This document shows, in pieces, positions 1 through 64,000 of a stretch of 64,000 nt of DNA (positions within the stretch are counted from its first letter, which is position 1; every line of letters starts with the position of its first letter). The notes beneath the pieces are model-generated. The model did not search any database, had not been told where the DNA came from, and saw only the letters and a program-made list of their open reading frames with translations. A program made the position numbers and the translations under genes. The stretch is from an uncultured Chitinophaga sp. (lineage in GTDB: Bacteria; Bacteroidota; Bacteroidia; Chitinophagales; LD1), in contig CAYREY010000003.1 of assembly GCA_964423405.1 (NCBI GenBank), forward strand, positions 81,326 through 145,325, given 5' to 3'.

Positions 1-3000
1 GCTATTAACTGCTGGCCATTAAAAGAATAAGTTTCTCCACTACAAATCGTTTCACTTATATACTTTACCGACGGCGTAGGCAACACTACGGCCAGCTGCA
101 CCATATCCCTGCAGCCATTTGCATCGCTAACCCAGTATGTATAGTTTCCATCAGGCACCGTATGTATACCAACATCGCCACTATAAGCAGGTGTACCACC
201 AGTGGCCGATACCAGTACTGTAGCATTGGTATCGTTACATAATATATTTTGTAATGTATAGTTGGCTACCAGCAGGGGTGGTTGGGTTACAGTTACATAA
301 GCAGTATCCCGGCAACCTTTATTATCTGTAACAACGTACTCATAATTACCAGCAGGTACATATCTGGTTAACGAACCATTGTAGTTATAAGCCGGTGTTC
401 CACCGCTGGCGGCTAATGTAACAACTCCATTTTGACCATTGCAGACAGGCGACGTAACTGTATACTGTAGATCTAACGGAGGTGGTTGTGTAAGTGTAAA
501 ATTAACTGTATCGGCGCACCCTCCGTTATCCGTAACTATCTCTGTGTAGGTTCCGGCATAATAATAAGCCGAATTTCCGCCCTGATAAGGAAACGTTCCT
601 CCGCTTTTAATGAAATTTACAAGTACGCTTTTGCCGTGGCAGGAAATAGCACTTGCTGCGGGGGTAACATTAAATGGATGAGATTGGGGTACAATACAAT
701 TAACCGTAGCTACACAGCCGCCCGAATCTGTAACAGAAAAGGTGTACACACCGGGTGCATAGTTGTAATGCATACCGGTATCACCACTGTAAGGTGCAAC
801 ACCGCCCTGTGGTGTAATGGTAATAGTAGACAATGTATCACGGCAGGTGATACGCGTTGCAGTGGCCGATAGGGTAAAATCAGAACCGACAGTTACCAGC
901 AATGTATCTCTACAACCCAATGAATCGCTTACTACAAACTGGTGGCTGCCAACCGTTGTGGCAAAAGTGCCTATACCAATATAAGGTGGCGCTCCTCCCG
1001 TAGCAGTAATAGTAATCATGCCTGGCTCATTACACGATTTTGGAGATACCAGTGTGTACGATGCGCTTAAATGATTATGCGGGGTGGTTATAATTGACAG
1101 GGTCTTTTGACAACCTCTTGAATCGGTTACTTGAAAAATCCTGCCACCCGGCGCCACGGCCTTGTTTGCGGTTTGCCCGGTATAGGGCGGCACACCACCC
1201 GATACTGTAAATATTATATCGGTTGAATCTGAATTACACCTTGGAACCTGAATAGCAGAATATTGTAGGGAGGGAGGAGGCACATTAGCTACGTTTGTAG
1301 ATGCCGAAACGCTACAACCATTGTATCCGGTAACAGTAACACTATAGTTCCCGGCCTGTTGCACAGATATAGCACTATAGTCGATATTTGTATAAATCAG
1401 CGTATCGTTATAAGCCCAGGTATAAAGTTCGTTATATTCAAAATTGCTGGTGTTGGCTACCACTGTTATAGTTGAATTGCACCCCCCGCCACCAACAGTT
1501 AGCCCAATTCCACTTTCGTGCAACTGATAATCAACGTAAACGCAACCTGTATACTGCTGAGTGCTTCTGGTTGATGTAACCGTAACGTAATATAGACCGG
1601 CCTGCAGCCCAGTAATAGTAGACGAATCAGGATATGTATTACCCTGTATATCACTCCATTGATAATGCAATTGGCCCTGCAAAGGGGGTGAAACATTTGT
1701 TACAGAAGCACTTCCTGTGGGTGAACTACAATTTTGTGGAAAACCGGTTAGTGTAAGGTTATTGGGCCCTAAAAAAGACATGTAATACGATGCTGTAGCT
1801 GTACACCCTTGTGGGTTAGTAACTGTAACATCGTACAGCCCGGCTTGCATGGCTAATACATAACTAGAATTATAACCATTGTCCACATAATACCCGCCAG
1901 GCCCACTCCATGTGTAATAGTATGAAGGATTTTGCTGTGGTGGCTGATAAGACACAGAATCTCCATAAAAACTATGTGGTGTTAGTGATAAAATTTGATA
2001 TTTGCAGAAATACACCGTTACATCCGAGCTTAAAATAACAGTATCGCGGCGCGCGTTAATAGAAGCGCTGGCACTACAACCAACACTGTCCGTTACTGTT
2101 ACGTTATAATACCCGCCACCATCTATAAATAAAAGATCCGAACTAGTGGTAACAATGGTACGTCCTGTACTCCATTGGTATAAATATCTATCGGCTAATC
2201 CATTTACAATATCTGCTTCTACATATACAGTTGAACCACCACCACACCCTGCCGGATAGGGTTGGTTTAACTGAACAGCCATACTGTGTACAACACCCGG
2301 ATCGGTCACTGTTACAGAAGTCCTTACCAATTGCCGGTTTATACAATTAAAAGTATCGATATAATAGGTGCCAGGGGGCACGTTATAAATAGTATCGTTG
2401 TAACCCAGGTATTGGTTTTGGCTATTGTACCAATGGGCGTTCATACTTGTGTCACGTAAAAAATCAGTTGCTACAAGTATGCCGTTACTATTACCACAGC
2501 CCGGGCTTTGCAAAACGGTTATACCATACCGGTATACATTATTATAACCTATAGCGGCAGTACTGCTTACACTACAACCATTATAATCAGTAACTGTAAC
2601 CGTAAAATTGCCAACGGTATCAGATGTTATTTGCTGCTGTGCACTAGTGTTCGACCAAAGATAATTATAAGGAGGGTTACCATAACTAGCTTGTATATTT
2701 GCATCACCAATAGGGTTATCGCAATCTATATTAGTAACATCCAGGCTTGCCTGTACTGGTAAAAGTGTAAAGGTATAATCGGCAATGCATCCTATGCTAT
2801 CTGTTAGTATAACAAAATTTTCACCTGCGGGCAACGTAGCTGCCGTATCGCTAACCTCTCCGTTACCCCACATAGTGGTATAAGGTGGCGTACCGCCACT
2901 ATAGTTTAAAACAGCATAGCCGTTACTTATATCGGGGCATGGCTGTTCAATATCTGTAATCCCCAAATTCAGGCAAGATGCAGTTTGTGTGTTGCCAAAC

Positions 3001-5171
3001 TTCCAGCAAAACCCATACAGGCCACTTCCATTTACAAGTGGCGTATCTGGCACACTGTTCCCACAGCCAATTAACCCTTCTCCGCATATATAAAAACTAC
3101 CTCCACCGGGTACTATTGCAACATCTGCCGGATATTCATAGCAGCTATCGCCCTTGTAAGTACTATACGTACGTATGCCCTGTTGTGTAAATGTGGCTAT
3201 AAATCCATCGCTGTTACCCCTGTTCACAGGCTGATAATAACCACCCAATACAGGTGAATGCACCGGAAAATCTGTAGAAAATGTAAACCCTGTAACAATT
3301 TGCCCAACAGATGCATTGGACGCTATTGCTGTGGCCACATCGTTACCTGTTCCACCATAATAGGTGCTCCAGGTCATAATGGTGTCGCCTCCAAACCTGG
3401 TAACAAACGCATCATATCCTCCGGCTAATTGTCCCTGGTAGTATTGTGCACTTATAATCTGCTTTAACGGAAAGTTGGCTGAGTTAGTATAACCCGTAAC
3501 CGAATACGCTCTGTAACCAGTGTAAGTTACATCAGTTATATAATCATTACCATCGCCACCAATAATGCGTTGATATTCTCCCACGCTATTATCAAAATGC
3601 ACAACAAATCCGAAAGTACCACCGGTGCTATTTATGGCGGGCTGTGCTGGGCTCAGATAAGACAGCTTTGAACCAGCACTGTAACCGACCAAAACAGCGT
3701 GGTTACCCTGGCGCGCAACGCTCGTTCCATACGCTATTGCTGTATCGCGCAGGCCCGTTGCCCATTGCCTTACACCCTGCAGGCTAAACTGAAGTATAAA
3801 AGCATTATTACGATTAAGAATAGGATAACGCCAATAGGAGCTTACCGAATTCGCTATGGGCAATATGGAAAAACTATTACCCGACGCCGTATAGCCTGTT
3901 AACAATACCGCACTACTATCACAGATAACCTTCAATGCTTCATCGGTAAAGTTACCACCATAAAAGGTGCTCCACACTAAACGCAGGTTGCTCTCAAACC
4001 GCGCTATAAAAATATCTTGTGCCGATGCGGTTCCATCCATGTATGCGCCAGACATTGTAGAAATCGGAAAACCGGATGTAGCCCCACCGGTTAAAAATAT
4101 CTGTCCAAGCGGCGATACTGCTACACTATTGGCGAAATCATTACCACTCCCTCCCATGTAGCTGGCCCACAGCAGTGTTTGTGCCGGAGACACCTTTAAT
4201 ACTATTGCATCTACAGTACCATTAAAAGTACCGTCGTAAAAAGCATTATTGCCGGGGTTAACTCCGGGAAAATTAGTTGATGTAGTATAGCCTGCCAGGT
4301 AAGCGTTATTGGAAGCATCGGCAGCCACACCCCGCAGCCCATCGGCAAACGTACCACCATATTGCGCGCTCCATTGCAATTGCAATGGCGGGTCTATTAC
4401 TAAATCGTTAGCGGTATTGTATGCACCAATGTTAAATGTAACTTCCTTCTCTAACTCGTTGTAATTATAGCTGGCTGCTACTTGTTGCTTTGCGGCAAAA
4501 GCTTTCAGCGCACCCTCACGCAACGCTCCGTTGCGGGTGCTTATCAATATATTATCGGTACCCGGTGTAATGTTGGCATACAGGTACTGCATTTTTATAA
4601 CATTGCTGCTGTAGCCGGCATGTACTACAAAGTCGTACTCGGGCTGGCCCTTGCTGTTTATAAACCAGTGCCAGTCTATACCAGGGTACACATTTTTTAC
4701 CGTCACATCGTTATAGTTGCTTACCGCTTCAGCTTTTATATCGCCATAGTAGTACGATGCCTTGTAGGCTACTTCGTTCTTAAACGCTAACTGGCTTTGG
4801 GTTAAAGTAGCGCCAACCAGGTCTACATCTACCCGGCTGTAGTGTACCTTAAAATGATTGTTATTGGTTTGGTAAACGGGATGTTGAGAGGCAGCGCTGT
4901 CCAGCTCATAATTTAGTAAAACGTAAGTAACACCGGCTTCGGTCAGGTAAATATCCAGCCCGGGCAAGCTGCTTTTGGCTAGCACATTAGTTACCGGCTG
5001 GTAGTTCTCATCCAACACCTGCCCTGCATTGGGGGTAAAAGCCCCTGTTTTTTTAAAATCCGATACCGCTATATCTTCTTTAGCTACAGATGATGGCTCT
5101 GCCTGCGCGGTAACTTCATACCCCGCCAACAGCAACGCCATTAGCAAAACAAGGTGGTAAATGTTTTTCAT
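1..5171 (-). CDS. Large secreted adhesin-like protein, 3'-truncated by the window edge. It has a signal peptide, SBBP beta-propeller repeats, then many Cys-bracketed Ig-like/SprB-type repeats.
   Basis: It is absent from the ORF track because it has no in-window stop. Hand translation of the minus strand from the ATG at 5171..5169 gives MKNIYHLVLLMALLLAGYEVTAQA and stays open to position 1 (about 1723 codons). Residues ~266-700 carry repeated YGG(T/S)GND..A..IA...G..(L/V)TG.T.S..FP units of SBBP type. Later residues repeat C..(N/D)G.....(T/S)GG..PY......G.Y...VTD..GC. Confidence 0.85.
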   Translation of the reverse strand, partial: MKNIYHLVLLMALLLAGYEVTAQAEPSSVAKEDIAVSDFKKTGAFTPNAGQVLDENYQPVTNVLAKSSLPGLDIYLTEAGVTYVLLNYELDSAASQHPVYQTNNNHFKVHYSRVDVDLVGATLTQSQLAFKNEVAYKASYYYGDIKAEAVSNYNDVTVKNVYPGIDWHWFINSKGQPEYDFVVHAGYSSNVIKMQYLYANITPGTDNILISTRNGALREGALKAFAAKQQVAASYNYNELEKEVTFNIGAYNTANDLVIDPPLQLQWSAQYGGTFADGLRGVAADASNNAYLAGYTTSTNFPGVNPGNNAFYDGTFNGTVDAIVLKVSPAQTLLWASYMGGSGNDFANSVAVSPLGQIFLTGGATSGFPISTMSGAYMDGTASAQDIFIARFESNLRLVWSTFYGGNFTDEALKVICDSSAVLLTGYTASGNSFSILPIANSVSSYWRYPILNRNNAFILQFSLQGVRQWATGLRDTAIAYGTSVARQGNHAVLVGYSAGSKLSYLSPAQPAINSTGGTFGFVVHFDNSVGEYQRIIGGDGNDYITDVTYTGYRAYSVTGYTNSANFPLKQIISAQYYQGQLAGGYDAFVTRFGGDTIMTWSTYYGGTGNDVATAIASNASVGQIVTGFTFSTDFPVHSPVLGGYYQPVNRGNSDGFIATFTQQGIRTYSTYKGDSCYEYPADVAIVPGGGSFYICGEGLIGCGNSVPDTPLVNGSGLYGFCWKFGNTQTASCLNLGITDIEQPCPDISNGYAVLNYSGGTPPYTTMWGNGEVSDTAATLPAGENFVILTDSIGCIADYTFTLLPVQASLDVTNIDCDNPIGDANIQASYGNPPYNYLWSNTSAQQQITSDTVGNFTVTVTDYNGCSVSSTAAIGYNNVYRYGITVLQSPGCGNSNGILVATDFLRDTSMNAHWYNSQNQYLGYNDTIYNVPPGTYYIDTFNCINRQLVRTSVTVTDPGVVHSMAVQLNQPYPAGCGGGSTVYVEADIVNGLADRYLYQWSTGRTIVTTSSDLLFIDGGGYYNVTVTDSVGCSASASINARRDTVILSSDVTVYFCKYQILSLTPHSFYGDSVSYQPPQQNPSYYYTWSGPGGYYVDNGYNSSYVLAMQAGLYDVTVTNPQGCTATASYYMSFLGPNNLTLTGFPQNCSSPTGSASVTNVSPPLQGQLHYQWSDIQGNTYPDSSTITGLQAGLYYVTVTSTRSTQQYTGCVYVDYQLHESGIGLTVGGGGCNSTITVVANTSNFEYNELYTWAYNDTLIYTNIDYSAISVQQAGNYSVTVTGYNGCSVSASTNVANVPPPSLQYSAIQVPRCNSDSTDIIFTVSGGVPPYTGQTANKAVAPGGRIFQVTDSRGCQKTLSIITTPHNHLSASYTLVSPKSCNEPGMITITATGGAPPYIGIGTFATTVGSHQFVVSDSLGCRDTLLVTVGSDFTLSATATRITCRDTLSTITITPQGGVAPYSGDTGMHYNYAPGVYTFSVTDSGGCVATVNCIVPQSHPFNVTPAASAISCHGKSVLVNFIKSGGTFPYQGGNSAYYYAGTYTEIVTDNGGCADTVNFTLTQPPPLDLQYTVTSPVCNGQNGVVTLAASGGTPAYNYNGSLTRYVPAGNYEYVVTDNKGCRDTAYVTVTQPPLLVANYTLQNILCNDTNATVLVSATGGTPAYSGDVGIHTVPDGNYTYWVSDANGCRDMVQLAVVLPTPSVKYISETICSGETYSFNGQQLI

Positions 5172-5230
5172 AGGGTGTAGGTTTTCAAAACAGGCTCCAT
5201 AAAGGTAACACTATATACTATATATACACA

Positions 5231-5238
5231 CAAATTTA
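5231..5238 (-). promoter_or_regulatory. Candidate Bacteroidota -7 promoter box for the left-edge adhesin gene
   Basis: Minus-strand TAAATTTG matches the TAnnTTTG -7 consensus. It lies 60 nt upstream of the ATG at 5171. Confidence 0.35.
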
Positions 5239-5389
5239 CAGGTGTGCTATTCCGGGCTATAAGCGTGCCTGTTTATCGGCGGCAACGCAACCCCACAGTT
5301 TTGATCCCCCAACAATCCACTAAAAATAATCTCCATATAAATACAATAGTTACTACTTGTCTGCGTTTGGGTTCGGCACGTTTATACCT

Positions 5390-6244
5390 ATGAAACATTT
5401 TTTTGCTGTGTGCCTGATGCTGTTGCAACTGTCGCTACTGGCATTTGTATACCCCGATGGTACCGATGTAGAGTTTAAGGTAAAGAAGCGTTGCCACGAG
5501 TATAACCTGCGCACCACTACCGATACATTGAAAGCAGTATATAACACACGTCGGCGCGGCGATATTTCGGCCTTACCCGAAGGGGTTTACAAATTTGCAT
5601 TTACACAGTGCCCCTACAACCGTATCGACTCGGTATCGGCCGATAAAGGCAAAGTAAAATTTACCGACTCTGTACTTACCTACGACCTGCGGCTATACCT
5701 TAATGACACTGCCATTTCATCAGTCAATTTTTATGTTAAAGGCCAGCTGGCTTATTTTAAAACATTTGTATTGCTCCCCTCTGCCAGCCCCGTTATACAA
5801 CCTACCTGCAACTGCGATACCGGCAGATTGGATTTTTTCCTGGGCAATAGGATAGTAAGTAACGGTGGTGTGGTACCGCGGCAAAAAATAGTGCAGGCTA
5901 TATCTGCCGGCAATATTAACAGAGAGACACGTTGGATAGCCGTAAAACGTAACAACACCGATGACTGTTATGAAGCTGTATCCTGCACACTAACCTACCA
6001 ATACACAGATGAACGGGGCAAACATACCACGCGCACAGAGTTAAGTAACTACACCAACTTAAACCGAACAAAACTTGCTGTTTTGAACAAGCCTGCCCGC
6101 ACCTCTTCTATAAAGCTGGTGTACCGCTACCGCAACAGCTTTCAATGCAACAAAGTTAAGCGCCGCGATGGCCCCATATCTGCATTTAAAATTGCATCAC
6201 GGCCTGTTATACGGCAAAAACTATCTTTTGTGGTTACCAATTAA
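5390..6244 (+). CDS. Hypothetical secreted protein
   Basis: The gene sits in ORF 5357..6244. The internal ATG at 5390 gives a signal-like MKHFFAVCLMLLQLSLLAFV. I recognise no family. The protein is basic and contains several Cys. Confidence 0.6.
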   Translation: MKHFFAVCLMLLQLSLLAFVYPDGTDVEFKVKKRCHEYNLRTTTDTLKAVYNTRRRGDISALPEGVYKFAFTQCPYNRIDSVSADKGKVKFTDSVLTYDLRLYLNDTAISSVNFYVKGQLAYFKTFVLLPSASPVIQPTCNCDTGRLDFFLGNRIVSNGGVVPRQKIVQAISAGNINRETRWIAVKRNNTDDCYEAVSCTLTYQYTDERGKHTTRTELSNYTNLNRTKLAVLNKPARTSSIKLVYRYRNSFQCNKVKRRDGPISAFKIASRPVIRQKLSFVVTN

Positions 6245-6332
6245 AGGTATACTCCGGTTTTCGGTACAGGCACCTGTTTCGCACTTTCGTTTTTTTGCCT
6301 ATTTTGTGTAACGCTTAAAACAATACACTAAC

Positions 6333-7646
6333 ATGAAAAAATCTCAACTCCCTTTTGTAAAGGCTGCATGTATCTTGCTATTGGCAATAGTATGCAACAT
6401 AGCATGGGCACAGGCCCCTACCCAAATGAATTACCAGGCTGTAGTGCGCAACAACGCCGGCACACCGGTAGCTAACAACACACCGGTATCGCTTAAATTT
6501 ACCATCCGCGACCTTACCGCTACCGGCACACCTGTATACACCGAAACCCTAGCTACTACCGCCAATCAGTTTGGTTTGGTAAACGTGCAGATAGGCAGCA
6601 GCAACAACCTGGGTACCGTTAACTGGGGCAGCGGTGCCAAGTACTTACAGGTAGAGGTTGACATAAACAACAGCGGCACCTATACCGATATGGGTGTATC
6701 GCAACTAATAAGTGTACCATATGCTTTGTATGCAGCTAACAGCAACGTAGGGCCAGCCGGCCCTACCGGCCCCGCTGGTGCAGCAGGTACTACCGGTGCA
6801 GTTGGTGCTGCCGGTGCTACAGGCCCTACCGGGCCAACCGGTGCAGCAGGCACTAATGGTACCGATGGTGCTACCGGCGCAACGGGAGCCACAGGTGCCA
6901 CCGGTGCAGGTGGTGGCGCAACCGGCCCTACCGGTGCTACCGGCACAGCGGGTGTACAAGGCCCTACCGGCCCTGCCGGCCAAAACGGAACAAACGGAAC
7001 ACCGGGTGCTACCGGCGCACAGGGTAACACAGGCCCTACCGGACCAACCGGTATAGGTACTGCAGGCCCTACCGGTCCGCAAGGCCCTACAGGCGTAGGC
7101 TCACAAGGCCCTACCGGACCACAGGGTGCGCAGGGCGCACAAGGGGCGCAGGGTGTACAGGGGCCACAAGGTGCACAGGGTCCGCAGGGTTCGCAAGGGG
7201 CTACCGGTGCTACAGGTCCACAAGGCCCTACCGGTGCCGCAGGTGCCTTTCAAATCAAAGATTTCCAGACAGCGCTTAACAGCAATGCATTTAACCAGGG
7301 CACCTCATACAGCATTGTGGCACAGGTTAATGTTACAGTAACCTCTGCCAACGATAAAATAGTGGTAGCTACCAGCGGTTACGCACAGCAAACCAGCAAC
7401 GATGATGCCTGCACCGATTTTTATGTGGCCAACTTTACCGATGGTACACAAAGCGAGGTAATACACATAGGCCTGTTTGGCGATGGTGGCAACAACGGTG
7501 GCACCGGCTCTACACTGGCTGGCAACTTTGTACTTACTGCTGCTTCGGCCGGTACCAAAACAATTGTATTGTACACCAAAGAGTGCCTCGGCGCCGATTC
7601 GCAGGTGTACAGTGCGCGTATTACTGCAACTGTTATAGGCAACTAA
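6333..7646 (+). CDS. Collagen-like triple-helix repeat protein with a signal peptide and a globular C-terminal domain
   Basis: The signal peptide is [29 protein letters not shown] ~110-aa N-domain ends in SVPYALYAA, followed by about 165 aa of Gly-X-Y ([16 protein letters not shown]...[10 protein letters not shown]). A 133-aa non-repetitive tail follows. No T9SS CTD is present. Confidence 0.9.
6750..7244 (+). repeat. Gly-X-Y coding repeat (collagen-like region, ~55 triplets with 3 register breaks)
   Basis: A 9-bp-scale GGN-NNN-NNN periodicity is visible. The register is broken at [15 protein letters not shown] and GVG-SQ-GPT. The complementary strand stays open as shadow ORFs. Confidence 0.9.
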
Positions 7647-7668
7647 GCCGGTTGTTAATCTTATTATC

Positions 7669-7706
7669 AAAAATGCCGCACCATATTGGTGCGGCATTTT
7701 TATTTT
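7669..7706 (+). terminator. Rho-independent terminator after the collagen-like gene
   Basis: The sequence is aaaaatGCCGCACCAtatTGGTGCGGCatttttatttt, a 9-bp GC-rich stem followed by a T-run. It starts 23 nt after the stop. Confidence 0.8.
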
Positions 7707-7735
7707 CAATGTCAATATATGATATACATCTGCAC

Positions 7736-8803
7736 ATGAAAAAACTATCGCTGCTGGTTGTGTTGCTTATAGTAAGTATAAATGTATGGGCACAAACACC
7801 AGTGCAATTCATTTTTAAAAACCACCGCGATGGGTATAACATGTTCCGCATACCCGCCATAGTAGCCACCAACAGCGGCAAACTGCTGGCCTTTTGCGAA
7901 GGGCGTAAAAACCTGATGGACCACGGCGATATAGATCTGGTAATGAAAACATCTGCCGATAACGGCAACACCTGGAGCGACCTGCAGGTAATATGGAACA
8001 ACGGCACCAATACCTGCGGCAACCCGGCACCGGTAGTAGATAAAGCCACCGGCCATGTGTTGGTAGCCGCTACCCTTAATAACGATAGTGTTTTCATTCT
8101 CCGCTCTGCCAACGAGGGCACCAGTTGGCTGCCGCCCGTAAACATTACAGCAAAGGTTAAGCCTGCGGGCTGGCAATGGTATGCCACCGGCCCCGGCCAT
8201 AGCATACAGTTACAAAACACAGCACACCGCAACCGTATAGTAGTTCCCTGTAACCACACTACTACAGCTAACCCACTACACGTTTCGCACGTAATATATT
8301 CCGATGATAGCGGCTACACCTGGCAGCCGGGTGGCGAAGTAAGCGCTGCTAAAACCGATGAATGCACCATAGCAGAATTAAGTAACGGCAACCTGCTGCT
8401 TAATATGCGCAACAACCAACGCCCGCTACCTAACCGTAAAACGGCTATTAGCACCAATTACGGTCTAACCTGGAACAACCCCTCCTATGACAGTACTTTA
8501 ATTGAACCAGTGTGCCAGGGCACCCTGTTAAGCTATACAGCAGTACCTGGTGTATTGCTGTTTTGTAACCCGGCACATACCACCAACCGCAAAAACCTTA
8601 CGCTGTATGTAAGCCATACCAATGGCAGCGGCTGGCAACACAAGGTTACGGTGTATAAGAAGCTAAGCGCCTACAACGATATGGTAACACTACCCAACGG
8701 CGATGTATTATGCCTGTTCGAAACAGGTAAACTGCTGCCGTATGGTGGCATAGCGCTAACTGTTATTGCTAAAGAAAAAATAATACCGGCTACTAAGCCG
8801 TAA
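7736..8803 (+). CDS. Exo-alpha-sialidase (GH33 neuraminidase), secreted
   Basis: It has the FRIP motif (YNMFRIPAIVAT) and Asp-boxes SADNGNTW, SDDSGYTW and STNYGLTW, plus a degenerate SANEGTSW. The start is set at MKKLSLLVVLLIVSINVWAQ. The longer track ORF from 7583 would run through the upstream terminator. Confidence 0.88.
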   Translation: MKKLSLLVVLLIVSINVWAQTPVQFIFKNHRDGYNMFRIPAIVATNSGKLLAFCEGRKNLMDHGDIDLVMKTSADNGNTWSDLQVIWNNGTNTCGNPAPVVDKATGHVLVAATLNNDSVFILRSANEGTSWLPPVNITAKVKPAGWQWYATGPGHSIQLQNTAHRNRIVVPCNHTTTANPLHVSHVIYSDDSGYTWQPGGEVSAAKTDECTIAELSNGNLLLNMRNNQRPLPNRKTAISTNYGLTWNNPSYDSTLIEPVCQGTLLSYTAVPGVLLFCNPAHTTNRKNLTLYVSHTNGSGWQHKVTVYKKLSAYNDMVTLPNGDVLCLFETGKLLPYGGIALTVIAKEKIIPATKP

Positions 8804-9665
8804 CCGGTGGCGAATGTTTCCACCTTTTGTGGCTCCACAACCAGTCGGCCGGGTGCTCTTTAATGTGCTGCTCCAGTACACGGATATACTTTTTAGTTAC
8901 ACCAAACTCGGGCAACTCGTTAGGCGTATCGGTAATCTTAATTAACTCAGCCGTGTACATACCCGGTTCGCCCTGTACTATTTTGGGATATATCACCACA
9001 CAGTTGTGTTTGCGCGCGTACCTTTCGGCACCGGTAAAAAATGCTGTTTGCCGGTTAAAAAAAACATCCCAACAGGCGCTCTTCAAATTACTCGGCGATT
9101 GATCGCTGATAAGTATAGCCATGGTTAGCTCCTTAGGCTGCATCTCAAAAAATTCGCGGCTATCGCGCTGCATTATCAGGTGCATACCAAACTTCCCCCT
9201 CGATTTTTGTATCAACCGGTTAAAGTAAGGGTTACTTACCAGGCTTACCACTGCACAGGTTTTGTACGGGTAATACAAACTAGCTTTATAACCGCCATAC
9301 TCCCAACTGGCAATATGCCCTACCATCAGTACCACATGGCGGCCCGCGGCATAGCAATCACTTATCATTTCGGGGTTTAGTATGGTAACCCGTTTTTGTA
9401 CTTCGGGGGCTGTAATGGTAAAGCACTTAATGGTTTCTACCACATGGTAGCCCAGGTGCCGGTAACTTTGCGTGGCAATGGCTTTGCGCTCGGCCTCTGT
9501 CTTCTCCGGAAACGCCTGCAACAGGTTAGCCATTACTACCTTGCGCCGGTAGCCTACTACTTTATCCAGTACAAAGGCAATCACCTCTGCCAGTTTATAA
9601 AGTACCGCCGATGGCAGGTATGAAAAAGCCAGTAAGATGGGCACCAACAAATAATAGCTTATCAT
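8793..9665 (-). CDS. Lipid A biosynthesis acyltransferase (LpxL/HtrB family)
   Basis: It has an N-terminal membrane anchor, an H(I/G)xxWE-type motif (GHIASWE), and a C-terminal HPADWLWSHKRWKH typical of the family. Its 3' end overlaps the sialidase 3' end by 11 nt (convergent). Confidence 0.7.
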   Translation of the reverse strand: MISYYLLVPILLAFSYLPSAVLYKLAEVIAFVLDKVVGYRRKVVMANLLQAFPEKTEAERKAIATQSYRHLGYHVVETIKCFTITAPEVQKRVTILNPEMISDCYAAGRHVVLMVGHIASWEYGGYKASLYYPYKTCAVVSLVSNPYFNRLIQKSRGKFGMHLIMQRDSREFFEMQPKELTMAILISDQSPSNLKSACWDVFFNRQTAFFTGAERYARKHNCVVIYPKIVQGEPGMYTAELIKITDTPNELPEFGVTKKYIRVLEQHIKEHPADWLWSHKRWKHSPPVTA

Positions 9666-9745
9666 ATTTTACTACAATTAATATTTCAACCAAACATCGT
9701 CCACTAAGTGTTCTATGTTCCTATGTGGTAAATTACATGCATTTA

Positions 9746-11101
9746 TCATTTGGCTTTCTGCATCTCATTCTCATTCAGCGTCATCTCTCTTCGTGTTTTA
9801 CCCGATCGCCCTATTATCTCAATCTTCATGTTCCGGTTACCCGGCTGCCCGCTAAACGATATACGGCCAAAATTCCGGTGCCCGTAATCAAACCCCGGCA
9901 CCCGGTTGCTGTTGCTGTACGCACCCAGCAGCCTGCGCGGCAGCGGCGGAAACGTAAGCGGCGAACAGGTAAAATCATACATCGGGTAGCCGTTCCACAT
10001 CCGCTTGCTTAACTCGCTGTAGTGTTTATCGCCGGTTAAAAACATCACCCCTTTTATATTGTTGGCTGCAATAAAATCAAGCAGTTCATTACGCTCGCGC
10101 GGATAATCGGCATACGATTCGCCAAAATTGTTATCGTTAATTACCTGTGTACCTATGGCTATAAACTTAAACGCAGCATCGCTCATCAGTAGTTTATTCT
10201 TCAGCCATATCAATTGTGTTTCGCCAAAAAACGGACCGGCCGTATCGCCCTCTGCCCCGCGGTGAAACCTACAATCCATCATAAAAAATTCGGCATCGTA
10301 ATAGCGGAAGTTAAAATAGTTGCCATTAAACTGCTCGCCTGCCGGGTAGGTATTGGGCCACATACCCTTAAATACTTTCAGCGATGAATCGCGTAACACA
10401 AAATTCTGGTTGCAGTTGTCAGGCCCAAAATCGTGATCATCCCATATAGCATAGTTGGGCTGTGTAGCCAGAAAGTCGCGGTACTTTTTGAATGTATGGC
10501 GCAGGCGCACGTTCAGGTTAAACATCCCATCGTAACTGCTGAAATCTTTTTTCAGATAATACACATCATCGCCCAGCCAAACCATAAAATCGCTCTTCTT
10601 CTTTTTCATGCGGTAAAAAATCCAGTCAGCCGCCCCTGGAAAACAGATGCGCCCTATACCCGCCATTTGCAACGCACACGAACCGGTAATAAAATTAAAG
10701 TCTTTCACAACCGTATCGGCCTGTGTGCGGAACGAGTACTTAGCCTGCGTACCCCAGCCATCAATCGATATAAGGATGTTATACAACCGGTCGGGTTTAA
10801 GCCCGGTAAAATCCATAGTAAGCGCCACATCACCCTTTTTATTGGTTATGTAGTTTACGTTGGTAGGGTAATACACTTTCTTATCGGCAGTGTCGCCAAG
10901 TATCAGGGCATTCTGCCCTTTGCCCCTAAAGGCAATCCATACCCGGGCCGAGTTTTTAGTTACAGAGCCCACCAACGGGCCGGCCAGCAGTTTGGGTTTA
11001 AGGGGCAATTGCGCATGGGCATAAACCACACCTATCAGCAGCAGTATCAGTACACCGTATTTTTTCACAGCGGCTAATGTATGAAATGTTGTAAAACCCA
11101 T
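9746..11101 (-). CDS. PhoD-like (alkaline phosphatase D family) metallophosphatase, secreted
   Basis: Metallophosphatase motifs are present: GDDVYY, WDDHDFGPDN and FLTGDKHYSEL. The signal-like N-terminus MGFTTFHTLAAVKKYGVLILLLIGVVYAHAQ starts at the ATG at 11101. The track ORF begins at a TTG at 11143. Confidence 0.75.
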   Translation of the reverse strand: MGFTTFHTLAAVKKYGVLILLLIGVVYAHAQLPLKPKLLAGPLVGSVTKNSARVWIAFRGKGQNALILGDTADKKVYYPTNVNYITNKKGDVALTMDFTGLKPDRLYNILISIDGWGTQAKYSFRTQADTVVKDFNFITGSCALQMAGIGRICFPGAADWIFYRMKKKKSDFMVWLGDDVYYLKKDFSSYDGMFNLNVRLRHTFKKYRDFLATQPNYAIWDDHDFGPDNCNQNFVLRDSSLKVFKGMWPNTYPAGEQFNGNYFNFRYYDAEFFMMDCRFHRGAEGDTAGPFFGETQLIWLKNKLLMSDAAFKFIAIGTQVINDNNFGESYADYPRERNELLDFIAANNIKGVMFLTGDKHYSELSKRMWNGYPMYDFTCSPLTFPPLPRRLLGAYSNSNRVPGFDYGHRNFGRISFSGQPGNRNMKIEIIGRSGKTRREMTLNENEMQKAK

Positions 11102-11149
11102 CGGGTTGTGCAAAGCGAAAATAAGGTTAATCCTTACCGGCAATTACTT

Positions 11150-11512
11150 TTACCATCGCCCCTCTTTTTTAAGCAGGCTGTAGGTATATAAGGCCCCCAA
11201 CAGATCTACTACTGCAAACAGTATAATTACCGGTTTTACAAAACCAGCCAGTGCAAACACCGAAAAGAATATGATGATAGTACTACGAATGTATACTGTT
11301 AGCTTAAAAAACAGGGCATTATCGTTTTTACCAAATACGATATAATACACCGATAAAGCTAACAACAACATTCCTCCTACCCGTACCCATACCTCATTGG
11401 TAGCCGGTAGCATTACTATACCCAACAATAAATTTGGGGCTATTAAAAGTACCAGGCCTAGTAGTGCCAGGTATATCCCAAAATAGTAAACACTTTTAGC
11501 TGCTGCACTCAT
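11150..11512 (-). CDS. Small integral membrane protein (about 4 TM helices), function unknown
   Basis: The 120-aa ORF has four hydrophobic stretches. It lies 41 nt downstream of the TPR-DUF2971 gene. Confidence 0.6.
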   Translation of the reverse strand: MSAAAKSVYYFGIYLALLGLVLLIAPNLLLGIVMLPATNEVWVRVGGMLLLALSVYYIVFGKNDNALFFKLTVYIRSTIIIFFSVFALAGFVKPVIILFAVVDLLGALYTYSLLKKEGRW

Positions 11513-11553
11513 AATTGTATGTTTTAAGTTGTGAATAAAAACTGCTTGTATAA

Positions 11554-13371
11554 CTATTGAAACTTACACTTGCTAACCTCCATTTTCATATCGTGGTGGT
11601 TTTGTTTCATCACTACATCCATATACATCCAGCGCTCAGGGTGCGGCACTTTAGGGCCCAGTACTATTTTGCTGATATGCGGCCTGGTGGTATTGGTAGA
11701 TTCTATATACAACCGGCGCGGTAGCTCAGTAGCATACCTATCTGTTTTTACAGCCTCCTCGTGTGGCATATAAAACTTTATAACCCGCAACTCTTTCTCA
11801 AACTGATAATCGGAGCTTTTAAAAAAATAACGCAGCTCAGATACATACCGGTATATAAACTTATTGATAGCCGTATTTTTAACCCCTGTATCGTTTACAT
11901 CATCGGCCGCCTTTAACTTAAGTAAAGCAGTAAGTTCCTGCTGCAGTTTGGCTATCTGCTCTGTTACATTATCAATCATTTCTTTATTACCATCAGCCAC
12001 CATCAGGCCCTTGCCTTTATCGTAATACAAAACATGGTACAACGCCTGCCGGTCGGTAGGGTCCACTTTACCAAACTGCATATCGGTATACAGGCCGGCG
12101 TCCTGCTTGTCAAAAAAATTCCGCCTCAATGTTATACTGCAACCGGCGGCTTCTTCTTTCAATTCGTTTTTGCCATACGTGCGCCACATTACCAGGTAAT
12201 CGGCTTTCTCTTCCGGTAAAAAACTACCCAGATAAATGTTGTTATCCTCTTGCCGGGTGCCACGTTCAAACGATGCCCTCATATCCGTATCCAGCAAAAA
12301 ATCAAGCAATACTTTCCCTTCCTCCGGATCGTTCATAAATACTACGTTGCTGTACCTCAGCCGTGCTTCGGCATTCATCACCATAATATCGGCAGTGCGT
12401 AACTGGGTGTAATGTACTACCGGTGCGGTGCCCTTATATACTATCAAACTACGTACACGCTCTACCCGCTCATTAATTACGGCACAGGCCTGGCGTATCT
12501 GCCTCTTCTCGTGCTCGGGCAATTCAGCTATAGCTTTCTCTACATAATTGGCCGAAAAACTGATATCCTCTTTGCTGGTGGTTACCGCTTCTCCGGAACG
12601 TGCCCGGGCTTCATCATACAGCTTTTTAAAATATTTCGAGTAAGGCGAGTACTTGTAGGCCAGTTCAAAATAGTGCAGGGCTGTTGTATGGTCGCCACGG
12701 CGGGCAAGTAATTGTGCTATGTGTGCATAGCCATGCGAGTAATCCGGACGTAGTTCTATTGCCTTTTTATAATCTTCTTTGGCAACATCCTGGCGCCCTA
12801 ACTCTTCGTAGGTAGCTCCGCGGTTCAGATAAGGCAGTGGGTAGCTGGCATCTAACCCAATGGCAGTACTGTAACAGTCCAGGGCTTTGTCGTATTGCTT
12901 AAGGTTATGGTAAGCCACGCCCAGGTTATTGTACGCATCTATATACGAAGGGTCCAGTTCTATCGATTTCAGGTAGTCTGCAATAGCAGCATTAAAATCG
13001 CCTTTACTATCATAAGCCACGCCCCGCCCGTTGTAGGTTTCTGCATCGCCGGAGTTTAACCTGATAGCCCGGGTATAATCTTCAATTGCTTTATCATACT
13101 CGCCTTTTTGCTCCCACACGCGTGCACGGTTATGGTAGGCATCCGATAAATCAGGTTTAATTTCAAGTGCTTTATTATAATCGGCTATTGCCCTGTCCAG
13201 CTGCTCAAAATTTTTATAGGCCAGGCCACGGCGCAGGTAAAATGACGGGTGCGGAAACTGTTTCAACAAGTCATCGGTCAACAGGTCTATTACTTCCTGA
13301 TTCTTGCCACTCAGAATCAACTCTAAACTTTTCTTATTTATCTCCTCTAGTGTAACGGGGGTATTATGCAT
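11554..13371 (-). CDS. TPR-repeat protein with a C-terminal DUF2971-like domain
   Basis: Residues ~30-250 form tandem 34-aa TPR units (AxxxYxxAIxLxPxxxxAYxNRG pattern). The C-terminal half carries DUF2971-like landmarks: VHYTQL...FMNDPEEG, IYLGSF..ADYLVMWRTYG, YHVLYYD and FFKSSDYQFEKELRVI. Confidence 0.7.
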   Translation of the reverse strand: MHNTPVTLEEINKKSLELILSGKNQEVIDLLTDDLLKQFPHPSFYLRRGLAYKNFEQLDRAIADYNKALEIKPDLSDAYHNRARVWEQKGEYDKAIEDYTRAIRLNSGDAETYNGRGVAYDSKGDFNAAIADYLKSIELDPSYIDAYNNLGVAYHNLKQYDKALDCYSTAIGLDASYPLPYLNRGATYEELGRQDVAKEDYKKAIELRPDYSHGYAHIAQLLARRGDHTTALHYFELAYKYSPYSKYFKKLYDEARARSGEAVTTSKEDISFSANYVEKAIAELPEHEKRQIRQACAVINERVERVRSLIVYKGTAPVVHYTQLRTADIMVMNAEARLRYSNVVFMNDPEEGKVLLDFLLDTDMRASFERGTRQEDNNIYLGSFLPEEKADYLVMWRTYGKNELKEEAAGCSITLRRNFFDKQDAGLYTDMQFGKVDPTDRQALYHVLYYDKGKGLMVADGNKEMIDNVTEQIAKLQQELTALLKLKAADDVNDTGVKNTAINKFIYRYVSELRYFFKSSDYQFEKELRVIKFYMPHEEAVKTDRYATELPRRLYIESTNTTRPHISKIVLGPKVPHPERWMYMDVVMKQNHHDMKMEVSKCKFQ

Positions 13372-13403
13372 AAACTAAAAGTACAAGGTTTTGCCTAATA
13401 CCA

Positions 13404-13411
13404 CAAAAATA
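13404..13411 (-). promoter_or_regulatory. Candidate -7 promoter box for the TPR-DUF2971 gene
   Basis: Minus-strand TATTTTTG matches TAnnTTTG. It lies 33 nt upstream of the ATG at 13371. Confidence 0.3.
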
Positions 13412-13431
13412 GCAGCCCCGGCAACATGGTT

Positions 13432-13833
13432 TCAGCTAAGCCACTTAGCAGCCACCACATACGTAATAGCCGATACCGAACCGGTAAGCACTATACCCCA
13501 TATAATATCTACCACTACCACTATCAGCGGCCATTGTTGTATGGTGGCCATGTTGGTAAGGTCGTAGGTGGCATAGCACATCAGGCCAAACAGGGCACCG
13601 TTTATAAGCGCCTTTTGCAGGCTGGCAGCCTCCAGGGCAGGGTTTACCGCAAAGTACAGTATGCCGGCTATATACAGCAGGTAAAATACAATAGCAGCCG
13701 GCCAGCGTACATCACCGGTAAATATAAAGGCAAGCTTTTCGCGGTAAAAGCTACGGGCCACCAGCCCCAGCCAAAGCATATCTATAGCAAAAAAGGCTAC
13801 GGTGGCAATCAGGTAAATCCATACTGTTTTCAT
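13432..13833 (-). CDS. DUF2177-like small membrane protein
   Basis: MKTVWIYLIATVAFFAIDMLWLGLVA... has four hydrophobic helices. The start is set at the ATG at 13833 rather than the track start at 13902. Confidence 0.6.
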   Translation of the reverse strand: MKTVWIYLIATVAFFAIDMLWLGLVARSFYREKLAFIFTGDVRWPAAIVFYLLYIAGILYFAVNPALEAASLQKALINGALFGLMCYATYDLTNMATIQQWPLIVVVVDIIWGIVLTGSVSAITYVVAAKWLS

Positions 13834-13899
13834 ATTTGGTTGGTGTTTGTTATAAATATACGCTATTACTAAAACAAACACAGGCCGGCGGTAGTTCGC

Positions 13900-13936
13900 C
13901 AAAACAAAACGGCCCCCGCTTATGCGGAGGCCGTTT
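13900..13936 (-). terminator. Rho-independent terminator ending the cargo-PorP-OmpA operon
   Basis: The minus-strand RNA reads AACGGCCUCCGC-auaa-GCGGGGGCCGUU followed by UUGUUUUG. It starts 22 nt after the OmpA stop. Confidence 0.7.
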
Positions 13937-13957
13937 ATATACTTAAGCTGCTACAGC

Positions 13958-16048
13958 TTATTTTTTCTTTTTACCGTAGGTAAAGCCGGGGCCGGTTTTT
14001 ACCTGTTTTACTACTTCGCCGTAGTTTTCTATTTCCGGTGCATCTTCTGGTTTGTCCGGTATCAGTTTAAACTCTACGCGGCGGTTGCGTGCGCGGCCTT
14101 CCGGATCGTCCTCACCGTTTGGCAGTTCGTTCGGAACAGCAGGTTGTTTCTCGCCAAATGTTTTAACCACTATGCGGTTTTCGGCTATACCTTTCTTTTT
14201 AATTAAGAAGGTTTTCACCTCATTGGCACGGCGCATCGAAAGAGCCTCGTTGTACTCATCGGTACCTTTGCTATCGGTGTGGCCCTGTATCTCAAGCGAG
14301 TAACCAGGGTTAGCGTTCAGCACGGTAACAACCGAGTCTATCTGGCCTTTGTAAAAATCAATCACGTTCGATTTATCGAAGGCAAAGTAAACATTAGGTA
14401 TGCGGATGTGGATACGGATAATCGGATCCAGGTAGAAAATCTTCTCAATAGTATCGCGCTCTTCTTCTTCGTCAATAGTCAGGTTATCGATAGATGGCCA
14501 GTAGCCTTCTTTGTTACCGTTTATTTTGTACGAAGTGCTGCGTTTAACAGGGAACAGGAATGGCTGTGCTGTGGTAATAGCGTTGCCTGAAAACTCAAAA
14601 TTGTTGCCAGCTACTTTGTACAGCGATGCATCTACACCGGTTACAGGTGTATTGGTAGGGTCGCCGCGTTTTACATAAATACCTTTCAGGGTAATGTCGC
14701 GTTGTACTATTACAGTCCATATATCATCGCAGCAGGTAGCACCACGTGGCGAGGTAGTACCTATACGGTTAGATACCATAAAGCCGCGGGCTGCTTTTTC
14801 GTCAAGCGCCAGGTAAAGGTCATCGGCCTGCGAGTTGATAGGCACACCGGCGTTAACCGCTTTGCTGGTCCAGTTGCCCGGGGTACCCGAAATTTTAAAT
14901 ACATCCAAACCACCAATAGATGGGTGGCCATCTGATGAGAAGTAAAGTACACCGTTCTTCTTATCGTAGAAAGGGGTCTGGTCGTCACCTACGCTGTTAA
15001 CTTCGTTACCCAGGTTAGTAGCGGGGCCAAAAGTACCATCGCTGTTCAGCTTGGCATACCATATATCCAGACCTTTGCTGCCGCTGCGGTTGCTGGTAAA
15101 GTAAAGTATGGTGTTGCCATCTTTATCTACACCAAAAGCAGGGTGGGTAGTGGTACCCAGTTCGCCATTCAGTTTTTTAAGTTCTTCTGCATCGCCCCAG
15201 GTAGTACCGTTTTTAACCGAGCGGTACAGGCGGCAGTTTACGCGGTTCTCATCTTCTTCTACCACACCACATTTGGTAAACACTATCGATTTCTCATCGG
15301 GTGAGTAAACGGCGTTACCGGTGTTGGTTTTGTCGTCGTTAGGTGGTACTGGCAGTGCGGTACGGTTGGTAAAGCTGTTGCCGGTTTTATCGGCGGTAAA
15401 AATAGAGGTAAAGTGGTTGTCTTTGCTGTTGGTCAGGTTTACCGCTGTATCGGTTTTCTGCGAGGTAAACAGTATGCCATTACCTTTAAGTGGTTTTGGC
15501 GAAAAATCCTGAATAGTGCTGTTCACCTGTCCTTCGGTTTTCTCTACCTTTATTTTGGTAGGAAACTTAGTGATTGCCATAGCAGAGTCTATACCTTCAA
15601 TCTCAATTTTAGCCAGGTTTTTGTAGCTGATATCCTTTTTGCCCAGTGGCGCCTTCAGGTAGCCTTCCAGCGTGGTTTTGGCATCGGCATAGCGGCCATT
15701 CATTTTTTGCATACGGCCCAGTTGAAACTGGTCGTTTACAAATGCCTCAGGGTCTTTAGCTATAACTAACTTGTAGTATTTTTCGGCAGCCTCATAGTCA
15801 CGTAGTTCGCGGTTTACATCGCCTAACAGGTGGGCTATATCAATTTTTTCAGGCTTTGCTTTGTAGGCATCTTCCAGGTACTGGGCTGCGTTATAAAAGC
15901 TACCCTGTTTTAACTGGGCGCGTGCTATCTTCAGTTTCTTGCGCCATTTCACCTTAGGATATTTCTCCACGTTTTTCAACTTGGAGCCGTCCTGCGCACC
16001 TGCAAACAGTATTATCGGAGTTAACAGGGCTAACAAAAAATACTTCAT
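13958..16048 (-). CDS. OmpA-family protein with TPR and TolB/PD40-like beta-propeller regions and a C-terminal OmpA peptidoglycan-binding domain
   Basis: The C-terminus is an OmpA/MotB domain (NVYFAFDKS...LEIQGHTDSKGTDEYNEALSMRRANEV...NRRVEFKL). The middle has PD40-like repeats (SPDEKSIVFT, LYFTSNRSG, LYFSSDG). It follows a PorP/SprF gene, which is a common Bacteroidota arrangement. Confidence 0.85.
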   Translation of the reverse strand: MKYFLLALLTPIILFAGAQDGSKLKNVEKYPKVKWRKKLKIARAQLKQGSFYNAAQYLEDAYKAKPEKIDIAHLLGDVNRELRDYEAAEKYYKLVIAKDPEAFVNDQFQLGRMQKMNGRYADAKTTLEGYLKAPLGKKDISYKNLAKIEIEGIDSAMAITKFPTKIKVEKTEGQVNSTIQDFSPKPLKGNGILFTSQKTDTAVNLTNSKDNHFTSIFTADKTGNSFTNRTALPVPPNDDKTNTGNAVYSPDEKSIVFTKCGVVEEDENRVNCRLYRSVKNGTTWGDAEELKKLNGELGTTTHPAFGVDKDGNTILYFTSNRSGSKGLDIWYAKLNSDGTFGPATNLGNEVNSVGDDQTPFYDKKNGVLYFSSDGHPSIGGLDVFKISGTPGNWTSKAVNAGVPINSQADDLYLALDEKAARGFMVSNRIGTTSPRGATCCDDIWTVIVQRDITLKGIYVKRGDPTNTPVTGVDASLYKVAGNNFEFSGNAITTAQPFLFPVKRSTSYKINGNKEGYWPSIDNLTIDEEEERDTIEKIFYLDPIIRIHIRIPNVYFAFDKSNVIDFYKGQIDSVVTVLNANPGYSLEIQGHTDSKGTDEYNEALSMRRANEVKTFLIKKKGIAENRIVVKTFGEKQPAVPNELPNGEDDPEGRARNRRVEFKLIPDKPEDAPEIENYGEVVKQVKTGPGFTYGKKKK

Positions 16049-16105
16049 AGTTTATGCTTAGTTTTCTGGGATTAAATAAATCGTAGTGGTCAGGGCTAAT
16101 ACTGA

Positions 16106-17158
16106 TTAATATCTTGGGTTAAACAGGTAGTTATCTTCTTTAGGCTGGAAAATATTACCAATGTAGCTCAGGGTAATTTCAAAGCCTTGCGGAAGCGGGC
16201 CACCTATGTTTTTGTGGTCTTTGTACTGGCGGCTCAGGTGCACATCGTATGCAAAGCCCGCACGGAAACCTTTGTACTCAAAACCAACTTTAGGTATCAG
16301 GGTGTACTGGTTGTTGATACGGTTCCATAAACCCAGGAACAGGGTAGCGCGTTTAGCCGGGTCTTTTATTACATGTATACCAGCAGTTAAACCAAAGTTG
16401 GTTTCGTTAGCTTTTTGCTGGTACATAAATAAGTAGCCTGGTATGAAAACGGCTTTGTCTTTGTATTCAAACTCAAAACCACCGTGCAGGGTGTGGCGGA
16501 AAGGCAAACGGTAGGTTTGTGTGCTGTTAGCCAGAAAATCCTGCTTGTAGTTGGTAGCGTTGTTAAATGCATAACCGGTGTAGAAACGCATACCGGTGTA
16601 GAAGTCGTATTTGAAGAATAAACCTGCGTTGAACACCCCTTTCATGCGGTTACCGCTGTTAAAGGTTTCGCCGTTGTAGCTGCTGTTGTAGCTCAGGTCC
16701 GAGTTAAAGCCATCGTTAAACTCAAATTTGCTGAAGTCCATTTTGGTCATAGCCAAACCGCCCTGCAAACCTAACCCTAACTGTATTTTGTTTTTAGGGC
16801 CAAAACCCATGTTATACGCTAACGAAACCAAAATCTGGTTCTGGTTAAAGGTTTTACCGTTCTGCTGGTCGTTAAAAAATACGATACCCACACCCAGTGC
16901 ACCTTTTTTAATTTTCTCGCGTAGAAGAGAAAGGTCTACACTGGCCGATGGTGTAGAAAACACCGGACGGTTGCTGCTAAGGCCGGGGAACTGGTTACGG
17001 TAAATACCCGTAATACGGTAAAACCCGTTAAAGTTACCGGTTAAAGCAGGGTTTAGTGTTAACGGAGAGGCATAAAACTGCGAAAAGTGAATGTCCTGAG
17101 CATTCGCTGTAAGCATACCTACCATTAAAGCTACGATTGCGTATAATCTAAACTTCAT
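16106..17158 (-). CDS. Type IX secretion system membrane protein, PorP/SprF family
   Basis: The hallmark N-terminal motif QDIHFSQFYASPLTLNPALTG follows the signal peptide MKFRLYAIVALMVGMLTANAQ. The remainder looks like a beta-barrel. An alternative upstream ATG lies at 17185. Confidence 0.85.
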   Translation of the reverse strand: MKFRLYAIVALMVGMLTANAQDIHFSQFYASPLTLNPALTGNFNGFYRITGIYRNQFPGLSSNRPVFSTPSASVDLSLLREKIKKGALGVGIVFFNDQQNGKTFNQNQILVSLAYNMGFGPKNKIQLGLGLQGGLAMTKMDFSKFEFNDGFNSDLSYNSSYNGETFNSGNRMKGVFNAGLFFKYDFYTGMRFYTGYAFNNATNYKQDFLANSTQTYRLPFRHTLHGGFEFEYKDKAVFIPGYLFMYQQKANETNFGLTAGIHVIKDPAKRATLFLGLWNRINNQYTLIPKVGFEYKGFRAGFAYDVHLSRQYKDHKNIGGPLPQGFEITLSYIGNIFQPKEDNYLFNPRY

Positions 17159-17201
17159 GTGATACTTGAATTTATTAGGGTTCAAAGAAAATATTTTTTT
17201 G

Positions 17202-17209
17202 CAAACCTA
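17202..17209 (-). promoter_or_regulatory. Candidate -7 promoter box upstream of the PorP/SprF gene
   Basis: Minus-strand TAGGTTTG matches TAnnTTTG. It lies 17 nt from the ATG at 17185 and 44 nt from the ATG at 17158. Confidence 0.3.
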
Positions 17210-17320
17210 CATGAATTTACCTTTTAAAAAACCGGATTTCAGTCATTTGTGTATAACTTATGCCTCTGCGTTTTAACAAGGTGTCTGCTTACATGCTTAC
17301 AGACTTTAATATTTTTTATA

Positions 17321-17352
17321 GCCTTGTACGTGGTATTTTCCACGCACAGGGC
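17321..17352 (-). terminator. Stem-loop after the 1670-aa cargo gene (possible partial terminator or processing site)
   Basis: The minus-strand RNA reads GCCCUGUGCGUGG-aaaaua-CCACGUACAAGGC, a 13-bp stem with one mismatch and one G-U pair. It starts 9 nt after the stop. No clean U-run follows. Confidence 0.35.
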
Positions 17353-17360
17353 TTTGTTTA

Positions 17361-20300
17361 TTAATGCAATAGCGTAAATGCGCCGGTCAGGTTGTAATCC
17401 ACATTTGCGTTCGGATTGTTCTGATCGGGGCCGGTAATAGTAATATAATAGAAGTAAGTGCCGGCCGGTTGCAGGGTACCGTTAAAGGTACCATCCCAAT
17501 AGCCTGTGCCATCATACACCAGCTGGCCCCAGCGGTTGTAAATACGGAATGCCGAAATGGTATAAACACCCTGTAGCGATGGCGGGAAATAAGGCCCGTA
17601 CACATCGTTGGCACCATCGCCGTTTGGCGAAAACGCGTTAGGCATTGGCGGAACACCCGGAGGTACTACCGACAGGCGAACACTATCGTAGGCCACACAA
17701 CCATACACCGCATCGGTTACCTGTACGGTGTAAGTAGTAGTAGTTTGTGCCGATTGTACATACGGCTGCTGCACGGTGGCATCCTGCAGGTAAGTGTTAG
17801 GGCTCCACAGGTAGGTAAAGTTGCTGTTGTAGCTAAACGAATCTACACTAAGCGTAGCATTGCGGCCCACAAATACCGTAGCAGTAGGTGGGTCGGCTAC
17901 AAAAGCATTAACAGTAAGGCAGCGGATAGTAACCTCTACCGACGCAGTACCGCTACACAGGTTATCGTCGGTTACAGTTACGGTGTACGTACCCGAAGTA
18001 TTTACACTGATAGTAGGGCTGGTTTGGTTATTGCTCCAGTTATAGCTACCGTTTACGGTAGGCAGCAGCAACACCGATGTATCGCAACCGCACACATTCT
18101 GGTCGGGGCCCAGGCTTACAACCGGTGCCGGTACACTGTACACAGTTACACTATCGTAGCTGGCACAGCCGTTATCGGTGGCTGTAAGGTAGTAGGTGCC
18201 TGCCGCTGTTACTATCAGCGTATCATCCAGCACACTACCCGGTGCCCATATATAATCTACACCCTGTACAGCATTTACATACAATACATTGTCCTGCCCT
18301 TCGCACACCGAATCCTGGTTAAGCAGTATTTCGGCTACCGGTGGCTGCGATATAATTACATGGGCTGTATCCAGCGAGTTTAACTTACATCCGTTACTGT
18401 CTATAGCTATGTACGAGTAGTAACCGGCTGTATTTACCGTAATGTTAGGCGTGGTAGAGCCGTTGCTCCACAGGTACGAGCTATAGCCCGGGTCGCCGGT
18501 AAGGGTAATAGCACCACCCACACAAGTACCGGTATCGCCCGATGGTGCTACCACCAGCGGGTTAAGGGTAAACTCGGTTACAACCACCGTATCCGAAGGT
18601 ATGTTACACACACCATCAAACACCCGCACATAGTAAGCCTGGCTAACGGCAGTTTGCCCGCCGGTAGTTATAGTAGGTGTTACTGCACCGGTGCTCCAGT
18701 TATACGACTGGTAAGGGCCACCGCTTGGCACAAGTGTTATCGAATCGTACGGACAAACAGCCGTATCGGCACCCAGTGTTACCGATGGGCGGCGCATGTA
18801 AATACGCAGGCTGTCATCGGCACGGCAACCATCCTGGTTAAAGGCAGTCACATAGTACACTGTTTCGGCTATTGGCCAGGCAAACGGGCTTTGTGCTGTG
18901 GTAGATGAAAGATTATTGGCAGGGCTCCACAGATAGCTTACACCATTACCGGTAAATACCAGTTGGGTAGTATCGCCGGGGCATATAGTATCGGGCTGTG
19001 CCGCAACACTGTAATTAAAGTTGCCGGTGCCTACCTGTATGGTATCGGTAGTTACACAACCATTGCTAAAGGTAGCAGTAACCACATAGGTAGTAGTAGT
19101 GGTAGGGTAAGCTTTAGGGTTCTGTACCGTGTCGCTCGATAGGCCCGTTGATGGGCTCCACTGCACACCGGTAAGCACATTACCTGCAGTTTGCGGTGTA
19201 AAGCGGAAAGCTACCGGGCTGCCTACCGTCCATGGCGAGGCATTGTAGCCCGCCGGGGTAAGGCCACTGGTACCGGTTGCGTTTTCTATACCCAGCGTAT
19301 TAACCTGCGCAGGGTTGGTTTGCGAGTTAACCAGTACTTCAATCAGGTTAGTGGTTTCATACAGGTGTATCTCACCATCTATGTTGCCGCCGTTACCAAA
19401 GTAAGCTACGTTTTTCCAGCGTATTACCTGTACACGGTTAGGGGCATTGCCTACCACAAAGTGGTCTATCGAGCCCCCATTGGTAGTGTTAAGGTCTTCC
19501 CAGCAAAGCGCCACCACGTTGTTAGGTGTAGCAGCATCGGGCAATTGCTGGCCCGAGCAACAGCCCGCACCCTGGCCGTTGGTAAACGATATAAATCCGT
19601 TGGTAGAGATATAGAAACTGGTAACGGTGTTGCAGTAAAATTCAAAGTTGAAAGGTATAGTAATTGCGTTGCTCACAATATCATCGCCGGTAGGGCCTGC
19701 ATTTACTGCACCGGTTGGTGTTATAGGCGAAAACGCAATGTTTGAAAGGTCGTAACCCTGTACACAGTATAACTGCGATGGGTGCAGCAACTGGGCATTC
19801 AGTTGTAAGGTATCGCCGTTGCAGAAAACAGTATCGTTGCCGGCACTGATTAATACAGCCGTATCTACATTCAGGCTAATGCTGGTATCGCCCTGGCAGG
19901 TGCCATCATCTACCAACAGGGTAAATGTCTCATCGCTAAACAGCGGGAACGTTACCGTACCTGCATTAGGCAGCACAGTTCCGTTGCTGCCGGTCCAGGT
20001 AAGGGTATAGTTGTTTAACGGCGCCTCGCACATAATAAAGCGGGTATCGGGGCGCTGGTCGCTTACCGTAGGGGTAGGCAGGTTACAGTTGCTCGATACA
20101 TCGTTATTAGCATACAACGATGCACCGGTAAATACAGTAGTAGTACCTACGGCATCGTAATCCGAACCCGACAACCAGGTGGCGTTATCGAAACATACTT
20201 CAACTATAAGGTTAGAGAAACCATCCCAGTTATAAGGTACATCCAGCGTGTGGGTGTTCCAGCCGGTGGTGTTTATAGTTATAATGGTATCGTTAAGTAC

Positions 20301-22373
20301 CTGCGTAAGGCCGGCTACATAGTTAGCCGGTAGCTGGCTTAGCGATGTACAACCCATTTTAATATTAAATTTTTCGTACGGCGATGAGTTACCCAGGCCG
20401 GTTACATTAAAGCCCAGATCGGTAATAGTACCGGCACTCAGGCCCAGTGCCTGTAACTCCGATGCACGGTACAGGTACTGCACCCGGCCATCGGCATAAA
20501 AACCGCGGTAAGGGGTTACCAGGTCGCTGCCATTGCCGTTACCCAGGTCTTGTATCTCAAAGTTGCTGTTAGGCAAACATGGGTTCAGCGGATCGCTGGT
20601 AGGGCCACAGCTAAGTGCGCTTACCGATGCCGAGATGCTGATAGGGCTGCCCGGACATACATAGTTATCTGAAGGTAACAGGGTAACCTTAGGGCCTACA
20701 CCCTGTATTACTACTTTAAAGCTATCGCGCACTACACAGCCGGCTGCCGATGTTACGGCAACTTCATAAACAGTAGTAGTGTTGGGTTTTACGTTAGTAG
20801 TAGCCTGTGTAGGGCTGCTGATACCCTGGCTGGCTGGTGCCCACTGGTAAGTAAAAGGCCCCAGGTTAGAAGGCGAAGCTACTGCCGTAAGGGTGGTGCT
20901 TTGGTTTAAGCATATTGTATCATCCGGAGATGTAATGCTGGTAGCAATATCGGGCACACGGAAAACCGTAATGGTATCGGTTTGTTTACAACCGCCCTGC
21001 AGGTCGCTGGTTACTATATAGGTAGTAGTAGCCGAAGGCGCCAGCAATACTACGTTACTGTCGGGTGTAGCGCTAACCATACCACTGGTGGTGTTCCAGC
21101 TAAACTCGCTGCCGCCAAACACAGCCACCTCTATCGGTCCGCCGTTAGGGCAATAGTAGCGGTCCTGTCCGGCATCGGTACCTTCAAATATGGTTATGTC
21201 GTATGTAAACAATTGTAAGCCGGGTATCGGGCAGGCATCATCCTGAAACTGTACAGTAAAGTAACGGAAACCGGTATCCAGCGCCGAAGGGGTCCAGGTA
21301 AATACGGTAATTACCGAATCGGGGCCACCTACATTGGTAGTAGTAAGGGTAGCACCGGGTATAGAACTGGCTATGTTAGAAGTTACAGTTAACGCATCAC
21401 CGTCTATATCGCGGGCGGCCAGTGTAAACGATACCGTAGTGCCCGGGCACACACCCAGTGAGTTGCAATCGGTTATTACACCGCCATTTACATTAGCCGG
21501 GGTTAAACAGTTGGCAACCTGCGGCGAGTTGTTGTTACAGTTAATAATTACAATCTGTATATCGCGCATGGTAGTACCTATTACCACACCGTTGCGGTAC
21601 TCGGTTACCAATACGTCAACTACATATACACCCTGTTGGGTAGGAGTAAACGACATCTGGCCGGTAGCCTGGTCAAAAATAAAGCCGTTCAGCGTGGGCA
21701 TAGGGTTAGCCGCCGAATATGTACCCTGGTAAAAAAGGCCGGTACCCACATCATCGCGCGGGGCTATAAGGGTGTACACCAGCGAGTCGCCATCGGTATC
21801 TACCGAACCGTGCGAGTAGTTAACCTGCTGATTTACACAAAAATAAGGAACCGGAAGCGAGGTAAAGCTAGGGGCATTGTTACAGCTAACCTGGCTGCTG
21901 TTAAGCGTAGCAGCTACCGAAAAACCAAGGCTTGGTGGTGCCGGGTCTACCAGGTTGTTCGACTGGTTACGGCAGCAATCGCTGTAGCTAAAGGTATAAA
22001 GGCCACAACCCGGCTGTATGGTTACAGTGCCGGTATAGGTATATAGCTCTACACCGGGCAAGCTACCACCCGAGCAGGTTGATTGGGCCGATGGACATAA
22101 CTGCGATACCTCTACACTGCTCTGCGCCTGATCAAGCGTACAGGTTACGCTAGATGAGCCGCAGTTAGAGCTTACATCAACTAAAATAGTGTTGGGCATG
22201 GTTACACCGCTACAATCGCGGTACACGGCTACAACTATCTCATAATCATTACCTCCCAGGCAGCGGAACGATATATCCGAGCCCATGATGTGTGTAGCGT
22301 AGGAATTGTAAAATGCAAAAACACCAAGCAATAAAGCCACCAATGGTCGGATGCGAGTAACGGTACCTTTCAT
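17361..22373 (-). CDS. 1670-aa T9SS cargo with a type B (gliding-motility-associated, CHU_C-type) C-terminal sorting domain; adhesin-like
   Basis: The C-terminus PNAFSPNGDGANDVYGPYF...FRIYNRWGQLVYDG...WDGTFNGTLQPAGTYFYYITI...LTGAFTLLH is a type B CTD. The signal peptide is followed by the Cys-rich ATHIMGSDISFRCLGGNDYEIVVAVYRDCSG domain and many Cys-bracketed Ig-like repeats. Confidence 0.92.
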   Translation of the reverse strand: MKGTVTRIRPLVALLLGVFAFYNSYATHIMGSDISFRCLGGNDYEIVVAVYRDCSGVTMPNTILVDVSSNCGSSSVTCTLDQAQSSVEVSQLCPSAQSTCSGGSLPGVELYTYTGTVTIQPGCGLYTFSYSDCCRNQSNNLVDPAPPSLGFSVAATLNSSQVSCNNAPSFTSLPVPYFCVNQQVNYSHGSVDTDGDSLVYTLIAPRDDVGTGLFYQGTYSAANPMPTLNGFIFDQATGQMSFTPTQQGVYVVDVLVTEYRNGVVIGTTMRDIQIVIINCNNNSPQVANCLTPANVNGGVITDCNSLGVCPGTTVSFTLAARDIDGDALTVTSNIASSIPGATLTTTNVGGPDSVITVFTWTPSALDTGFRYFTVQFQDDACPIPGLQLFTYDITIFEGTDAGQDRYYCPNGGPIEVAVFGGSEFSWNTTSGMVSATPDSNVVLLAPSATTTYIVTSDLQGGCKQTDTITVFRVPDIATSITSPDDTICLNQSTTLTAVASPSNLGPFTYQWAPASQGISSPTQATTNVKPNTTTVYEVAVTSAAGCVVRDSFKVVIQGVGPKVTLLPSDNYVCPGSPISISASVSALSCGPTSDPLNPCLPNSNFEIQDLGNGNGSDLVTPYRGFYADGRVQYLYRASELQALGLSAGTITDLGFNVTGLGNSSPYEKFNIKMGCTSLSQLPANYVAGLTQVLNDTIITINTTGWNTHTLDVPYNWDGFSNLIVEVCFDNATWLSGSDYDAVGTTTVFTGASLYANNDVSSNCNLPTPTVSDQRPDTRFIMCEAPLNNYTLTWTGSNGTVLPNAGTVTFPLFSDETFTLLVDDGTCQGDTSISLNVDTAVLISAGNDTVFCNGDTLQLNAQLLHPSQLYCVQGYDLSNIAFSPITPTGAVNAGPTGDDIVSNAITIPFNFEFYCNTVTSFYISTNGFISFTNGQGAGCCSGQQLPDAATPNNVVALCWEDLNTTNGGSIDHFVVGNAPNRVQVIRWKNVAYFGNGGNIDGEIHLYETTNLIEVLVNSQTNPAQVNTLGIENATGTSGLTPAGYNASPWTVGSPVAFRFTPQTAGNVLTGVQWSPSTGLSSDTVQNPKAYPTTTTTYVVTATFSNGCVTTDTIQVGTGNFNYSVAAQPDTICPGDTTQLVFTGNGVSYLWSPANNLSSTTAQSPFAWPIAETVYYVTAFNQDGCRADDSLRIYMRRPSVTLGADTAVCPYDSITLVPSGGPYQSYNWSTGAVTPTITTGGQTAVSQAYYVRVFDGVCNIPSDTVVVTEFTLNPLVVAPSGDTGTCVGGAITLTGDPGYSSYLWSNGSTTPNITVNTAGYYSYIAIDSNGCKLNSLDTAHVIISQPPVAEILLNQDSVCEGQDNVLYVNAVQGVDYIWAPGSVLDDTLIVTAAGTYYLTATDNGCASYDSVTVYSVPAPVVSLGPDQNVCGCDTSVLLLPTVNGSYNWSNNQTSPTISVNTSGTYTVTVTDDNLCSGTASVEVTIRCLTVNAFVADPPTATVFVGRNATLSVDSFSYNSNFTYLWSPNTYLQDATVQQPYVQSAQTTTTYTVQVTDAVYGCVAYDSVRLSVVPPGVPPMPNAFSPNGDGANDVYGPYFPPSLQGVYTISAFRIYNRWGQLVYDGTGYWDGTFNGTLQPAGTYFYYITITGPDQNNPNANVDYNLTGAFTLLH

Positions 22374-22558
22374 AGTCGTCAGGGTTGTGTCTTAATAAAT
22401 TAAAGAGGGCGCGAAATTAACTAAATGTAACATAAAAAGGCGCAAATCTCCAATTAATTTAATATGGTATTCATACCAATAGCACAATAAGATTAGGTGC
22501 AATTGGTACCATTGCATTTTTTTTGTTGTTAATTGCGTGGTAATCAACTACACAGCCT

Positions 22559-23311
22559 ATGAAAAACAAGTTTCTTTTTATTGCACTTTTTCCCCTGTGC
22601 ACCCTGCTGCAAGGCTGCTTCGGTATAGAAGAAAAGATACTGATACATAAAGATGGTAGCGGCACCTACACCTTTAGCATGGACCTGACCGAGGCCTTGA
22701 AAGATATGACTGAAATGGTGCAGAAACTGGATAAGGCTTTTAAAAACGATAGCGATACCACCGCAGGCAAAACCCCGCAGGACCTGCAAAACGAAACCTA
22801 CAAAAAACTGAAAGAAGATTCGCGCCTTACCGACCTGCAAACACTAAACAGCATTAAAGGCATTAGCAACAGCCGCGAGTTTGTAGATACTGCCAACGGC
22901 CTGTTTATAACGGGTATTTCTTTCGATTTTACCGATGTAAATGCCCTGAACAAAGGACTTGTTGCCATGTTGAGCCCCGGCGATGGTAAAAACAAAAAAC
23001 AGGGCAATATACCACCGGCTACCTACGGGTACAAAAACGGCGTACTAACCCGCGAGCTATCCAAAGCCACTACCGATGATATGTTTAAAGATATGAAGCT
23101 GGATGCCAAAACAGAGGCCATGTTTAAAAAGATGTTTAAGGATTTTAAATACACGATAACCGTACAGTCCGACGCCGACATAAAAAAGGTAACTGCACCG
23201 GGCGGTGTTATCAGCCAAAAGGGCAAAAAAACGTCGATAGAATACAACCTGCTGGAGGAGAGCAAAGAGGTAATAAAGGCCCGTATGCGCAGCGATGTAC
23301 AGGTGTACTAA
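22559..23311 (+). CDS. Lipoprotein, function unknown
   Basis: MKNKFLFIALFPLCTLLQGCFG carries a lipobox (LQGC). The mature part is Lys/Asp-rich and I recognise no family. Confidence 0.7.
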   Translation: MKNKFLFIALFPLCTLLQGCFGIEEKILIHKDGSGTYTFSMDLTEALKDMTEMVQKLDKAFKNDSDTTAGKTPQDLQNETYKKLKEDSRLTDLQTLNSIKGISNSREFVDTANGLFITGISFDFTDVNALNKGLVAMLSPGDGKNKKQGNIPPATYGYKNGVLTRELSKATTDDMFKDMKLDAKTEAMFKKMFKDFKYTITVQSDADIKKVTAPGGVISQKGKKTSIEYNLLEESKEVIKARMRSDVQVY

Positions 23312-23340
23312 CCGGCTTTTACATTTTTTTGCATCTAGCC

Positions 23341-23363
23341 AAACCCTTGCCTGTAAAGGGTTT
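23341..23363 (+). terminator. Possible terminator hairpin after the lipoprotein gene
   Basis: AAACCCTT-gcctgta-AAGGGTTT is a perfect 8-bp stem 30 nt after the stop. No T-run follows. Confidence 0.35.
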
Positions 23364-23469
23364 CAGCCATATCCGGCACTTGGTTTACTATACTGTTTAA
23401 ACCCCTGTTTGTTTTTGTAATCATACAGGCATATTGGTTAAACAAAACAATTACAGGAGGAAACAGTAT

Positions 23470-24213
23470 ATGAAACGCTTATTTACACTTGCCATCATTG
23501 CTTTATCATTTTTAAGTGCTTCGGCACAGCAGGGTTTATCGGTTTTAAACCTGCGCATAAGCGATAACAGCCCGTTTAAATTATACATAGATGGTACCTA
23601 TGCCGGCCGTGCCAATGGCACCATGCGTATAGATAATATGCAGCCCGGCAAACACATGTTGCAGGTAACACGCATAAACAGAATGTGGGGCAGTGTGCGC
23701 GAAGAGGTAGTATATGGCAGTGGCATAGTATTGGGCGCCAACACCGAATCGTGGGTTACTGTGTTGCCCGAACTGCGCAAAATAAAATTCGATAACATAG
23801 TAGCATTAGCTACCCCTGGTTGCACACCGGCTATAGAACCTGTTACACCTGTACTACCCGGCCGCAACACCTGCACCCCTACCCCATCGGCACCGGTATT
23901 TGAACCCGCGGGCCCGGTTGGCCCCTTTGCCATGGCACCCGCCGATTTTGAACAACTGAAACGCACTATAGATAATGCCGGTTTCGAAAGCACCCGACTG
24001 ACTATATTTAAACAGGCATTGGCTTACAACTACTTTACCACCGCACAGGTACGCGACTTAATGAACCTGTTCTGGTTCGAAAGCTCAAAGCTGGATGTAG
24101 CTAAACTGGCTTATAACAAAACAATAGACCCGTATAACTACTACCTGGTAAACAACGAGTTTAACTTTAGCAGCAGTGTAAATGCACTGGGCGATTATAT
24201 AGCCATGCGATAA
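23470..24213 (+). CDS. DUF4476-like secreted protein
   Basis: The signal peptide is MKRLFTLAIIALSFLSASAQQ. The C-terminal FEQLKRTIDNAGFESTRLTIFKQAL..YFTTAQVRDLMNLFWFESSKLDVAKLAY resembles DUF4476. The track ORF starts at an upstream TTG (23434). Confidence 0.6.
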   Translation: MKRLFTLAIIALSFLSASAQQGLSVLNLRISDNSPFKLYIDGTYAGRANGTMRIDNMQPGKHMLQVTRINRMWGSVREEVVYGSGIVLGANTESWVTVLPELRKIKFDNIVALATPGCTPAIEPVTPVLPGRNTCTPTPSAPVFEPAGPVGPFAMAPADFEQLKRTIDNAGFESTRLTIFKQALAYNYFTTAQVRDLMNLFWFESSKLDVAKLAYNKTIDPYNYYLVNNEFNFSSSVNALGDYIAMR

Positions 24214-24240
24214 ACAATAGTAAGATACCCTTTAATACAA

Positions 24241-24269
24241 ACAGGCAACCGGAGGAACCGGTTGCCTGT
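24241..24269. terminator. Bidirectional terminator between the convergent DUF4476 and CvfB-like genes
   Basis: ACAGGCAACCGG-aggaa-CCGGTTGCCTGT is a perfect 12-bp stem with A-rich sequence 5' and TTTT 3'. Confidence 0.8.
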
Positions 24270-24297
24270 TTTACGTTTGCAACTGCTGGTGGGTAGC

Positions 24298-25146
24298 TTA
24301 TTTCTCCTTAGCCAGCGTAATCAGGTTATCGTGCAACTCTATTTTGCCGGCCTTGTACAGCATACCTACGGCTTTCTTAAAATTCTTCTTGCTTATGCCC
24401 AGCACCTCATATACCAACTCGGGCGGCGAGTCGTCGCTAAGTTCCAGCCGGCCGTTGTTCTCTATCAGTTTCTCCAGCACCACCGTGCCTATATCGCGGG
24501 CAGCCGCTATACCTTGTTTTTGCAGCGCCACATCTATTTTACCATCCTCACGTATCTTTTTTATATAACCCTTTACGTGGCTGCCTTTCTCTATCTTACT
24601 AAAAATCTCATTCTTAAAAAGTATGCCCCAGTGCTTGTTGTTTATTATAACCCGCACGCCAACTTCGTTCTCGTAAGTTATCAGCAGGTCCACCTCATCA
24701 TTGGGTTTAAGTTCTACATCACGGTTTTTAATAAACTTATTAATATTAGTAGTAGCCGCTATACGTTTCGATGCAAAATCGAAAAAAACATACACCAGAT
24801 AATACCGGTCGGGCTCTACGCGCTCGCCCTGCTCACGAAAAGGCAGAAACAAATCTTTCTCCAGCCCCCAGTCTAAAAACGCGCCTATGCGGTTTACATC
24901 TTTCACCAGCAGGTAAGCCGCCTCACCTACCTGTACCAGCGGCTCTTGTGTAGTAGCCACCGGCCGGTCTTCCGAGTCTTTATACAAAAAAATATCTACC
25001 TCGCTCCCCTCCTGCATATCAGGCGTTATATACTTTTTGGGCAGCAGCACTTCTTCCAGCGATGCATCGCCGTTCTCGGCCAGATAGAAACCATTATCGG
25101 TACGGCGCGTTATTACCAGCCTGTTAAACTTACCATATTGTAACAT
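24298..25146 (-). CDS. cvfB: S1-like RNA-binding protein, CvfB/YitL family
   Basis: The N-terminus is MLQYGKFNRLVITRRTDNGFYLAENGD...EVLLPKKY. Repeated S1-like units follow, including VGEAAYLLVKDVNRIGAFLDWGLEKDLFLP, and there is a C-terminal winged-helix-like tail. Confidence 0.75.
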   Translation of the reverse strand: MLQYGKFNRLVITRRTDNGFYLAENGDASLEEVLLPKKYITPDMQEGSEVDIFLYKDSEDRPVATTQEPLVQVGEAAYLLVKDVNRIGAFLDWGLEKDLFLPFREQGERVEPDRYYLVYVFFDFASKRIAATTNINKFIKNRDVELKPNDEVDLLITYENEVGVRVIINNKHWGILFKNEIFSKIEKGSHVKGYIKKIREDGKIDVALQKQGIAAARDIGTVVLEKLIENNGRLELSDDSPPELVYEVLGISKKNFKKAVGMLYKAGKIELHDNLITLAKEK

Positions 25147-25226
25147 GGCGCAAAGAAAGTAAAAAGCAGGTGCATTGTGTGCTTATTAAGTGCGGGTATG
25201 TTTCGGCACATTATTATTTTGGCTGT

Positions 25227-26339
25227 ATGAATATTTTATTGCTCGAACCTTTCTTTACCGGTTCGCATAAAAAATGGGCCGAAGAGTTTAAAAAGTATAG
25301 CCGCCATAGCGTTGAAATAATATCGCTAAGCGGCCACTATTGGAAATGGCGCATGCACGGCGGCGCTGTAACTATGGCGCAGCAGCTTAATAAAAAACTA
25401 CCCTTTACCCCCGATTTATTACTGGCTACCGATATGCTGGATCTGAACCTGTTTTTATCGCTTACACGTAGCTGGTCGTACAACATACCCACAGCCGTTT
25501 ACTTTCACGAAAACCAGTTAAACTACCCCTGGAGCCCCACCGATGCCGATGTAAAACTGCAACGCGATAACCACTATGCCTTTATTAACTACACCAGCGC
25601 ACTGGCGGCCAATCACGTGTTTTTTAATTCGCAATACCATCACCATGCATTTCTGAACGAACTGCCCCGCTTTCTTAAAGCTTTCCCCGATAACAACAAC
25701 CTTGCGGGTGTAGATGAGATACGTAAAAAATCATCGGTACTGCACCTGGGTATGGATTTAAAAAAACTAACCCAACACAAACCTGCTGTAATAGAAAAAC
25801 CCAACCGTGCTGTGGTACTTTGGAACCACCGGTGGGAATACGATAAAAACCCCGAACGTTTTTTTAACGCGCTGTTTGAACTGGCCGACCATGGTATAGA
25901 TTTCAGGCTGGTGGTACTTGGCGAAAGCTACGAAAAACGGCCACCGGTGTTTGATACTGCCCGCGAAAAACTGGCCGATAAAATTTTACACTTTGGCTAC
26001 GCCGAAAGCTTTGATGAGTATTGCAAATGGCTATGGGTGGCCGATATACTACCGGTAACCGGCACGCAGGATTTTTTTGGCGGCAGCGTAGTAGAGGCTA
26101 TGTATTGCAACACCGTACCATTTTTACCTAAACGCCTGGCCTACCCCGAACATATACCGCAGCAGTTTCACACCACCTTTTTTTACGATGAAGAGGACTT
26201 TGTAAAAAAACTACAGCGCCGTATTATGGATGTAAAATACCTGCGCGTAATGAATACGCAGCAATACGCTGCCCGGTACGATTGGCAAAACCAGATAGAA
26301 CTGTACGATACCCAACTGGAACAGGTAAAAGCCGGCTAA
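25227..26339 (+). CDS. DUF3524 / GTDC1-like glycosyltransferase (GT4-type C-terminal half)
   Basis: MNILLLEPFFTGSHKKWAEEF...HYWKWRMHGGAV...AVYFHENQLNYPW is collinear with the N-terminal signature of animal GTDC1 (ILIIEAFYGGSHKQL...YFHENQLIYP). Confidence 0.7.
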   Translation: MNILLLEPFFTGSHKKWAEEFKKYSRHSVEIISLSGHYWKWRMHGGAVTMAQQLNKKLPFTPDLLLATDMLDLNLFLSLTRSWSYNIPTAVYFHENQLNYPWSPTDADVKLQRDNHYAFINYTSALAANHVFFNSQYHHHAFLNELPRFLKAFPDNNNLAGVDEIRKKSSVLHLGMDLKKLTQHKPAVIEKPNRAVVLWNHRWEYDKNPERFFNALFELADHGIDFRLVVLGESYEKRPPVFDTAREKLADKILHFGYAESFDEYCKWLWVADILPVTGTQDFFGGSVVEAMYCNTVPFLPKRLAYPEHIPQQFHTTFFYDEEDFVKKLQRRIMDVKYLRVMNTQQYAARYDWQNQIELYDTQLEQVKAG

Positions 26340-26439
26340 CCGGCCTGTAGCTTGATTAAAATCATTCTTTCTTTTTACGCCGAACATTTTACATTCGCGC
26401 TTGTTTAGAATTAATCTAAACTCATTTTAAGCTAAGAAA

Positions 26440-28335
26440 TTGAGGAAAGTCTGTTTAGTAGTGTTTCTTATTTGTCAGGTGCTGTTTTCTATTGCCCAAA
26501 ATGCCGAACAAGCCAGGGTATTGGTACACGCGCTCAATTACATAAGTAACGATTACCAGTATGCAGTTGCCAACGGCAAAGTAATAAGCAAGCTGGAGTA
26601 CGACGAAGAACTGGAGTTTGGCGAAGCAATTATAAAATATCACCGCCTGTATTCGGGCAACTGGCAACCGGCCGACTCAATAGCCGTAGGCGAAATGGTT
26701 AACCGCCTTAATAACCTTATTACTGCCAAAGCCGATTTTAAAGAGGTAAGCAAACTGGCTACCGAAACAAAAAATAAAGTTATTGCCGCCTCGGGCCTTA
26801 GCATAACACCGGTACAGTACCCCAACCTGCCTAATGGTAAACTGGTGTATAAAACAGAATGTGCCCGCTGCCACGGCTACACCGGCAACGGCGATGGGCC
26901 CGATGGCAAAGCACTGGAACCTAAACCACGTAACTTTCACGATAACGAACGCATGCGGGGCATATCGCCGTTTGCAGCATTTAATACTATCCGCCTGGGT
27001 ATAGAAGGTACCGGTATGGAAGCCCACCCCATGCTGGATGATGACCAGGTATGGGATGTAGCTTTTTACATTCTGTCGCTCCGCTACCAGCAACCAGCCG
27101 ATGGTAAAATGAAAGAGGCCATTGCCGGCGTTAATCTGGCCGATATAGCCATGTACAGCGATAAAGACCTGCTGGCAGCACACTCACAGCCCGATAGCCT
27201 TGCTGCACACCATTTTCTGGCAGCTATACGTACCCAGCAACCCGCCACCGATGAAAGTGCATTTATCAATACCTCACTCAAATATCTGGATGGGGCTATG
27301 GCATTGTACCGCGATGGTAAATTCGACGAAGCATCTAAACTGGCGGCACTATCATACCTGGAGGGGATAGAACCGGTAGAAAACCAGCTAAAGGCTACCG
27401 ACCCGGGCACTATGGAAAAGCTGGAAATGCAAATGCAACAGCTGCGTAAAATGATGGACGAAAACCGGCCTGCGGCTGAAGTGCAGGATTCGGTAAAGCA
27501 GGTACGCCAGACTATCAGCAGCCTGAACGAAATACTCGGCAAAAAAAATCATTCATTCTGGCTGGCGTTTATGCTGGCAGCATCAGTACTGTTGCGCGAG
27601 GGCCTCGAAGCGTTTTTGGTAATACTGGTAATACTATCGGTAGTAAAAGCTACCGAGCTAAAGCAATACACCGGTTGGATACATGCCGGCTGGCTGGGTG
27701 CTGTACTGGTAGGTGTTATACTATGGTTTTCGGGTGGTGCGCTTATGGGCGAACAACTTAAACATGTAGAGCTGATTGAAGGCATCGTTTCGTTTTTAGC
27801 TGTAGCTATGCTTATGTATGTGGGCTTTTGGCTGCACAGCAAAAGCGAAATTGGTAAATGGAAAGAATACGTAAACCAACTGGTTAAAGGCGCTATAAAC
27901 AACAAAAGCCTGTTTGGCTTAACCAGCCTTTCATTCTTTGTGGTATTCCGCGAGGTATTCGAATCGGTGCTGTTTCTTTCAGCACTTAATCTTGAGTCGG
28001 CCGGTAAACAAAGCAATGCTATTGGCCTGGGCGTACTGGCCGCCTTTGCGGTAGTTATGGTAATGGCCTGGCTGGTACTTCGTTACTCTACCAAACTGCC
28101 TATTCCCAAACTATTCAAAATCTCATCTATAGTAATGGGCCTGCTGGCTATTGTATTAACCGGTAAGGGGGTACACTCTTTTCAGGTACTAAACTACATA
28201 CCGGTGCATGGCATACCTATGTTCCGGTTAGAACTGCTGGGCATTTTCCCCACTATAGAAACCTGTGCTGCACAGGTAGCCGCCCTGCTGCTGGTAGTAT
28301 ATATGTGGCGGGCCACTATGGGCAACAGCAAATAA
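26440..28335 (+). CDS. Cytochrome c / FTR1-family iron permease fusion protein
   Basis: It has a signal peptide and a periplasmic region with a CxxCH haem motif (ECARCHGYTGNGDGPDG). The C-terminal polytopic domain carries FTR1 REGLE-type motifs (LREGLEAFLVILV and FREVFESVLFL). The start codon is TTG. Confidence 0.85.
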   Translation: MRKVCLVVFLICQVLFSIAQNAEQARVLVHALNYISNDYQYAVANGKVISKLEYDEELEFGEAIIKYHRLYSGNWQPADSIAVGEMVNRLNNLITAKADFKEVSKLATETKNKVIAASGLSITPVQYPNLPNGKLVYKTECARCHGYTGNGDGPDGKALEPKPRNFHDNERMRGISPFAAFNTIRLGIEGTGMEAHPMLDDDQVWDVAFYILSLRYQQPADGKMKEAIAGVNLADIAMYSDKDLLAAHSQPDSLAAHHFLAAIRTQQPATDESAFINTSLKYLDGAMALYRDGKFDEASKLAALSYLEGIEPVENQLKATDPGTMEKLEMQMQQLRKMMDENRPAAEVQDSVKQVRQTISSLNEILGKKNHSFWLAFMLAASVLLREGLEAFLVILVILSVVKATELKQYTGWIHAGWLGAVLVGVILWFSGGALMGEQLKHVELIEGIVSFLAVAMLMYVGFWLHSKSEIGKWKEYVNQLVKGAINNKSLFGLTSLSFFVVFREVFESVLFLSALNLESAGKQSNAIGLGVLAAFAVVMVMAWLVLRYSTKLPIPKLFKISSIVMGLLAIVLTGKGVHSFQVLNYIPVHGIPMFRLELLGIFPTIETCAAQVAALLLVVYMWRATMGNSK

Positions 28336-28477
28336 CCGCTACCGGTTACCTGTTACAACACTTTAAATTTTAATTAATATCAAATACTCATTGCTGATTG
28401 TCGTCAGCTATGAACTACGTCATACTAAGCTATGTGTAGTTGCTTTTGCTTTGTATCCGAATCAAAAAACAACTATC

Positions 28478-29956
28478 ATGAAAAACATTACACGCAGTGC
28501 AGTTTTTTTACTAAGCATGCTGTTATTACAACACTCTTTTGCAACCAACCAGTTGGTAAAGCAAAAAAACATAAGCGCAACCAATATTGACATGCGCTCA
28601 TCGGGAGTAGTGGTGTTAGATAGTATAGTATTAAATGCCCCCGAAAATGGCCGGGTAGTAGTAAGGCTGGATGGCTATTGCGTATCCGATTCAGGTGATA
28701 GGATAGTATTGGCTGCCAGTAACGAACCGCGCTGGTTTGCCAACGATGGTAACGTAGCCGTAAATGCACCACACACCAACTTTAAACGGAGGGCCTTTTC
28801 GCACACACGCGTGTACGATGTAACAGCCGGCCTGGATACCTTTTACGCCGTTGGCCAGAATTATGTAGATGAAGATGGAAGTGGTATTGCATCGGTATAT
28901 GCACACCTTACGTTAGAATATTTTCCCGCCAGTGGCGATGCCATGGTAATAAGTGCAGATATGGCATTAGGGGGCGATGTAAGAAGTGCTCAAAAAGTGA
29001 TAGCTAAAATATACGACCCGGCCGAGCCTGCAGGTAAAGTATTTGTACATGCCGATGGCTGCGTCAACTCATCGCCCGGCGATAGAATTATGCTATCCGT
29101 AGCCAATATTCCATCGTGGCTGGTAGGCGATGGCAGTGTGGCCTTAATGGCACTTAACGCCAATCAAACACAGTCTCCCTATAGCCACTCACGCGTATAT
29201 ACCCAAAATACTACAGCCGACACATTTTACACCACCGTACGCAACGTAGTAAACACCAGTGGCAGCGGGGTGGCTACTGTGTACGGTAACCTGAGCGCCA
29301 CATTCTATCCATCGTCGGGCCAGTCATTTATACAGGTAAAAGAGATAGAAGAAGACGATTTGAATGCCCGTGGCGCACCAGTTGCATTCGACTCTATTAC
29401 TATTACCACTACTACGCCCGGCTATGCACTGGCACAACTTGATGGCTATTGTACTTCATCGGTAGGCGATGAAATGTTGTTTGCAGTAAACAATGTACCG
29501 GCATGGGGGCCTAATGAAGACCACATTACTGTTTCTGCTGCTTACACTAACAACAACTTCAGTACGTTGGCACATTCCCGCTTGTTCTACATTCCAGCCG
29601 GCACGCATACATACTACAGCGTAGTGCAAAATTTTAGCTCATCGGCAGGTAACGGATTGGTAGATATTATGGCCAACTTTACAGTTAAATTCTATCCTGA
29701 TGAAAGCGTAGGTATTGCCGAAACATCCGGCAACATAGTTGCAGTATACCCTAATCCGGTAAGCGGCATACTAACCATTGCCTTGCCCAACAACAACAGC
29801 AGGCAAACAGTTACTATAACCGACCTCTCGGGCCGCATAGTACAAAACATGGAAACAACTAACCAGCAACTGCTACAGGTAGATATGAGCTACCTGCCTG
29901 CCGGCGTTTACATTGTAAAAGGTAACGGTTTTGTAAAAAAAGTAATCAAACAATAA
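28478..29956 (+). CDS. T9SS type A cargo with three tandem ~125-aa repeats of an unrecognised domain
   Basis: The C-terminus VAVYPNPVSGILTIALP...ITDLSGRIV...LPAGVYIVKGNGFVKKVIKQ is a type A (Por_Secre_tail) CTD. Three repeats share DG.C.SS.GD.I.L...N.P.W...SH(S/T)R(V/L)(Y/F)...(T/Y)(F/Y)Y..V.N....G.G...(V/I)..(H/N)(L/F)...(Y/F)(F/Y)P. The signal peptide is MKNITRSAVFLLSMLLLQHSFA. Confidence 0.88.
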   Translation: MKNITRSAVFLLSMLLLQHSFATNQLVKQKNISATNIDMRSSGVVVLDSIVLNAPENGRVVVRLDGYCVSDSGDRIVLAASNEPRWFANDGNVAVNAPHTNFKRRAFSHTRVYDVTAGLDTFYAVGQNYVDEDGSGIASVYAHLTLEYFPASGDAMVISADMALGGDVRSAQKVIAKIYDPAEPAGKVFVHADGCVNSSPGDRIMLSVANIPSWLVGDGSVALMALNANQTQSPYSHSRVYTQNTTADTFYTTVRNVVNTSGSGVATVYGNLSATFYPSSGQSFIQVKEIEEDDLNARGAPVAFDSITITTTTPGYALAQLDGYCTSSVGDEMLFAVNNVPAWGPNEDHITVSAAYTNNNFSTLAHSRLFYIPAGTHTYYSVVQNFSSSAGNGLVDIMANFTVKFYPDESVGIAETSGNIVAVYPNPVSGILTIALPNNNSRQTVTITDLSGRIVQNMETTNQQLLQVDMSYLPAGVYIVKGNGFVKKVIKQ

Positions 29957-29967
29957 CAGGCACAAAC

Positions 29968-30001
29968 AAAAGCCGGCAACTGTAGTACAGTTGCCGGCTT
30001 T
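29968..30001. terminator. Bidirectional terminator between convergent genes
   Basis: AAAGCCGGCAACTG-tagta-CAGTTGCCGGCTTT is a perfect 14-15-bp stem. Confidence 0.85.
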
Positions 30002-30020
30002 CTGTTTATACAAGTGTAGT

Positions 30021-31082
30021 TTAATTAAGCAGGTTACGCAGTTTAGCTTCGTCCATCACAGTAATCTTTCCCTCGGCAATTTCAATCAGCTTTTCATGTT
30101 TAAAATCGCTTAGTGTACGTATCAGGCTTTCGGTTGCCGTACCTACTACCTGCGCCAGGTCTTCGCGTGGTATCTCCAGCTTTGGTTTATCGCCCGGCGT
30201 TTTTTTGTACTTATCGTTAACATGCAGCAATGCATTGGCCACCCGTTTGCGCAGCGAGTTATAAGCCAGGTTCAGCAACGCTTCCTCACGCTCTACCAGG
30301 TTATGCGATAGCAGTTTGATAAAACTTTGTGTTACCTGCGCATCGGTATTCAGCAGCGCATAAAAATCTGCCTTGGGTATCAGCATCACTTCGCTGTCTT
30401 CCATCGCCTCGGCATTATCGGTGTACGATGTCTCTTCCAGCAACGTGTTGTACCCCATAAAGTCGCCCTCTTTGTATATGGCGGTAATCAACTCCTTGCC
30501 ATCCTCGTTCATTCTGAACGATTTTATTTTACCCTTTACTATAAAAAACAAATGCTGGGGGCGCTGGTCGCGCACATATATCATTTGCTTTTTCTTAAAG
30601 GTCTGCACCTCGCGGTCATCGCTGGTAAGTTGTACTTTGCTGTTAGCACTGGCGTTATTCAAAAAGTCGTTTACGCCTTCCGTGTTGTTGGCATACTCCG
30701 TACGCAGTAGCTGTGTTTTCTTCAACCGGGTAGCTATGGCATTCAACAGTTCAATATCATCAAATGGTTTGGCAATAAAATCATCAGCCCCCATCTCCAT
30801 ACCTTTGCGCATATCCAGCCGGTCGGCCTTTGCTGTAAGAAAAATAAACGGTATGGTAGATGTTTTAGGGTTCTTACTAAGCATGTGCAACACGCCAAAA
30901 CCATCCAGTTCGGGCATCATTATATCGCACACAATCAGGTCGGGCGCTTCTTTGTTCACCATCTCTACACCTTTCTTTCCGTTGGGCGCCGATATAACTT
31001 CATAGCCTGCCAGCTCCAATATCTCCTCAATATTTTCGCGTACGGCTTTGTTATCTTCTATTACCAGTATTTTCTTGCTCAT
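30021..31082 (-). CDS. Hybrid regulator: response-regulator receiver + cyclic-nucleotide-binding domain + Crp/Fnr-type HTH
   Basis: The receiver is KILVIEDN...DLIVCDIMMPELDG...FLTAK...ADDFIAKPF. A cNMP-binding-like beta-roll follows (FFIVKGKIKSFRMNEDGKELITAIYKEGDFMG), then a C-terminal HTH (REDLAQVVGTATESLIRTLSDFK). Confidence 0.85.
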   Translation of the reverse strand: MSKKILVIEDNKAVRENIEEILELAGYEVISAPNGKKGVEMVNKEAPDLIVCDIMMPELDGFGVLHMLSKNPKTSTIPFIFLTAKADRLDMRKGMEMGADDFIAKPFDDIELLNAIATRLKKTQLLRTEYANNTEGVNDFLNNASANSKVQLTSDDREVQTFKKKQMIYVRDQRPQHLFFIVKGKIKSFRMNEDGKELITAIYKEGDFMGYNTLLEETSYTDNAEAMEDSEVMLIPKADFYALLNTDAQVTQSFIKLLSHNLVEREEALLNLAYNSLRKRVANALLHVNDKYKKTPGDKPKLEIPREDLAQVVGTATESLIRTLSDFKHEKLIEIAEGKITVMDEAKLRNLLN

Positions 31083-31116
31083 AGCATGGGTGTTTATATA
31101 TATTATTTAAACCTAT

Positions 31117-32391
31117 TTACCAGCATTTACCATATAGCTCATAACCTTCCCGTTCCAGTTGTTCGCGGTGGTTAGGGTGGGCTATTGCTACCAGCGCTTT
31201 TACCCGCTGCGAAATATTTTTACCATATAAATCAGCAGCGCCATATTCAGTAACTACATACTGTACATGTGCGCGCGTGGTTACCACACCGGCCCCTTGT
31301 TTAAGTACAGGTACTATTTTCGATATGCCTTTACCGGTTACCGATGTAATGGCAATGATGGGCTTACCGTTTTCACTCAACGCTGCACCACGCATAAAAT
31401 CCATCTGCCCTCCTACCCCACTGTACATCCGGCTGCCTATCGAGTCGGCACACACCTGGCCGGTAAGGTCTATTTCTATAGCGCTGTTTATGGCAGTTAC
31501 GCGCGGGTTGCGCCGTATTACGGTAGTATCGTTTACATAGCCTACATCCAGCATCACTACCTCGGGGTTATCGTGTATAAAATCGTAAAGCCTGCGCGTG
31601 CCCATGGCAAACGCCGATACTATTTTTCCCGGGTATTTGGTTTTATACTTACCTGTAATTACACCGGCTTCTACCAAAGGCAGTATCCCATCCGAAAACA
31701 TTTCGGTATGTACCCCCAGGTCTTTATGGCTGCCCAGATACGAAAGCACCGCATTGGGTATAGCACCTATACCCATTTGCAGGGTGGCGCCATCATCTAC
31801 CAGCGTAGCAATATGTTTGCCTATAGCGGCCTCGGTGGCTGCAACAGGCGCAGCGGCTGTTTCAAAAATGGCATCTTCGGCATATACCGCAGTGGTAATT
31901 TTACTGTGGTGTATAAAGCTATCGCCCAGCGTGCGCGGCATATTGGAGTTAACCAATGCTATTACCGCACCGGCTGTTTCGCAGGCAGCCTTTGCTATAT
32001 CTACCGATATACCCAGCGAACAATAGCCATGAGCATCGGGCGGGCTTACCTGTACCAAAGCCACATCTATGGGGTATGCGCCGCTGCGTATAAAGGCCGG
32101 TATCTCGCTCAAAAACATGGGCACGTACTGTACGTTTATCTCGTTTACGTACGGGCGTATATTGGCACCTACAAAAAATGCATTTATCCTGAACGCACCG
32201 GCATACTCCGGACGGGCATACCTTGCTTCGCCCTCGGTATGCAGGTGTGTCAGCTCTACATCTTTCAACTCAGCATGCCGGTCTGCCAGTGCATTTACCA
32301 GGCGCTCCGGCGTGGCAGCACCACCATGTATAAATACACGGTGGCCACTCTTTACTATGTTCAATGCCTCGGCGGCTGTTACAAAATTCAT
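31117..32391 (-). CDS. Acetyl-CoA hydrolase/transferase family protein (4-hydroxybutyrate/succinyl-CoA:acetate CoA-transferase-like)
   Basis: The 424-aa protein carries family landmarks: GATLQMGIGAIPNAV, EMFSDG, INSAIEIDLTGQVCADSIG and YSGVGGQMDF. Confidence 0.85.
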   Translation of the reverse strand: MNFVTAAEALNIVKSGHRVFIHGGAATPERLVNALADRHAELKDVELTHLHTEGEARYARPEYAGAFRINAFFVGANIRPYVNEINVQYVPMFLSEIPAFIRSGAYPIDVALVQVSPPDAHGYCSLGISVDIAKAACETAGAVIALVNSNMPRTLGDSFIHHSKITTAVYAEDAIFETAAAPVAATEAAIGKHIATLVDDGATLQMGIGAIPNAVLSYLGSHKDLGVHTEMFSDGILPLVEAGVITGKYKTKYPGKIVSAFAMGTRRLYDFIHDNPEVVMLDVGYVNDTTVIRRNPRVTAINSAIEIDLTGQVCADSIGSRMYSGVGGQMDFMRGAALSENGKPIIAITSVTGKGISKIVPVLKQGAGVVTTRAHVQYVVTEYGAADLYGKNISQRVKALVAIAHPNHREQLEREGYELYGKCW

Positions 32392-32394
32392 GGC

Positions 32395-33228
32395 TTACTG
32401 GTGGGTGATAAATACGGGCAGGTTCAAATCTTTAATAATACGGGTGCTCATACTCTGCTGAAAAATACGCGCCAGTGCACTGCGCCCATAGGCTCCCATC
32501 AGCACTATCGAGTTAGCACCATTCTCTTTCAAATAGCTATATAGCTTCTCTTCCGGTGTACCATTCAACACTTCATACGTTATACCCGGGTAGTGCTGGC
32601 TCATCAACTCTTTTAAACTGCTACCGCCTTCTACATGGTGGGTACTGGTAGTATTTACACTTACCAAGGTAACCGGTAGTTTAGCCAGTTCGGGCAACAG
32701 GTACGAAAACTGTTTGGCCGCATAGGCGCTGGAGGGCGAACCATCGTAACAAAGTATTACCTTATCATAAACACTATAATCCTGCGGCACTACCAGCACC
32801 GGGCAATAGGCATCGGCCAGTATATCTTTCAAAAAAGTACCGGGCATGCTTTCGGCCAGCGAAAAAAAACTGGTTTGCGTATCTATTATCAGCATATCGG
32901 CAAATACACTTTCGCGTATTACTTCCTGCACCGGCACACCTTTATCCAGGTGTACTTTATGGTGTACCCCTTTTTCATCGCAGGCGCGGTTAAACAGGCT
33001 GATGTTTAGTTTAATCTTCTCCATATCGGCCTGCTGCGAGGTTTCTACAGCTGCAAAATCTACAAAGGGTTGGTCCCAGGCATAGCTATAGGTAAAATTA
33101 CCAAAGCGCATATCGCTTATAAATACACCCACCAGCATGGCTTGCTGGTTACTTGCCATCTCTATTGCATAGTGCGTAGTAGAAGGCGAATATTTGGTTC
33201 CGTCAAAAATTGCCAGAATCTTTTTCAT
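32395..33228 (-). CDS. Universal stress protein (tandem Usp domains)
   Basis: There are two Usp-like halves. The first begins MKKILAIFDGT and the second DKVILCYDGSP. The C-terminal G-rich ATP-loop-like segment is VLMGAYGRSALARIF. The stop lies 3 nt before the CoA-transferase start. Confidence 0.8.
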   Translation of the reverse strand: MKKILAIFDGTKYSPSTTHYAIEMASNQQAMLVGVFISDMRFGNFTYSYAWDQPFVDFAAVETSQQADMEKIKLNISLFNRACDEKGVHHKVHLDKGVPVQEVIRESVFADMLIIDTQTSFFSLAESMPGTFLKDILADAYCPVLVVPQDYSVYDKVILCYDGSPSSAYAAKQFSYLLPELAKLPVTLVSVNTTSTHHVEGGSSLKELMSQHYPGITYEVLNGTPEEKLYSYLKENGANSIVLMGAYGRSALARIFQQSMSTRIIKDLNLPVFITHQ

Positions 33229-33323
33229 AGATGGCTTTTGAGCAAATGTATGTTGGCTTATACAGCAAAATTCTGACACCCCTCAAATTGTATGCTGATA
33301 AAAATCATGTACATAGCAGGCAG

Positions 33324-35045
33324 TTAATTATGCGATGTAAAACGCACGGTAAATACCGTACCCTGTTCTGCCTTGCTTATAAAACTTATGGTGCCGTCAA
33401 GTAAATCTACATAGCGCCTTACTATACTTAACCCTAAACCGGTGCCCTGTATCTCACCGGCATTACGCGCCCTGAAAAATTTTTCAAACAAATGTTTCTG
33501 TTCATCGGCCGGTATTCCTATACCCTCATCTTTCACACGTATGGTTACTTCGCCGTTTTTCTGTTCGCTTTCCAGCCAAATACTCTTACCCTCCGGCGAG
33601 TACTTAATGGCATTCGAAAGCAGGTTCATCAGTATGTTACGCAATACTTTACGGTCGCATTGCACGGTATCTTCGCCAGTGTGTGTGTAGTATATATTCT
33701 GCCCCTCTTTCAACAACTCGCGTAGGTCTTCTGTAACCGCATGGCAGGCTTCGGGTAGCAAAAAGGTAACGTTCTCCATTTCCATCTTACCTTGCTCCAG
33801 CTTATCAAGCGATAAAAAGTCGTTCAGTATATCTGTAAGGTTGCGGATAGATGATTTAACCCGCTCAATATGTCGTATACGCTTATCGGCATGCTCCGGG
33901 TCCAGGTAGCGCTCTATCAGCGATACGCTGGAAAGGATAGTGCTAAGCGGCGTACGGAACTCATGCGCTGCTGTAGTTACAAACCGCGATTTTAGTTCAC
34001 TCAAATCTTTTTCGCGCTCCAGCGCCTGCGCCAGCTCCAGGGTACGTTCTTTTACCTTTACCTCCAGTTCTTCATTCAGCTTTCGTATCTCCTCTTCTGC
34101 CTGTTTACGTTGTGTTATATTAAACCGTATAGCTACATACTGGTACGGCTTTCCGCTATCATTCAAAAAGGGAACAATGGTAGTATCTACCCAGTAGTTG
34201 GTACCGTCTTTAGCCCGGTTACGCAACTCCCCTTTCCATACTTTGCCGGCGGCTATTGTTTGCCATAGCTTACGCATAAAATCCTTACTATGGTAACCCG
34301 AGTTAACAATGCGGTGATCTGCCCCTACCAGCTCTTCCCTGCTGTATTTAGATATATTACAAAAATTATCATTTACTGCTTTTATTACTCCTTTCGCATC
34401 GGTAATAGCTACAATACTTGATGCATCGAGTGCTATCTTGTAATCAGATATGATACGGGTTACTTCATTTAGCTCAGCAGTGCGGACTACTACCTTTTCT
34501 TCCAGTTCCTTGTTCAGGTTTTGTATCTCTATCGATCGCTTCATCACCTCGGCTTCCAGCTCAAAGGTGCGGGTGCGCAGGTCGTCTGTTATCTTATCCC
34601 TTGCTTCCTGTTCGTGTTCGCGCTTCACCAGTTCAGTTACATCCTCTACCCGGTGTATAATATATAGCACCTCACCATCAGGATTCAACACCGGCTTATT
34701 AATAGGGCTCCAGTAGCGCTCTTCAAAAGTACCATCGGCGCGCCGTATATCATACTTCTGCACAGCCATAGTATGTGCCGTTTTCTTCTCCAGCACATAA
34801 TCAAGCGAGCTTTTAAGGTTAGCAACACCATCTGCGCCTTCATCATCGGGGTTGCCGGGGAACGCATCAAATAGTTTCTGGCCGGTAATTGCATCGCGCT
34901 GGGTCATGGTGGCAGCTACATAGGCATCGCTGGCAGCTACAATGGTAAGGTCGGGTAACAATATAAGGTACAGACCCGGTACCGATTCAAACAATGACCG
35001 GTAATCTACTGTTATTGCACTAAGGGGGGTATCAACAGGCAGCAT
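33324..35045 (-). CDS. PAS-domain sensor histidine kinase (cytoplasmic, two PAS domains)
   Basis: It has two PAS-like regions and a coiled coil. The HisKA H-box is AAHEFRTPLSTI. The HATPase_c N, G1 and G2 boxes are NLLSNAIKYSP, VKDEGIGIP and GTGLGLSIV. No TM segment is present. The track start is a TTG at 35069 and the first ATG is at 35045. Confidence 0.9.
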   Translation of the reverse strand: MLPVDTPLSAITVDYRSLFESVPGLYLILLPDLTIVAASDAYVAATMTQRDAITGQKLFDAFPGNPDDEGADGVANLKSSLDYVLEKKTAHTMAVQKYDIRRADGTFEERYWSPINKPVLNPDGEVLYIIHRVEDVTELVKREHEQEARDKITDDLRTRTFELEAEVMKRSIEIQNLNKELEEKVVVRTAELNEVTRIISDYKIALDASSIVAITDAKGVIKAVNDNFCNISKYSREELVGADHRIVNSGYHSKDFMRKLWQTIAAGKVWKGELRNRAKDGTNYWVDTTIVPFLNDSGKPYQYVAIRFNITQRKQAEEEIRKLNEELEVKVKERTLELAQALEREKDLSELKSRFVTTAAHEFRTPLSTILSSVSLIERYLDPEHADKRIRHIERVKSSIRNLTDILNDFLSLDKLEQGKMEMENVTFLLPEACHAVTEDLRELLKEGQNIYYTHTGEDTVQCDRKVLRNILMNLLSNAIKYSPEGKSIWLESEQKNGEVTIRVKDEGIGIPADEQKHLFEKFFRARNAGEIQGTGLGLSIVRRYVDLLDGTISFISKAEQGTVFTVRFTSHN

Positions 35046-35204
35046 ATAGTATAAAATACTAACGTGCAAAAAACAGCTTTAGCCGTTAACAGGCACATGA
35101 TTTTTATCAGTTCATAAACGGCATTTATTTGTCTGATAAACCTCAACACACCCGCTAACAGGTATCATAGCTGTATAAGGCAACCAACATTACCTTTGTA
35201 TCGT

Positions 35205-35303
35205 AATTAAAATACAAGCCTTAAAACTTATTACCGGTGACTGAGCAATACTTAAGTCACCACACAGGAAACCCTGCTGAGGACCGGCAGGGTTCTTGTT
35301 TTT
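35205..35303 (+). ncRNA. Candidate ~100-nt small RNA or terminated leader (two hairpins, the second terminator-like)
   Basis: On the plus strand a -7-like box TACCTTTG lies at 35191..35198. Hairpin GGTGACT-n12-AGTCACC spans 35236..35261. Hairpin AACCCTGC-n9-GCAGGGTT spans 35270..35294 and is followed by CTTGTTTTT. No ORF lies upstream on this strand. Confidence 0.3.
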
Positions 35304-35377
35304 AACATAGTTAAGGTAACTGATAAGGCACACCCATGGTGGTGACCTGTATCATAGTACAGGCATATTATGCGCCT

Positions 35378-35385
35378 TAAATTTG
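35378..35385 (+). promoter_or_regulatory. Candidate -7 box immediately upstream of the CheY-like gene (near-leaderless mRNA)
   Basis: TAAATTTG matches TAnnTTTG and ends 8 nt before the ATG at 35394. Confidence 0.3.
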
Positions 35386-35393
35386 TAGTAGTA

Positions 35394-35768
35394 ATGAAAA
35401 GCATATTGATAATAGAAGACAATGCTGCCGTGCGCGAAAACACGGCAGAGCTGCTGCAACTGGCGGGCTACGATATAGCTACGGCAGTTAACGGCAGGCA
35501 CGGGTTTACAGTGGCCAAACACCACCCGCCCGACGCTATTATATGCGATATTATGATGCCTGAAACAGACGGGCTTATGTTTTTTAAACTCGTAAAATCC
35601 GACGATATATTATCGCACATCCCCATCATATTCTTCTCGGCCGGCTCGGCACCTATGCCAGTAAAAAGAAAACTGGAAGAAGGCGCAGATGTTTACCTTA
35701 GCAAACCATTTACCGAAGAAGAATTGATGAACGCGGTACAGTTCTGTTTAAATAAACAACGGGCCTGA
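35394..35768 (+). CDS. Single-domain response regulator (CheY-like receiver)
   Basis: The receiver motifs are MKSILIIEDNAAVREN...DAIICDIMMPETDG...FFSAG...GADVYLSKPF. The track ORF starts 24 nt upstream at 35370. Confidence 0.85.
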   Translation: MKSILIIEDNAAVRENTAELLQLAGYDIATAVNGRHGFTVAKHHPPDAIICDIMMPETDGLMFFKLVKSDDILSHIPIIFFSAGSAPMPVKRKLEEGADVYLSKPFTEEELMNAVQFCLNKQRA

Positions 35769-35790
35769 GCCATTACAAAAAATACACGCA

Positions 35791-36321
35791 TTGAGACAAC
35801 CCAACAACTGGTATGTAATAACCGGTGGGCCCGGCTCGGGCAAAACCACCACCGTAAATATACTCGAATCACTAGGCTATAGAACTACTATAGAAAAAGC
35901 CCGGCACTACATAGATACCAAACTAAAAGACGGTAAAACCATCGATGAAATTGAGAGGAACCAACGTGGATTTCAGCAGGCTGTAATTAAAATGCAACTG
36001 GAAACAGAAAGCAAAATAAGTCCCAACGAAATGGTGTTTATGGATCGTGCTATACCCGATGCCCTGGCATACTACCGCTTTCTTAACTTAAAAACCGACC
36101 AGCTGGTAGAAACCGCAGTAAAAGAGGCTTCGTATAAAAAAGTGTTTATACTCGATTGCCTGCCACTGGTAAACGATTATGCCCGCCGCGAAGATGAAAA
36201 AGCACAACGCCGGATACACGAACTTATAACAGAGGTGTACGAATCTCTGCCCTTTCCTATTGTGTATGTTCCGGTACTACCCGCACAGGAGCGGATAAAT
36301 GTAATATTGAAAAACCTGTAG
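35791..36321 (+). CDS. P-loop ATPase (AAA_28/NadR-kinase-like small ATPase)
   Basis: The Walker A is ITGGPGSGKTT near the N-terminus and the Walker B-like motif is KKVFILD. The protein is 176 aa and starts at a TTG. Confidence 0.65.
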   Translation: MRQPNNWYVITGGPGSGKTTTVNILESLGYRTTIEKARHYIDTKLKDGKTIDEIERNQRGFQQAVIKMQLETESKISPNEMVFMDRAIPDALAYYRFLNLKTDQLVETAVKEASYKKVFILDCLPLVNDYARREDEKAQRRIHELITEVYESLPFPIVYVPVLPAQERINVILKNL

Positions 36322-36327
36322 TTACGC

Positions 36328-36870
36328 TTACTTGCTTAAAGCAGCTTCAATGGCTTTAATAACTTCAGCATCATTAACCGAAGTTTTAGGGCTAACCGAA
36401 GTTATTACGTGGCCATCTTTACCCACCAGAAATTTTTGAAAATTCCAGGTAACAGCGGCGTCAGTAACACCATTTTCGCTTTTCTGGGTAAGGTAGCTGT
36501 ATAGCGGGGCTATATCTTTACCCTTTACCGATATTTTAGAAAACATAGGGAACGTAACTGCATACTCGCGGGTGCAAAAAGCCTTTATATCTTTATCGCT
36601 GCCCGGCTCCTGGCCCATAAAGTTATTGGCCGGAAAACCCAGCACTACCAGGCCTTTGCTGCTGTATTTGGTGTATAGGGCCTGTATATCCTTATACTGC
36701 GGTGTATTACCACACATACTGGCTACGTTTACTATCAGCAATACTTTGCCTTTGTATTTAGCTAACGATACCTGGTTACCATCAATATCCTTTACATTAA
36801 AATCGTAAACAGTTTTGCTGCTGTTAGCTGCAAATAAGGCCACCAGGGCTATGGTCAAAAAAGTTTTCAT
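36328..36870 (-). CDS. Glutathione peroxidase (Cys-type), with signal peptide
   Basis: GPx signatures are present: LIVNVASMCGNTPQY, LGFPANNFMGQEPG and WNFQKFLVGKDG. Confidence 0.9.
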   Translation of the reverse strand: MKTFLTIALVALFAANSSKTVYDFNVKDIDGNQVSLAKYKGKVLLIVNVASMCGNTPQYKDIQALYTKYSSKGLVVLGFPANNFMGQEPGSDKDIKAFCTREYAVTFPMFSKISVKGKDIAPLYSYLTQKSENGVTDAAVTWNFQKFLVGKDGHVITSVSPKTSVNDAEVIKAIEAALSK

Positions 36871-36925
36871 GTGCGTTGTTTTATGCTATTAACAAAGTAA
36901 ACCCTTAAAAGTTTTACCAGCAACA

Positions 36926-36952
36926 AAAAGGCCGGTATATAACCGGCCTTTT
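36926..36952 (-). terminator. Rho-independent terminator after the 1420-aa cargo gene
   Basis: AAAAGGCCGGT-atata-ACCGGCCTTTT is a perfect stem with an A-run and a T-run. It starts 9 nt after the stop at 36961. Confidence 0.85.
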
Positions 36953-36960
36953 AAACATTT

Positions 36961-39900
36961 TTATCGGATAAGAGTTACAGAGCCTTTGTATTTAAGCGAC
37001 CGGTCATTCATCATTACCACATCGGCGGTAAATACATATACGCCTGCCGGCAGCGGTGCGCCTTTGTAAGTACCATCACAACCGTAGAAAAAATTGGTAG
37101 ATTCAAACACTTTCTCGCCCCAGCGGTTATACATACCCCATTTAATCTGTTTTACACCGCTACCGAATGGTAAAAACACATCGTTGTTACCATCGCCGTT
37201 AGGGCTAAAGGCATTCGGCCAGAAAATATCGCCCACCTTCAATACGTTCAGCACAATAGCATCGGTACCGGTACAGCCATAGTTATCGGTATACACCAGC
37301 ATATAGGTAATTGTATCGGCCGAATAGGCTACCGGGTTCTGGCAGTCGTTACAACTCAGCAGGGTATCGGGCATCCAGTTGTAAGTACCACCGCTTCCAT
37401 TGCCTTGATTGATAACAGCAAATATGCCGGTGTTTTGCCCCTCATATACCAGCTTATCATCGCCCAAATCAACCATAGGCATCGGTACCAGGTTAATATC
37501 TACGGCATCGGTGGCAGTACAGTTATTGGCATCGGTTACGGTTACCGCATAGGTACCTGCCAAAGTTGGCAATATGGTTTGCGTGGTTTCCCCACCGCTC
37601 CACAGGTAACCGGTAAATCCGGCAGGCGCCGATAAATTAATAGGCGTACCCTCGCAGGCTGTAGTATCGTTACCCAAATCTATGGTTAACAAGGGTGGCT
37701 CGGTAATAAATGCGGTAGCACTACCGGTACAGTTACTGGCATCTGCCACAGTAACTGTATAGGTACCCGGTATTAATCCGGTTTGTGTACTATCGTTGGT
37801 GCCACCACTCCATTGGTATAAATAGGGCGTACTGCCTCCGACTACATTAGCCGTTACTACACCATCGGCTGCGCCAAAGCAGCTTACATCGGTAGTTACT
37901 ATATTAATCTGTAAACTATTGGCAGATGTAGGTACTGTTACCAATACGGTATCTGCACAATCATTCAGGTCTTTCGCAATAACAGTGTAGTTGCCCGGTG
38001 CCAGGTTACCAAACGTATTTTGCGCCTGGTATGCACCACCGTTAAACGAATACGTGTAAGGCTGCACACCGGCCGTAGTAATGTTAACAGTTACCGAAGC
38101 ATTGCTTAATCCGCAGCTGGGTGGTGTTACCACCGCATCGGCCTGTATGGTACAGCAAATAGGTGTAGCCAGTGTAACACTCGCTACAGCCTGGCAACCC
38201 ACCGCATCGGTTACGGTTACTGTTACAGCACCGGGTGGCAGACCTGTAAACGATTGGTTAATTGGCGCAGGTATAAAAGGTACCTGTACCGGTGTACCAC
38301 CGGTAGTATCAATCTCTGCACTGTAAGGTGCAGTACCACCGCTCAGGTTTACAGTTATCTGCCCATCATCGCCGGCACAGGTTGGGGCTACAGGGTTGGT
38401 AAGCGTTAGCACCAGGGTACTGTTATCATTCAATGGAAACAAGGTATCTATAGCACAATTGGCAAAAGCAATATCAGTAATAGTAACTGTGTAGCTACCC
38501 GATGATATGCCGGTAAGGGAAGAAGTGTTTTGTCCGCCACCCCACGCATAGCTGTAGTTACCCGAACCATTGGAAGCGGTAAGTGTAATACTGCCATCTG
38601 CCTGCCCGCAGGTTGGCTGTACTAACACAGCACTTACGGTGTGCGTACAACAGTTGGTAGGGGCTGTAAGGGTTACACTGGCGTTAGATGGACAGCTATT
38701 GGCATCTTGTACGCTGGCAGTAATAGTACCGGCATCAAGCCCCGGTAGCGGCAACTGCCCGGCTATGGGCGATGTTACCGTAAACGGGCCCGAACCTGTA
38801 TCAATGGTTATGGTGTATGGGCCGGTTCCACCGGCAAGCGTAACTGTAACCGAACCATCGCCACCGGCGCAGGTAGGGTTAACCGGGTTACTGAACGTAA
38901 GCGTAGGGCCACCCGGCGATGCTAAAGTAACCGAAGTAGTAAATGTACAGGTAGCTATGCTGGTACTGGTTATAGTTACAATGTACGTTCCTGCACCTAA
39001 ACCGGTACGGTTTTGCTGGGTAGATGGGCCATCGCTCCACGCGTAGGTATAGCTACCTGCCGGCGTAGGGCTTACGTTTATAGCACCATTGGTTTGCCCG
39101 CACGATGGCTGCGTGGTGCTGGTAGTAGCACTTAGCTGGCAACAGTTAGTGGGGGCTACTAAAGTAACCGTAGCACTGGCCAGGCAACCCTGCCCATCGG
39201 TTACGCTTACGTTAATAGTACCCGCACCAAGGCTAGGTATAGTAAGCGAGCCTGCCACCGGCGAAGTTTGGTTAACAGGTGCACCACCGGTATCAATAGT
39301 AATCTGGTATAATGGTGTACCACCCGATAAGGTTACCTGTACCGAACCATCGTTACCCGCACAGGTTGGTTGTGTAGGTACGCCAAAGGTAACCGCCAGG
39401 TTGCTGTTACTGTTTAATACAATGGTAGTATCGAAGGTACAGGTGGGTGTGCTGGTACTGGTAACGGTTACAGTATAGGTACCTGCTGGTAAACCTGTAC
39501 GGTTTTGCTGGGTAGATGGGCCATCGCTCCAGGCAAACGTGTATGAGCCCGCAGGCACCGGTGTAATGTTAATAGCCCCGTTACTTTGCCCGCAGGTAGG
39601 TTGTGTGGTTGCAGCGCTGGCACTAAGTGCGCAGCAGGCTTGTGTGTTTACATTTATCACATCGCTTTGTGTTACACAACCAGCCGTATCGCTAACCGTT
39701 AAGGTAAAAGTACCCGGCGGTGGGCACACCGTAGGGGTAAGTGTGTTACTGTTGGTCATATTACCGGTAGGGCTCCAGGTAAAGTTACCGGTATAGGCTA
39801 CCTCGGGGTCGTTAAAGGTAATTGTCCAACTGTTGAACGAACCGGTAGGTAACGAAAAGCCATTGAAAATAGCATTAAAGTGTAACGACCACACACCATT

Positions 39901-41223
39901 GGCATCGCAACCCACCAGGTTATTAAACGGCTGGTTAGGTGCATAACTACCAGAGTATGGAGAAGTGCCCGATGTGATAGGCGGGCCGGCCGGTACAAAG
40001 CAGGTATTGGTAAGCGATGTGCCCGATATAGTGCTATCTTTTACAAGTAAAATAGAGTCGCCGCTGGGGCATACCAACCAGATATCAAACAAATCTACCC
40101 CACCAAAAAAGCTCATCGTCATATTACCAATACATACACTTGATATATAGTTAGAGGGCACTGTATTTAAATTCAGGTTGGTCACATTTATATCCATGGC
40201 TAAAAATGCGCGGCCCGGTGTAGCAGGTATTATTGGCGGAAAGCCGGGCAAACCCGGGGTACCGGTAATAGGGGCTGTTTCCTGATTACGGTAGGTAGGT
40301 GTTTTAGCAGGGCGCTGTACAATTTTAGCCGTAGCATTTAACTGTAGGCACTGGCCACTGCAAATGGTGGTATCATTACCCGCATTTACTACTATAGTAG
40401 GGTTTACCACTACCAGCCGTACGGTATCGCTACAGGTATTGGTACCGTTGCTCATGTTTACTACGTAGTTTATAGTAGTATTAGGCGATACTGGTGTAGG
40501 ATTAACTCCACCGTTCGGGCCGGCATTATATCCATCATGTACCCATACTATGTTGTACGAAGGGTCGTTACAGTATATCACCACATTGTCTATACCCCAG
40601 TGGTCATAGTCGGCACCCGAGTCAGCATCCTGAAACCATCTAAACTTCGTATTTGAAGTTAATGCAGCCACCGGTACAGGAAAACACCAGTTATTCCAGT
40701 TAATTAACTGTGGATCGGAACCGCCGTTTGGATCAAAGTAATTCAGGGTAGTCCACGTAGCACCGTTATCAATGCTATATTGTAAATAAACCCCTTCTAA
40801 CGGTTCATCAGGCCCCTCACATGGTGCTGTGCAATTGCTGCACTGTGTAGCAAACAACATATCAAAACAAATGGTAACACCTGCATTGGCGCAACTACTC
40901 AAGTTAAATGATGTAGTTGTAAGTGCTCGTGGTACTGGCGACGAATTGCCCATCCAAACATGCGTAGTACCATCTACACCATTGGAGCTACATGGGTTAT
41001 TCCACATAGCCTGTTGTGTACTCTGCCAGCCAGGGCCGTAACTACCGCTGTTAAAATTCTCTGACAGCAGCGCTATACCCTGCGCCTGGCCGAAGGCTGA
41101 TAACGATGCATTTTCGCCGCATACTATCGTATCGCGGTTAATAGCTGCGCTTACCGTACAGCCCTGCGAAAATGCATAGACTGATATAATACAGAATACA
41201 ATAGTGCTTACAAGATTTTTCAT
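36961..41223 (-). CDS. 1420-aa T9SS type B cargo: Asp-box jelly-roll + P-domain-like module, four 164-aa SprB-type super-repeats, type B CTD
   Basis: The C-terminus WPNAFSPNGDGNNDVFLPF...MYNRWGEKVFES...GTYKGAPLPAGVYVFTADV...GSVTLIR is a type B CTD. The N-module (aa 20-530) is shared with the 41348..44269 gene. The signal peptide is MKNLVSTIVFCIISVYAFSQ. Confidence 0.92.
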   Translation of the reverse strand: MKNLVSTIVFCIISVYAFSQGCTVSAAINRDTIVCGENASLSAFGQAQGIALLSENFNSGSYGPGWQSTQQAMWNNPCSSNGVDGTTHVWMGNSSPVPRALTTTSFNLSSCANAGVTICFDMLFATQCSNCTAPCEGPDEPLEGVYLQYSIDNGATWTTLNYFDPNGGSDPQLINWNNWCFPVPVAALTSNTKFRWFQDADSGADYDHWGIDNVVIYCNDPSYNIVWVHDGYNAGPNGGVNPTPVSPNTTINYVVNMSNGTNTCSDTVRLVVVNPTIVVNAGNDTTICSGQCLQLNATAKIVQRPAKTPTYRNQETAPITGTPGLPGFPPIIPATPGRAFLAMDINVTNLNLNTVPSNYISSVCIGNMTMSFFGGVDLFDIWLVCPSGDSILLVKDSTISGTSLTNTCFVPAGPPITSGTSPYSGSYAPNQPFNNLVGCDANGVWSLHFNAIFNGFSLPTGSFNSWTITFNDPEVAYTGNFTWSPTGNMTNSNTLTPTVCPPPGTFTLTVSDTAGCVTQSDVINVNTQACCALSASAATTQPTCGQSNGAINITPVPAGSYTFAWSDGPSTQQNRTGLPAGTYTVTVTSTSTPTCTFDTTIVLNSNSNLAVTFGVPTQPTCAGNDGSVQVTLSGGTPLYQITIDTGGAPVNQTSPVAGSLTIPSLGAGTINVSVTDGQGCLASATVTLVAPTNCCQLSATTSTTQPSCGQTNGAINVSPTPAGSYTYAWSDGPSTQQNRTGLGAGTYIVTITSTSIATCTFTTSVTLASPGGPTLTFSNPVNPTCAGGDGSVTVTLAGGTGPYTITIDTGSGPFTVTSPIAGQLPLPGLDAGTITASVQDANSCPSNASVTLTAPTNCCTHTVSAVLVQPTCGQADGSITLTASNGSGNYSYAWGGGQNTSSLTGISSGSYTVTITDIAFANCAIDTLFPLNDNSTLVLTLTNPVAPTCAGDDGQITVNLSGGTAPYSAEIDTTGGTPVQVPFIPAPINQSFTGLPPGAVTVTVTDAVGCQAVASVTLATPICCTIQADAVVTPPSCGLSNASVTVNITTAGVQPYTYSFNGGAYQAQNTFGNLAPGNYTVIAKDLNDCADTVLVTVPTSANSLQINIVTTDVSCFGAADGVVTANVVGGSTPYLYQWSGGTNDSTQTGLIPGTYTVTVADASNCTGSATAFITEPPLLTIDLGNDTTACEGTPINLSAPAGFTGYLWSGGETTQTILPTLAGTYAVTVTDANNCTATDAVDINLVPMPMVDLGDDKLVYEGQNTGIFAVINQGNGSGGTYNWMPDTLLSCNDCQNPVAYSADTITYMLVYTDNYGCTGTDAIVLNVLKVGDIFWPNAFSPNGDGNNDVFLPFGSGVKQIKWGMYNRWGEKVFESTNFFYGCDGTYKGAPLPAGVYVFTADVVMMNDRSLKYKGSVTLIR
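37705..39636 (-). repeat. Four in-frame ~492-bp (164-aa) super-repeats delimited by Cys-Cys dipeptides (coordinates approximate at the 3' side)
   Basis: The units begin CCALSASAATTQPTCGQSNGAINI, CCQLSATTSTTQPSCGQTNGAINV, CCTHTVSAVLVQPTCGQADGSITL and CCTIQADAVVTPPSCGLSNASVTV. Units 1 and 2 are both exactly 164 aa and share YAWSDGPSTQQNRTGL.AGTY. Confidence 0.8.
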
Positions 41224-41282
41224 CTATGTGCTTATGTTTTTATTTCAATACTTAAGTTGCCTTTATCTGTGGGTTGATACAA

Positions 41283-41290
41283 CAAAAATA
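41283..41290 (-). promoter_or_regulatory. Candidate -7 promoter box for the 1420-aa cargo gene
   Basis: Minus-strand TATTTTTG matches TAnnTTTG. It lies 60 nt upstream of the ATG at 41223 and just downstream of the terminator at 41311..41340. Confidence 0.35.
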
Positions 41291-41310
41291 TCTGCCGCCC
41301 TATACAAAAA

Positions 41311-41340
41311 ACAGTGCCCGAAAATTTATCCGGGCACTGT
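41311..41340 (-). terminator. Rho-independent terminator after the 973-aa cargo gene
   Basis: ACAGTGCCCG-n10-CGGGCACTGT is a perfect 10-bp stem. On the minus strand it is followed by TTTTTTG. It starts 8 nt after the stop at 41348. Confidence 0.85.
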
Positions 41341-41347
41341 TCTTTTA

Positions 41348-44269
41348 CTACATCTTCATCAATTTTTGTGTAATAGCCCTGTTACCGGCGCTTATACGTA
41401 ACATATAAACACCTGTAGCTACGTTCAGTTCAATCTCCGAACGTTGGTTATACAATCTGGTCTGGTAAACAAGTCTGCCTTCGGCATTATATACTTCACA
41501 CTGTGCTCCTATCCAGCCTTTGCTTACTGCTATATTCCACATAGCAGTGGCATTAGGGTTAGGGTACACACTCATTCTGTCTTCTTCCATATCATCAATA
41601 CCGGTTACGGTTACTACTACCGGCAACGATAGAGCGGTACAACCATTCTGATCGGTTACCAGCACCGTATAGCTACCCGACTCGTTGGCAACATACAATC
41701 CGCCGGTAGCACCCGGTATTGCTTGTCCATCGCGGTACCATTGGTAGCCCGCCGAACCATAGGCCAGCAACGAATCTTCGTTTACACTTATGCTTACAGG
41801 AGGTTGCGGGTATGTATTTAACGGCAACTGGTTAGATGCCGCCGAACAGTTGGTATTGTCGGTTACGGTTACATAATAATTACCGGCAAGTGTAGCCGAA
41901 ATACATGCCGATGTTTCACCAGTGTTCCAGGCGTATGATGCATAACCGGCAGGGGCACATATAGTAGCCGTATCGCCGGCACACATCAGTTGTTTGTTGC
42001 TGGTTATAGATACGGTATTATTAAGCGAACTGCCCACTATAACACTGGCTGTTGCAGTACAGCCACTGGCATCCGATACTGTAACAGTGTAGGTACCGTT
42101 AGCAAGACCTGTTAGCTGGGCTGAGTTTCCGCCATTGCTCCAGTTGTAAGTAGAGGCGGTACCCTGCGTTACGGTTACCGTTGCTGTACCATTGCTGTTG
42201 CCGCAGGTAGTATTGGTAGCCAATGCCGAAACAGCAATACTGCCGCCGGCATTTACTACTGCCGATGCGGTAACGGTGCAGCCACCCGGCGCTGTTACAG
42301 TAACGGTATAAGTACCGGCAGCCAGGTTGGTAGCAGAGGCAGTAGTAGCGCCGTTATTCCACTGGTAACCACTGGCAGTACCCGATAAAATACTAACAGT
42401 TGCCGAACCGGTATTAGTAGCACAACCGGTACCGGTAGTAGCTACCGATATGGTAGGGGCACCGGCAGCACCCACTACTATAGTCTCTACACTCGAACAG
42501 CCATTGGCATCGGTAATAGTAACAGTATACGTACCTGCCCCTAAACCGGTACGGTCAGGTGTAGTTGCAGGGCCATCGCTCCAGGCGTATGTGTAGTTGG
42601 CTGTGGGCGACATGGTAATATCTATAGCGCCATCGTTCTGCCCGCAGGTAGCCTGCGATGGTACAGCCGCAGCATTAAAATTACAACAGGTATAGGTGCT
42701 CACTCTTACGGTATCGGTACGGGTAACACAACCGGCTGTATCCGATACTGTAAGTACAAATTCATTAGGTACAGGACATACAGTAGGGGTAAGTGTGTTG
42801 CTGTTGGTCATGTTAGCAGTAGGGCTCCAGGTAAAGTTACCGGTGTACGATACCTCGGGGTCATTAAACGTTATGCTCCAGTTGTTAAACACACCTATAG
42901 GTAACGATACACTGTTTATCACAGCGTTCAGGTGTAGCGACCATACTCCATTCGCATCACATCCGGCAAGGTTACTAAAAGGCTGGTTAGGGGCAAAGTT
43001 GCCGCTATAAGGCGATATAGCCGAAGTAATAGTACTACCCGCAGGTACAAAGCAGGTATTGGTTAACGATGCTCCGGTAAGGGTACTGTCTTTCACAAGC
43101 AATATCGAGTCGCCACTGGGGCATACCAGCCATATATCAAAAATCTCTATCCCACCAAAAAAACCGCTCATAGTAACATTACCAATACATACGCTGGTTA
43201 TATAGTTAGGTGTTACCGTATTCAGGTTCAGGTTGGTTACGTTAATATCCATAGCTAAAAACGCACCGCCCGGTATAGGGGGTATAAGCGGCGGTATGCC
43301 CGGAAAACCAGGTGTACCACTTATCTGTGCAATCTCCTGATTAGAGTAAGTTGGTGTTTTAGCCGGACGCTGAACTACTTTACCATCGGCATTAAGCGCC
43401 ACACAGGTACCCGAGCAGATGGCAGTATCAAGGCCCGCATTTGCCACTACTATAGGGTTTACTACGTTAATAGTTACTGTATCGGCACAGGTATTAGTAC
43501 CATTGCTCATAGTTACCACATAGGTAGTGGTAGAATTAGGAGAATAAGGTGTAGGGTTGGCACCACCAGCACCACCTGTGGTGTAACCACCCGGCCACGC
43601 TATGCTGTAAGTAGGGTCATTACAGTAAATTACAACGTTATCTATACCCCAGTGGTCATAATCTGCACCAGAGTCGGCATCCTGATACCAACGAAATTTA
43701 GTGTTAGCTGTAAGTGCTGCCTGTGGCACCGGAAAACACCAGTTACGCCAGTTAACAAGCTGTGGGTCGTTACCACCATTCGGGTCAAAATAGTTCAGGG
43801 TAGTCCAGGTAGCACCGTTATCGGTAGAATATTGCAGGTACACCCCTTCTTGTGGTTCATCGGGGCCCTCGCAGGGGGCATTGTTACCCTGTGTGGCAAA
43901 CAACATATCAAAACAGATTGTTACACCGGCGTTGGCACAGCTACTAAGGTTAAACGAAGTAGTAGTTAATACCCGTGGCACCGGCGATGAGTTACCCATC
44001 CAGATGTGGGTAGTTCCATCTACACCACCGGGGCTACAGGGGTTATTCCACATAGCCTGCTGGGTACTTTGCCAGCCCGGTCCGTAGGTACCGTTATTAA
44101 AATTTTCTGAAAGAAAAGCATTGCCCTGGGCATTACCGAAAGCCGACAATATTACGCTTTCGCCACATACAATTGTATCGCGCGATAAAGAGGCATTAAC
44201 CGTGCACCCCTGTGCAAATGCATATTGCAAGCCGCATAGCGCAGCTACAAAAAGTAATAGTTTTTTCAT
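41348..44269 (-). CDS. 973-aa T9SS type A cargo: the same Asp-box jelly-roll + P-domain-like N-module, SprB-type repeats, type A CTD
   Basis: The C-terminus MSVYPNPNATAMWNIAVS...VYNAEGRLVYQ...ATGVYMLRISAGNRAITQKLMKM is a type A CTD. The start is set at MKKLLLFVAALCGLQYAFAQ (ATG 44269). The track ORF starts at 44296. Confidence 0.92.
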   Translation of the reverse strand: MKKLLLFVAALCGLQYAFAQGCTVNASLSRDTIVCGESVILSAFGNAQGNAFLSENFNNGTYGPGWQSTQQAMWNNPCSPGGVDGTTHIWMGNSSPVPRVLTTTSFNLSSCANAGVTICFDMLFATQGNNAPCEGPDEPQEGVYLQYSTDNGATWTTLNYFDPNGGNDPQLVNWRNWCFPVPQAALTANTKFRWYQDADSGADYDHWGIDNVVIYCNDPTYSIAWPGGYTTGGAGGANPTPYSPNSTTTYVVTMSNGTNTCADTVTINVVNPIVVANAGLDTAICSGTCVALNADGKVVQRPAKTPTYSNQEIAQISGTPGFPGIPPLIPPIPGGAFLAMDINVTNLNLNTVTPNYITSVCIGNVTMSGFFGGIEIFDIWLVCPSGDSILLVKDSTLTGASLTNTCFVPAGSTITSAISPYSGNFAPNQPFSNLAGCDANGVWSLHLNAVINSVSLPIGVFNNWSITFNDPEVSYTGNFTWSPTANMTNSNTLTPTVCPVPNEFVLTVSDTAGCVTRTDTVRVSTYTCCNFNAAAVPSQATCGQNDGAIDITMSPTANYTYAWSDGPATTPDRTGLGAGTYTVTITDANGCSSVETIVVGAAGAPTISVATTGTGCATNTGSATVSILSGTASGYQWNNGATTASATNLAAGTYTVTVTAPGGCTVTASAVVNAGGSIAVSALATNTTCGNSNGTATVTVTQGTASTYNWSNGGNSAQLTGLANGTYTVTVSDASGCTATASVIVGSSLNNTVSITSNKQLMCAGDTATICAPAGYASYAWNTGETSACISATLAGNYYVTVTDNTNCSAASNQLPLNTYPQPPVSISVNEDSLLAYGSAGYQWYRDGQAIPGATGGLYVANESGSYTVLVTDQNGCTALSLPVVVTVTGIDDMEEDRMSVYPNPNATAMWNIAVSKGWIGAQCEVYNAEGRLVYQTRLYNQRSEIELNVATGVYMLRISAGNRAITQKLMKM

Positions 44270-44276
44270 GGTGCAG

Positions 44277-44690
44277 CTATTGTATAGGTTTAACAAGTAC
44301 GTTCGTCAACTCAAACTTTGTAAGCTCGGTTGAAGTAAGGTTCAATTGTTTGGCAAATATGTACAGTCGGTTATCGCGGGTTGTACATTCGCCCTCTATA
44401 GCAGCACCAGGCTCCAGTGTAACCGAAAAATCTCGTACATCTGGCTTGGCTGTTGTGTTGTTAGAAAAAGTAAGCTCTTTGGTATAAAACACCTCTACCT
44501 TACGATTCTGTAGGTTTACTACTTTCAGTAAAATCTTTTTTTGGTGTATACCGTTTGCGTTATCGTGGCATTCTGCCTCGCGGTACAAAATTTCTACTTC
44601 GCTGTTTTTAAAGTAGCTTTTCCAGTTTTCGCCGGCAAAAGCAGCTACACTCAAAAACAACATCATCAGGGGTAATAGTGCGCGTTTCAA
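44277..44690 (-). CDS. Small secreted protein, function unknown, probably co-transcribed with the downstream cargo gene
   Basis: The 137-aa ORF has the signal peptide MKRALLPLMMLFLSVAAFAG and two conserved-looking Cys (ECHDN, GEC). It starts at a TTG. Its stop is 7 nt before the ATG at 44269. Confidence 0.6.
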   Translation of the reverse strand: MKRALLPLMMLFLSVAAFAGENWKSYFKNSEVEILYREAECHDNANGIHQKKILLKVVNLQNRKVEVFYTKELTFSNNTTAKPDVRDFSVTLEPGAAIEGECTTRDNRLYIFAKQLNLTSTELTKFELTNVLVKPIQ

Positions 44691-44737
44691 TGTACTTGGT
44701 TTTGTTTTTATAAATAAATAGTTGTTAGCCGTTATTA

Positions 44738-47700
44738 TTATAATCTTATAAGTTTTTGACTTACAGATTTATTGCCTTTGGTTACTTTAAGCATATACAC
44801 ACCGGGTGCAATATTTAGTTCTACAATAGAATGCTCGTTCTTAATTTCCTCTTTATAAACCATTCGCCCTATAGCATCATATACCTCGCAATTGGCCCCT
44901 ATCCAGCTTTGGCTAACCGCAATAGTCCATTGGCTACCAGCATTGGGGTTTGGAAAAACACTCATACTTTCCTTAGCCATGTCGTTTATACCTGTAATTG
45001 TTACAACCACAGGCAGCGATTGTGCAGTGCAACCAGCTGCATTGCTAACCACCACGGTATAACTACCACTTACAGATGGTACATAGATAGCATCGGTTGC
45101 ACCCGAAATCAGCACCCCATCGCGGTACCACTGATAACTCGAAGAGTTATAGGCTACTAACGTATCTCCATTCACGCTTATACTAACAGATGGCTGCTGG
45201 TAGGCTGTAATAGCAGTAGCTGGCGATGTAGCCGTGCAATTGTCTAAATCAGTAACAGTTACATAATAGTTGCCGGCCAGTTTCACTTTAATGCAATCGG
45301 TAGTAGAACCGTTGTTCCACAAATAAGATTGATAACCCGAAGGTGCACATAAAATTGCGCTGTCGCCGGGACATATAGCTGTCTTATCTGTTGTTATAGC
45401 AACATTGCCTGTACCCGAACCGCCTACTATAACACTGGCTGTAGCTGTACAGCCACCTGCATCACTTACCGTAACGGTATAGGTGCCCGCTGCCAGACTG
45501 TTTAGGTTAGGCAATGTGGCTCCATTGCTCCAAAGATAGCTACTGGCTGTGCCCTGGGTTACATTTACAGCAGCTGTCCCGTTTACGTTGCCACAACTGG
45601 TATTGGTAGATGATGCCGATATGGATAATGTGCTTGAACTATTTACGGTAACACTGGCTGTTACAGTACAGCCGCCGGTACCGGTTACTGTAACAGTGTA
45701 ATTGCCGGCTGCCAGGTTGCTTGCAGTAGCGCTGGTAGCACCACTACTCCAGTTGTATCCGGTGGCTGTGCCCGATGTAACTGTTACGGTTGCAGAGCCT
45801 GTATTACCATTACACCCGGCAGCTGTTGCCGATGTTGTAATAGCAGGTGCACCGGTATTACCCACCACAGCACTGGCGGTTGCCGAACAACCGCCTGTAC
45901 CTGTTACCGTTACGGTGTATGTTCCACCGGTAAGGTTACTGGCAGTAGCACCGGTAGCACCGTTACTCCAGTTATATGCAGTAGCTGTACCCGAGCTAAT
46001 AGTTACTGTAGCGCTACCGTTGGCGTTAGAGCAGGTAGCATTAGTTGCAGTGGCCGATACAACCACCCCCCCCGATGAACCAACTACGGTGCTTGCCGTA
46101 GCCGTACAGTTAGCAGTAGAGGTTACTGTAACGGTATATGTACCAGCAGCTAACGAATTAGCTGTTTGCGTACTGGCACCATTGCTCCAGCTATATGCCG
46201 ATGCAGTGCCACCTGTAATGTTAGCCGTGGCAGTACCTGTGCTGGTACAACCGGCAGCAGTAGATGTTGCCGAAGCGGTAATGCCTGTTGATGAAGCTAC
46301 GTTTGCTGTAGCTGTAGCCGTACAGCCCGATGCCGACACGGTTACAGTATAGGTACCGGCTGCAACACTGGTTAATGTAGCGCTGGTAGCTCCGTTGCTC
46401 CACGCATAGCCGGTAGGTGTAGCACCGGTAGTAGTTACGGTTACCCCACCATTATTATTGCCACAGGTAGTGGCAGCAGGTGTGGCAGATGCTGTAAGTG
46501 CACAAGCCGATGCACAGTTTTGTAGTGATGCCGCGCTTGTAATAATTAACTCACCTCCATTGCTATCCAATACACGCACAGGATATGAAGCAGGAGTAGT
46601 ATTGGTTCCGGTTGCAAAATTTTGCCAGGTAGTAGTGGTGGTTTCACAGCCGGGAGGGATGCACAATGCTGGAAAAATACAACCCGAACAATTTTGTTGC
46701 TGTACCTGTTGCTGCCAGGTGTATGGCCCGGTTCCACCACTTACAGTAACACTGTTGTTATTTTCTTTACAGGCTGTAAGAGTAGCACATGCATTAACCC
46801 TTATGGTAATCGTATCGGTATAGCCGCAGGGCAAAGTATAACTTATTATATGCGAGCCTATACCTGCAACAGCTGGTGTAAACAACCCTGTAGAAGAATT
46901 AACCCCTGGGCCGCTCCAGGTACCGTTAAGGGTAGGATTACAATCAGTGCCGGTTCCTGTAGTAACAGATAGTGTAGCGGGTGCATCGCTAATACAAAAT
47001 GGCGCACGGGCGGTAATTTCGGCAAAGCAACAGCCATTGGGCACAATACTTACATCATCTATAAAATAGTATGCGAAAGGGTTAGGAAAAACCGGCTGAC
47101 CCGTGTTTACTATATTGGTACCTGCATTATTAAAAAAGTTACCGATTGTAAAATATGTTTCGCCCCCTGCTGCAGTATAGTTCCATTGCAATCTCACCCA
47201 GGCAGCGCTGGTATCTGTAATAGCATTGCATGAATAATTTAATTGCGGGGTTACATAAATTCCAGAATTTGTTTGCCCCGGACATGGATCGCGCAAATAA
47301 CGGGTATTTGAAAAATAAATACCCATATTGTTTGTTGCATAAGGCATTAAATCTCCCAGGCTTACATACATAGATACACAATAGCTTTGCCCTGCTACCA
47401 GTGGCGATGAAACACGGCCTTGTATATACTCCCGGTATTCATCAAGTGCTTCGTAAGTAATAATACCTGCATGCCTTGTTCCGGTATGCGAATATTGGAA
47501 ACCAAGTGCCGCACTTGGCATGTTGGTTGGGCCAGGGCCACCTATTATAGGTAGTGTATTACATGCTGAAAAAAGATCGGGGCTGGAACAGCTATCGCCA
47601 CCTACGTTGTTGCTGGCATTATCCCAGCTACCTGCCAAATCTGTAAAAAAACCTTCACCACCTAAATTTGCACAGTTACTACTGGTTATCTCAAAACTTG

Positions 47701-47794
47701 GGTTTACTACCAGGTTTTGGGCTTTAACGGGGGTTGTATTAATAGATAATACATAAAGGAGCAATGCAAGGGCAATGCGTAAACAGTTTTTCAT
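44738..47794 (-). CDS. 1018-aa T9SS type A cargo: N-terminal jelly-roll (NLVVNPSFE type), six SprB-type repeats, type A CTD
   Basis: The C-terminus MSVFPNPNAGSQWTIAVS...VYDAIGRMVYK...APGVYMLKVTKGNKSVSQKLIRL is a type A CTD. The start is set at MKNCLRIALALLLYVLSINTTPVKAQ (ATG 47794). The N-domain QNLVVNPSFE...YFIDDVSIVP is a recurrent Bacteroidota secreted-protein domain. Confidence 0.9.
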   Translation of the reverse strand: MKNCLRIALALLLYVLSINTTPVKAQNLVVNPSFEITSSNCANLGGEGFFTDLAGSWDNASNNVGGDSCSSPDLFSACNTLPIIGGPGPTNMPSAALGFQYSHTGTRHAGIITYEALDEYREYIQGRVSSPLVAGQSYCVSMYVSLGDLMPYATNNMGIYFSNTRYLRDPCPGQTNSGIYVTPQLNYSCNAITDTSAAWVRLQWNYTAAGGETYFTIGNFFNNAGTNIVNTGQPVFPNPFAYYFIDDVSIVPNGCCFAEITARAPFCISDAPATLSVTTGTGTDCNPTLNGTWSGPGVNSSTGLFTPAVAGIGSHIISYTLPCGYTDTITIRVNACATLTACKENNNSVTVSGGTGPYTWQQQVQQQNCSGCIFPALCIPPGCETTTTTWQNFATGTNTTPASYPVRVLDSNGGELIITSAASLQNCASACALTASATPAATTCGNNNGGVTVTTTGATPTGYAWSNGATSATLTSVAAGTYTVTVSASGCTATATANVASSTGITASATSTAAGCTSTGTATANITGGTASAYSWSNGASTQTANSLAAGTYTVTVTSTANCTATASTVVGSSGGVVVSATATNATCSNANGSATVTISSGTATAYNWSNGATGATASNLTGGTYTVTVTGTGGCSATASAVVGNTGAPAITTSATAAGCNGNTGSATVTVTSGTATGYNWSSGATSATASNLAAGNYTVTVTGTGGCTVTASVTVNSSSTLSISASSTNTSCGNVNGTAAVNVTQGTASSYLWSNGATLPNLNSLAAGTYTVTVSDAGGCTATASVIVGGSGTGNVAITTDKTAICPGDSAILCAPSGYQSYLWNNGSTTDCIKVKLAGNYYVTVTDLDNCTATSPATAITAYQQPSVSISVNGDTLVAYNSSSYQWYRDGVLISGATDAIYVPSVSGSYTVVVSNAAGCTAQSLPVVVTITGINDMAKESMSVFPNPNAGSQWTIAVSQSWIGANCEVYDAIGRMVYKEEIKNEHSIVELNIAPGVYMLKVTKGNKSVSQKLIRL
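45413..46504 (-). repeat. Six in-frame ~61-72-aa Thr/Ala/Gly-rich SprB-type repeats
   Basis: The repeated pattern is (T/S)C(G/S)N.NG.A.V....GTA..Y.WSNGA.......L.AGTYTVTV....GC(T/S)ATAS..VG. The complementary strand is open as a shadow ORF (45702..46352). Confidence 0.85.
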
Positions 47795-47940
47795 AAAGTA
47801 CTTAAGTTGTGTTAGCGATTTTGAGCGACCGATTTCGAATATAAAAACAACTATGATATATAAAGCAACAATTTTATGCAAGGTCTTAAAATTGTAAATA
47901 TCTGGTATTCAATTAGGTCATACATTAATAATCGCAAATA

Positions 47941-47968
47941 AAAAAGGCCGGCTAAAAGCCGGCCTTTT
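47941..47968 (-). terminator. Rho-independent terminator after the 3522-aa gene
   Basis: AAAAAGGCCGGC-taaa-GCCGGCCTTTTT is a perfect stem with flanking A and T runs. It starts 23 nt after the stop at 47991. Confidence 0.85.
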
Positions 47969-47990
47969 TAAATTAAGATGTTATGAAACA

Positions 47991-50900
47991 TTACCTCGTC
48001 AGTACAATTTTCTGGGTGTATACCTCGTTAGCCGATGATACTACAGCCGTGTAGGTACCCGATGCCAGTCTTGCCAGGTCGAAGGCAATGGTGTTGGCAC
48101 CTTTGTTTACCACATGGTTGCTTTCCAGTACTTTCTGGCCTACTATGTTGTAGAATGCTATACTTATTTCCTGCTCTTTGGTACCGGTCACTATCAGACT
48201 GGTACGGTCGGTAGTTGGGTTAGGTATAAACTCTTTTACACTAAAGGTAGCCTCACCTACTATACGGGCACTTACTATATCGGTGTACTCAAACGCATTG
48301 TCGTAGTCAACCTGTTTCAGTCGGTAGTAGTAAACCACACCGGCAGCTACGGTCATATCATCGTAGTTATAGTTATGCTGTGTAGTAGCATTGTTGTGGC
48401 CTTCTACAAAACCTATCTGTGTCCAGTTCTGGCCATCGGTGCTGCGCTCTACTTCAAAGCCGCGGTTGTTCACCTCTATGGCAGTTGCCCAGCTCAGGCG
48501 TATGTAAGCGTTGTTCATTACATCGGCCTGCAGGTATATCATCTCTACCGGCAGCGGCTGGCTTTGTTGCGAACCGTGCAGCCAGAATTCTGAAAACTCG
48601 GTTACCGTCATTTGTACATAGTGGTGTGTTTGTGCACCGCCATATATACCCTGGAAACCCGTGTTGCTGCCTGTGTATTCGCCTTTTATAAGCGGACGGT
48701 TTGGCGTGGTATTGTCACCAAACACGCGGTACAGGCCGCTTGGCGTGTTGTTCAGGTAGTTGCCGTCTTCGTTGTTACCGGTGTATTTGGTTACATACAG
48801 CTGGTTAAAGTTGTATACATCATCCAGCTCGGTACAAGCGTAATCAGGGTTAGGGTAGCCGGTGTTGTTGTTCCAGGCATCGGCTTTCAGTGTGTTGTAA
48901 TCATCATCGCTAAAGAACAACATCACATCTACACCCGTTGTAGGCGCTAAGGTAGATGTCATTTTAAAGTGACGACGCATAGCGGTATGCTCGGTCCAGG
49001 TACAGTTGGTTGCCAGCGGGTTGTTATATATTACCGGTGGTGTGGCGTCTTTGTACACATCAACGGTTACCAATCCAAGGTTGCTGTGGTTGTCGTTAAT
49101 AGCCATTATGGCGTTGTTAGTTACTGCATCGCGGAAAGTAACCCATTTGTTATAGTCGTTAATCCAGCAATCTACAGTTATGTTACCGGTAGCCGAGGTC
49201 ATTACTATATCGTTCGGGCGGCCGGTAGGCGCTGTTACCGCACTGCTGGTAGTGCTGCAACCGGCAGCGTCAGTTACAGTATAGGTACCCGATGCACCGG
49301 CGTTCAGTTCGTGTATACCCTGGTTGGTAGTAGAGGTATAGAATGAACCCGGATAGGTATAAGGTGGTGTACCACCCGAACCGGTTACCAGTACATAGTA
49401 TTTATCGCCCACGGCAAAGTTCATACACTCATCTACCACTACGTTGGCTACTACCGGTGTGCCGGCCGTTACAACTGCTGTAGCAGCAGTGGTTACAGGG
49501 CCGCAACCAGAGCCGGCCTGGCCTATCTCGCAATAATAGTAGGTGGTGCCTGCTACTACCGGTGGGGTATAGCTGGCGTTGTTGGCGCCGCCGATTAATG
49601 TACCACCCGAAGTAGAGTTGGTAGTGTTTGAATACCACTGGTAGCTGTATGCACCGGTACCGCCATTAGCCGTTACACTTATTGGTGATGCCGTACCACC
49701 CGAGCATAAACCGGTTTGTGTAGCCGGTGTAGGGTTGCTTACGGTTGGGTCTGGTAGTATGGTAACGTTGGCAAACAAACTGTAAGCGTCATCGCAACCT
49801 GGGCCGGTTGAGTACACCTTAGCCCAAAGCGGCACTGTAATAGCCGGTGCGTTTGCTGCGGTAGTAATACTAAGGTCGGTAGTAGTTTCACCAGAGTATG
49901 TTACACCAGTAGGGTTACTGTTTGTTACAATGGTACCGTTATCGTACTCCCACTCATATAGCAGGTTTGGTGCACCGCCACTGGCAGCAACAGTTAAGGT
50001 AGCATTACCGCCAGAGCATAGGTAAACATCTACCGGCTCCAGCGTTATTGCCGGGTCAGCTTTTACATCTACCGATACGTTAGATGACGTATTGGTACAG
50101 TTAGTACTCATAGTTACTGTTGCTCTGTACAGGTAATTACCTATACCCAGCGCTGTGCTGGTGTTATATGTAGATGAAGTAGTGCTTTGTACAGTACTCC
50201 AGCTACCGCCGCCGTTGGCGCTGCGTTCCCACAGTATGTTGGTTATTGCGCCGGTACCACCGGTAACAATAGCTGTAAGTGTAGCGCTACCACCTGAACA
50301 TACATCCTGGTTTCCTGATATAGAAATATTAGGAACTGATGCAGCGGTAACTACTACCTGATCGCTGGCCGTACAACCATTGCCAGCTGTTACAACTACT
50401 GTATAGGTACCGCCTTGTGTAATGGTAGGCGATGCTGTGCCACTACCGGTTACACCGGCAGTAGGGCTCCAGTTGTAAGATGCGGTACCGGTTATATTGA
50501 TATTGTCAACCATAGGGCCGCCTACATAGGCACCATTAAGGTCCCCATCGTTCACCCAGCGGAAACCCAGCAGGAAACGTTTGCCTACTACAGCAGCAGG
50601 CATAGTAATATTTGCCGTACCGCTGGTAGGTGCATTGGCAAAGAAAGCGTTGGTACTACCCATGCCACGGTACAGGTTAAATGTGCCGGCGTTATTACCT
50701 TCACTTATAGGCACCCAGGTTGTACCGTTATCCAGCGAGTACATTACCTGTAGGTAATCGTATACATCGCTGCCAGAGTACGTACCACCCACCTGATAGT
50801 TAAAGCTTAGATTAACTGAAGTGTATAAACGCGCATCTACCGGTGTAGTGTTGTAGGCTATCTCGTCCAAAGTACCGGCATCCCAGGCATAATCTCCCGG

Positions 50901-53900
50901 CACCACAGGTTCGTAAATACGACGATCAAACATGGTTAAGCCCGAACCCGATGTAATGTTGTTTACCGGGTTAGCCATATTGGCTACAGGTGTTGCACCG
51001 TTATAGGTAATCCACCATTCGCTGCGGTTGGCAGGCTCAAGGCCATACAGATATTTAATTCTCCAGTTGCTGGTAGTAGAAGTAACTTCAGAACTTACGC
51101 CCGTGCCAAAGTTCTCAGTAAATATAGTAGTGCTGTTTGAAGTAGCATTCAATACCACACTCGAAGAACAGTTAAGTGTCACATCCGATCCGGCATTGGC
51201 TACAGGTACTGGTTTAATTTCTACCGCACCGTTCATAGGTACATTACAAGCGCCGCTATTAACCGATACTGTATAGGTACCGGCTGCACCTGTATTACCA
51301 ATGGTAAGTGCGCCACCCGAACTCACAACCGGCGAACCAAAGGCCGAACCATCACGCATCAGCTGGTAAGTAAGGCCGTTGGTTGAGTTATCCAGCCCTA
51401 CAACTACCGGAGTTAATGCATCATAACATAATTCGGTGTTGGCAGGTGTTACATTGTAAATGTTTACGTTACTGGTAATTACGAAATCGGCTTGCGAGCG
51501 GCAGCTTGGGCTGCTTGAGCAGGCTGCCCAGAAAGTATAGGTACCCTGGGTGTTTGTATTTGCTAAGCCAGAACCAGGTACACCAACCGGATTAAAGGTT
51601 TCGCCATATCCTATCGGCGAACCACCAGATGAACTGGTGTACCATTCTACAGTACCCGGTTGGTTAATCAATACATTACCACCCACCGGAGGTGTTACTG
51701 TCCATGTAAAATCATTATTTACTACATCTGAACCACCGTCGGTAGTAGAGATAAGGGTATAAGTAATTCCGGCTGTAAGGGTAAGCGGGTTACCAATACT
51801 ACCCAGTATAGGCTCACCGCCCGAACCGCTGGCATTATCAGCTCTAAGCAGCGTACCGGTTGCACAGCTACCAGGTGTAAAGCCGCCTGTTACTATATAA
51901 CCTGCGCCATTGTAACTGGTATTGGTATTCATTTCAAATATATAATCGCCGGTTACAGATACCTGGAAAGGTATGGCCGAGTAAGTACGTACAGCTCCGG
52001 TAAATCCACAAGTACTGGTATTAGCAGCACCCGATGGTGTAGCTGCAGTAGGGTCGCCTGCAAGCCAGCCTCCATAAATCTGGTTAGGGCCGGGTATGGT
52101 AGGTATCACAAAATTCTGTATACATACGCTACCGGCATCTACCGATAGGCTACCACTACCACCCTGACAGATAGATACCGGATTAACAGCTAGTGGTGTA
52201 GGTACTGCGTTTACAGTAAGTGTGCCCAACATTGGTGTAACACAATCTGGCACTGCTGTTAATCTTACTTTAACCGAGTGGCTACCTGTAGCAACACCGG
52301 TAAATATCGGGCTGCTCTGGAAAGCACCAGCATCAAGCTGATACTCGTAGTTAAGGCCAACAGGGCTGCTTACCTGTATAGTACCCGATGGTACTGCACA
52401 AGTAGGTTGCGCTGTTACTGTAGCAGTAGGTGCAGGTGGCGGAGAAGGTACCGGGCCCACTGTAGCAGTATTGTTATTAGTACAACCACCTACGTTTGCT
52501 TTCACATTAACTGTATGTGTGGTCGACGATAATCCGCTAAATGAAGTAGAAGCTCCATAAGTACCACCATCAATATTATAGGTGTATGCACCAAGTGGCG
52601 CAGTAACGGTTATAGTACCCGATGGTGTAGTACAGGTTGGGTCTGTTACAGTTAATGTAGGTACCGCAGGTACCGGGTTTAATGTAATATCAACATCATC
52701 GGCAGATGCAACACAAGGTGCGTTGGCAATTGTCCAACGCAAGGTGTATGTACTGCCTACAGTACCACTAAACGATGAGGTAGGACTGGTTGGCGAAGGT
52801 ATAGAACCACCCACACCAGCAATAATGCTCCACGAACCTGTACCAACTGCTGGTGTGTTTCCGGCAAGTGTGGTAGTGTTTCCACAAACCACCTGGTCGG
52901 CACCAGCCGCTGCTGTAGTAGGTGTAGCCACCAAAGTAACTATCACATCATCCGAAGATGGAGTACATGGTGCGTTGGCAATAGTCCAGCGCAGAGTATA
53001 CGCTACACCAGCTGTACCTGTAAAGGTAGATGTTGGGCTGGATGGGGTAGTTACAGTACCACCAGCACCCGATATAATTGACCAGGTACCAGTTCCTATA
53101 GATGGTGTATTAGCAGCCAATGTTGCTGAGCTACCGCACACGCTTTGGTCTGGACCAGCGTTAGAAGTAGTTACGCTCGCAGCAAAACTAATTACCACGT
53201 CATCGGTAGATGCTGTACAAGGTGCATTTGATATAGTCCAACGTAAAGTATAGGTATTCCCCGCTACACCGCTAAATGCCGATGTTGGGCTTGAGGCTGT
53301 TGTTATTGTTCCACCGGCTCCCGAAACAATAGACCATGAGCCAGTACCAATTGCAGGTGTATTACCGGCCAGCGTAGTGCTGGTAGCACATAATGTTTGG
53401 TCGGGGCCTGCATTAGCAGTTGTAGGGCTAGGTGTTAAGGTTATTACCACATCATCGGTAGAAGCGGCACACGATGGGTTAGATATTGTCCAACGCAGAG
53501 TATATGTGTTACCGGCTATACCAATAAATGCTGATGTAGGGCTGGATGGTGTAGAAACAGCACCGCCGCTACCCGATATAACGCTCCAGGCGCCTGTACC
53601 AATAGTTGGTGTATTGGCCGCAAGTGTTGCGTTAACACCACATACTGTTTGATCGGCACCTGCAGCAGCAGTAGTCGGGTTCTGTTTAAACACAACTACC
53701 ACATCATCGCTCGATGATGCACATGGTGCATTGGCAATGGTCCAACGAAGGGTATAGGTATTGCCTGCAACACCACTAAAGGTTGATGTTGGGCTAGATG
53801 GAGTAGTAATAGTACCACCTGTGCCACTTATTATAGTCCAGGTACCTGTACCAACCGATGGGGTATTACCGGCCATAGTAGTACTGCTGCCGCAAATATC

Positions 53901-56900
53901 CTGATCGGCACCGGCATTGGCAGGTGTTACGTTCGATGTGAAGTTTATTACCACATCATCGGTAGAAGCTGCACATGGTGCATTTGATATGGTCCAGCGT
54001 AGGGTGTAAGTAGTACCGGCTACACCGTTAAAGGTAGATGTAGGGCTGGATGGTGTAACAACTGTACCACCGGCTCCAGATATAATGCTCCATGCACCTG
54101 TACCCACACTTGGAGTGTTGGCCGCAAGCGTAGCAGTATTGGCACACAGTGTTTGGTCGGCACCGGCAGCAGCAGTAGATGGTGTAGCTACCAGGTTAAT
54201 AACCACATCATCGGTAGAAACTGCACATGGTGCGTTTGATATGGTCCAGCGAAGTGTATAGCTAACTCCTGCAGTACCGCTAAATGCAGATGTTGGGCTG
54301 GATGGTGTAGTTACTGTACCACCTGCACCCGAAACAATTGACCACGCACCGGTACCAATAGTTGGAGTATTGGCTGCCAGTGTTACGCTTGTACCGCACA
54401 CAGTTTGGTCAGCACCTGCTGTAGAGGTAGTTGGGTTTTGTTTCAATTGTATTACTACATCATCGGTAGAGGCTGTACATGGTGCATTTGATATAGTCCA
54501 GCGTAAGGTATAAGTAGAACCTGCTGTACCGCTGAATGCAGATGTTGGGCTGGAAGGTGTGGTTACGGTACCACCGGTACCCGATACGATTGACCAAGCA
54601 CCGGTACCCACAGTAGGTGTGTTACCTGCCAGGGTTACACTGGTACCGCACACTGTTTGGTCAGCACCAGCTGCAGAGGTTGTTGGGTTGGCTTTAAACG
54701 CTATAATAACATCATCCGATGAAGCAGTACAAGGCGCGTTTGAGATAGTCCAGCGTAAGGTGTACGTTACACCGGCAGTACCGCTAAACGCAGATGTTGG
54801 GCTTGATGGTGTGGTAATAGTACCACCCGCACCACTTATAATACTCCAAGAACCGGTACCTACTACCGGCGTGTTTCCGGCAAGTGTAGTGCTGTTTCCG
54901 CATAAATTCTGGTCTGGGCCTGCATTAGTAGTTGTAGGGTTACCGGTAAAGTTAATCACCACATCATCCGATGAAGCAGTACATGGCGCATTAGTAATCG
55001 TCCAGCGTAGTGTATAGCTGGTACCCGCTGTACCACTAAAAGTAGATGTAGGGCTGTTTGGCGAAGCTACTGTACCACCTGCACCCGATATAATGCTCCA
55101 GGTACCTGTACCTACGCTTGGCGTGTTTCCGGCTAAGGTAGTGCTGGTAGCACACAAAGTTTGATCAGGGCCGGCATTGGTTGTTGTAGGTGTGGCCGTA
55201 AATGTAATAACTACATCATCGGTAGAAGCTGTACATGGTGCGTTCGAAATAGTCCAGCGCAACGTGTAAGTAGTACCGGCAGCACCGCTGAATGTAGAGG
55301 TTGGGCTTGAAGGTGTAGTAACAGTGCCACCTGCACCTGATATGATGCTCCACGCGCCGGTTCCTATGGCAGCAGTATTAGCAGCCAGCGTAGTGCTTGT
55401 TGCACATAGCGTTTGGTCCGGGCCGGCATTAGAAGTAGTAGGGTTCTGTTTAAAGTTTACCACTACATCATCGGTAGATGCTGTACATGGTGCATTGGCA
55501 ATAGTCCAGCGCAGGGTGTATGTACCACCTGCCGTGCCACTAAATGCCGATGTTGGGCTGGATGGAGTAGTGATAGTGCCACCGGTACCACTTATAATGG
55601 TCCAGGTACCTGCGCCAATAGTAGGTGTATTACCTGCAAGGGTAGTACTTGTACCGCATACGTTAATATCGGCACCGGCGTTAGCCGTTGTAGGGTTGGC
55701 TCTCAAGTTTATTACTACATCATCGGTAGATGCGGCACAAGGCGCGTTAGAGATAGTCCAGCGCAGGGTATAAGTAGTGTTAGCTGTACCGGTAAATGTA
55801 GTTCCATTGGCTGCTGAGTTAGCAAAGCTACCACCTGTACCTGATACTACAGACCAAGCACCGGTACCTATTGCAGGTGCATTTGCGGCTAGTGTAGCGC
55901 TGGTAGCACAAACAGATTGGTCAGGACCGGCGTTAGATGTTGTTGGATTTTGTTTGAATGTAACTATTACATCATCGGTAGACGCTGCACAGGCTCCGTT
56001 GGTTATAGTCCAACGCAGGGTATATGTACCACCCGCCGTACCACTAAAAGCCGATGTAGGGCTGGATGGCGTGGTAATGGTACCACCTGTACCACTTATA
56101 ATGGTCCATGCACCTGTACCAACGGTAGGTGTGTTGGCACCAAGCGTGGTACTGTTACCGCATATAGTAATGTCTGAACCCGCGTTGGCTGCTGTTGGAG
56201 CCGAGCTAAGGTTTATTGCTACATCATCGGTAGAGGCCGTACATGGTGCATTTGATATAGTCCAGCGCAAAACATAACCGGTGTTAGCTGTACCGTTAAA
56301 GGTAGTACCATTGGCTGCTGCGTTAACAAAGCTGCCGCCAGCACCAGATACTACCGACCATGCACCTGTACCCACAGCAGGCGCATTTGCTGCCAGTGTA
56401 GCGCTGGTTGCACAAACCGATTGGTCAGGCCCGGCATTAGATGTTGTAGGGTTTGCTTTAAGGCTTATTACTACATCATCGGTAGATGCTGTACATGGCG
56501 CATTGGCTATAGTCCAGCGTAGCGTATAGTTGGTGCCCGCCACACCGGTAAAAGGCGATGTAGGGCTGGTTGGAGTGGTAATAGCACCACCAGCACCGGT
56601 TATTACAGACCAGGTTCCTGAGCCTGACGAAGGAGCGTTACCCGCCAGTGTGGCTCCTGTACCGCATATTGTCTGGTCAGCACCGGCAGCAGAAGTGGTT
56701 GGGTTAGAACGAAGGTTTATAACTACATCATCTGTAGAAGCTGCACAAGGAGAGTTTGAAATTGTCCAGCGCAGGGTATAGCTTGTATTAGCCGTGCCGC
56801 TAAACGCAGTATTATTCAAAGCTGCATTGGTAAAGCTGCCACCTGTACCCGATATAATAGACCAGGCACCTGTACCCACAGTTGGCGCATTACCCGCCAA

Positions 56901-58559
56901 AGTAGCACTGGTAGCACAAACCGATTGATCGGCACCGGCATTCGATGTAGTTGGGTTAGCGCGTAAGGTTATAACCACATCATCGCTCGAAGCAGCACAA
57001 GGCGAGTTGGAAATTGTCCAGCGCAAGGTATAAGTGTTACCAGCCACACCTGTAAAGCCCGATGTAGCACTGGATGGAGTGGTTACCGAACCACCCGAAC
57101 CACTTATAATACTCCACGCACCGGTACCCGATGATGGAGCATTACCCGCCAGGGTTACAGAGGTACCACATACCGTCTGGTCGGCGCCTGCATTGGCAGT
57201 TGTTGGTTGCGAAACTATAGTTAGTACACGATCGTCGAATACCGACGGGCAATCGCCGGTAGGGTCGTTGGTAGTTAAACGTAACGTTACAGTACCAGCG
57301 GTTCCTGAGTTAGGGGTAAATGTAACACTGGCAGGGGTAGTGGTAGCAGCCGCAGTACTTAACTGGGCAGTACTGTTACTTACGGAGCCTGTAACCCCTG
57401 CTATAGACCATGTACCGTTAGAAGCACCTCCACCAATGGTTGCGCCCGATAAAGTATAGGCACTACCTGCGCATATAGTTGCATCGGCACCTGCGTTTAC
57501 GGTAGCCTTGGCATAAACGGTAAACGGTATATCCACAGTACTACCGTTATTGGCCTGTCCACATCCAAAGTCTGAGTTACGTGCCAGAAAATACGTACCT
57601 GGTGTACCTGTTACCGCCGTAGGTAATGCCGATGACAAGGCAGTAGTAGTTTGATAGTTGGTCCAACCCACTACCGGCGATGAAGAACGACGCCAGTAAT
57701 AATAGTAAGTTGCCGAACCGCCACCGTTAGATGAAGCGGCCGTTGTACTTTGTATAGAAGCTGAACCATCCTGACACATGCTGGATGGTGTAGCCGGTGT
57801 TATAGACCCCGGGTTATTATCTCTTACCGTTACAAGGCGGGTTACGCCCGGCCCCCCGGTACCACATACGTTAGTAGCGTTGGTGTGTATTACATATTTA
57901 CCAGGGTTGGCAAAACTATAGTTAAAACTGGCAGTATTGGCGTATCCTTGGTTTACATAATCCCAGCTGTTAACCCAACCGCTACCGTTATCGGTTCCTA
58001 TCCAGTACCAGTAGTTACCGCCCTGTGGGTTACCACCATTTTGAGCTACAGCTATGTTGGCACCTGGACATACTACTATGTTACCGGCGGTACCGTTAAG
58101 CGTCATGTTGCCGTTGGTAGGCGCCGGTACCGAGGTTAGGCGTACTCTCAGTGAACTCGAAACGCCCGAAAAATCGTGCTGCTGGCAGTTATAGCGGTTA
58201 TTTATTACAATATGCCAGCCTGTCCAGGTGGGCGTGTAATTCAAAGAGGAGTTGGTACCAGTACACGAAGGTCCGTTATCATCGTTATAGGCACGGGCTG
58301 TCCATGCAGGGTTTTGGTCGTAAATAGATAGCTGGTTGTCGAAACCTGCACTACCGCAGGTACTGAAATTGTATGTCCATCCGGCATTCATGTACACGTA
58401 GGTATATGTACCAGAGCCTACGCTACGCGTATTATCCACGTTACAAGAACCGTTGGGGTTAATATCTGCAGCTCCTGAAAAACCAGACCAGCTGCACTGG
58501 GCTAAAGCAACATTAACAGCAAATACGCTGCAAAGCAGCATTAGTAGCAATTTTCTCAT
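47991..58559 (-). CDS. 3522-aa T9SS type A cargo; giant Ig-like-repeat adhesin candidate
   Basis: The signal peptide is MRKLLLMLLCSVFAVNVALAQ. The N-terminal domain has the NDDNG-type motif LSIYDQ...AYNDDNG, followed by 18 near-identical 84-aa repeats. An Asp-box jelly-roll region (FTENFG...YSLDNGTTW...VDNINI) and further Ig-like modules follow. The FEVERSTDGQNW...YYYRLKQVDYD module precedes a type A CTD (KEFIPNPTTDRTSL...FYNIVGQKV...ASGTYTAVV...KIVLTR). Confidence 0.93.
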   Translation of the reverse strand: MRKLLLMLLCSVFAVNVALAQCSWSGFSGAADINPNGSCNVDNTRSVGSGTYTYVYMNAGWTYNFSTCGSAGFDNQLSIYDQNPAWTARAYNDDNGPSCTGTNSSLNYTPTWTGWHIVINNRYNCQQHDFSGVSSSLRVRLTSVPAPTNGNMTLNGTAGNIVVCPGANIAVAQNGGNPQGGNYWYWIGTDNGSGWVNSWDYVNQGYANTASFNYSFANPGKYVIHTNATNVCGTGGPGVTRLVTVRDNNPGSITPATPSSMCQDGSASIQSTTAASSNGGGSATYYYYWRRSSSPVVGWTNYQTTTALSSALPTAVTGTPGTYFLARNSDFGCGQANNGSTVDIPFTVYAKATVNAGADATICAGSAYTLSGATIGGGASNGTWSIAGVTGSVSNSTAQLSTAAATTTPASVTFTPNSGTAGTVTLRLTTNDPTGDCPSVFDDRVLTIVSQPTTANAGADQTVCGTSVTLAGNAPSSGTGAWSIISGSGGSVTTPSSATSGFTGVAGNTYTLRWTISNSPCAASSDDVVITLRANPTTSNAGADQSVCATSATLAGNAPTVGTGAWSIISGTGGSFTNAALNNTAFSGTANTSYTLRWTISNSPCAASTDDVVINLRSNPTTSAAGADQTICGTGATLAGNAPSSGSGTWSVITGAGGAITTPTSPTSPFTGVAGTNYTLRWTIANAPCTASTDDVVISLKANPTTSNAGPDQSVCATSATLAANAPAVGTGAWSVVSGAGGSFVNAAANGTTFNGTANTGYVLRWTISNAPCTASTDDVAINLSSAPTAANAGSDITICGNSTTLGANTPTVGTGAWTIISGTGGTITTPSSPTSAFSGTAGGTYTLRWTITNGACAASTDDVIVTFKQNPTTSNAGPDQSVCATSATLAANAPAIGTGAWSVVSGTGGSFANSAANGTTFTGTANTTYTLRWTISNAPCAASTDDVVINLRANPTTANAGADINVCGTSTTLAGNTPTIGAGTWTIISGTGGTITTPSSPTSAFSGTAGGTYTLRWTIANAPCTASTDDVVVNFKQNPTTSNAGPDQTLCATSTTLAANTAAIGTGAWSIISGAGGTVTTPSSPTSTFSGAAGTTYTLRWTISNAPCTASTDDVVITFTATPTTTNAGPDQTLCATSTTLAGNTPSVGTGTWSIISGAGGTVASPNSPTSTFSGTAGTSYTLRWTITNAPCTASSDDVVINFTGNPTTTNAGPDQNLCGNSTTLAGNTPVVGTGSWSIISGAGGTITTPSSPTSAFSGTAGVTYTLRWTISNAPCTASSDDVIIAFKANPTTSAAGADQTVCGTSVTLAGNTPTVGTGAWSIVSGTGGTVTTPSSPTSAFSGTAGSTYTLRWTISNAPCTASTDDVVIQLKQNPTTSTAGADQTVCGTSVTLAANTPTIGTGAWSIVSGAGGTVTTPSSPTSAFSGTAGVSYTLRWTISNAPCAVSTDDVVINLVATPSTAAAGADQTLCANTATLAANTPSVGTGAWSIISGAGGTVVTPSSPTSTFNGVAGTTYTLRWTISNAPCAASTDDVVINFTSNVTPANAGADQDICGSSTTMAGNTPSVGTGTWTIISGTGGTITTPSSPTSTFSGVAGNTYTLRWTIANAPCASSSDDVVVVFKQNPTTAAAGADQTVCGVNATLAANTPTIGTGAWSVISGSGGAVSTPSSPTSAFIGIAGNTYTLRWTISNPSCAASTDDVVITLTPSPTTANAGPDQTLCATSTTLAGNTPAIGTGSWSIVSGAGGTITTASSPTSAFSGVAGNTYTLRWTISNAPCTASTDDVVISFAASVTTSNAGPDQSVCGSSATLAANTPSIGTGTWSIISGAGGTVTTPSSPTSTFTGTAGVAYTLRWTIANAPCTPSSDDVIVTLVATPTTAAAGADQVVCGNTTTLAGNTPAVGTGSWSIIAGVGGSIPSPTSPTSSFSGTVGSTYTLRWTIANAPCVASADDVDITLNPVPAVPTLTVTDPTCTTPSGTITVTAPLGAYTYNIDGGTYGASTSFSGLSSTTHTVNVKANVGGCTNNNTATVGPVPSPPPAPTATVTAQPTCAVPSGTIQVSSPVGLNYEYQLDAGAFQSSPIFTGVATGSHSVKVRLTAVPDCVTPMLGTLTVNAVPTPLAVNPVSICQGGSGSLSVDAGSVCIQNFVIPTIPGPNQIYGGWLAGDPTAATPSGAANTSTCGFTGAVRTYSAIPFQVSVTGDYIFEMNTNTSYNGAGYIVTGGFTPGSCATGTLLRADNASGSGGEPILGSIGNPLTLTAGITYTLISTTDGGSDVVNNDFTWTVTPPVGGNVLINQPGTVEWYTSSSGGSPIGYGETFNPVGVPGSGLANTNTQGTYTFWAACSSSPSCRSQADFVITSNVNIYNVTPANTELCYDALTPVVVGLDNSTNGLTYQLMRDGSAFGSPVVSSGGALTIGNTGAAGTYTVSVNSGACNVPMNGAVEIKPVPVANAGSDVTLNCSSSVVLNATSNSTTIFTENFGTGVSSEVTSTTSNWRIKYLYGLEPANRSEWWITYNGATPVANMANPVNNITSGSGLTMFDRRIYEPVVPGDYAWDAGTLDEIAYNTTPVDARLYTSVNLSFNYQVGGTYSGSDVYDYLQVMYSLDNGTTWVPISEGNNAGTFNLYRGMGSTNAFFANAPTSGTANITMPAAVVGKRFLLGFRWVNDGDLNGAYVGGPMVDNINITGTASYNWSPTAGVTGSGTASPTITQGGTYTVVVTAGNGCTASDQVVVTAASVPNISISGNQDVCSGGSATLTAIVTGGTGAITNILWERSANGGGSWSTVQSTTSSTYNTSTALGIGNYLYRATVTMSTNCTNTSSNVSVDVKADPAITLEPVDVYLCSGGNATLTVAASGGAPNLLYEWEYDNGTIVTNSNPTGVTYSGETTTDLSITTAANAPAITVPLWAKVYSTGPGCDDAYSLFANVTILPDPTVSNPTPATQTGLCSGGTASPISVTANGGTGAYSYQWYSNTTNSTSGGTLIGGANNASYTPPVVAGTTYYYCEIGQAGSGCGPVTTAATAVVTAGTPVVANVVVDECMNFAVGDKYYVLVTGSGGTPPYTYPGSFYTSTTNQGIHELNAGASGTYTVTDAAGCSTTSSAVTAPTGRPNDIVMTSATGNITVDCWINDYNKWVTFRDAVTNNAIMAINDNHSNLGLVTVDVYKDATPPVIYNNPLATNCTWTEHTAMRRHFKMTSTLAPTTGVDVMLFFSDDDYNTLKADAWNNNTGYPNPDYACTELDDVYNFNQLYVTKYTGNNEDGNYLNNTPSGLYRVFGDNTTPNRPLIKGEYTGSNTGFQGIYGGAQTHHYVQMTVTEFSEFWLHGSQQSQPLPVEMIYLQADVMNNAYIRLSWATAIEVNNRGFEVERSTDGQNWTQIGFVEGHNNATTQHNYNYDDMTVAAGVVYYYRLKQVDYDNAFEYTDIVSARIVGEATFSVKEFIPNPTTDRTSLIVTGTKEQEISIAFYNIVGQKVLESNHVVNKGANTIAFDLARLASGTYTAVVSSANEVYTQKIVLTR
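52671..57206 (-). repeat. In-frame tandem array, 18 x 252 bp (84 aa each)
   Basis: Unit consensus: PTT.NAG.DQ..C...(A/T)TLA.N.P..GTG.WS(I/V)(I/V)SG.GG....P.SPTS.F.G.AG..YTLRWTI.NAPC.AS.DDV(V/I)I.... The boundaries were verified by hand translation: Pro452 is at 57206 and Val1963 at 52671. A degenerate 19th copy precedes the array (aa ~351-451). Confidence 0.92.
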
Positions 58560-58914
58560 AGTAACACGTTGTTAAAATATTCGGTTTATATATTTTATAC
58601 ACTTCGATGGTGATAGCATACGTAGATTTCAAAAAAAAGTCGACACTAAATTGACAAATACAATGCCGTCCTTGTTTTTTCCTAAAAAATACTTGTATGT
58701 ATCATGTTTTCAGCCAATTACATCAACACTTGGGGCTCCTGTTTCGGGTAGCCTGTGAAACAAGCGACCAGAAAAAAATACACTAACTGACTGTTTGCAA
58801 GAACAATAATAAAAACAGCACAATATATCGCTTTTTAAGCAAAAAGCTAAGTTTTTGCCGGTTTTTATGACAAAAAACTATGGCAGGGTGTGATATATAA
58901 ATAATTAAACATCC

Positions 58915-61629
58915 TTAGTTTTCCAATTCCTGCAATACCTTCAAGGCTGGTGGGTAGCCCGGCTTTACTTCAAGTGCTTTGCCTGCATAAATACGGGCAC
59001 TATCGGTTTGGCCTATACCTTTAAAAGTGAGAGCAAGATTGGTATATGGCTCTGGTATATATGGTATACGACTGGCTGCCAGTTTGTTAACCGCAATCGA
59101 CTTGTCGTATTCCTCCATTTTGAAATACAGAAAACTTAGCTGGTCGTAACCTTTATAATCGGTTGGGTTTACCTCTATGCGTTTTGCAAAGTAAGGCTCT
59201 GCTTCTGTATACTTATTTTGCGCGTAATACAAATCGGCTACAAAAGCATGTATATCGGTATTGGTAGAGTCAATAGCAATTGCTTTTTGGTATGCTGCAA
59301 TTGCGCTGTCGGGCATATTTAATAATGAGTAAACTTTACCCATATAGTAAGCCGCATTAAAAAACTGGGGATAAATTTCAAGTGCTTTTGAAAAGTGTAC
59401 GGCAGCTTGTTTTCGCATTTCAGTCTGCTTCTGCACATTACTATCCATGTTAAACGACTCTATAGCGAGGTGGTTACCCAATAATCCATGTGCCTGTGCC
59501 GAGTTATTTACATAGTCAATATCATGGCTCATCAGGGTAATGCTGTCTTTCCACCACAGGCTTCGGCTAAACGAAAGCGTAGTGTAAACAGCAAACATTA
59601 CACCTACAACAAGCAGCATATTCTTATTAGCGGTTAGTAAAGTATAGCTTGTATTATCAAAACCGGTTTTAAATAACATAGCAAGCAATGCTATTATAGC
59701 CATAACAAAACCCAGGCTTGGCAATAACATAAACCGCTCTGCTACCATACCTGGTATAGGGTAAAAAAGATTAGATATTGCAATAATCGACACAAGATAG
59801 ATTGCCAGCGCTGTAAAAACCAGCTTGTTTCTGAAAAAGAAATACAAGCACAGTGCCGCCAGCAAAAAATGCAACAGTAACGAAACCAGCGGTAAAACAC
59901 TGAATAACGAAGTAGGTTCAATATACCTGTACCCGTAATAAAAACTTAATGGGTAGGGAACCACAGTTTTCTGCAGGTAACGCAAAACTATTACCAGCGA
60001 AGTTCCAGCCCTAAGTTCCAACGGCGATTGGGTTGTTACCGGCGCCTCTACATACTCAAGCGGTCGGGTATCTTTTCCGGTTACCACATCAGTAACCGAT
60101 GCCGGCAACTCAGCAACATAGGTGGTGGTTGTATCTTTAGCAGGCTTAGCTAACAATACCAGCGCTATCAGGCAGTATACGATATACGAAAAAAAACGCT
60201 TTTGCTTGTCCTGTGTTGCAAAGTAACCGGTTAGCAATATTGCAAACAATACTATTACCAACGACATTGCACCCCAGTAACGCAAAATCACAAACAGTAC
60301 TATTAATGCAGTAACAGCAAATACGCCTGCAACTATGTAGCGCCGGCTTACTTCCTTGTGGGCCACAAAAAAGCCAAATGCAATAATGGCGGCCACGGCC
60401 GGACGGTATTCAGGAAGTGGTAACAGCAATAACAGAACCAACAAAGCCACACTCATTAATTTTTGCCTGTTGCTGGCAGCATTAGAGTAATAAAATGCCA
60501 GTAAGATTACCCCGGAGCCCAGTAACGTATTGGTATGATAAACCCAATACACGCCAGCAATACCCAATATTGCCAGAACAAAATTTACAGCTGCCAGTTT
60601 TTTATCGGGCACCACAGCCGCCAATGCCATAAAAGTTACCAGCACTATATTCACAAGCGGAGCTTTATAATACAACAATACCGCATACACCACCACCGCA
60701 ACGGCTGTAATCACTGCATAAAACACATTACGTGTATTATTTGTATCTGCTGCAAACATCAGCAGGTCTGTATCAGAAGCTGAAGAGGCTTTAGCACGTA
60801 AAAAAGCATACAACTCCTTTCGATATAAAAACAACAACTCCACTCCTATTCCTGCAAATACATAGGGCAGCAGATTTCTGAATTGAAATGTTTTAGGCAA
60901 TACAACCAAACAGGCCAACAGTAAAGCAGCCAGTACACCCATTACATAGGCCGGTTTTTTATCAATAAAAAGCACAACCGGAATAATAAATGCTAAGGGT
61001 AAAATTGTAAGCTTTGAAAAAAGCGCCAGTAAAAAAAACAAACACACCAGCAGCAACCTGTGTAACTTTGCCGTGGTGCTATATAATATTGCCTCTCTAA
61101 AAGCCAACAGCCCGAATATAAAAGCCAGTATTTCATCGCGGTTTTTAATACTGGCTACTACCTCGGTATGTACCGGATGCACCGCAAATAAAAGGGTAAT
61201 AAAAAACGATAAAATATAACTGTACCCTGCAAAAAGCCTTCGCAATACACGGTACAATAAAAAGCACATAAACCCATAAAGCAACACATTAATTGCGTGG
61301 CTCACCCAAACATGCTCACCTAAAAACTGGTGTTCAATAGCAAAACTTACCAGTACTACCGGGCGGTAATCGTAGGCATACCCCATGGCATCCTGATAAT
61401 ACTGGCTGGTTAATATTTCAGGTATGCCGGCTAACCCTTTAGATGTTAATGCATGGCCACGCGTAACCAGTTCATCATCCATGTTATAGTTATTGCCTAT
61501 AGTTACCGCATATACTATAACAGGTATAACAAATGAAAGCAAACAAAAATTAGACACTAAAGACGTTAAGAGCGATTTTTCACCTCTCTGTGCGTGAGTG
61601 GGGGCGCTATGTGTGCTTTTTGTTTTCAC
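58915..61629 (-). CDS. TMTC-like polytopic GT-C-fold glycosyltransferase candidate with C-terminal TPR repeats
   Basis: The N-terminal landmarks are collinear with TMTC/DUF1736-type proteins: YNMDDELV, DYRPVVLVSF, HAINVLLYG and LLFAVHPVHTEVVASIKNRDEIL. About 15 or more hydrophobic helices follow, then roughly 200 aa of TPR units at the C-terminus. The start is a GTG 8 nt after the GT2 stop. Confidence 0.65.
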   Translation of the reverse strand: MKTKSTHSAPTHAQRGEKSLLTSLVSNFCLLSFVIPVIVYAVTIGNNYNMDDELVTRGHALTSKGLAGIPEILTSQYYQDAMGYAYDYRPVVLVSFAIEHQFLGEHVWVSHAINVLLYGFMCFLLYRVLRRLFAGYSYILSFFITLLFAVHPVHTEVVASIKNRDEILAFIFGLLAFREAILYSTTAKLHRLLLVCLFFLLALFSKLTILPLAFIIPVVLFIDKKPAYVMGVLAALLLACLVVLPKTFQFRNLLPYVFAGIGVELLFLYRKELYAFLRAKASSASDTDLLMFAADTNNTRNVFYAVITAVAVVVYAVLLYYKAPLVNIVLVTFMALAAVVPDKKLAAVNFVLAILGIAGVYWVYHTNTLLGSGVILLAFYYSNAASNRQKLMSVALLVLLLLLPLPEYRPAVAAIIAFGFFVAHKEVSRRYIVAGVFAVTALIVLFVILRYWGAMSLVIVLFAILLTGYFATQDKQKRFFSYIVYCLIALVLLAKPAKDTTTTYVAELPASVTDVVTGKDTRPLEYVEAPVTTQSPLELRAGTSLVIVLRYLQKTVVPYPLSFYYGYRYIEPTSLFSVLPLVSLLLHFLLAALCLYFFFRNKLVFTALAIYLVSIIAISNLFYPIPGMVAERFMLLPSLGFVMAIIALLAMLFKTGFDNTSYTLLTANKNMLLVVGVMFAVYTTLSFSRSLWWKDSITLMSHDIDYVNNSAQAHGLLGNHLAIESFNMDSNVQKQTEMRKQAAVHFSKALEIYPQFFNAAYYMGKVYSLLNMPDSAIAAYQKAIAIDSTNTDIHAFVADLYYAQNKYTEAEPYFAKRIEVNPTDYKGYDQLSFLYFKMEEYDKSIAVNKLAASRIPYIPEPYTNLALTFKGIGQTDSARIYAGKALEVKPGYPPALKVLQELEN

Positions 61630-61637
61630 CGTTGCTG

Positions 61638-62585
61638 CTATTTAATAAATGCATGGTAAGCCTCGCGCAAAATATACATTAGCGAGTAGTACACATAATA
61701 AAATATGTATCCGATCTTTCTAAATAAAGACACCTCTCCTATTGTATCAGAGTAAAGGATGAATTTGTATTCATGCGCTATTGCCTCGTATATAAGCTTC
61801 CGCATACCGTTGTAGGCCGGTAACGATAAAAAATACCTGAGCGCCTTTATATTGCTAAGGTTAAACTTTAAAGGGTCTACCTTTTTTGTAACCCCTCCCT
61901 TATGCTCGCGGTATAGCGACCATACCTCATTAAAATACTTAAATGCAGATCCACGGATCATCAGTTGCTGCAAAATCCACGAGCCCGAAAGGTTTAACCG
62001 TGGGTACTCTGCGGCGGCCTGCTGGCAACGTTCACGGCTTACTACCAACGAACTGTGGGGGATAATTTTACGTTGTAGCCCATCCCATGGATAATAGATG
62101 CTGGTATATTGGTAGCACTGTGAATAATAACGATACCCCTCAAACAACCAGTTTATTTTCTTTGGTTCTTCGTTATTTGTTGCAACAATCTCTATAGCAG
62201 CATCGTGAAAACAACCTGCCATATCGGGGTTAGCCTGCAAATATTCTACCTGCTTTTGAAGTTTACCATCATACAGCCATTTATCGTCTCCATCCATAAA
62301 AGCTATATACCTGCCGGTGGCATGGCTTACTATCTGTAAACCATTCTGGTAGTTTCCCTTGTTCCTTTCTGCAAGAAACAACCTTATTTTTCCTTTATGT
62401 TGCTCTTCAAAATCTTTAAGCACCTCTACAGTACCATCGGTTGAGCCATCATCAAATACCAGCACTTCTACACCAAAATCAGTTTTCTGGCCCATCACAC
62501 TCTCAAGCGCATCGGCAATAAACTCCTTGTGATTATAGGTTAGTACACATACACTTACCTCATAGCCCGCAATTTCACTTACCAT
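61638..62585 (-). CDS. Glycosyltransferase family 2 protein
   Basis: GT2 motifs are present: VSVCVLTYNHKEFI, LVFDDGSTDGT and FMDGDDKW (DxD). The start ATG overlaps the upstream stop (ATGGTAA). Confidence 0.85.
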   Translation of the reverse strand: MVSEIAGYEVSVCVLTYNHKEFIADALESVMGQKTDFGVEVLVFDDGSTDGTVEVLKDFEEQHKGKIRLFLAERNKGNYQNGLQIVSHATGRYIAFMDGDDKWLYDGKLQKQVEYLQANPDMAGCFHDAAIEIVATNNEEPKKINWLFEGYRYYSQCYQYTSIYYPWDGLQRKIIPHSSLVVSRERCQQAAAEYPRLNLSGSWILQQLMIRGSAFKYFNEVWSLYREHKGGVTKKVDPLKFNLSNIKALRYFLSLPAYNGMRKLIYEAIAHEYKFILYSDTIGEVSLFRKIGYIFYYVYYSLMYILREAYHAFIK

Positions 62586-63370
62586 CCTAAATCCTTTAAC
62601 ATAAGTTTTATCGAATCAAGGTCTTTCACAGCTATGCCACCCTTTAGCAAGTGCCTGTCGCCCCAAAAAGCGTTACGACCATGCATTATACGCTTATCCT
62701 GCATAAAAACTGCATCCCCTTTTTTAAGGTAAACAGGCTGTGTTAATCCAGCCCTTACTATATAGTTTTCCAAAAAATCGTGAAACTCCTCGCACATAGC
62801 CAGCACTTCGGGTGTATTATCGGGTGCTACTACGGCATAATTCCAGTGCAATACCACACCAACTTCATCTTCAGATATTATTGTTGCTTTGTTTCTGAAA
62901 ACCGGGTGCGGTGCCTTGCCAAATATCACTTCCTCTGTCCTAAGCCTTGTCAGTAGCTCGGGTTTATATTCAGTTAATATATCCACTATCAATCCCGAAT
63001 CGACAAAAGTGGTAGCACCACCATATTTTGCCTCCTGGGCGCAAATCAGCAACACAATATCCAATGGTATACTGGCATTACAATAATCTGTATGCAAAGG
63101 CTGGGCTTTATTACTGTGTTTGTAAGTATCGTTCACGTAACGCTCATCATACTTCACCATAGTCCAGCTATCATGTATCAATGTTCGGGTAACAGGGTCT
63201 ATATCTTTACGAAAAAGCATACCAACCTTCTCTCCAAGCCCTACATATAGTTTATCAATATCTGCTGTCTCTGGCACATTGGCAATGTGTACTACCTTAT
63301 TCTCCGAAACCAAATGATTAATATCTTCGCCCAGCGAATCGTAATAGTGAGTTGTTTTTATGAAATTCAT
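62579..63370 (-). CDS. Fe(II)/2-oxoglutarate-dependent oxygenase, TauD/TfdA/BBOX-like
   Basis: An HxD motif (PLHTDY), GGATTFVD, a distal His and an Arg (RIMHGRNAF) are in the order expected for the TauD-type facial triad. Confidence 0.6.
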   Translation of the reverse strand: MNFIKTTHYYDSLGEDINHLVSENKVVHIANVPETADIDKLYVGLGEKVGMLFRKDIDPVTRTLIHDSWTMVKYDERYVNDTYKHSNKAQPLHTDYCNASIPLDIVLLICAQEAKYGGATTFVDSGLIVDILTEYKPELLTRLRTEEVIFGKAPHPVFRNKATIISEDEVGVVLHWNYAVVAPDNTPEVLAMCEEFHDFLENYIVRAGLTQPVYLKKGDAVFMQDKRIMHGRNAFWGDRHLLKGGIAVKDLDSIKLMLKDLGW

Positions 63371-63430
63371 TTAAATATGCCTCATTAATTTCTACACCCA
63401 AACAAATAATACCGTTTTATTGACAATACC

Positions 63431-64000
63431 ATGATAGTAGCTGAAATACTGAAAAAACTGCCGGAAACATGTACATGGATGGTGCTGTTCAACCTATCAA
63501 AAATAAAAACATTTGCCGATGATGAGACCATCAAAAGAATGTATTTTTTGAACTCAAATGTACAGCTAAATGAGTTTACTCATGTTGTACTTACCAGCCA
63601 GGGCAGGTACGTAGCACCGGTTAACGGTAACTACCTTGTACATGGCGAAGAACTGGTTACATACGATTATACTGATACGGACACACTTGCCAAACGTTAC
63701 AACCACCTGTTGGCCGAGTTTAATGTAAATAATGCCGACAGCCTTGCTGTAGCAGTTGACAATGAATACGGTGATGTATGTCTGTACATAGAAATTGATA
63801 ATGCACTGGCAACTGCAAAAAGTGTGTTTAAAACCCCACCATCTAAATTGCATTACGACCTGCTGAATGCAGTTGGTGTAACGTATAAAGGCGGGCTACA
63901 AAGCAATGCAGGTTTTGTAGCCAGTTATCAAAATTCGCTGCCACTACATATCCAGTCGGCAATTTTTGCCGATTTTTCCCGAACCGACAATTGCAATTAC
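63431..64000 (+). CDS. Hypothetical protein, 3'-truncated by the window edge
   Basis: It is absent from the ORF track because it has no in-window stop. Hand translation from the ATG at 63431 gives MIVAEILKKLPETCTWMVLFNLSKIKTFADDETIKRMYFLNSNVQLNEFTHVVLTSQGRYVAPVNG... and stays open for 190 codons to the edge. I recognise no family. It is divergent from the oxygenase-GT2-GT-C operon. Confidence 0.55.
   Translation, partial: MIVAEILKKLPETCTWMVLFNLSKIKTFADDETIKRMYFLNSNVQLNEFTHVVLTSQGRYVAPVNGNYLVHGEELVTYDYTDTDTLAKRYNHLLAEFNVNNADSLAVAVDNEYGDVCLYIEIDNALATAKSVFKTPPSKLHYDLLNAVGVTYKGGLQSNAGFVASYQNSLPLHIQSAIFADFSRTDNCNY

What the first reader, a model, noticed from the sequence alone, without database searches (positions are those of the whole stretch)
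36961..47794. The middle gene of a three-gene T9SS cargo run is a chimera of its two neighbours, and one N-module is joined to either a type A or a type B sorting domain
The N-terminal ~510 aa of the 973-aa protein (41348..44269) are collinear with the N-terminus of the downstream 1420-aa protein. An alignment by eye of the first ~105 mature residues shows about 15 substitutions and no gaps. One example is GCTV.A...RDTIVCGE..LSAFG.AQG.A.LSENFN.G.YGPGWQSTQQAMWNNPCS. Nucleotide coordinates are roughly 42677..44212 versus 39634..41166.

Its last ~220 aa, plus the preceding SprB-type repeats, are collinear with the C-terminus of the upstream 1018-aa protein (41348..42016 versus 44738..45412). This stretch includes the motif YQWYRDG and the type A CTD.

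The same cargo module is therefore fused to a type A CTD in one gene and a type B CTD in the next. The two CTD classes are thought to use different T9SS outer-membrane partners and to have different fates (attachment or release versus PorP/SprF-dependent surface display). This looks like recent cassette shuffling that re-routes one passenger.
Basis: partly seen in the sequence, partly recalled or inferred. Interest (0 to 1): 0.68.

Follow-up and report, generated by a model that had tools for sequence, protein, structure and literature searches.

The report
Old chimeric T9SS surface-protein gene
The middle gene really is a fusion of its two neighbours, so one binding module carries two different secretion/anchoring tags, but the fusion is ancient, conserved in related species, and an ordinary kind of domain shuffling for these proteins.

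Summary
B (41348..44269, -) shares residues 1-587 with A (36961..41223, -) at 77-80% aa identity. Residues 588-973 match C (44738..47794, -) residues 633-1018 at about 60%. The junction lies inside a shared GTYTVTVT repeat motif (window ~42506..42538). HMMs give A a type B CTD and give B and C type A CTDs.

Relatives explain the origin. B-less genomes carry C - small gene - A. One relative carries C - small - B - small - A. Another keeps a decayed relic of the second small gene between B and A. One tandem duplication with end points inside C and A would give this, with B as the junction gene.

"Recent" is wrong. Synonymous sites are saturated. B is collinear in two other species-level genomes (74% and 67% aa). 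Near-identical strains carry the same B and A (99% and 98% aa). The recently variable gene is C.

Both passenger families occur widely with either CTD class, so class switching is common. Different routing of A and B is plausible from published engineered CTD swaps but is untested here.

Verdict: a well-resolved example of a known kind, of moderate interest.

The parts
44738..47794 (-). Gene C, 1018 aa. It has an N-terminal passenger module, SprB-like repeats, a tail with the YQWYRDG motif and a type A CTD. It is the parent of B's 3' part.
   Evidence: ORF. TIGR04183 scores 53.9 bits at aa 946-1016. C-like genes lie upstream of the small gene in L006-L010, L014, L085 and L089.
46799..47794 (-). 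Strain-variable N-terminal part of C (aa 1-332). It has no homology to the C' gene (1368 aa, DUF7948 N-terminus) of otherwise ~96% identical strains.
   Evidence: Homology of L085, L086 and L089 to the window stops at 46798. The upstream DNA of L085 matches nothing in the window. The module belongs to a very large cargo family with 1864 hits.
44738..45898 (-). C residues 633-1018, the segment collinear with B 588-973.
   Evidence: Smith-Waterman alignment, ~60% aa identity, z = 89. Junction alignment.
44277..44690 (-). Conserved small gene, 137 aa, encoding a secreted beta-sandwich with an SPase-I-type signal peptide and no CTD. Its stop lies 7 nt before B's ATG. It is part of the duplicated unit.
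   Evidence: A homologue lies directly upstream of the N-module gene wherever the upstream DNA is present in the locus (not L017). 18 database homologues. AF2 pLDDT 84.6. No Pfam match.
41348..44269 (-). Gene B, 973 aa, the chimeric junction gene.
42509..44269 (-). A-derived part of B (aa 1-587). It holds the signal peptide, the N-module (reelin-subrepeat-B/MAM-like jelly-roll, Ig, furin-P-domain-like beta-sandwich, Ig) and the first SprB-like repeat.
   Evidence: 77% aa identity to A 1-587. PF21471 scores 70.5 bits. PDB reelin matches at E = 2e-18. AF2 pLDDT 89.4 and Foldseek hits to reelin, MAM and furin P-domain.
42506..42538 (-). Recombination junction (B aa ~578-588), inside the motif AGTYTVT(V/I)T that the repeats of both A and C share.
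   Evidence: B orthologues follow the A set up to this motif, including a residue the C set lacks, and follow the C set straight after it. Windowed identity to the two sets crosses at 581-600. Codon coordinates.
41348..42508 (-). C-derived part of B (aa 588-973): SprB-like repeats, the YQWYRDG tail and the type A CTD (aa 901-972, window 41354..41569).
41306..41345 (-). Intrinsic-terminator-like hairpin followed by a T-run, immediately after B's stop. It suggests A is transcribed separately from B.
   Evidence: Sequence read. Fold energy -26.9 kcal/mol, z = -7.45, and 0 of 200 shuffles fold as well.
36961..41223 (-). Gene A, 1420 aa: N-module, 8 SprB repeats and a type B CTD (aa 1335-1420, window 36964..37221). 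It has the ancestral architecture and is the parent of B's 5' part.
   Evidence: TIGR04131 scores 37.5 bits and PF13585 48.9 bits; PF13573 gives 8 stretches and 159.5 bits. A-like orthologues occur in L006-L016, L001 and L004.
36926..36952 (.). Terminator-like hairpin between A and the glutathione peroxidase gene (36328..36870). It marks the end of the cargo run. No PorP/SprF gene follows A.

Best explanation
B is a junction gene made by one tandem duplication in an ancestor of this Chitinophagales lineage.

The ancestral order was C (passenger + SprB-like repeats + tail + type A CTD), then the small gene, then A (N-module + SprB repeats + type B CTD). Unequal crossing-over between the GTYTVTVT motif of a repeat in A and the same motif in a repeat of C duplicated the segment [3' part of C - small - 5' part of A]. 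The join point fused A's signal peptide, N-module and first repeat to C's last repeats, tail and type A CTD. That gave C - small - B - small - A. The second small gene was later lost in the window's lineage.

Both copies have since been kept under purifying selection, and A appears to have its own transcription unit.

Functional inference: the non-catalytic binding module is exported by the T9SS in two forms.
- B, with a type A CTD, would be handled by PorV and then attached to the surface or released.
- A, with a type B CTD and no linked PorP/SprF gene, would be handled by an unlinked PorP/SprF-type shuttle.

What is shown: the mosaic, the junction, the CTD classes, the comparative series and the age. 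What is inferred: the crossing-over mechanism and the differential routing.
For: 1. B-less relatives L008, L009 and L014 carry C-like(type A) - small - A-like(type B). Seven further loci carry small followed by an A-like gene.
2. L007 carries exactly the predicted C - small - B - small - A-like order.
3. The 246-bp B-A spacer of L006 keeps a relic of the small protein's C-terminus ending in a stop. It scores z = 6-11 against six queries, and 0 of 300 shuffles reach it.
4. Tail tree over 383 columns: the C tails of B-less genomes are the outgroup (100%). B tails are monophyletic (72%). The independent-origin groupings get 1% and 14%.
5. B of the window, L006 and L007 are collinear with no indel between residues 502 and 888, so they share junction and repeat register.
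6. The junction maps inside a motif shared by both parents.
7. Paralogue and orthologue divergences match in both modules. N-module: 0.77 for A/B vs 0.74 for winB/L007B. Tail: 0.58 for B/C vs 0.61 for winB/L007B. This fits one event for both halves.
8. Age: 4-fold site identity is 0.37-0.45 in every comparison. N-module aa identity stays at 77-80% despite that saturation, which indicates purifying selection.
9. CTD classes.
10. Terminator between B and A.
11. Routing inference: engineered A<->B CTD swaps re-target cargo, and orphan type B substrates use an unlinked shuttle (PMC12618676).
Against: - The N-module tree does not separate A and B orthologue groups. winA is sister to the B clade of the window, L006 and L010 (94%). 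L007's two N-modules pair weakly (52%). L006's A-like N-module is an outlier.
- The small-gene tree is also not cleanly orthologous: L007 small-1 pairs with L012's small at 96%. This needs old gene conversion between tandem copies or rate differences, neither of which is shown.
- B-tail monophyly has only 72% support, and all trees are NJ on Kimura distances.
- The window's own B-A spacer has no relic of a second small gene.
- No PorP/SprF partner for A is identified, and nothing here measures secretion or localisation.
- TIGR04131 on A is only just above its cut-off (37.5 vs 35).
Confidence: 0.72

Rival explanations
1. Two-step origin. The unit small-A was first duplicated in tandem. Ectopic recombination or gene conversion with C then replaced the 3' part of the upstream copy.
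For: It gives the same end state (L007). Discordance in the N-module and small-gene trees hints that conversion between tandem copies has occurred at this locus.
Against: It needs two events where one suffices. Paralogue/orthologue divergence ratios are the same for the N-module and the tail, as expected if both halves of B date from one event. No small-A-small-A intermediate was seen among about 20 loci.
Confidence: 0.13
2. Recurrent, independent formation of B-type chimeras in the window/L006 lineage and in the L007 lineage, driven by the shared repeats.
For: In the N-module tree each genome's A and B tend to pair with each other. P0006 shows that a second, independent N-module::C-type-tail fusion exists elsewhere, because its tail groups with the outgroup C tails (95% split).
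Against: L007B+L007C group in 1% of bootstraps and the window-clade B+C in 14%, against 72% for B monophyly. The three B genes have identical repeat number and register.
Confidence: 0.08
3. One reading: recent cassette shuffling within this genome.
For: The locus does show recent change, but in gene C. C is 76% aa identical between strains whose B, A and flanks are 97-100% identical, and homology is lost beyond 46798.
Against: Synonymous sites between A/B and B/C are saturated. B is conserved with the same junction in other species. No alternative B or A combinations were found in four near-identical strains.
Confidence: 0.03
4. B has the ancestral architecture, and A and C are derived from it.
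For: None specific. B-like architectures exist in a distant lineage (P0006).
Against: All B-less relatives already have both A-like and C-like genes in the same order. In the wider family type B tails predominate, 68 against 13-14. C tails of B-less genomes root the tail tree outside B plus the ingroup C tails.
Confidence: 0.03

Closest known systems
Engineered CTD-swap chimeras in Flavobacterium johnsoniae (SprB, RemA and AmyB with exchanged type A and type B CTDs; Paillat et al. 2025, PMC12618676)
   Same: One passenger is joined to either a type A or a type B CTD. In the experiments the CTD alone decided the fate. Type A gave static anchoring or release via PorV. The SprB type B CTD gave loading onto the gliding track.
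   Different: Here the swap is natural and ancient, and both versions are kept side by side. The exchanged piece is about 386 aa (repeats + tail + CTD), not just the CTD. No localisation data exist.
Orphan type B CTD substrates of F. johnsoniae (Fjoh_1123, Fjoh_1720, Fjoh_4934) served by the unlinked shuttle Fjoh_1677 (PMC12618676)
   Same: Gene A has a type B CTD but no adjacent PorP/SprF or PorE-like gene, either in the window or in any relative.
   Different: No candidate shuttle for A was identified. The only PorP/SprF gene in the window (16106..17185) sits in a separate type B/PorP/PorE-like operon. That operon's CTD is 47% identical to A's over 68 aa.
SprB-family gliding/adhesion proteins (SprB repeat PF13573 + type B CTD)
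   Same: A has 8 SprB repeats and a type B CTD, and the passenger is non-catalytic and all-beta.
   Different: At 1420 aa, A is far shorter than SprB. It carries a reelin-subrepeat-B/P-domain N-module that is not described for SprB. A role in gliding is untested.
Chimeric genes formed at the join point of tandem duplications (a general bacterial genetics mechanism; cited from my own knowledge)
   Same: A duplication with end points inside two genes leaves both parents intact and creates a 5'-A::3'-C fusion between them, together with a second copy of whatever lay between. L007 and the L006 relic show this.
   Different: Such duplications are usually unstable and lost. This one has been fixed and maintained across species.

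Membership tests
T9SS type A sorting domain (TIGR04183 / PF18962) | C-terminal ~70-80 aa domain scoring above the curated HMM cut-off | tested here: met
   TIGR04183 (cut-off 23): B 64.3 bits at aa 901-972, C 53.9 bits. PF18962 (cut-off 27): B 44.6, C 45.1.
T9SS type B sorting domain (TIGR04131 / PF13585 CHU_C) | C-terminal ~85 aa domain scoring above the curated HMM cut-off | tested here: met
   A scores 37.5 bits on TIGR04131 (cut-off 35, so marginal) and 48.9 bits on PF13585 (cut-off 27) at aa 1335-1420. PNAFSPNGDGNNDVF and YNRWGEKVF stretches are visible.
T9SS type B substrate/shuttle pair | A cognate PorP/SprF-family gene next to the substrate gene. This is typical but not obligatory. | tested here: not met
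   The gene downstream of A is glutathione peroxidase. phmmer with the window's PorP/SprF found none in any related locus. A is therefore an 'orphan' type B substrate.
T9SS cargo (functional) | Sec signal peptide plus T9SS-dependent export and CTD processing | not testable with these tools
   N-terminal hydrophobic signal-like sequences are visible in A, B and C. Export itself needs experiments.
SprB repeat proteins (PF13573) | Repeats scoring above the Pfam gathering threshold (28 bits) | tested here: met
   Met for A: 159.5 bits, 8 stretches. Not met for B (26.0 bits) or C (19.8 bits), whose repeats are SprB-like only.
Reelin subrepeat B-like domain (PF21471) | Pfam HMM above its cut-off, plus fold similarity | tested here: met
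   A 63.9 bits and B 70.5 bits (cut-off 27). PDB reelin chains match at E = 2e-18. Foldseek finds reelin repeats at E = 2e-8.
Junction chimera of a tandem duplication | Both parents intact on either side, fusion 5'-downstream parent::3'-upstream parent, and the intervening gene duplicated | tested here: met
   Parents C and A flank B. The intervening small gene is duplicated in L007 and is a relic in L006. The second copy is absent in the window itself.

The most novel reading that the evidence does not exclude
The A/B pair is a long-maintained natural split of one adhesin-like binding module between two T9SS display routes. B would be statically anchored or released through PorV and a type A CTD. 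A would be held by a PorP/SprF-type shuttle, possibly mobile on the gliding track. Selection for such dual routing would have produced it more than once, since P0006 is an independent N-module::type A-tail fusion. The conserved small periplasmic beta-sandwich gene upstream would be a dedicated helper of this passenger family.
Probability: 0.25. Interest if true: 0.6.

Novelty: new member of a known kind. Interest (0 to 1): 0.4.

Why it matters
Engineered CTD swaps have shown that the T9SS C-terminal domain decides where a cargo ends up. This locus is a natural counterpart: one binding module kept for a long time in two versions with different CTD classes, with its origin reconstructable from related genomes.

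It offers a clean paralogue pair for testing whether CTD class alone changes localisation of a native passenger. It also shows that repeat-mediated unequal crossing-over between neighbouring cargo genes is one way new passenger/CTD combinations arise.

It does not reveal a new mechanism. Both passenger families examined here occur widely with either CTD class, so class switching looks routine in Bacteroidota.

Tried and rejected
- An iterated HMM built from the C-termini merged type A and type B CTDs into one profile and was discarded. Fixed seed sets labelled by Pfam separated them cleanly.
- A first MAFFT --auto run timed out.
- I looked for evidence of recent gene conversion between the A and B N-modules. 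Four-fold sites are saturated in every 100-aa bin (0.36-0.51), so there is no recent tract.
- I searched the window's 124-bp B-A spacer for a relic of a second small gene and found none (z about 0).
- I looked for the sister strains' upstream DNA (TonB receptor, C' N-terminus) elsewhere in the window and found none by blastn or tblastx.
- The promoter scan gave fewer hits than shuffles (19 vs 22.5) and was not used.
- The small protein has no Pfam family and only weak fold matches: SadB and DUF1425, E at least 2e-3, TM about 0.4. I assign it no function.
- A literature search for natural CTD-class switching or domain shuffling in T9SS cargo found no paper holding 'domain shuffling' together with the T9SS terms.
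- The source genome is not among the GTDB species representatives (best match 74-76% aa). Near-identical contigs exist only in metagenome assemblies.
Full report
**1. What is there**

The region holds four genes on the minus strand, not three:
- C: 44738..47794, 1018 aa.
- A small gene: 44277..44690, 137 aa.
- B: 41348..44269, 973 aa.
- A: 36961..41223, 1420 aa.

Upstream lies D (47991..58559, 3522 aa, type A CTD). Downstream lies a glutathione peroxidase gene (36328..36870).

Curated HMMs assign the CTDs as follows:
- A: type B. TIGR04131 scores 37.5 bits (cut-off 35) and PF13585 scores 48.9 bits (cut-off 27).
- B: type A. TIGR04183 scores 64.3 bits (cut-off 23).
- C: type A. TIGR04183 scores 53.9 bits.

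A also has eight SprB repeats. The repeats of B and C are SprB-like but fall below the Pfam threshold.

**2.

There are 16 mismatches and no gaps in the first 105 mature residues of A and B. The two stated nucleotide blocks are 74% and 67% identical.

Alignment scores are far above shuffled controls: z = 214 for B1-587 vs A and z = 89 for B588-973 vs C. The control of B's N-part against C's N-part gives z = 0.9.

Sliding identity shows two collinear blocks:
- A/B is 75-93% identical up to about residue 520 and 30-40% identical after about 620.
- B/C is at most 30% identical before about 560 and 55-70% identical from about 600 to the end.

**3. The junction**

I aligned the B orthologues against seven A-type and seven C-type genes. 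B follows the A set through ...AWSDGPxxxxxxTGLxAGTYTVT, including a residue that all C-type genes lack. It follows the C set directly after the motif GTYTVT(V/I)T, which occurs in the repeats of both parents.

The junction is therefore at B residues ~578-588, window ~42506..42538. The A-derived part is about 587 aa: signal peptide, N-module and first repeat. The C-derived part is about 386 aa.

**4. Origin**

A scan of species-representative genomes and of contigs encoding close homologues gave a series of arrangements:
- L008, L009, L014: C-like (type A) - small - A-like (type B), with no B. Seven further loci also show small followed by an A-like gene.
- L006 and the near-identical strains L085-L087: C - small - B - A, as in the window. 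L006 and L085 also show gpx after A.
- L007: C - small - B - small - A-like.
- L089: C' - small - gpx, lacking both B and A. Its flanks are 87-97% aa identical to the window's.

A single tandem duplication of [3' part of C - small - 5' part of A] predicts exactly the L007 state. Both parents stay intact, and a 5'-A::3'-C fusion and a second small gene lie between them.

Three further tests agree:
- The 246-bp B-A spacer of L006 still encodes a relic of the small protein's C-terminus (…QVNLTSTRDEKFELKYITEKNIQ*). It scores z = 6-11 against six queries, and 0 of 300 shuffles reach it. The window's 124-bp spacer has none.
- In a tail tree of 383 columns the C tails of B-less genomes are the outgroup (100%). 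B tails are monophyletic (72%). The groupings expected for independent origins get 1% and 14%.
- B of the window, L006 and L007 are collinear with no indel between residues 502 and 888.

Paralogue and orthologue divergences are also about equal in both halves. For the N-module, A/B is 0.77 and winB/L007B is 0.74. For the tail, B/C is 0.58 and winB/L007B is 0.61. This fits one event shortly before these lineages split.

**5. What does not fit neatly**

The N-module tree does not resolve A and B into orthologue groups:
- winA is sister to the B clade of the window, L006 and L010 (94%).
- L007's two copies pair weakly (52%).
- L006's A-like module is an outlier.

The small-gene tree is similarly untidy. 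Old gene conversion between tandem copies, or rate variation, could explain this, but neither is shown. All trees are neighbour-joining.

**6. Age**

Four-fold degenerate sites are saturated in every comparison. Identity is 0.42-0.43 for A/B, 0.37 for B/C and 0.31-0.40 between orthologues. The N-module nevertheless stays 77-80% identical at the protein level, so both copies are under purifying selection.

Four metagenomic contigs about 96% nt identical to the window carry the same small gene (100% aa). Where compared (L085), B is 99.2% and A 97.7% aa identical. 'Recent' is therefore wrong for B.

The recently variable gene is C. In those same strains identity drops to 63-88% nt from C's stop codon upward and disappears beyond 46798. 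Their C' is 1368 aa with a DUF7948 N-terminus and a TonB-dependent receptor upstream. The window instead has a different 332-aa N-terminus and gene D.

**7. How common is CTD-class switching**

Among the 120 best homologues of the N-module, 68 end in a type B CTD and 13-14 in a type A CTD. The rest are mostly truncated. Type A tails appear at about four separate places in an unsupported NJ tree.

P0006 has a B-like architecture at 56% N-module identity. Its tail groups with the outgroup C tails (95% split), so it looks like an independent fusion.

The N-terminal module of C belongs to another large family (1864 hits). Among its best 120 members, 60 carry type A and 21 carry type B. One passenger family paired with both CTD classes is thus routine.

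**8. What the parts are**

The N-module model has mean pLDDT 89.4 and is all-beta. It has four domains:
- a reelin-subrepeat-B/MAM-like jelly-roll (PDB reelin at E = 2e-18 by sequence, 2e-8 by fold);
- an Ig-like domain;
- a furin-P-domain-like sandwich;
- a second Ig-like domain.

I recognised no catalytic domain, so it is most likely a binding or adhesin module.

The small protein has a signal peptide, no CTD and a beta-sandwich fold (pLDDT 84.6). Its structural matches are only weak.

**9. How it most likely works**

B's ATG lies 7 nt after the small gene's stop, so the two are probably co-transcribed. A strong hairpin with a T-run follows B's stop (-26.9 kcal/mol, z = -7.45), so A probably has its own transcript.

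Paillat et al. 2025 (PMC12618676) showed three relevant things in F. johnsoniae:
- Type A CTDs go through PorV to static anchoring or release.
- Type B CTDs need PorP/SprF-type shuttles.
- Orphan type B substrates use an unlinked shuttle, and swapping CTD class re-targets a passenger.

By analogy, B and A would display the same binding module by two routes. A is an orphan: no PorP/SprF gene is adjacent in the window or in any relative. This routing step is inference only.

**10. Verdict**

This is a well-documented example of a known kind of event, modular shuffling of T9SS cargo through a duplication join point. It has value as a natural paralogue pair for testing CTD-dependent routing.

Noticed in passing
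window 44277..44690 (-): A conserved 137-aa gene for a secreted beta-sandwich protein with no Pfam family. It lies directly upstream of the N-module gene wherever the upstream DNA is present in the locus (not L017). It persists in L089 even though B and A are absent there. The weak fold matches are to SadB and DUF1425-type lipoproteins.
   Followed up: partly
window 44738..47794 and upstream; break at 46798: Gene C is the strain-variable gene. Strains about 96% nt identical across small-B-A-flank are only 63-88% identical across C. Beyond 46798 they have a different N-terminal module (DUF7948 type) and a different upstream gene (a TonB receptor instead of D).
   Followed up: partly
L089 vs window 36971..44282: A close relative (flanking proteins 87-97% identical) has C' - small - gpx and lacks B and A completely. 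Because L006 has C - small - B - A - gpx, this is probably a secondary 7.3-kb deletion.
   Followed up: partly
window 28337..30018 (gene 28391..29956, +): A 521-aa type A CTD cargo gene between the Crp-like regulator and the FTR1 permease genes is absent from L089. This is another presence/absence difference in T9SS cargo.
   Followed up: no
window 13958..22373 (-): A canonical type B operon: a 1670-aa CHU_C protein (17361..22373), PorP/SprF (16106..17185) and a PorE-like TPR/PD40/OmpA protein (13958..16048). This is the arrangement linked to static anchoring in F. johnsoniae. Its CTD is 47% identical to A's over 68 aa.
   Followed up: partly
N-module residues ~321-420 (window B ~43010..43309); L006 vs L010: This is a hypervariable stretch at the start of the P-domain-like region. 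L006B and L010B are 98-99% aa identical elsewhere but 67% here, with 4-fold identity 0.35 against 0.69-0.86 elsewhere. That suggests a replaced recombination tract. L006's A-like copy is also very divergent here (0.42-0.49).
   Followed up: no
window 47991..58559 (-): Gene D encodes a 3522-aa type A CTD protein with a long run of near-identical ~75-aa PKD-like repeats. It also has a weak reelin-subrepeat-B-like stretch (aa 2577-2637). The Pfam APOBEC2 hit looks like a repeat artefact.
   Followed up: no
L001/L002 (10001..13528) and L004 (10001..14214), L012 (513..4546): In several relatives the A-like gene is split into two ORFs (808+293, 570+844 and 480+853 aa). These are frameshifts, pseudogenes or assembly errors.
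   Followed up: no
window 1..5171 (-): A long ORF (at least 1723 aa) runs off the start of the window. It has weak similarity to the pre-CTD region of A and is probably another large surface protein.
   Followed up: no

What the first reader, a model, noticed from the sequence alone, without database searches (positions are those of the whole stretch)
58915..63370. A coupled operon of a 2OG-oxygenase, a GT2 and a TMTC-like GT-C/TPR protein abuts the 3522-aa Ig-repeat adhesin: a candidate periplasmic protein-glycosylation system
Three minus-strand genes are packed for co-translation. The oxygenase stop and GT2 start overlap as ATGGTAA, and the GT2 stop lies 8 nt before the GTG start of the 904-aa membrane protein. 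The operon ends 355 bp upstream of the giant T9SS cargo gene on the same strand.

The 904-aa protein has the landmark order of eukaryotic TMTC-type O-mannosyltransferases (DDE, YRP, HxxNxLL, FAVHPxHTExV) followed by C-terminal TPRs. In animals, TMTC enzymes O-mannosylate the Ig-like EC repeats of cadherins using a polyprenol-phosphate sugar. A GT2 is the usual maker of such lipid-linked donors. The added TauD-like oxygenase has no counterpart in the eukaryotic pathway. It could hydroxylate the substrate or the sugar.

A dedicated modification system for Thr/Ser-rich Ig-repeat adhesins would differ from the known general Bacteroidota O-glycosylation pathway.
Basis: partly seen in the sequence, partly recalled or inferred. 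Interest (0 to 1): 0.7.

Follow-up and report, generated by a model that had tools for sequence, protein, structure and literature searches.

The report
TMTC-like glycosyltransferase beside giant adhesin
A bacterial relative of the animal enzymes that put mannose on cadherins sits in a tight three-gene operon just upstream of a giant secreted adhesin that has lost every site for the phylum's general O-glycosylation system, which suggests, but does not prove, a dedicated adhesin-glycosylation system.

Summary
The three minus-strand genes, the ATGGTAA overlap, the 8-nt gap and the 355-nt spacer before the 3522-aa T9SS cargo are all as described.

The 904-aa protein is a TMTC-type GT-C enzyme. 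A profile of its family scores 54-82 bits on all 12 animal TMTC1-4 N-domains tested. It scores 2.4 bits or less on ArnT, PglB, STT3B and Pmt1. hhalign gives 98.8% probability, E = 1.2e-16. It differs from TMTCs by a ~270-residue insertion of extra membrane helices, loss of both proposed metal ligands (KE to K-x, DW to YY) and no Pfam DUF1736 hit.

Linkage to giant adhesins recurs. In 80 unselected loci, giants occupy 5 of 38 +1 same-strand positions versus 4 of 695 elsewhere (p = 3e-5), in at least five lineages.

The linked giants lack D-S/D-T dipeptides, the core of the general Bacteroidota O-glycosylation sequon (18 observed, 177 expected). Other giant cargos do not (143 vs 120).

The "trio" is not a fixed unit. 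TauD-GT2 is a two-gene module tied to a divergent UbiA/acyl-carrier operon and occurs without the GT-C. The GT2 does not resemble polyprenyl-phosphate sugar synthases.

Verdict: partly supported; a new variant of a known kind.

The parts
62579..63370 (-). TauD/TfdA-family Fe(II)/2-oxoglutarate oxygenase, 263 aa, cytoplasmic (no signal peptide)
   Evidence: Pfam PF02668 scores 82.4 bits, E 6.5e-23. H93-x-D95 and H230 are conserved in orthologues at 44-93% identity. The closest solved relatives are weak: DfmD and gamma-butyrobetaine dioxygenase.
61638..62585 (-). GT2 (GT-A fold) glycosyltransferase, 315 aa; its start overlaps the TauD stop (ATGGTAA)
   Evidence: Pfam PF00535 E 8.3e-28. The DGDD motif at 98-101 is invariant. 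The best relatives are TuaG, EpsE, chondroitin and heparosan synthases; DPMS (2e-6) and ArnC (1e-4) rank far lower. The C-terminal hydrophobic tail is not conserved as a TM segment.
58915..61629 (-). TMTC-type GT-C glycosyltransferase with C-terminal TPR domain, 904 aa (GTG start 8 nt after the GT2 stop)
   Evidence: The family HMM scores 54-82 bits on 12 animal TMTC N-domains and 2.4 bits or less on ArnT, PglB, STT3B and Pmt1. hhalign gives 98.8%, E 1.2e-16, 411 columns. 27 of 51 family members hit Pfam PMT_2. Foldseek top hits for the N-terminal model are mostly GT-C enzymes.
60145..60957 (-). Insertion of about 270 residues (residues ~225-495) of poorly conserved extra membrane helices, absent from animal TMTCs
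   Evidence: It appears as a gap in the hhalign alignment to TMTCs. pLDDT is 45-70 and there are no conserved columns.
58918..59544 (-). TPR domain (residues ~696-904), inferred to be periplasmic
   Evidence: Pfam TPR_1, TPR_2 and TPR_8 hits at E 1e-13 to 1e-16. The AF2 model shows helical pairs at pLDDT above 85. The location is inferred from homology to the TMTC topology (PMC7801869).
58560..58914 (-). 355-nt spacer between the GT-C gene and the giant adhesin gene
   Evidence: Length read directly. No terminator-like site lies in the spacer. Equivalent spacers in related loci are 48-722 nt.
47991..58559 (-). 3522-aa T9SS cargo adhesin: signal peptide, PKD/Ig-like repeats, type A C-terminal sorting domain; no D-S or D-T dipeptide
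   Evidence: Pfam K319L-like_PKD 2e-54, Ig_3, Por_Secre_tail 6e-9. Ser+Thr is 26.9%. D[ST] is 0 observed versus 37.7 expected. It is homologous to the giants that follow TMTC-like genes in L001, L026, L046 and L065.
52710..57512 (-). Array of about 19 tandem 84-aa PKD-like repeats (residues ~350-1950)
   Evidence: Chunk-versus-self BLASTP shows period 84 at 55-87% identity. The repeat consensus has 10 columns with at least 90% Ser/Thr.
48003..48224 (-). T9SS C-terminal sorting domain of the giant (residues 3446-3519)
   Evidence: Pfam PF18962, 36.5 bits.
63431..64000 (+). 5' part (190 codons, runs off the window) of the divergent ~575-aa gene that heads the UbiA / haem-oxygenase-like operon
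   Evidence: It is 96% identical to the L002 neighbour and 42% identical to the 571-aa and 554-aa genes of L090 and L091. L095 carries an identical TauD and shows 575 aa, then UbiA, then Haem_oxygenas_2 beyond the window end. The 95-aa minus-strand ORF at 63566-63853 is its shadow.
63371..63430 (.). 60-nt divergent intergenic region between the TauD operon and the UbiA operon
   Evidence: Read directly.

Best explanation
**What the 904-aa protein is (shown by sequence).** It is a bacterial TMTC-type GT-C glycosyltransferase. Its N-terminus is cytoplasmic. Its catalytic loops (D51-D52, Y88-R89-P90, H151/H154-T-E156, R164, K206, the E528...Y564-Y565-G loop, E631-R632) and its C-terminal TPR domain face the periplasm.

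**What it most likely does (inferred).** It takes a single sugar from a polyprenyl-phosphate carrier. It transfers the sugar to Ser/Thr of the giant adhesin encoded 355 nt downstream. This would happen while the Sec-exported adhesin is in the periplasm, before T9SS export. The TPR domain would hold the PKD/Ig-like repeats. This would parallel animal TMTCs acting on cadherin EC domains. The adhesin has lost every D-S/D-T site, so it escapes the general Bacteroidota O-glycosylation system. Any O-glycan it carries would then come from another enzyme.

**TauD and GT2 (role unresolved).** Both are cytoplasmic. They form a conserved two-gene module that belongs with the divergent operon (~575-aa protein, UbiA, haem-oxygenase-like enzyme, with acyl-AMP ligase, ACP and a PseH-like acyltransferase seen in the longer relatives). 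They most likely make or tailor a sugar or lipid-linked precursor. In this lineage the GT-C gene has been fused onto that module.
For: **TMTC identity**
- Family HMM scores of 54-82 bits on TMTCs versus 2.4 bits or less on ArnT, PglB, STT3B and Pmt1.
- hhalign covers TMTC1 residues 4-434 at 98.8% probability.
- The conserved motifs are invariant in 82 homologues.
- Foldseek returns mostly GT-C enzymes for the N-terminal model, with protein-modifying ones first.

**Operon**
- 7-nt overlap and 8-nt gap.
- The same three genes occur in L002 and L095.
- TauD and GT2 also lie in one operon with a TMTC-like gene in a Flavobacteriales MAG, L081.

**Adhesin link**
- A 41%-identical GT-C is followed by a 3165-aa Por_Secre_tail protein that is 58% identical to the window giant over the best 813-residue segment.
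- Giants of at least 1400 aa occupy 5 of 38 +1 same-strand positions versus 4 of 695 other positions (Fisher p = 3e-5).
- The linked GT-Cs fall in at least five lineages of the family tree.
- In L052 and L060 the spacers are only 48 and 65 nt.

**Sequon loss**
- D[ST] is 18 observed versus 177 expected in the nine linked giants, and 143 versus 120 in eight other giant ORFs, most of them confirmed T9SS cargos.
- The reverse dipeptide is at normal frequency.
- Other +1 genes are not depleted.

**Precedents**
- TMTC and cadherins (PMC7801869).
- The S. mutans Pgf cluster: GT-A PgfS and GT-C PgfM1/M2 encoded with the adhesins they glycosylate (PMC12041528).
Against: - No glycan has been observed.
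- About 85% of TMTC-like genes in the sample have no giant neighbour. Many sit in operons with GT8-like, radical-SAM and sugar-nucleotide genes, which would also fit a glycan or lipid acceptor.
- Homologues of the giant's C-terminal module occur without a TMTC-like neighbour (L093, L094).
- The 355-nt spacer may hold the adhesin's own promoter.
- Both residues proposed as metal ligands in TMTCs are replaced.
- A large insertion is present.
- Pfam DUF1736 does not hit.
- The donor-making enzyme is not identified, and the GT2 does not look like one.
- Loss of the sequon is also seen in abundant T9SS cargo of P. gingivalis without any TMTC-like link (PMC8729774). It could therefore reflect surface abundance only.
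Confidence: 0.45

Rival explanations
1. The GT-C/TPR protein modifies a glycan or lipid (O-antigen, lipid A, capsule or another envelope glycoconjugate). It would be the periplasmic step of the pathway encoded by TauD, GT2 and the divergent UbiA/acyl-carrier operon. The adhesin gene is merely a neighbour.
For: - TauD-GT2 is constantly paired with the UbiA operon. In L090 it is followed by Wzt-type ABC transporter, PglD-like, GT2 and radical-SAM genes typical of glycan clusters.
- Many family members sit behind GT8-like, epimerase and UDP-glucose dehydrogenase genes.
- GT2 + GT-C pairs that decorate glycans are common (Gtr-type systems; established knowledge).
- TPR domains also occur in polysaccharide-export scaffolds.
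Against: - The catalytic module is specifically TMTC-like. It scores at noise level against ArnT.
- Only 1 of 51 members hits a Wzy_C-type model, and the window protein does not.
- The rival explains neither the enrichment of giant adhesins at +1 nor their sequon loss.
Confidence: 0.25
2. The TMTC-like proteins are broad-specificity periplasmic protein O-glycosyltransferases. They would act on many exported or unfolded proteins, or on T9SS cargos in general, as fungal and actinobacterial PMTs do. They would not be enzymes dedicated to the neighbouring adhesin.
For: - Several paralogues occur per genome and contexts vary.
- Most copies lack a giant neighbour.
- Four further Thr-rich T9SS cargos lie directly downstream in the window.
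Against: - Adjacency to giants recurs in separate lineages. In some lineages the spacers are operon-like at 48-65 nt.
- Only the adjacent giants, not the other cargos in the window, have lost D[ST].
Confidence: 0.15
3. The protein is a catalytically altered or inactive GT-C that serves as a TPR chaperone or holdase for the giant adhesin in the periplasm.
For: - Both residues proposed to bind the metal in TMTCs are replaced (KE to K-x, DW to YY).
- Inactive GT-C folds exist, for example PIG-U (PMC7801869).
Against: - The DD, YRP, HPxHTE, K206 and ER motifs are invariant across 82 sequences at about 32% mean identity. This indicates selection on an active site.
- Y564-Y565-G is itself invariant, which suggests a changed but functional site.
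Confidence: 0.08

Closest known systems
Animal TMTC1-4 (CAZy GT105), Dol-P-Man-dependent O-mannosyltransferases of cadherin/protocadherin EC domains
   Same: - The architecture is the same: an N-terminal GT-C module followed by TPRs on the extracytoplasmic side.
- Sequence homology is significant over the whole catalytic module (54-82 bits; hhalign E 1.2e-16).
- Shared motifs are DD, (S)YRP, HxxN, LLFAxHPxHTE, R-x-D/E, K of KE(T/Q), the E/D-x-P...R..T...P..L loop, SNLF and AER..Y/L.PS.G.
- The candidate substrate is a very large adhesion protein built of Ig-like beta-sandwich repeats.
   Different: - The bacterial protein has a ~270-residue insertion of extra helices.
- The Glu of KE and the Asp-Trp of DW are replaced.
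- Pfam DUF1736 does not hit.
- It has only about 5-6 TPRs.
- The lipid carrier would be undecaprenyl-type, and the sugar is unknown.
- It is encoded in an operon with a 2OG oxygenase and a GT2.
- The substrate relationship is inferred from gene order only.
Streptococcus mutans Pgf system (PgfS, PgfE, PgfM1, PgfM2 with adhesins Cnm, CnaB, CbpA)
   Same: - A GT-A enzyme and GT-C enzymes are encoded in one cluster with the Ser/Thr-rich adhesins they glycosylate outside the cytoplasm (PMC12041528).
- The window GT2 has a weak N-terminal hit to the PgfS model (2e-11).
   Different: - The Pgf GT-Cs are YfhO-type without TPRs.
- The host is Gram-positive and the adhesins are sortase-anchored.
- The cluster has an epimerase instead of an oxygenase.
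Three-component periplasmic glycosylation systems (GtrA/GtrB/Gtr*, ArnC/ArnT, Ppm1/Pmt)
   Same: A GT2 gene lies directly upstream of a GT-C gene.
   Different: - The GT2 lacks the C-terminal TM hairpin and ranks far from DPMS and ArnC.
- There is no GtrA-like flippase gene.
- The GT-C scores at noise level against ArnT and Pmt1.
General O-glycosylation system of Bacteroidota (sequon D-(S/T)-(A/I/L/V/M/T...))
   Same: It occurs in the same phylum and compartment and acts on the same class of exported proteins.
   Different: - The adhesin has no D-S/T at all, so it cannot be a substrate.
- That system transfers a preassembled oligosaccharide.
- Sequon loss in abundant T9SS cargo has been reported for the gingipains (PMC8729774).

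Membership tests
TMTC-type GT-C (GT105) | Significant sequence similarity of the membrane module to TMTC1-4, exceeding that to other GT-C families | tested here: met
   HMM scores 54-82 bits on 12 TMTCs versus 2.4 bits or less on ArnT, PglB, STT3B and Pmt1. hhalign gives 98.8%, E 1.2e-16. TMTC sequences came from PMC7801869 supplementary file 2.
TMTC-type GT-C (GT105) | GT-C module followed by C-terminal TPR repeats | tested here: met
   Pfam TPR hits at residues 720-900. The AF2 model agrees.
TMTC-type GT-C (GT105) | Motifs M1 (DD), M2 (SHKSYRP) and M7 (ERxxY) | tested here: met
   D51, D52, Y88, R89, P90 and R632 are invariant, and E631 is present (family consensus A-D/E-R). For M2 only the YRP part is kept.
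TMTC-type GT-C (GT105) | Proposed metal ligands: Glu of KE(T/Q)xxT and Asp of DW | tested here: not met
   K206 is invariant but the next residue varies (Leu here). DW aligns to the invariant Y564-Y565.
TMTC-type GT-C (GT105) | Pfam DUF1736 (PF08409) hit | tested here: not met
   The window protein has no hit at E up to 10. The family is not among the 25 (of 30) families listed for the 51 members. The loop is nevertheless aligned by hhalign.
TMTC-type GT-C (GT105) | Eleven-TM topology | tested here: not met
   About 270 extra residues with roughly 8-11 additional predicted helices lie between the EL3 and EL4 equivalents. Their number and the parity of the topology were not resolved.
TMTC-type GT-C (GT105) | Transfers mannose from a polyprenyl-phosphate donor to Ser/Thr of Ig-like adhesion domains | not testable with these tools
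   Needs biochemistry or glycoproteomics.
ArnT / GT83 lipid A glycosyltransferase | Sequence similarity to ArnT | tested here: not met
   2.4 bits against 5EZM. The N-terminal profile has no PDB sequence hit. ArnT ranks 20th by Foldseek at E 0.1.
O-antigen ligase / Wzy_C | Wzy_C-type domain | tested here: not met
   The window protein has no hit. One of 51 family members hits Wzy_C_2 at 1.4e-4.
Polyprenyl-phosphate sugar synthase GT2 (GtrB/DPMS/ArnC type) | GT2 catalytic domain plus C-terminal TM hairpin; closest to DPMS/ArnC/GtrB | tested here: not met
   The C-terminal tail is not conserved as a TM segment. Chondroitin and heparosan synthases and GalT1 score 1e-21 to 1e-11, versus DPMS 2e-6 and ArnC 1e-4, all over the N-terminal half only. 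This does not exclude the activity, because TM-less DPM1-type enzymes exist (my own knowledge).
TauD/TfdA Fe(II)/2OG oxygenases | Pfam model above its cut-off and the H-x-D...H iron triad | tested here: met
   82.4 bits against a cut-off of 27. H93, D95 and H230 are invariant.
T9SS type A cargo | N-terminal signal peptide and C-terminal Por_Secre_tail domain | tested here: met
   PF18962 scores 36.5 bits at residues 3446-3519. The N-terminus reads MRKLLLMLLCSVFAVNVALAQ.
Substrate of the general Bacteroidota O-glycosylation system | Presence of D-(S/T)-(A/I/L/V/M/T...) sequons | tested here: not met
   0 observed versus 16.9 expected for the three-residue motif. 0 versus 37.7 for D[ST].

The most novel reading that the evidence does not exclude
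Bacteroidota have a family of TMTC-type protein O-glycosyltransferases. Some members are each dedicated to a giant T9SS adhesin encoded next to them. These adhesins have been purged of the general O-glycosylation sequon so that only the dedicated enzyme decorates their Ig/PKD-like repeats. This would be the bacterial counterpart, and possibly the evolutionary source, of the animal TMTC-cadherin O-mannosylation system.
Probability: 0.3. Interest if true: 0.85.

Novelty: new variant of a known kind. Interest (0 to 1): 0.68.

Why it matters
Animal TMTCs were recognised only recently as the enzymes behind cadherin O-mannosylation. No TMTC chain appeared in my searches of the PDB copy. Their prokaryotic homologues have been mentioned in the literature but not studied (PMC7801869).

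A bacterial TMTC-type enzyme with an obvious candidate substrate next door would give a tractable model for how these enzymes recognise folded Ig-like repeats. It would add a second, substrate-dedicated O-glycosylation route to Bacteroidota. It could also explain how giant gliding or adhesion proteins are protected or tuned in the periplasm before T9SS export.

The complete absence of D-S/D-T in the linked adhesins is a simple sequence signature. It can be used to find further members and to design the decisive glycoproteomic test.

Tried and rejected
1. Single-sequence Pfam and PDB searches of the membrane domain found nothing. A profile of the first 231 residues against PDB sequences also found nothing.
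2. Foldseek with the full-length model was swamped by TPR proteins. It had to be repeated with an N-terminal model.
3. I tried to show that the 54-aa fragment upstream of the L001 GT-C is a GT2 C-terminus. BLASTP found no match and the contig ends there.
4. A metagenome scan with the TauD alignment returned a single 1.2-kb contig.
5. The 95-aa ORF at 63566-63853 is rejected as a gene. It is the shadow of a + strand gene.
6. The sigma-70 promoter scan is not informative for Bacteroidota, and a TAnnTTTG search of the spacer found nothing.
7. The reciprocal test started from the giant's C-terminal module. It hit mostly truncated C-terminal fragments. The three contexts looked up were a contig end (L092), a fragmented giant without a TMTC-like gene (L093) and a stand-alone 575-aa protein (L094). 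Linkage is therefore not universal.
8. NCBIfam gave no specific name for the UbiA, the 571-aa, the haem-oxygenase-like or the 391-aa proteins. The chemistry of the TauD/UbiA module stays open.
9. An O-antigen ligase or ArnT identity was considered and rejected.

Full report
**1. Observation**

The ORF list and the sequence confirm four consecutive minus-strand genes:
- a 263-aa ORF at 62579-63370;
- a 315-aa ORF at 61638-62585;
- a 904-aa ORF at 58915-61629, with a GTG start;
- a 3522-aa ORF at 47991-58559.

The first two overlap as ATGGTAA. The GT2 stop is followed after 8 nt by the GTG. The spacer to the giant gene is 355 nt and holds no terminator-like site.

Pfam assigns TauD (82 bits), Glycos_transf_2 (98 bits) and TPR repeats at residues ~720-900 of the 904-aa protein. 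For the giant it assigns K319L-like PKD, Ig_3 and the T9SS sorting domain.

The giant holds about 19 tandem 84-aa repeats at 55-87% identity. It is 26.9% Ser+Thr.

The public gene call for the 904-aa protein starts at Met50 and would delete TM1 (P0001; L095). The 906-907-aa orthologues support the GTG start.

**2. Identity of the 904-aa protein**

Its membrane part gives no Pfam or PDB sequence hit on its own.

It belongs to a large Bacteroidota family of ~930-aa "TPR proteins" (one search listed 732 hits at E ≤ 0.001). The relatives found are mostly from Chitinophagales and Flavobacteriales. Twenty-seven of 51 members hit Pfam PMT_2.

AlphaFold models have mean pLDDT of 76-78. Residues 30-250 and 530-700 are confident. 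For the N-terminal model, Foldseek returns mostly GT-C enzymes at the top: STT3, PglB, Pmt2, DPY19, ArnT. This establishes the fold but not the subfamily.

To test the TMTC claim I took the published alignment of 24 animal TMTC N-domains and four solved GT-Cs from PMC7801869.
- An HMM of the bacterial family scores 54-82 bits on all 12 TMTCs tested.
- It scores 2.4 bits or less on ArnT, PglB, STT3B and Pmt1.
- hhalign gives 98.8% probability and E = 1.2e-16 over 411 columns, covering TMTC1 residues 4-434.

The published TMTC motifs map as follows:

| TMTC motif | Window protein |
|---|---|
| DD | D51-D52 |
| SYRP | Y88-R89-P90 |
| LLFAVHPIHTE | LLFAVHPVHTE (146-156) |
| RxD | R164-D165-E166 |
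| K of KE(T/Q) | K206 |
| SNLF | 613-616 |
| AERxxYxPSxG | 630-640 |

All of these are invariant or nearly so in 82 homologues.

The differences from TMTCs are real:
- The Glu of KE is not conserved.
- DW is replaced by an invariant Y564-Y565.
- Pfam DUF1736 does not hit.
- About 270 residues of poorly conserved helices are inserted (residues ~225-495).

The paper itself notes uncharacterised full-length prokaryotic homologues, so their existence is not new.

**3. The "trio"**

TauD and GT2 homologues were found next to the GT-C only in two places among 88 loci. One is the close relative L002. The other is a Flavobacteriales MAG (L081), where four genes lie between them: a radical SAM/SPASM enzyme, a GT32-like protein, a 391-aa unknown and a GT8-like protein.

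A search from TauD found about 100 small homologues. In three contexts at 50-66% identity TauD is always followed by the GT2. It is always preceded, divergently, by a ~560-aa protein, UbiA, a haem-oxygenase-like protein, an acyl-AMP ligase, an ACP and a ~205-220-aa protein. That last protein is PseH-like in L090 and hits Acetyltransf_3 in L091. A TMTC-like gene is absent within 10 kb in two of the three.

The window has the same divergent gene. It runs on the + strand from 63431 to the window end and is 42% identical to those of L090 and L091. A contig with an identical TauD shows the 575-aa gene, UbiA and the haem-oxygenase-like gene beyond the window end.

TauD-GT2 is thus a module of a cytoplasmic precursor pathway. 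The GT-C is joined to it in this lineage.

The GT2's hydrophobic tail is not conserved. Its profile ranks glycan-elongating GT2s far above DPMS and ArnC. The assumption that it makes the lipid-linked donor is therefore unsupported, although it is not excluded.

The oxygenase has no signal peptide, so it cannot act on the exported adhesin. A role on a sugar, or on an acyl or aminoacyl group bound to the carrier protein, is a guess based on its neighbours.

**4. Link to the adhesin**

The 41%-identical orthologue P0004 is followed after 448 nt by a 3165-aa Por_Secre_tail protein. That protein is 58% identical to the window giant over the best 813-residue segment.

I then used the 80 GTDB loci retrieved only by N-terminal similarity.
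- Genes of at least 1400 aa occupy 5 of 38 evaluable +1 same-strand positions, versus 4 of 695 other positions (Fisher p = 3e-5).
- Spacers range from 48 to 722 nt.
- Several of these giants share the window giant's C-terminal region.
- The linked GT-Cs are spread over at least five lineages of a neighbour-joining tree.

Linkage is not universal. About 85% of family members have other neighbours. Two homologues of the giant's C-terminal module are unlinked.

**5. An unexpected signature**

The giant contains no D-S or D-T dipeptide.
- It has 140 Asp and 37.7 D[ST] expected.
- Outside the repeat array, 0 are observed versus 18.2 expected.
- DT and DS are its two most depleted dipeptides.
- The reverse [ST]D is normal (32 versus 37.7).

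D-(S/T)-(A/I/L/V/M/T...) is the sequon of the general Bacteroidota O-glycosylation system (PMC8729774).

The nine giants that follow TMTC-like genes have 18 D[ST] versus 176.8 expected. Eight other giant ORFs, most of them confirmed T9SS cargos and including the four others in the window, have 143 versus 120.5. The one depleted "other" giant (L073) lies three genes downstream of a TMTC-like gene. Other +1 genes are not depleted.

The same kind of motif loss is known for the gingipains. There it was read as selection against O-glycosylation of abundant surface cargo (PMC8729774). The phenomenon is therefore known. Its restriction here to the TMTC-linked giants is new to me.

The counts within one protein are not independent because of the repeats. 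The giants are also partly homologous.

**6. Mechanism and rivals**

The best-supported reading is as follows. A TMTC-type enzyme with periplasmic active site and TPRs O-glycosylates the neighbouring giant adhesin from a polyprenyl-phosphate sugar. The adhesin avoids the general system. TauD, GT2 and the UbiA operon supply or tailor a precursor.

What is shown:
- the gene order;
- the enzyme family;
- the recurrent linkage;
- the sequon loss.

What is inferred:
- the topology, by homology;
- the acceptor;
- the donor;
- the roles of TauD and GT2.

The rivals are a glycan or lipid acceptor, a broad-specificity enzyme, and a non-catalytic TPR chaperone. They are weighed in the structured fields.

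**7. Comparison and novelty**

The closest known systems are two.
- Animal TMTC-cadherin: the same enzyme family, by test.
- The S. mutans Pgf cluster: GT-A plus GT-C encoded with their adhesin substrates, but with YfhO-type GT-Cs (PMC12041528).

My library searches found no paper linking TMTC-like enzymes with Bacteroidota or T9SS cargo. I rate this a new variant of a known kind, of good interest, with the function still unproven.

Noticed in passing
window 47991-58559; also L001 3356-12853, L026 13333-20577, L052 12826-20646, L060 7544-15193, L065 13056-20438, L046 8560-12870: Giant T9SS adhesins that directly follow a TMTC-like gene almost completely lack D-S/D-T dipeptides (18 observed, 177 expected). 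Other giant cargos have them at or above expectation (143 vs 120).
   Followed up: yes
window 63431-64000 (+) and 63566-63853 (-); L095 1-3535: A + strand gene runs off the window end. It is the first gene of a conserved divergent operon: a ~575-aa unknown, UbiA and a haem-oxygenase-like enzyme, with acyl-AMP ligase, ACP and a PseH-like acyltransferase in the longer relatives. The 95-aa minus-strand ORF is its shadow. The product of this operon is unknown.
   Followed up: partly
window 36961-47881 and 17361-22373: Four more T9SS cargo genes lie nearby: 1047 aa, 982 aa, 1420 aa (SprB repeats, CHU_C) and 1670 aa. The 1420-aa and 982-aa proteins are 62% identical over 824 residues, and the 1047-aa and 982-aa proteins 53% over 495. 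This is a paralogous adhesin cluster directly downstream of the giant.
   Followed up: partly
window 58915-61629: Public gene calls start this protein at Met50 (855 aa). That removes the first transmembrane helix, which must precede the catalytic DD loop.
   Followed up: yes
L004 5421-12868; L081 4010-11196; also L013, L015, L020, L025, L033, L045, L079: Many Chitinophagales MAGs share an operon: twitch-type radical SAM/SPASM, a ~392-aa unknown, a ~350-aa unknown, a GT8-like ~304-aa protein and a TMTC-like GT-C. In L004 a UbiA and an Asn-synthase-like gene lie upstream. Downstream genes are often a 343-aa protein or a 799-aa protein (CarboxypepD_reg hit in L003/L004).
   Followed up: partly
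L052 7099-12778; L042 9914-15552; L082 9914-15573: Tandem pairs of TMTC-like genes occur. In L052 the pair is followed after 48 nt by an ORF of more than 2600 aa.
   Followed up: no
window 47991-58559, protein residues 589-620: Pfam reports an APOBEC2 match (42 bits summed, no single significant stretch) inside the PKD repeat array. It is almost certainly an artefact of summing weak hits over 19 near-identical repeats.
   Followed up: no
locus of P0127 (ENA ERZ1426713, no DNA held): TauD-GT2 is followed by a convergent 1998-aa Ig-domain T9SS cargo gene. A 974-aa TPR protein lies 7.7 kb away on the opposite strand. This looks like a looser version of the window's arrangement.
   Followed up: no
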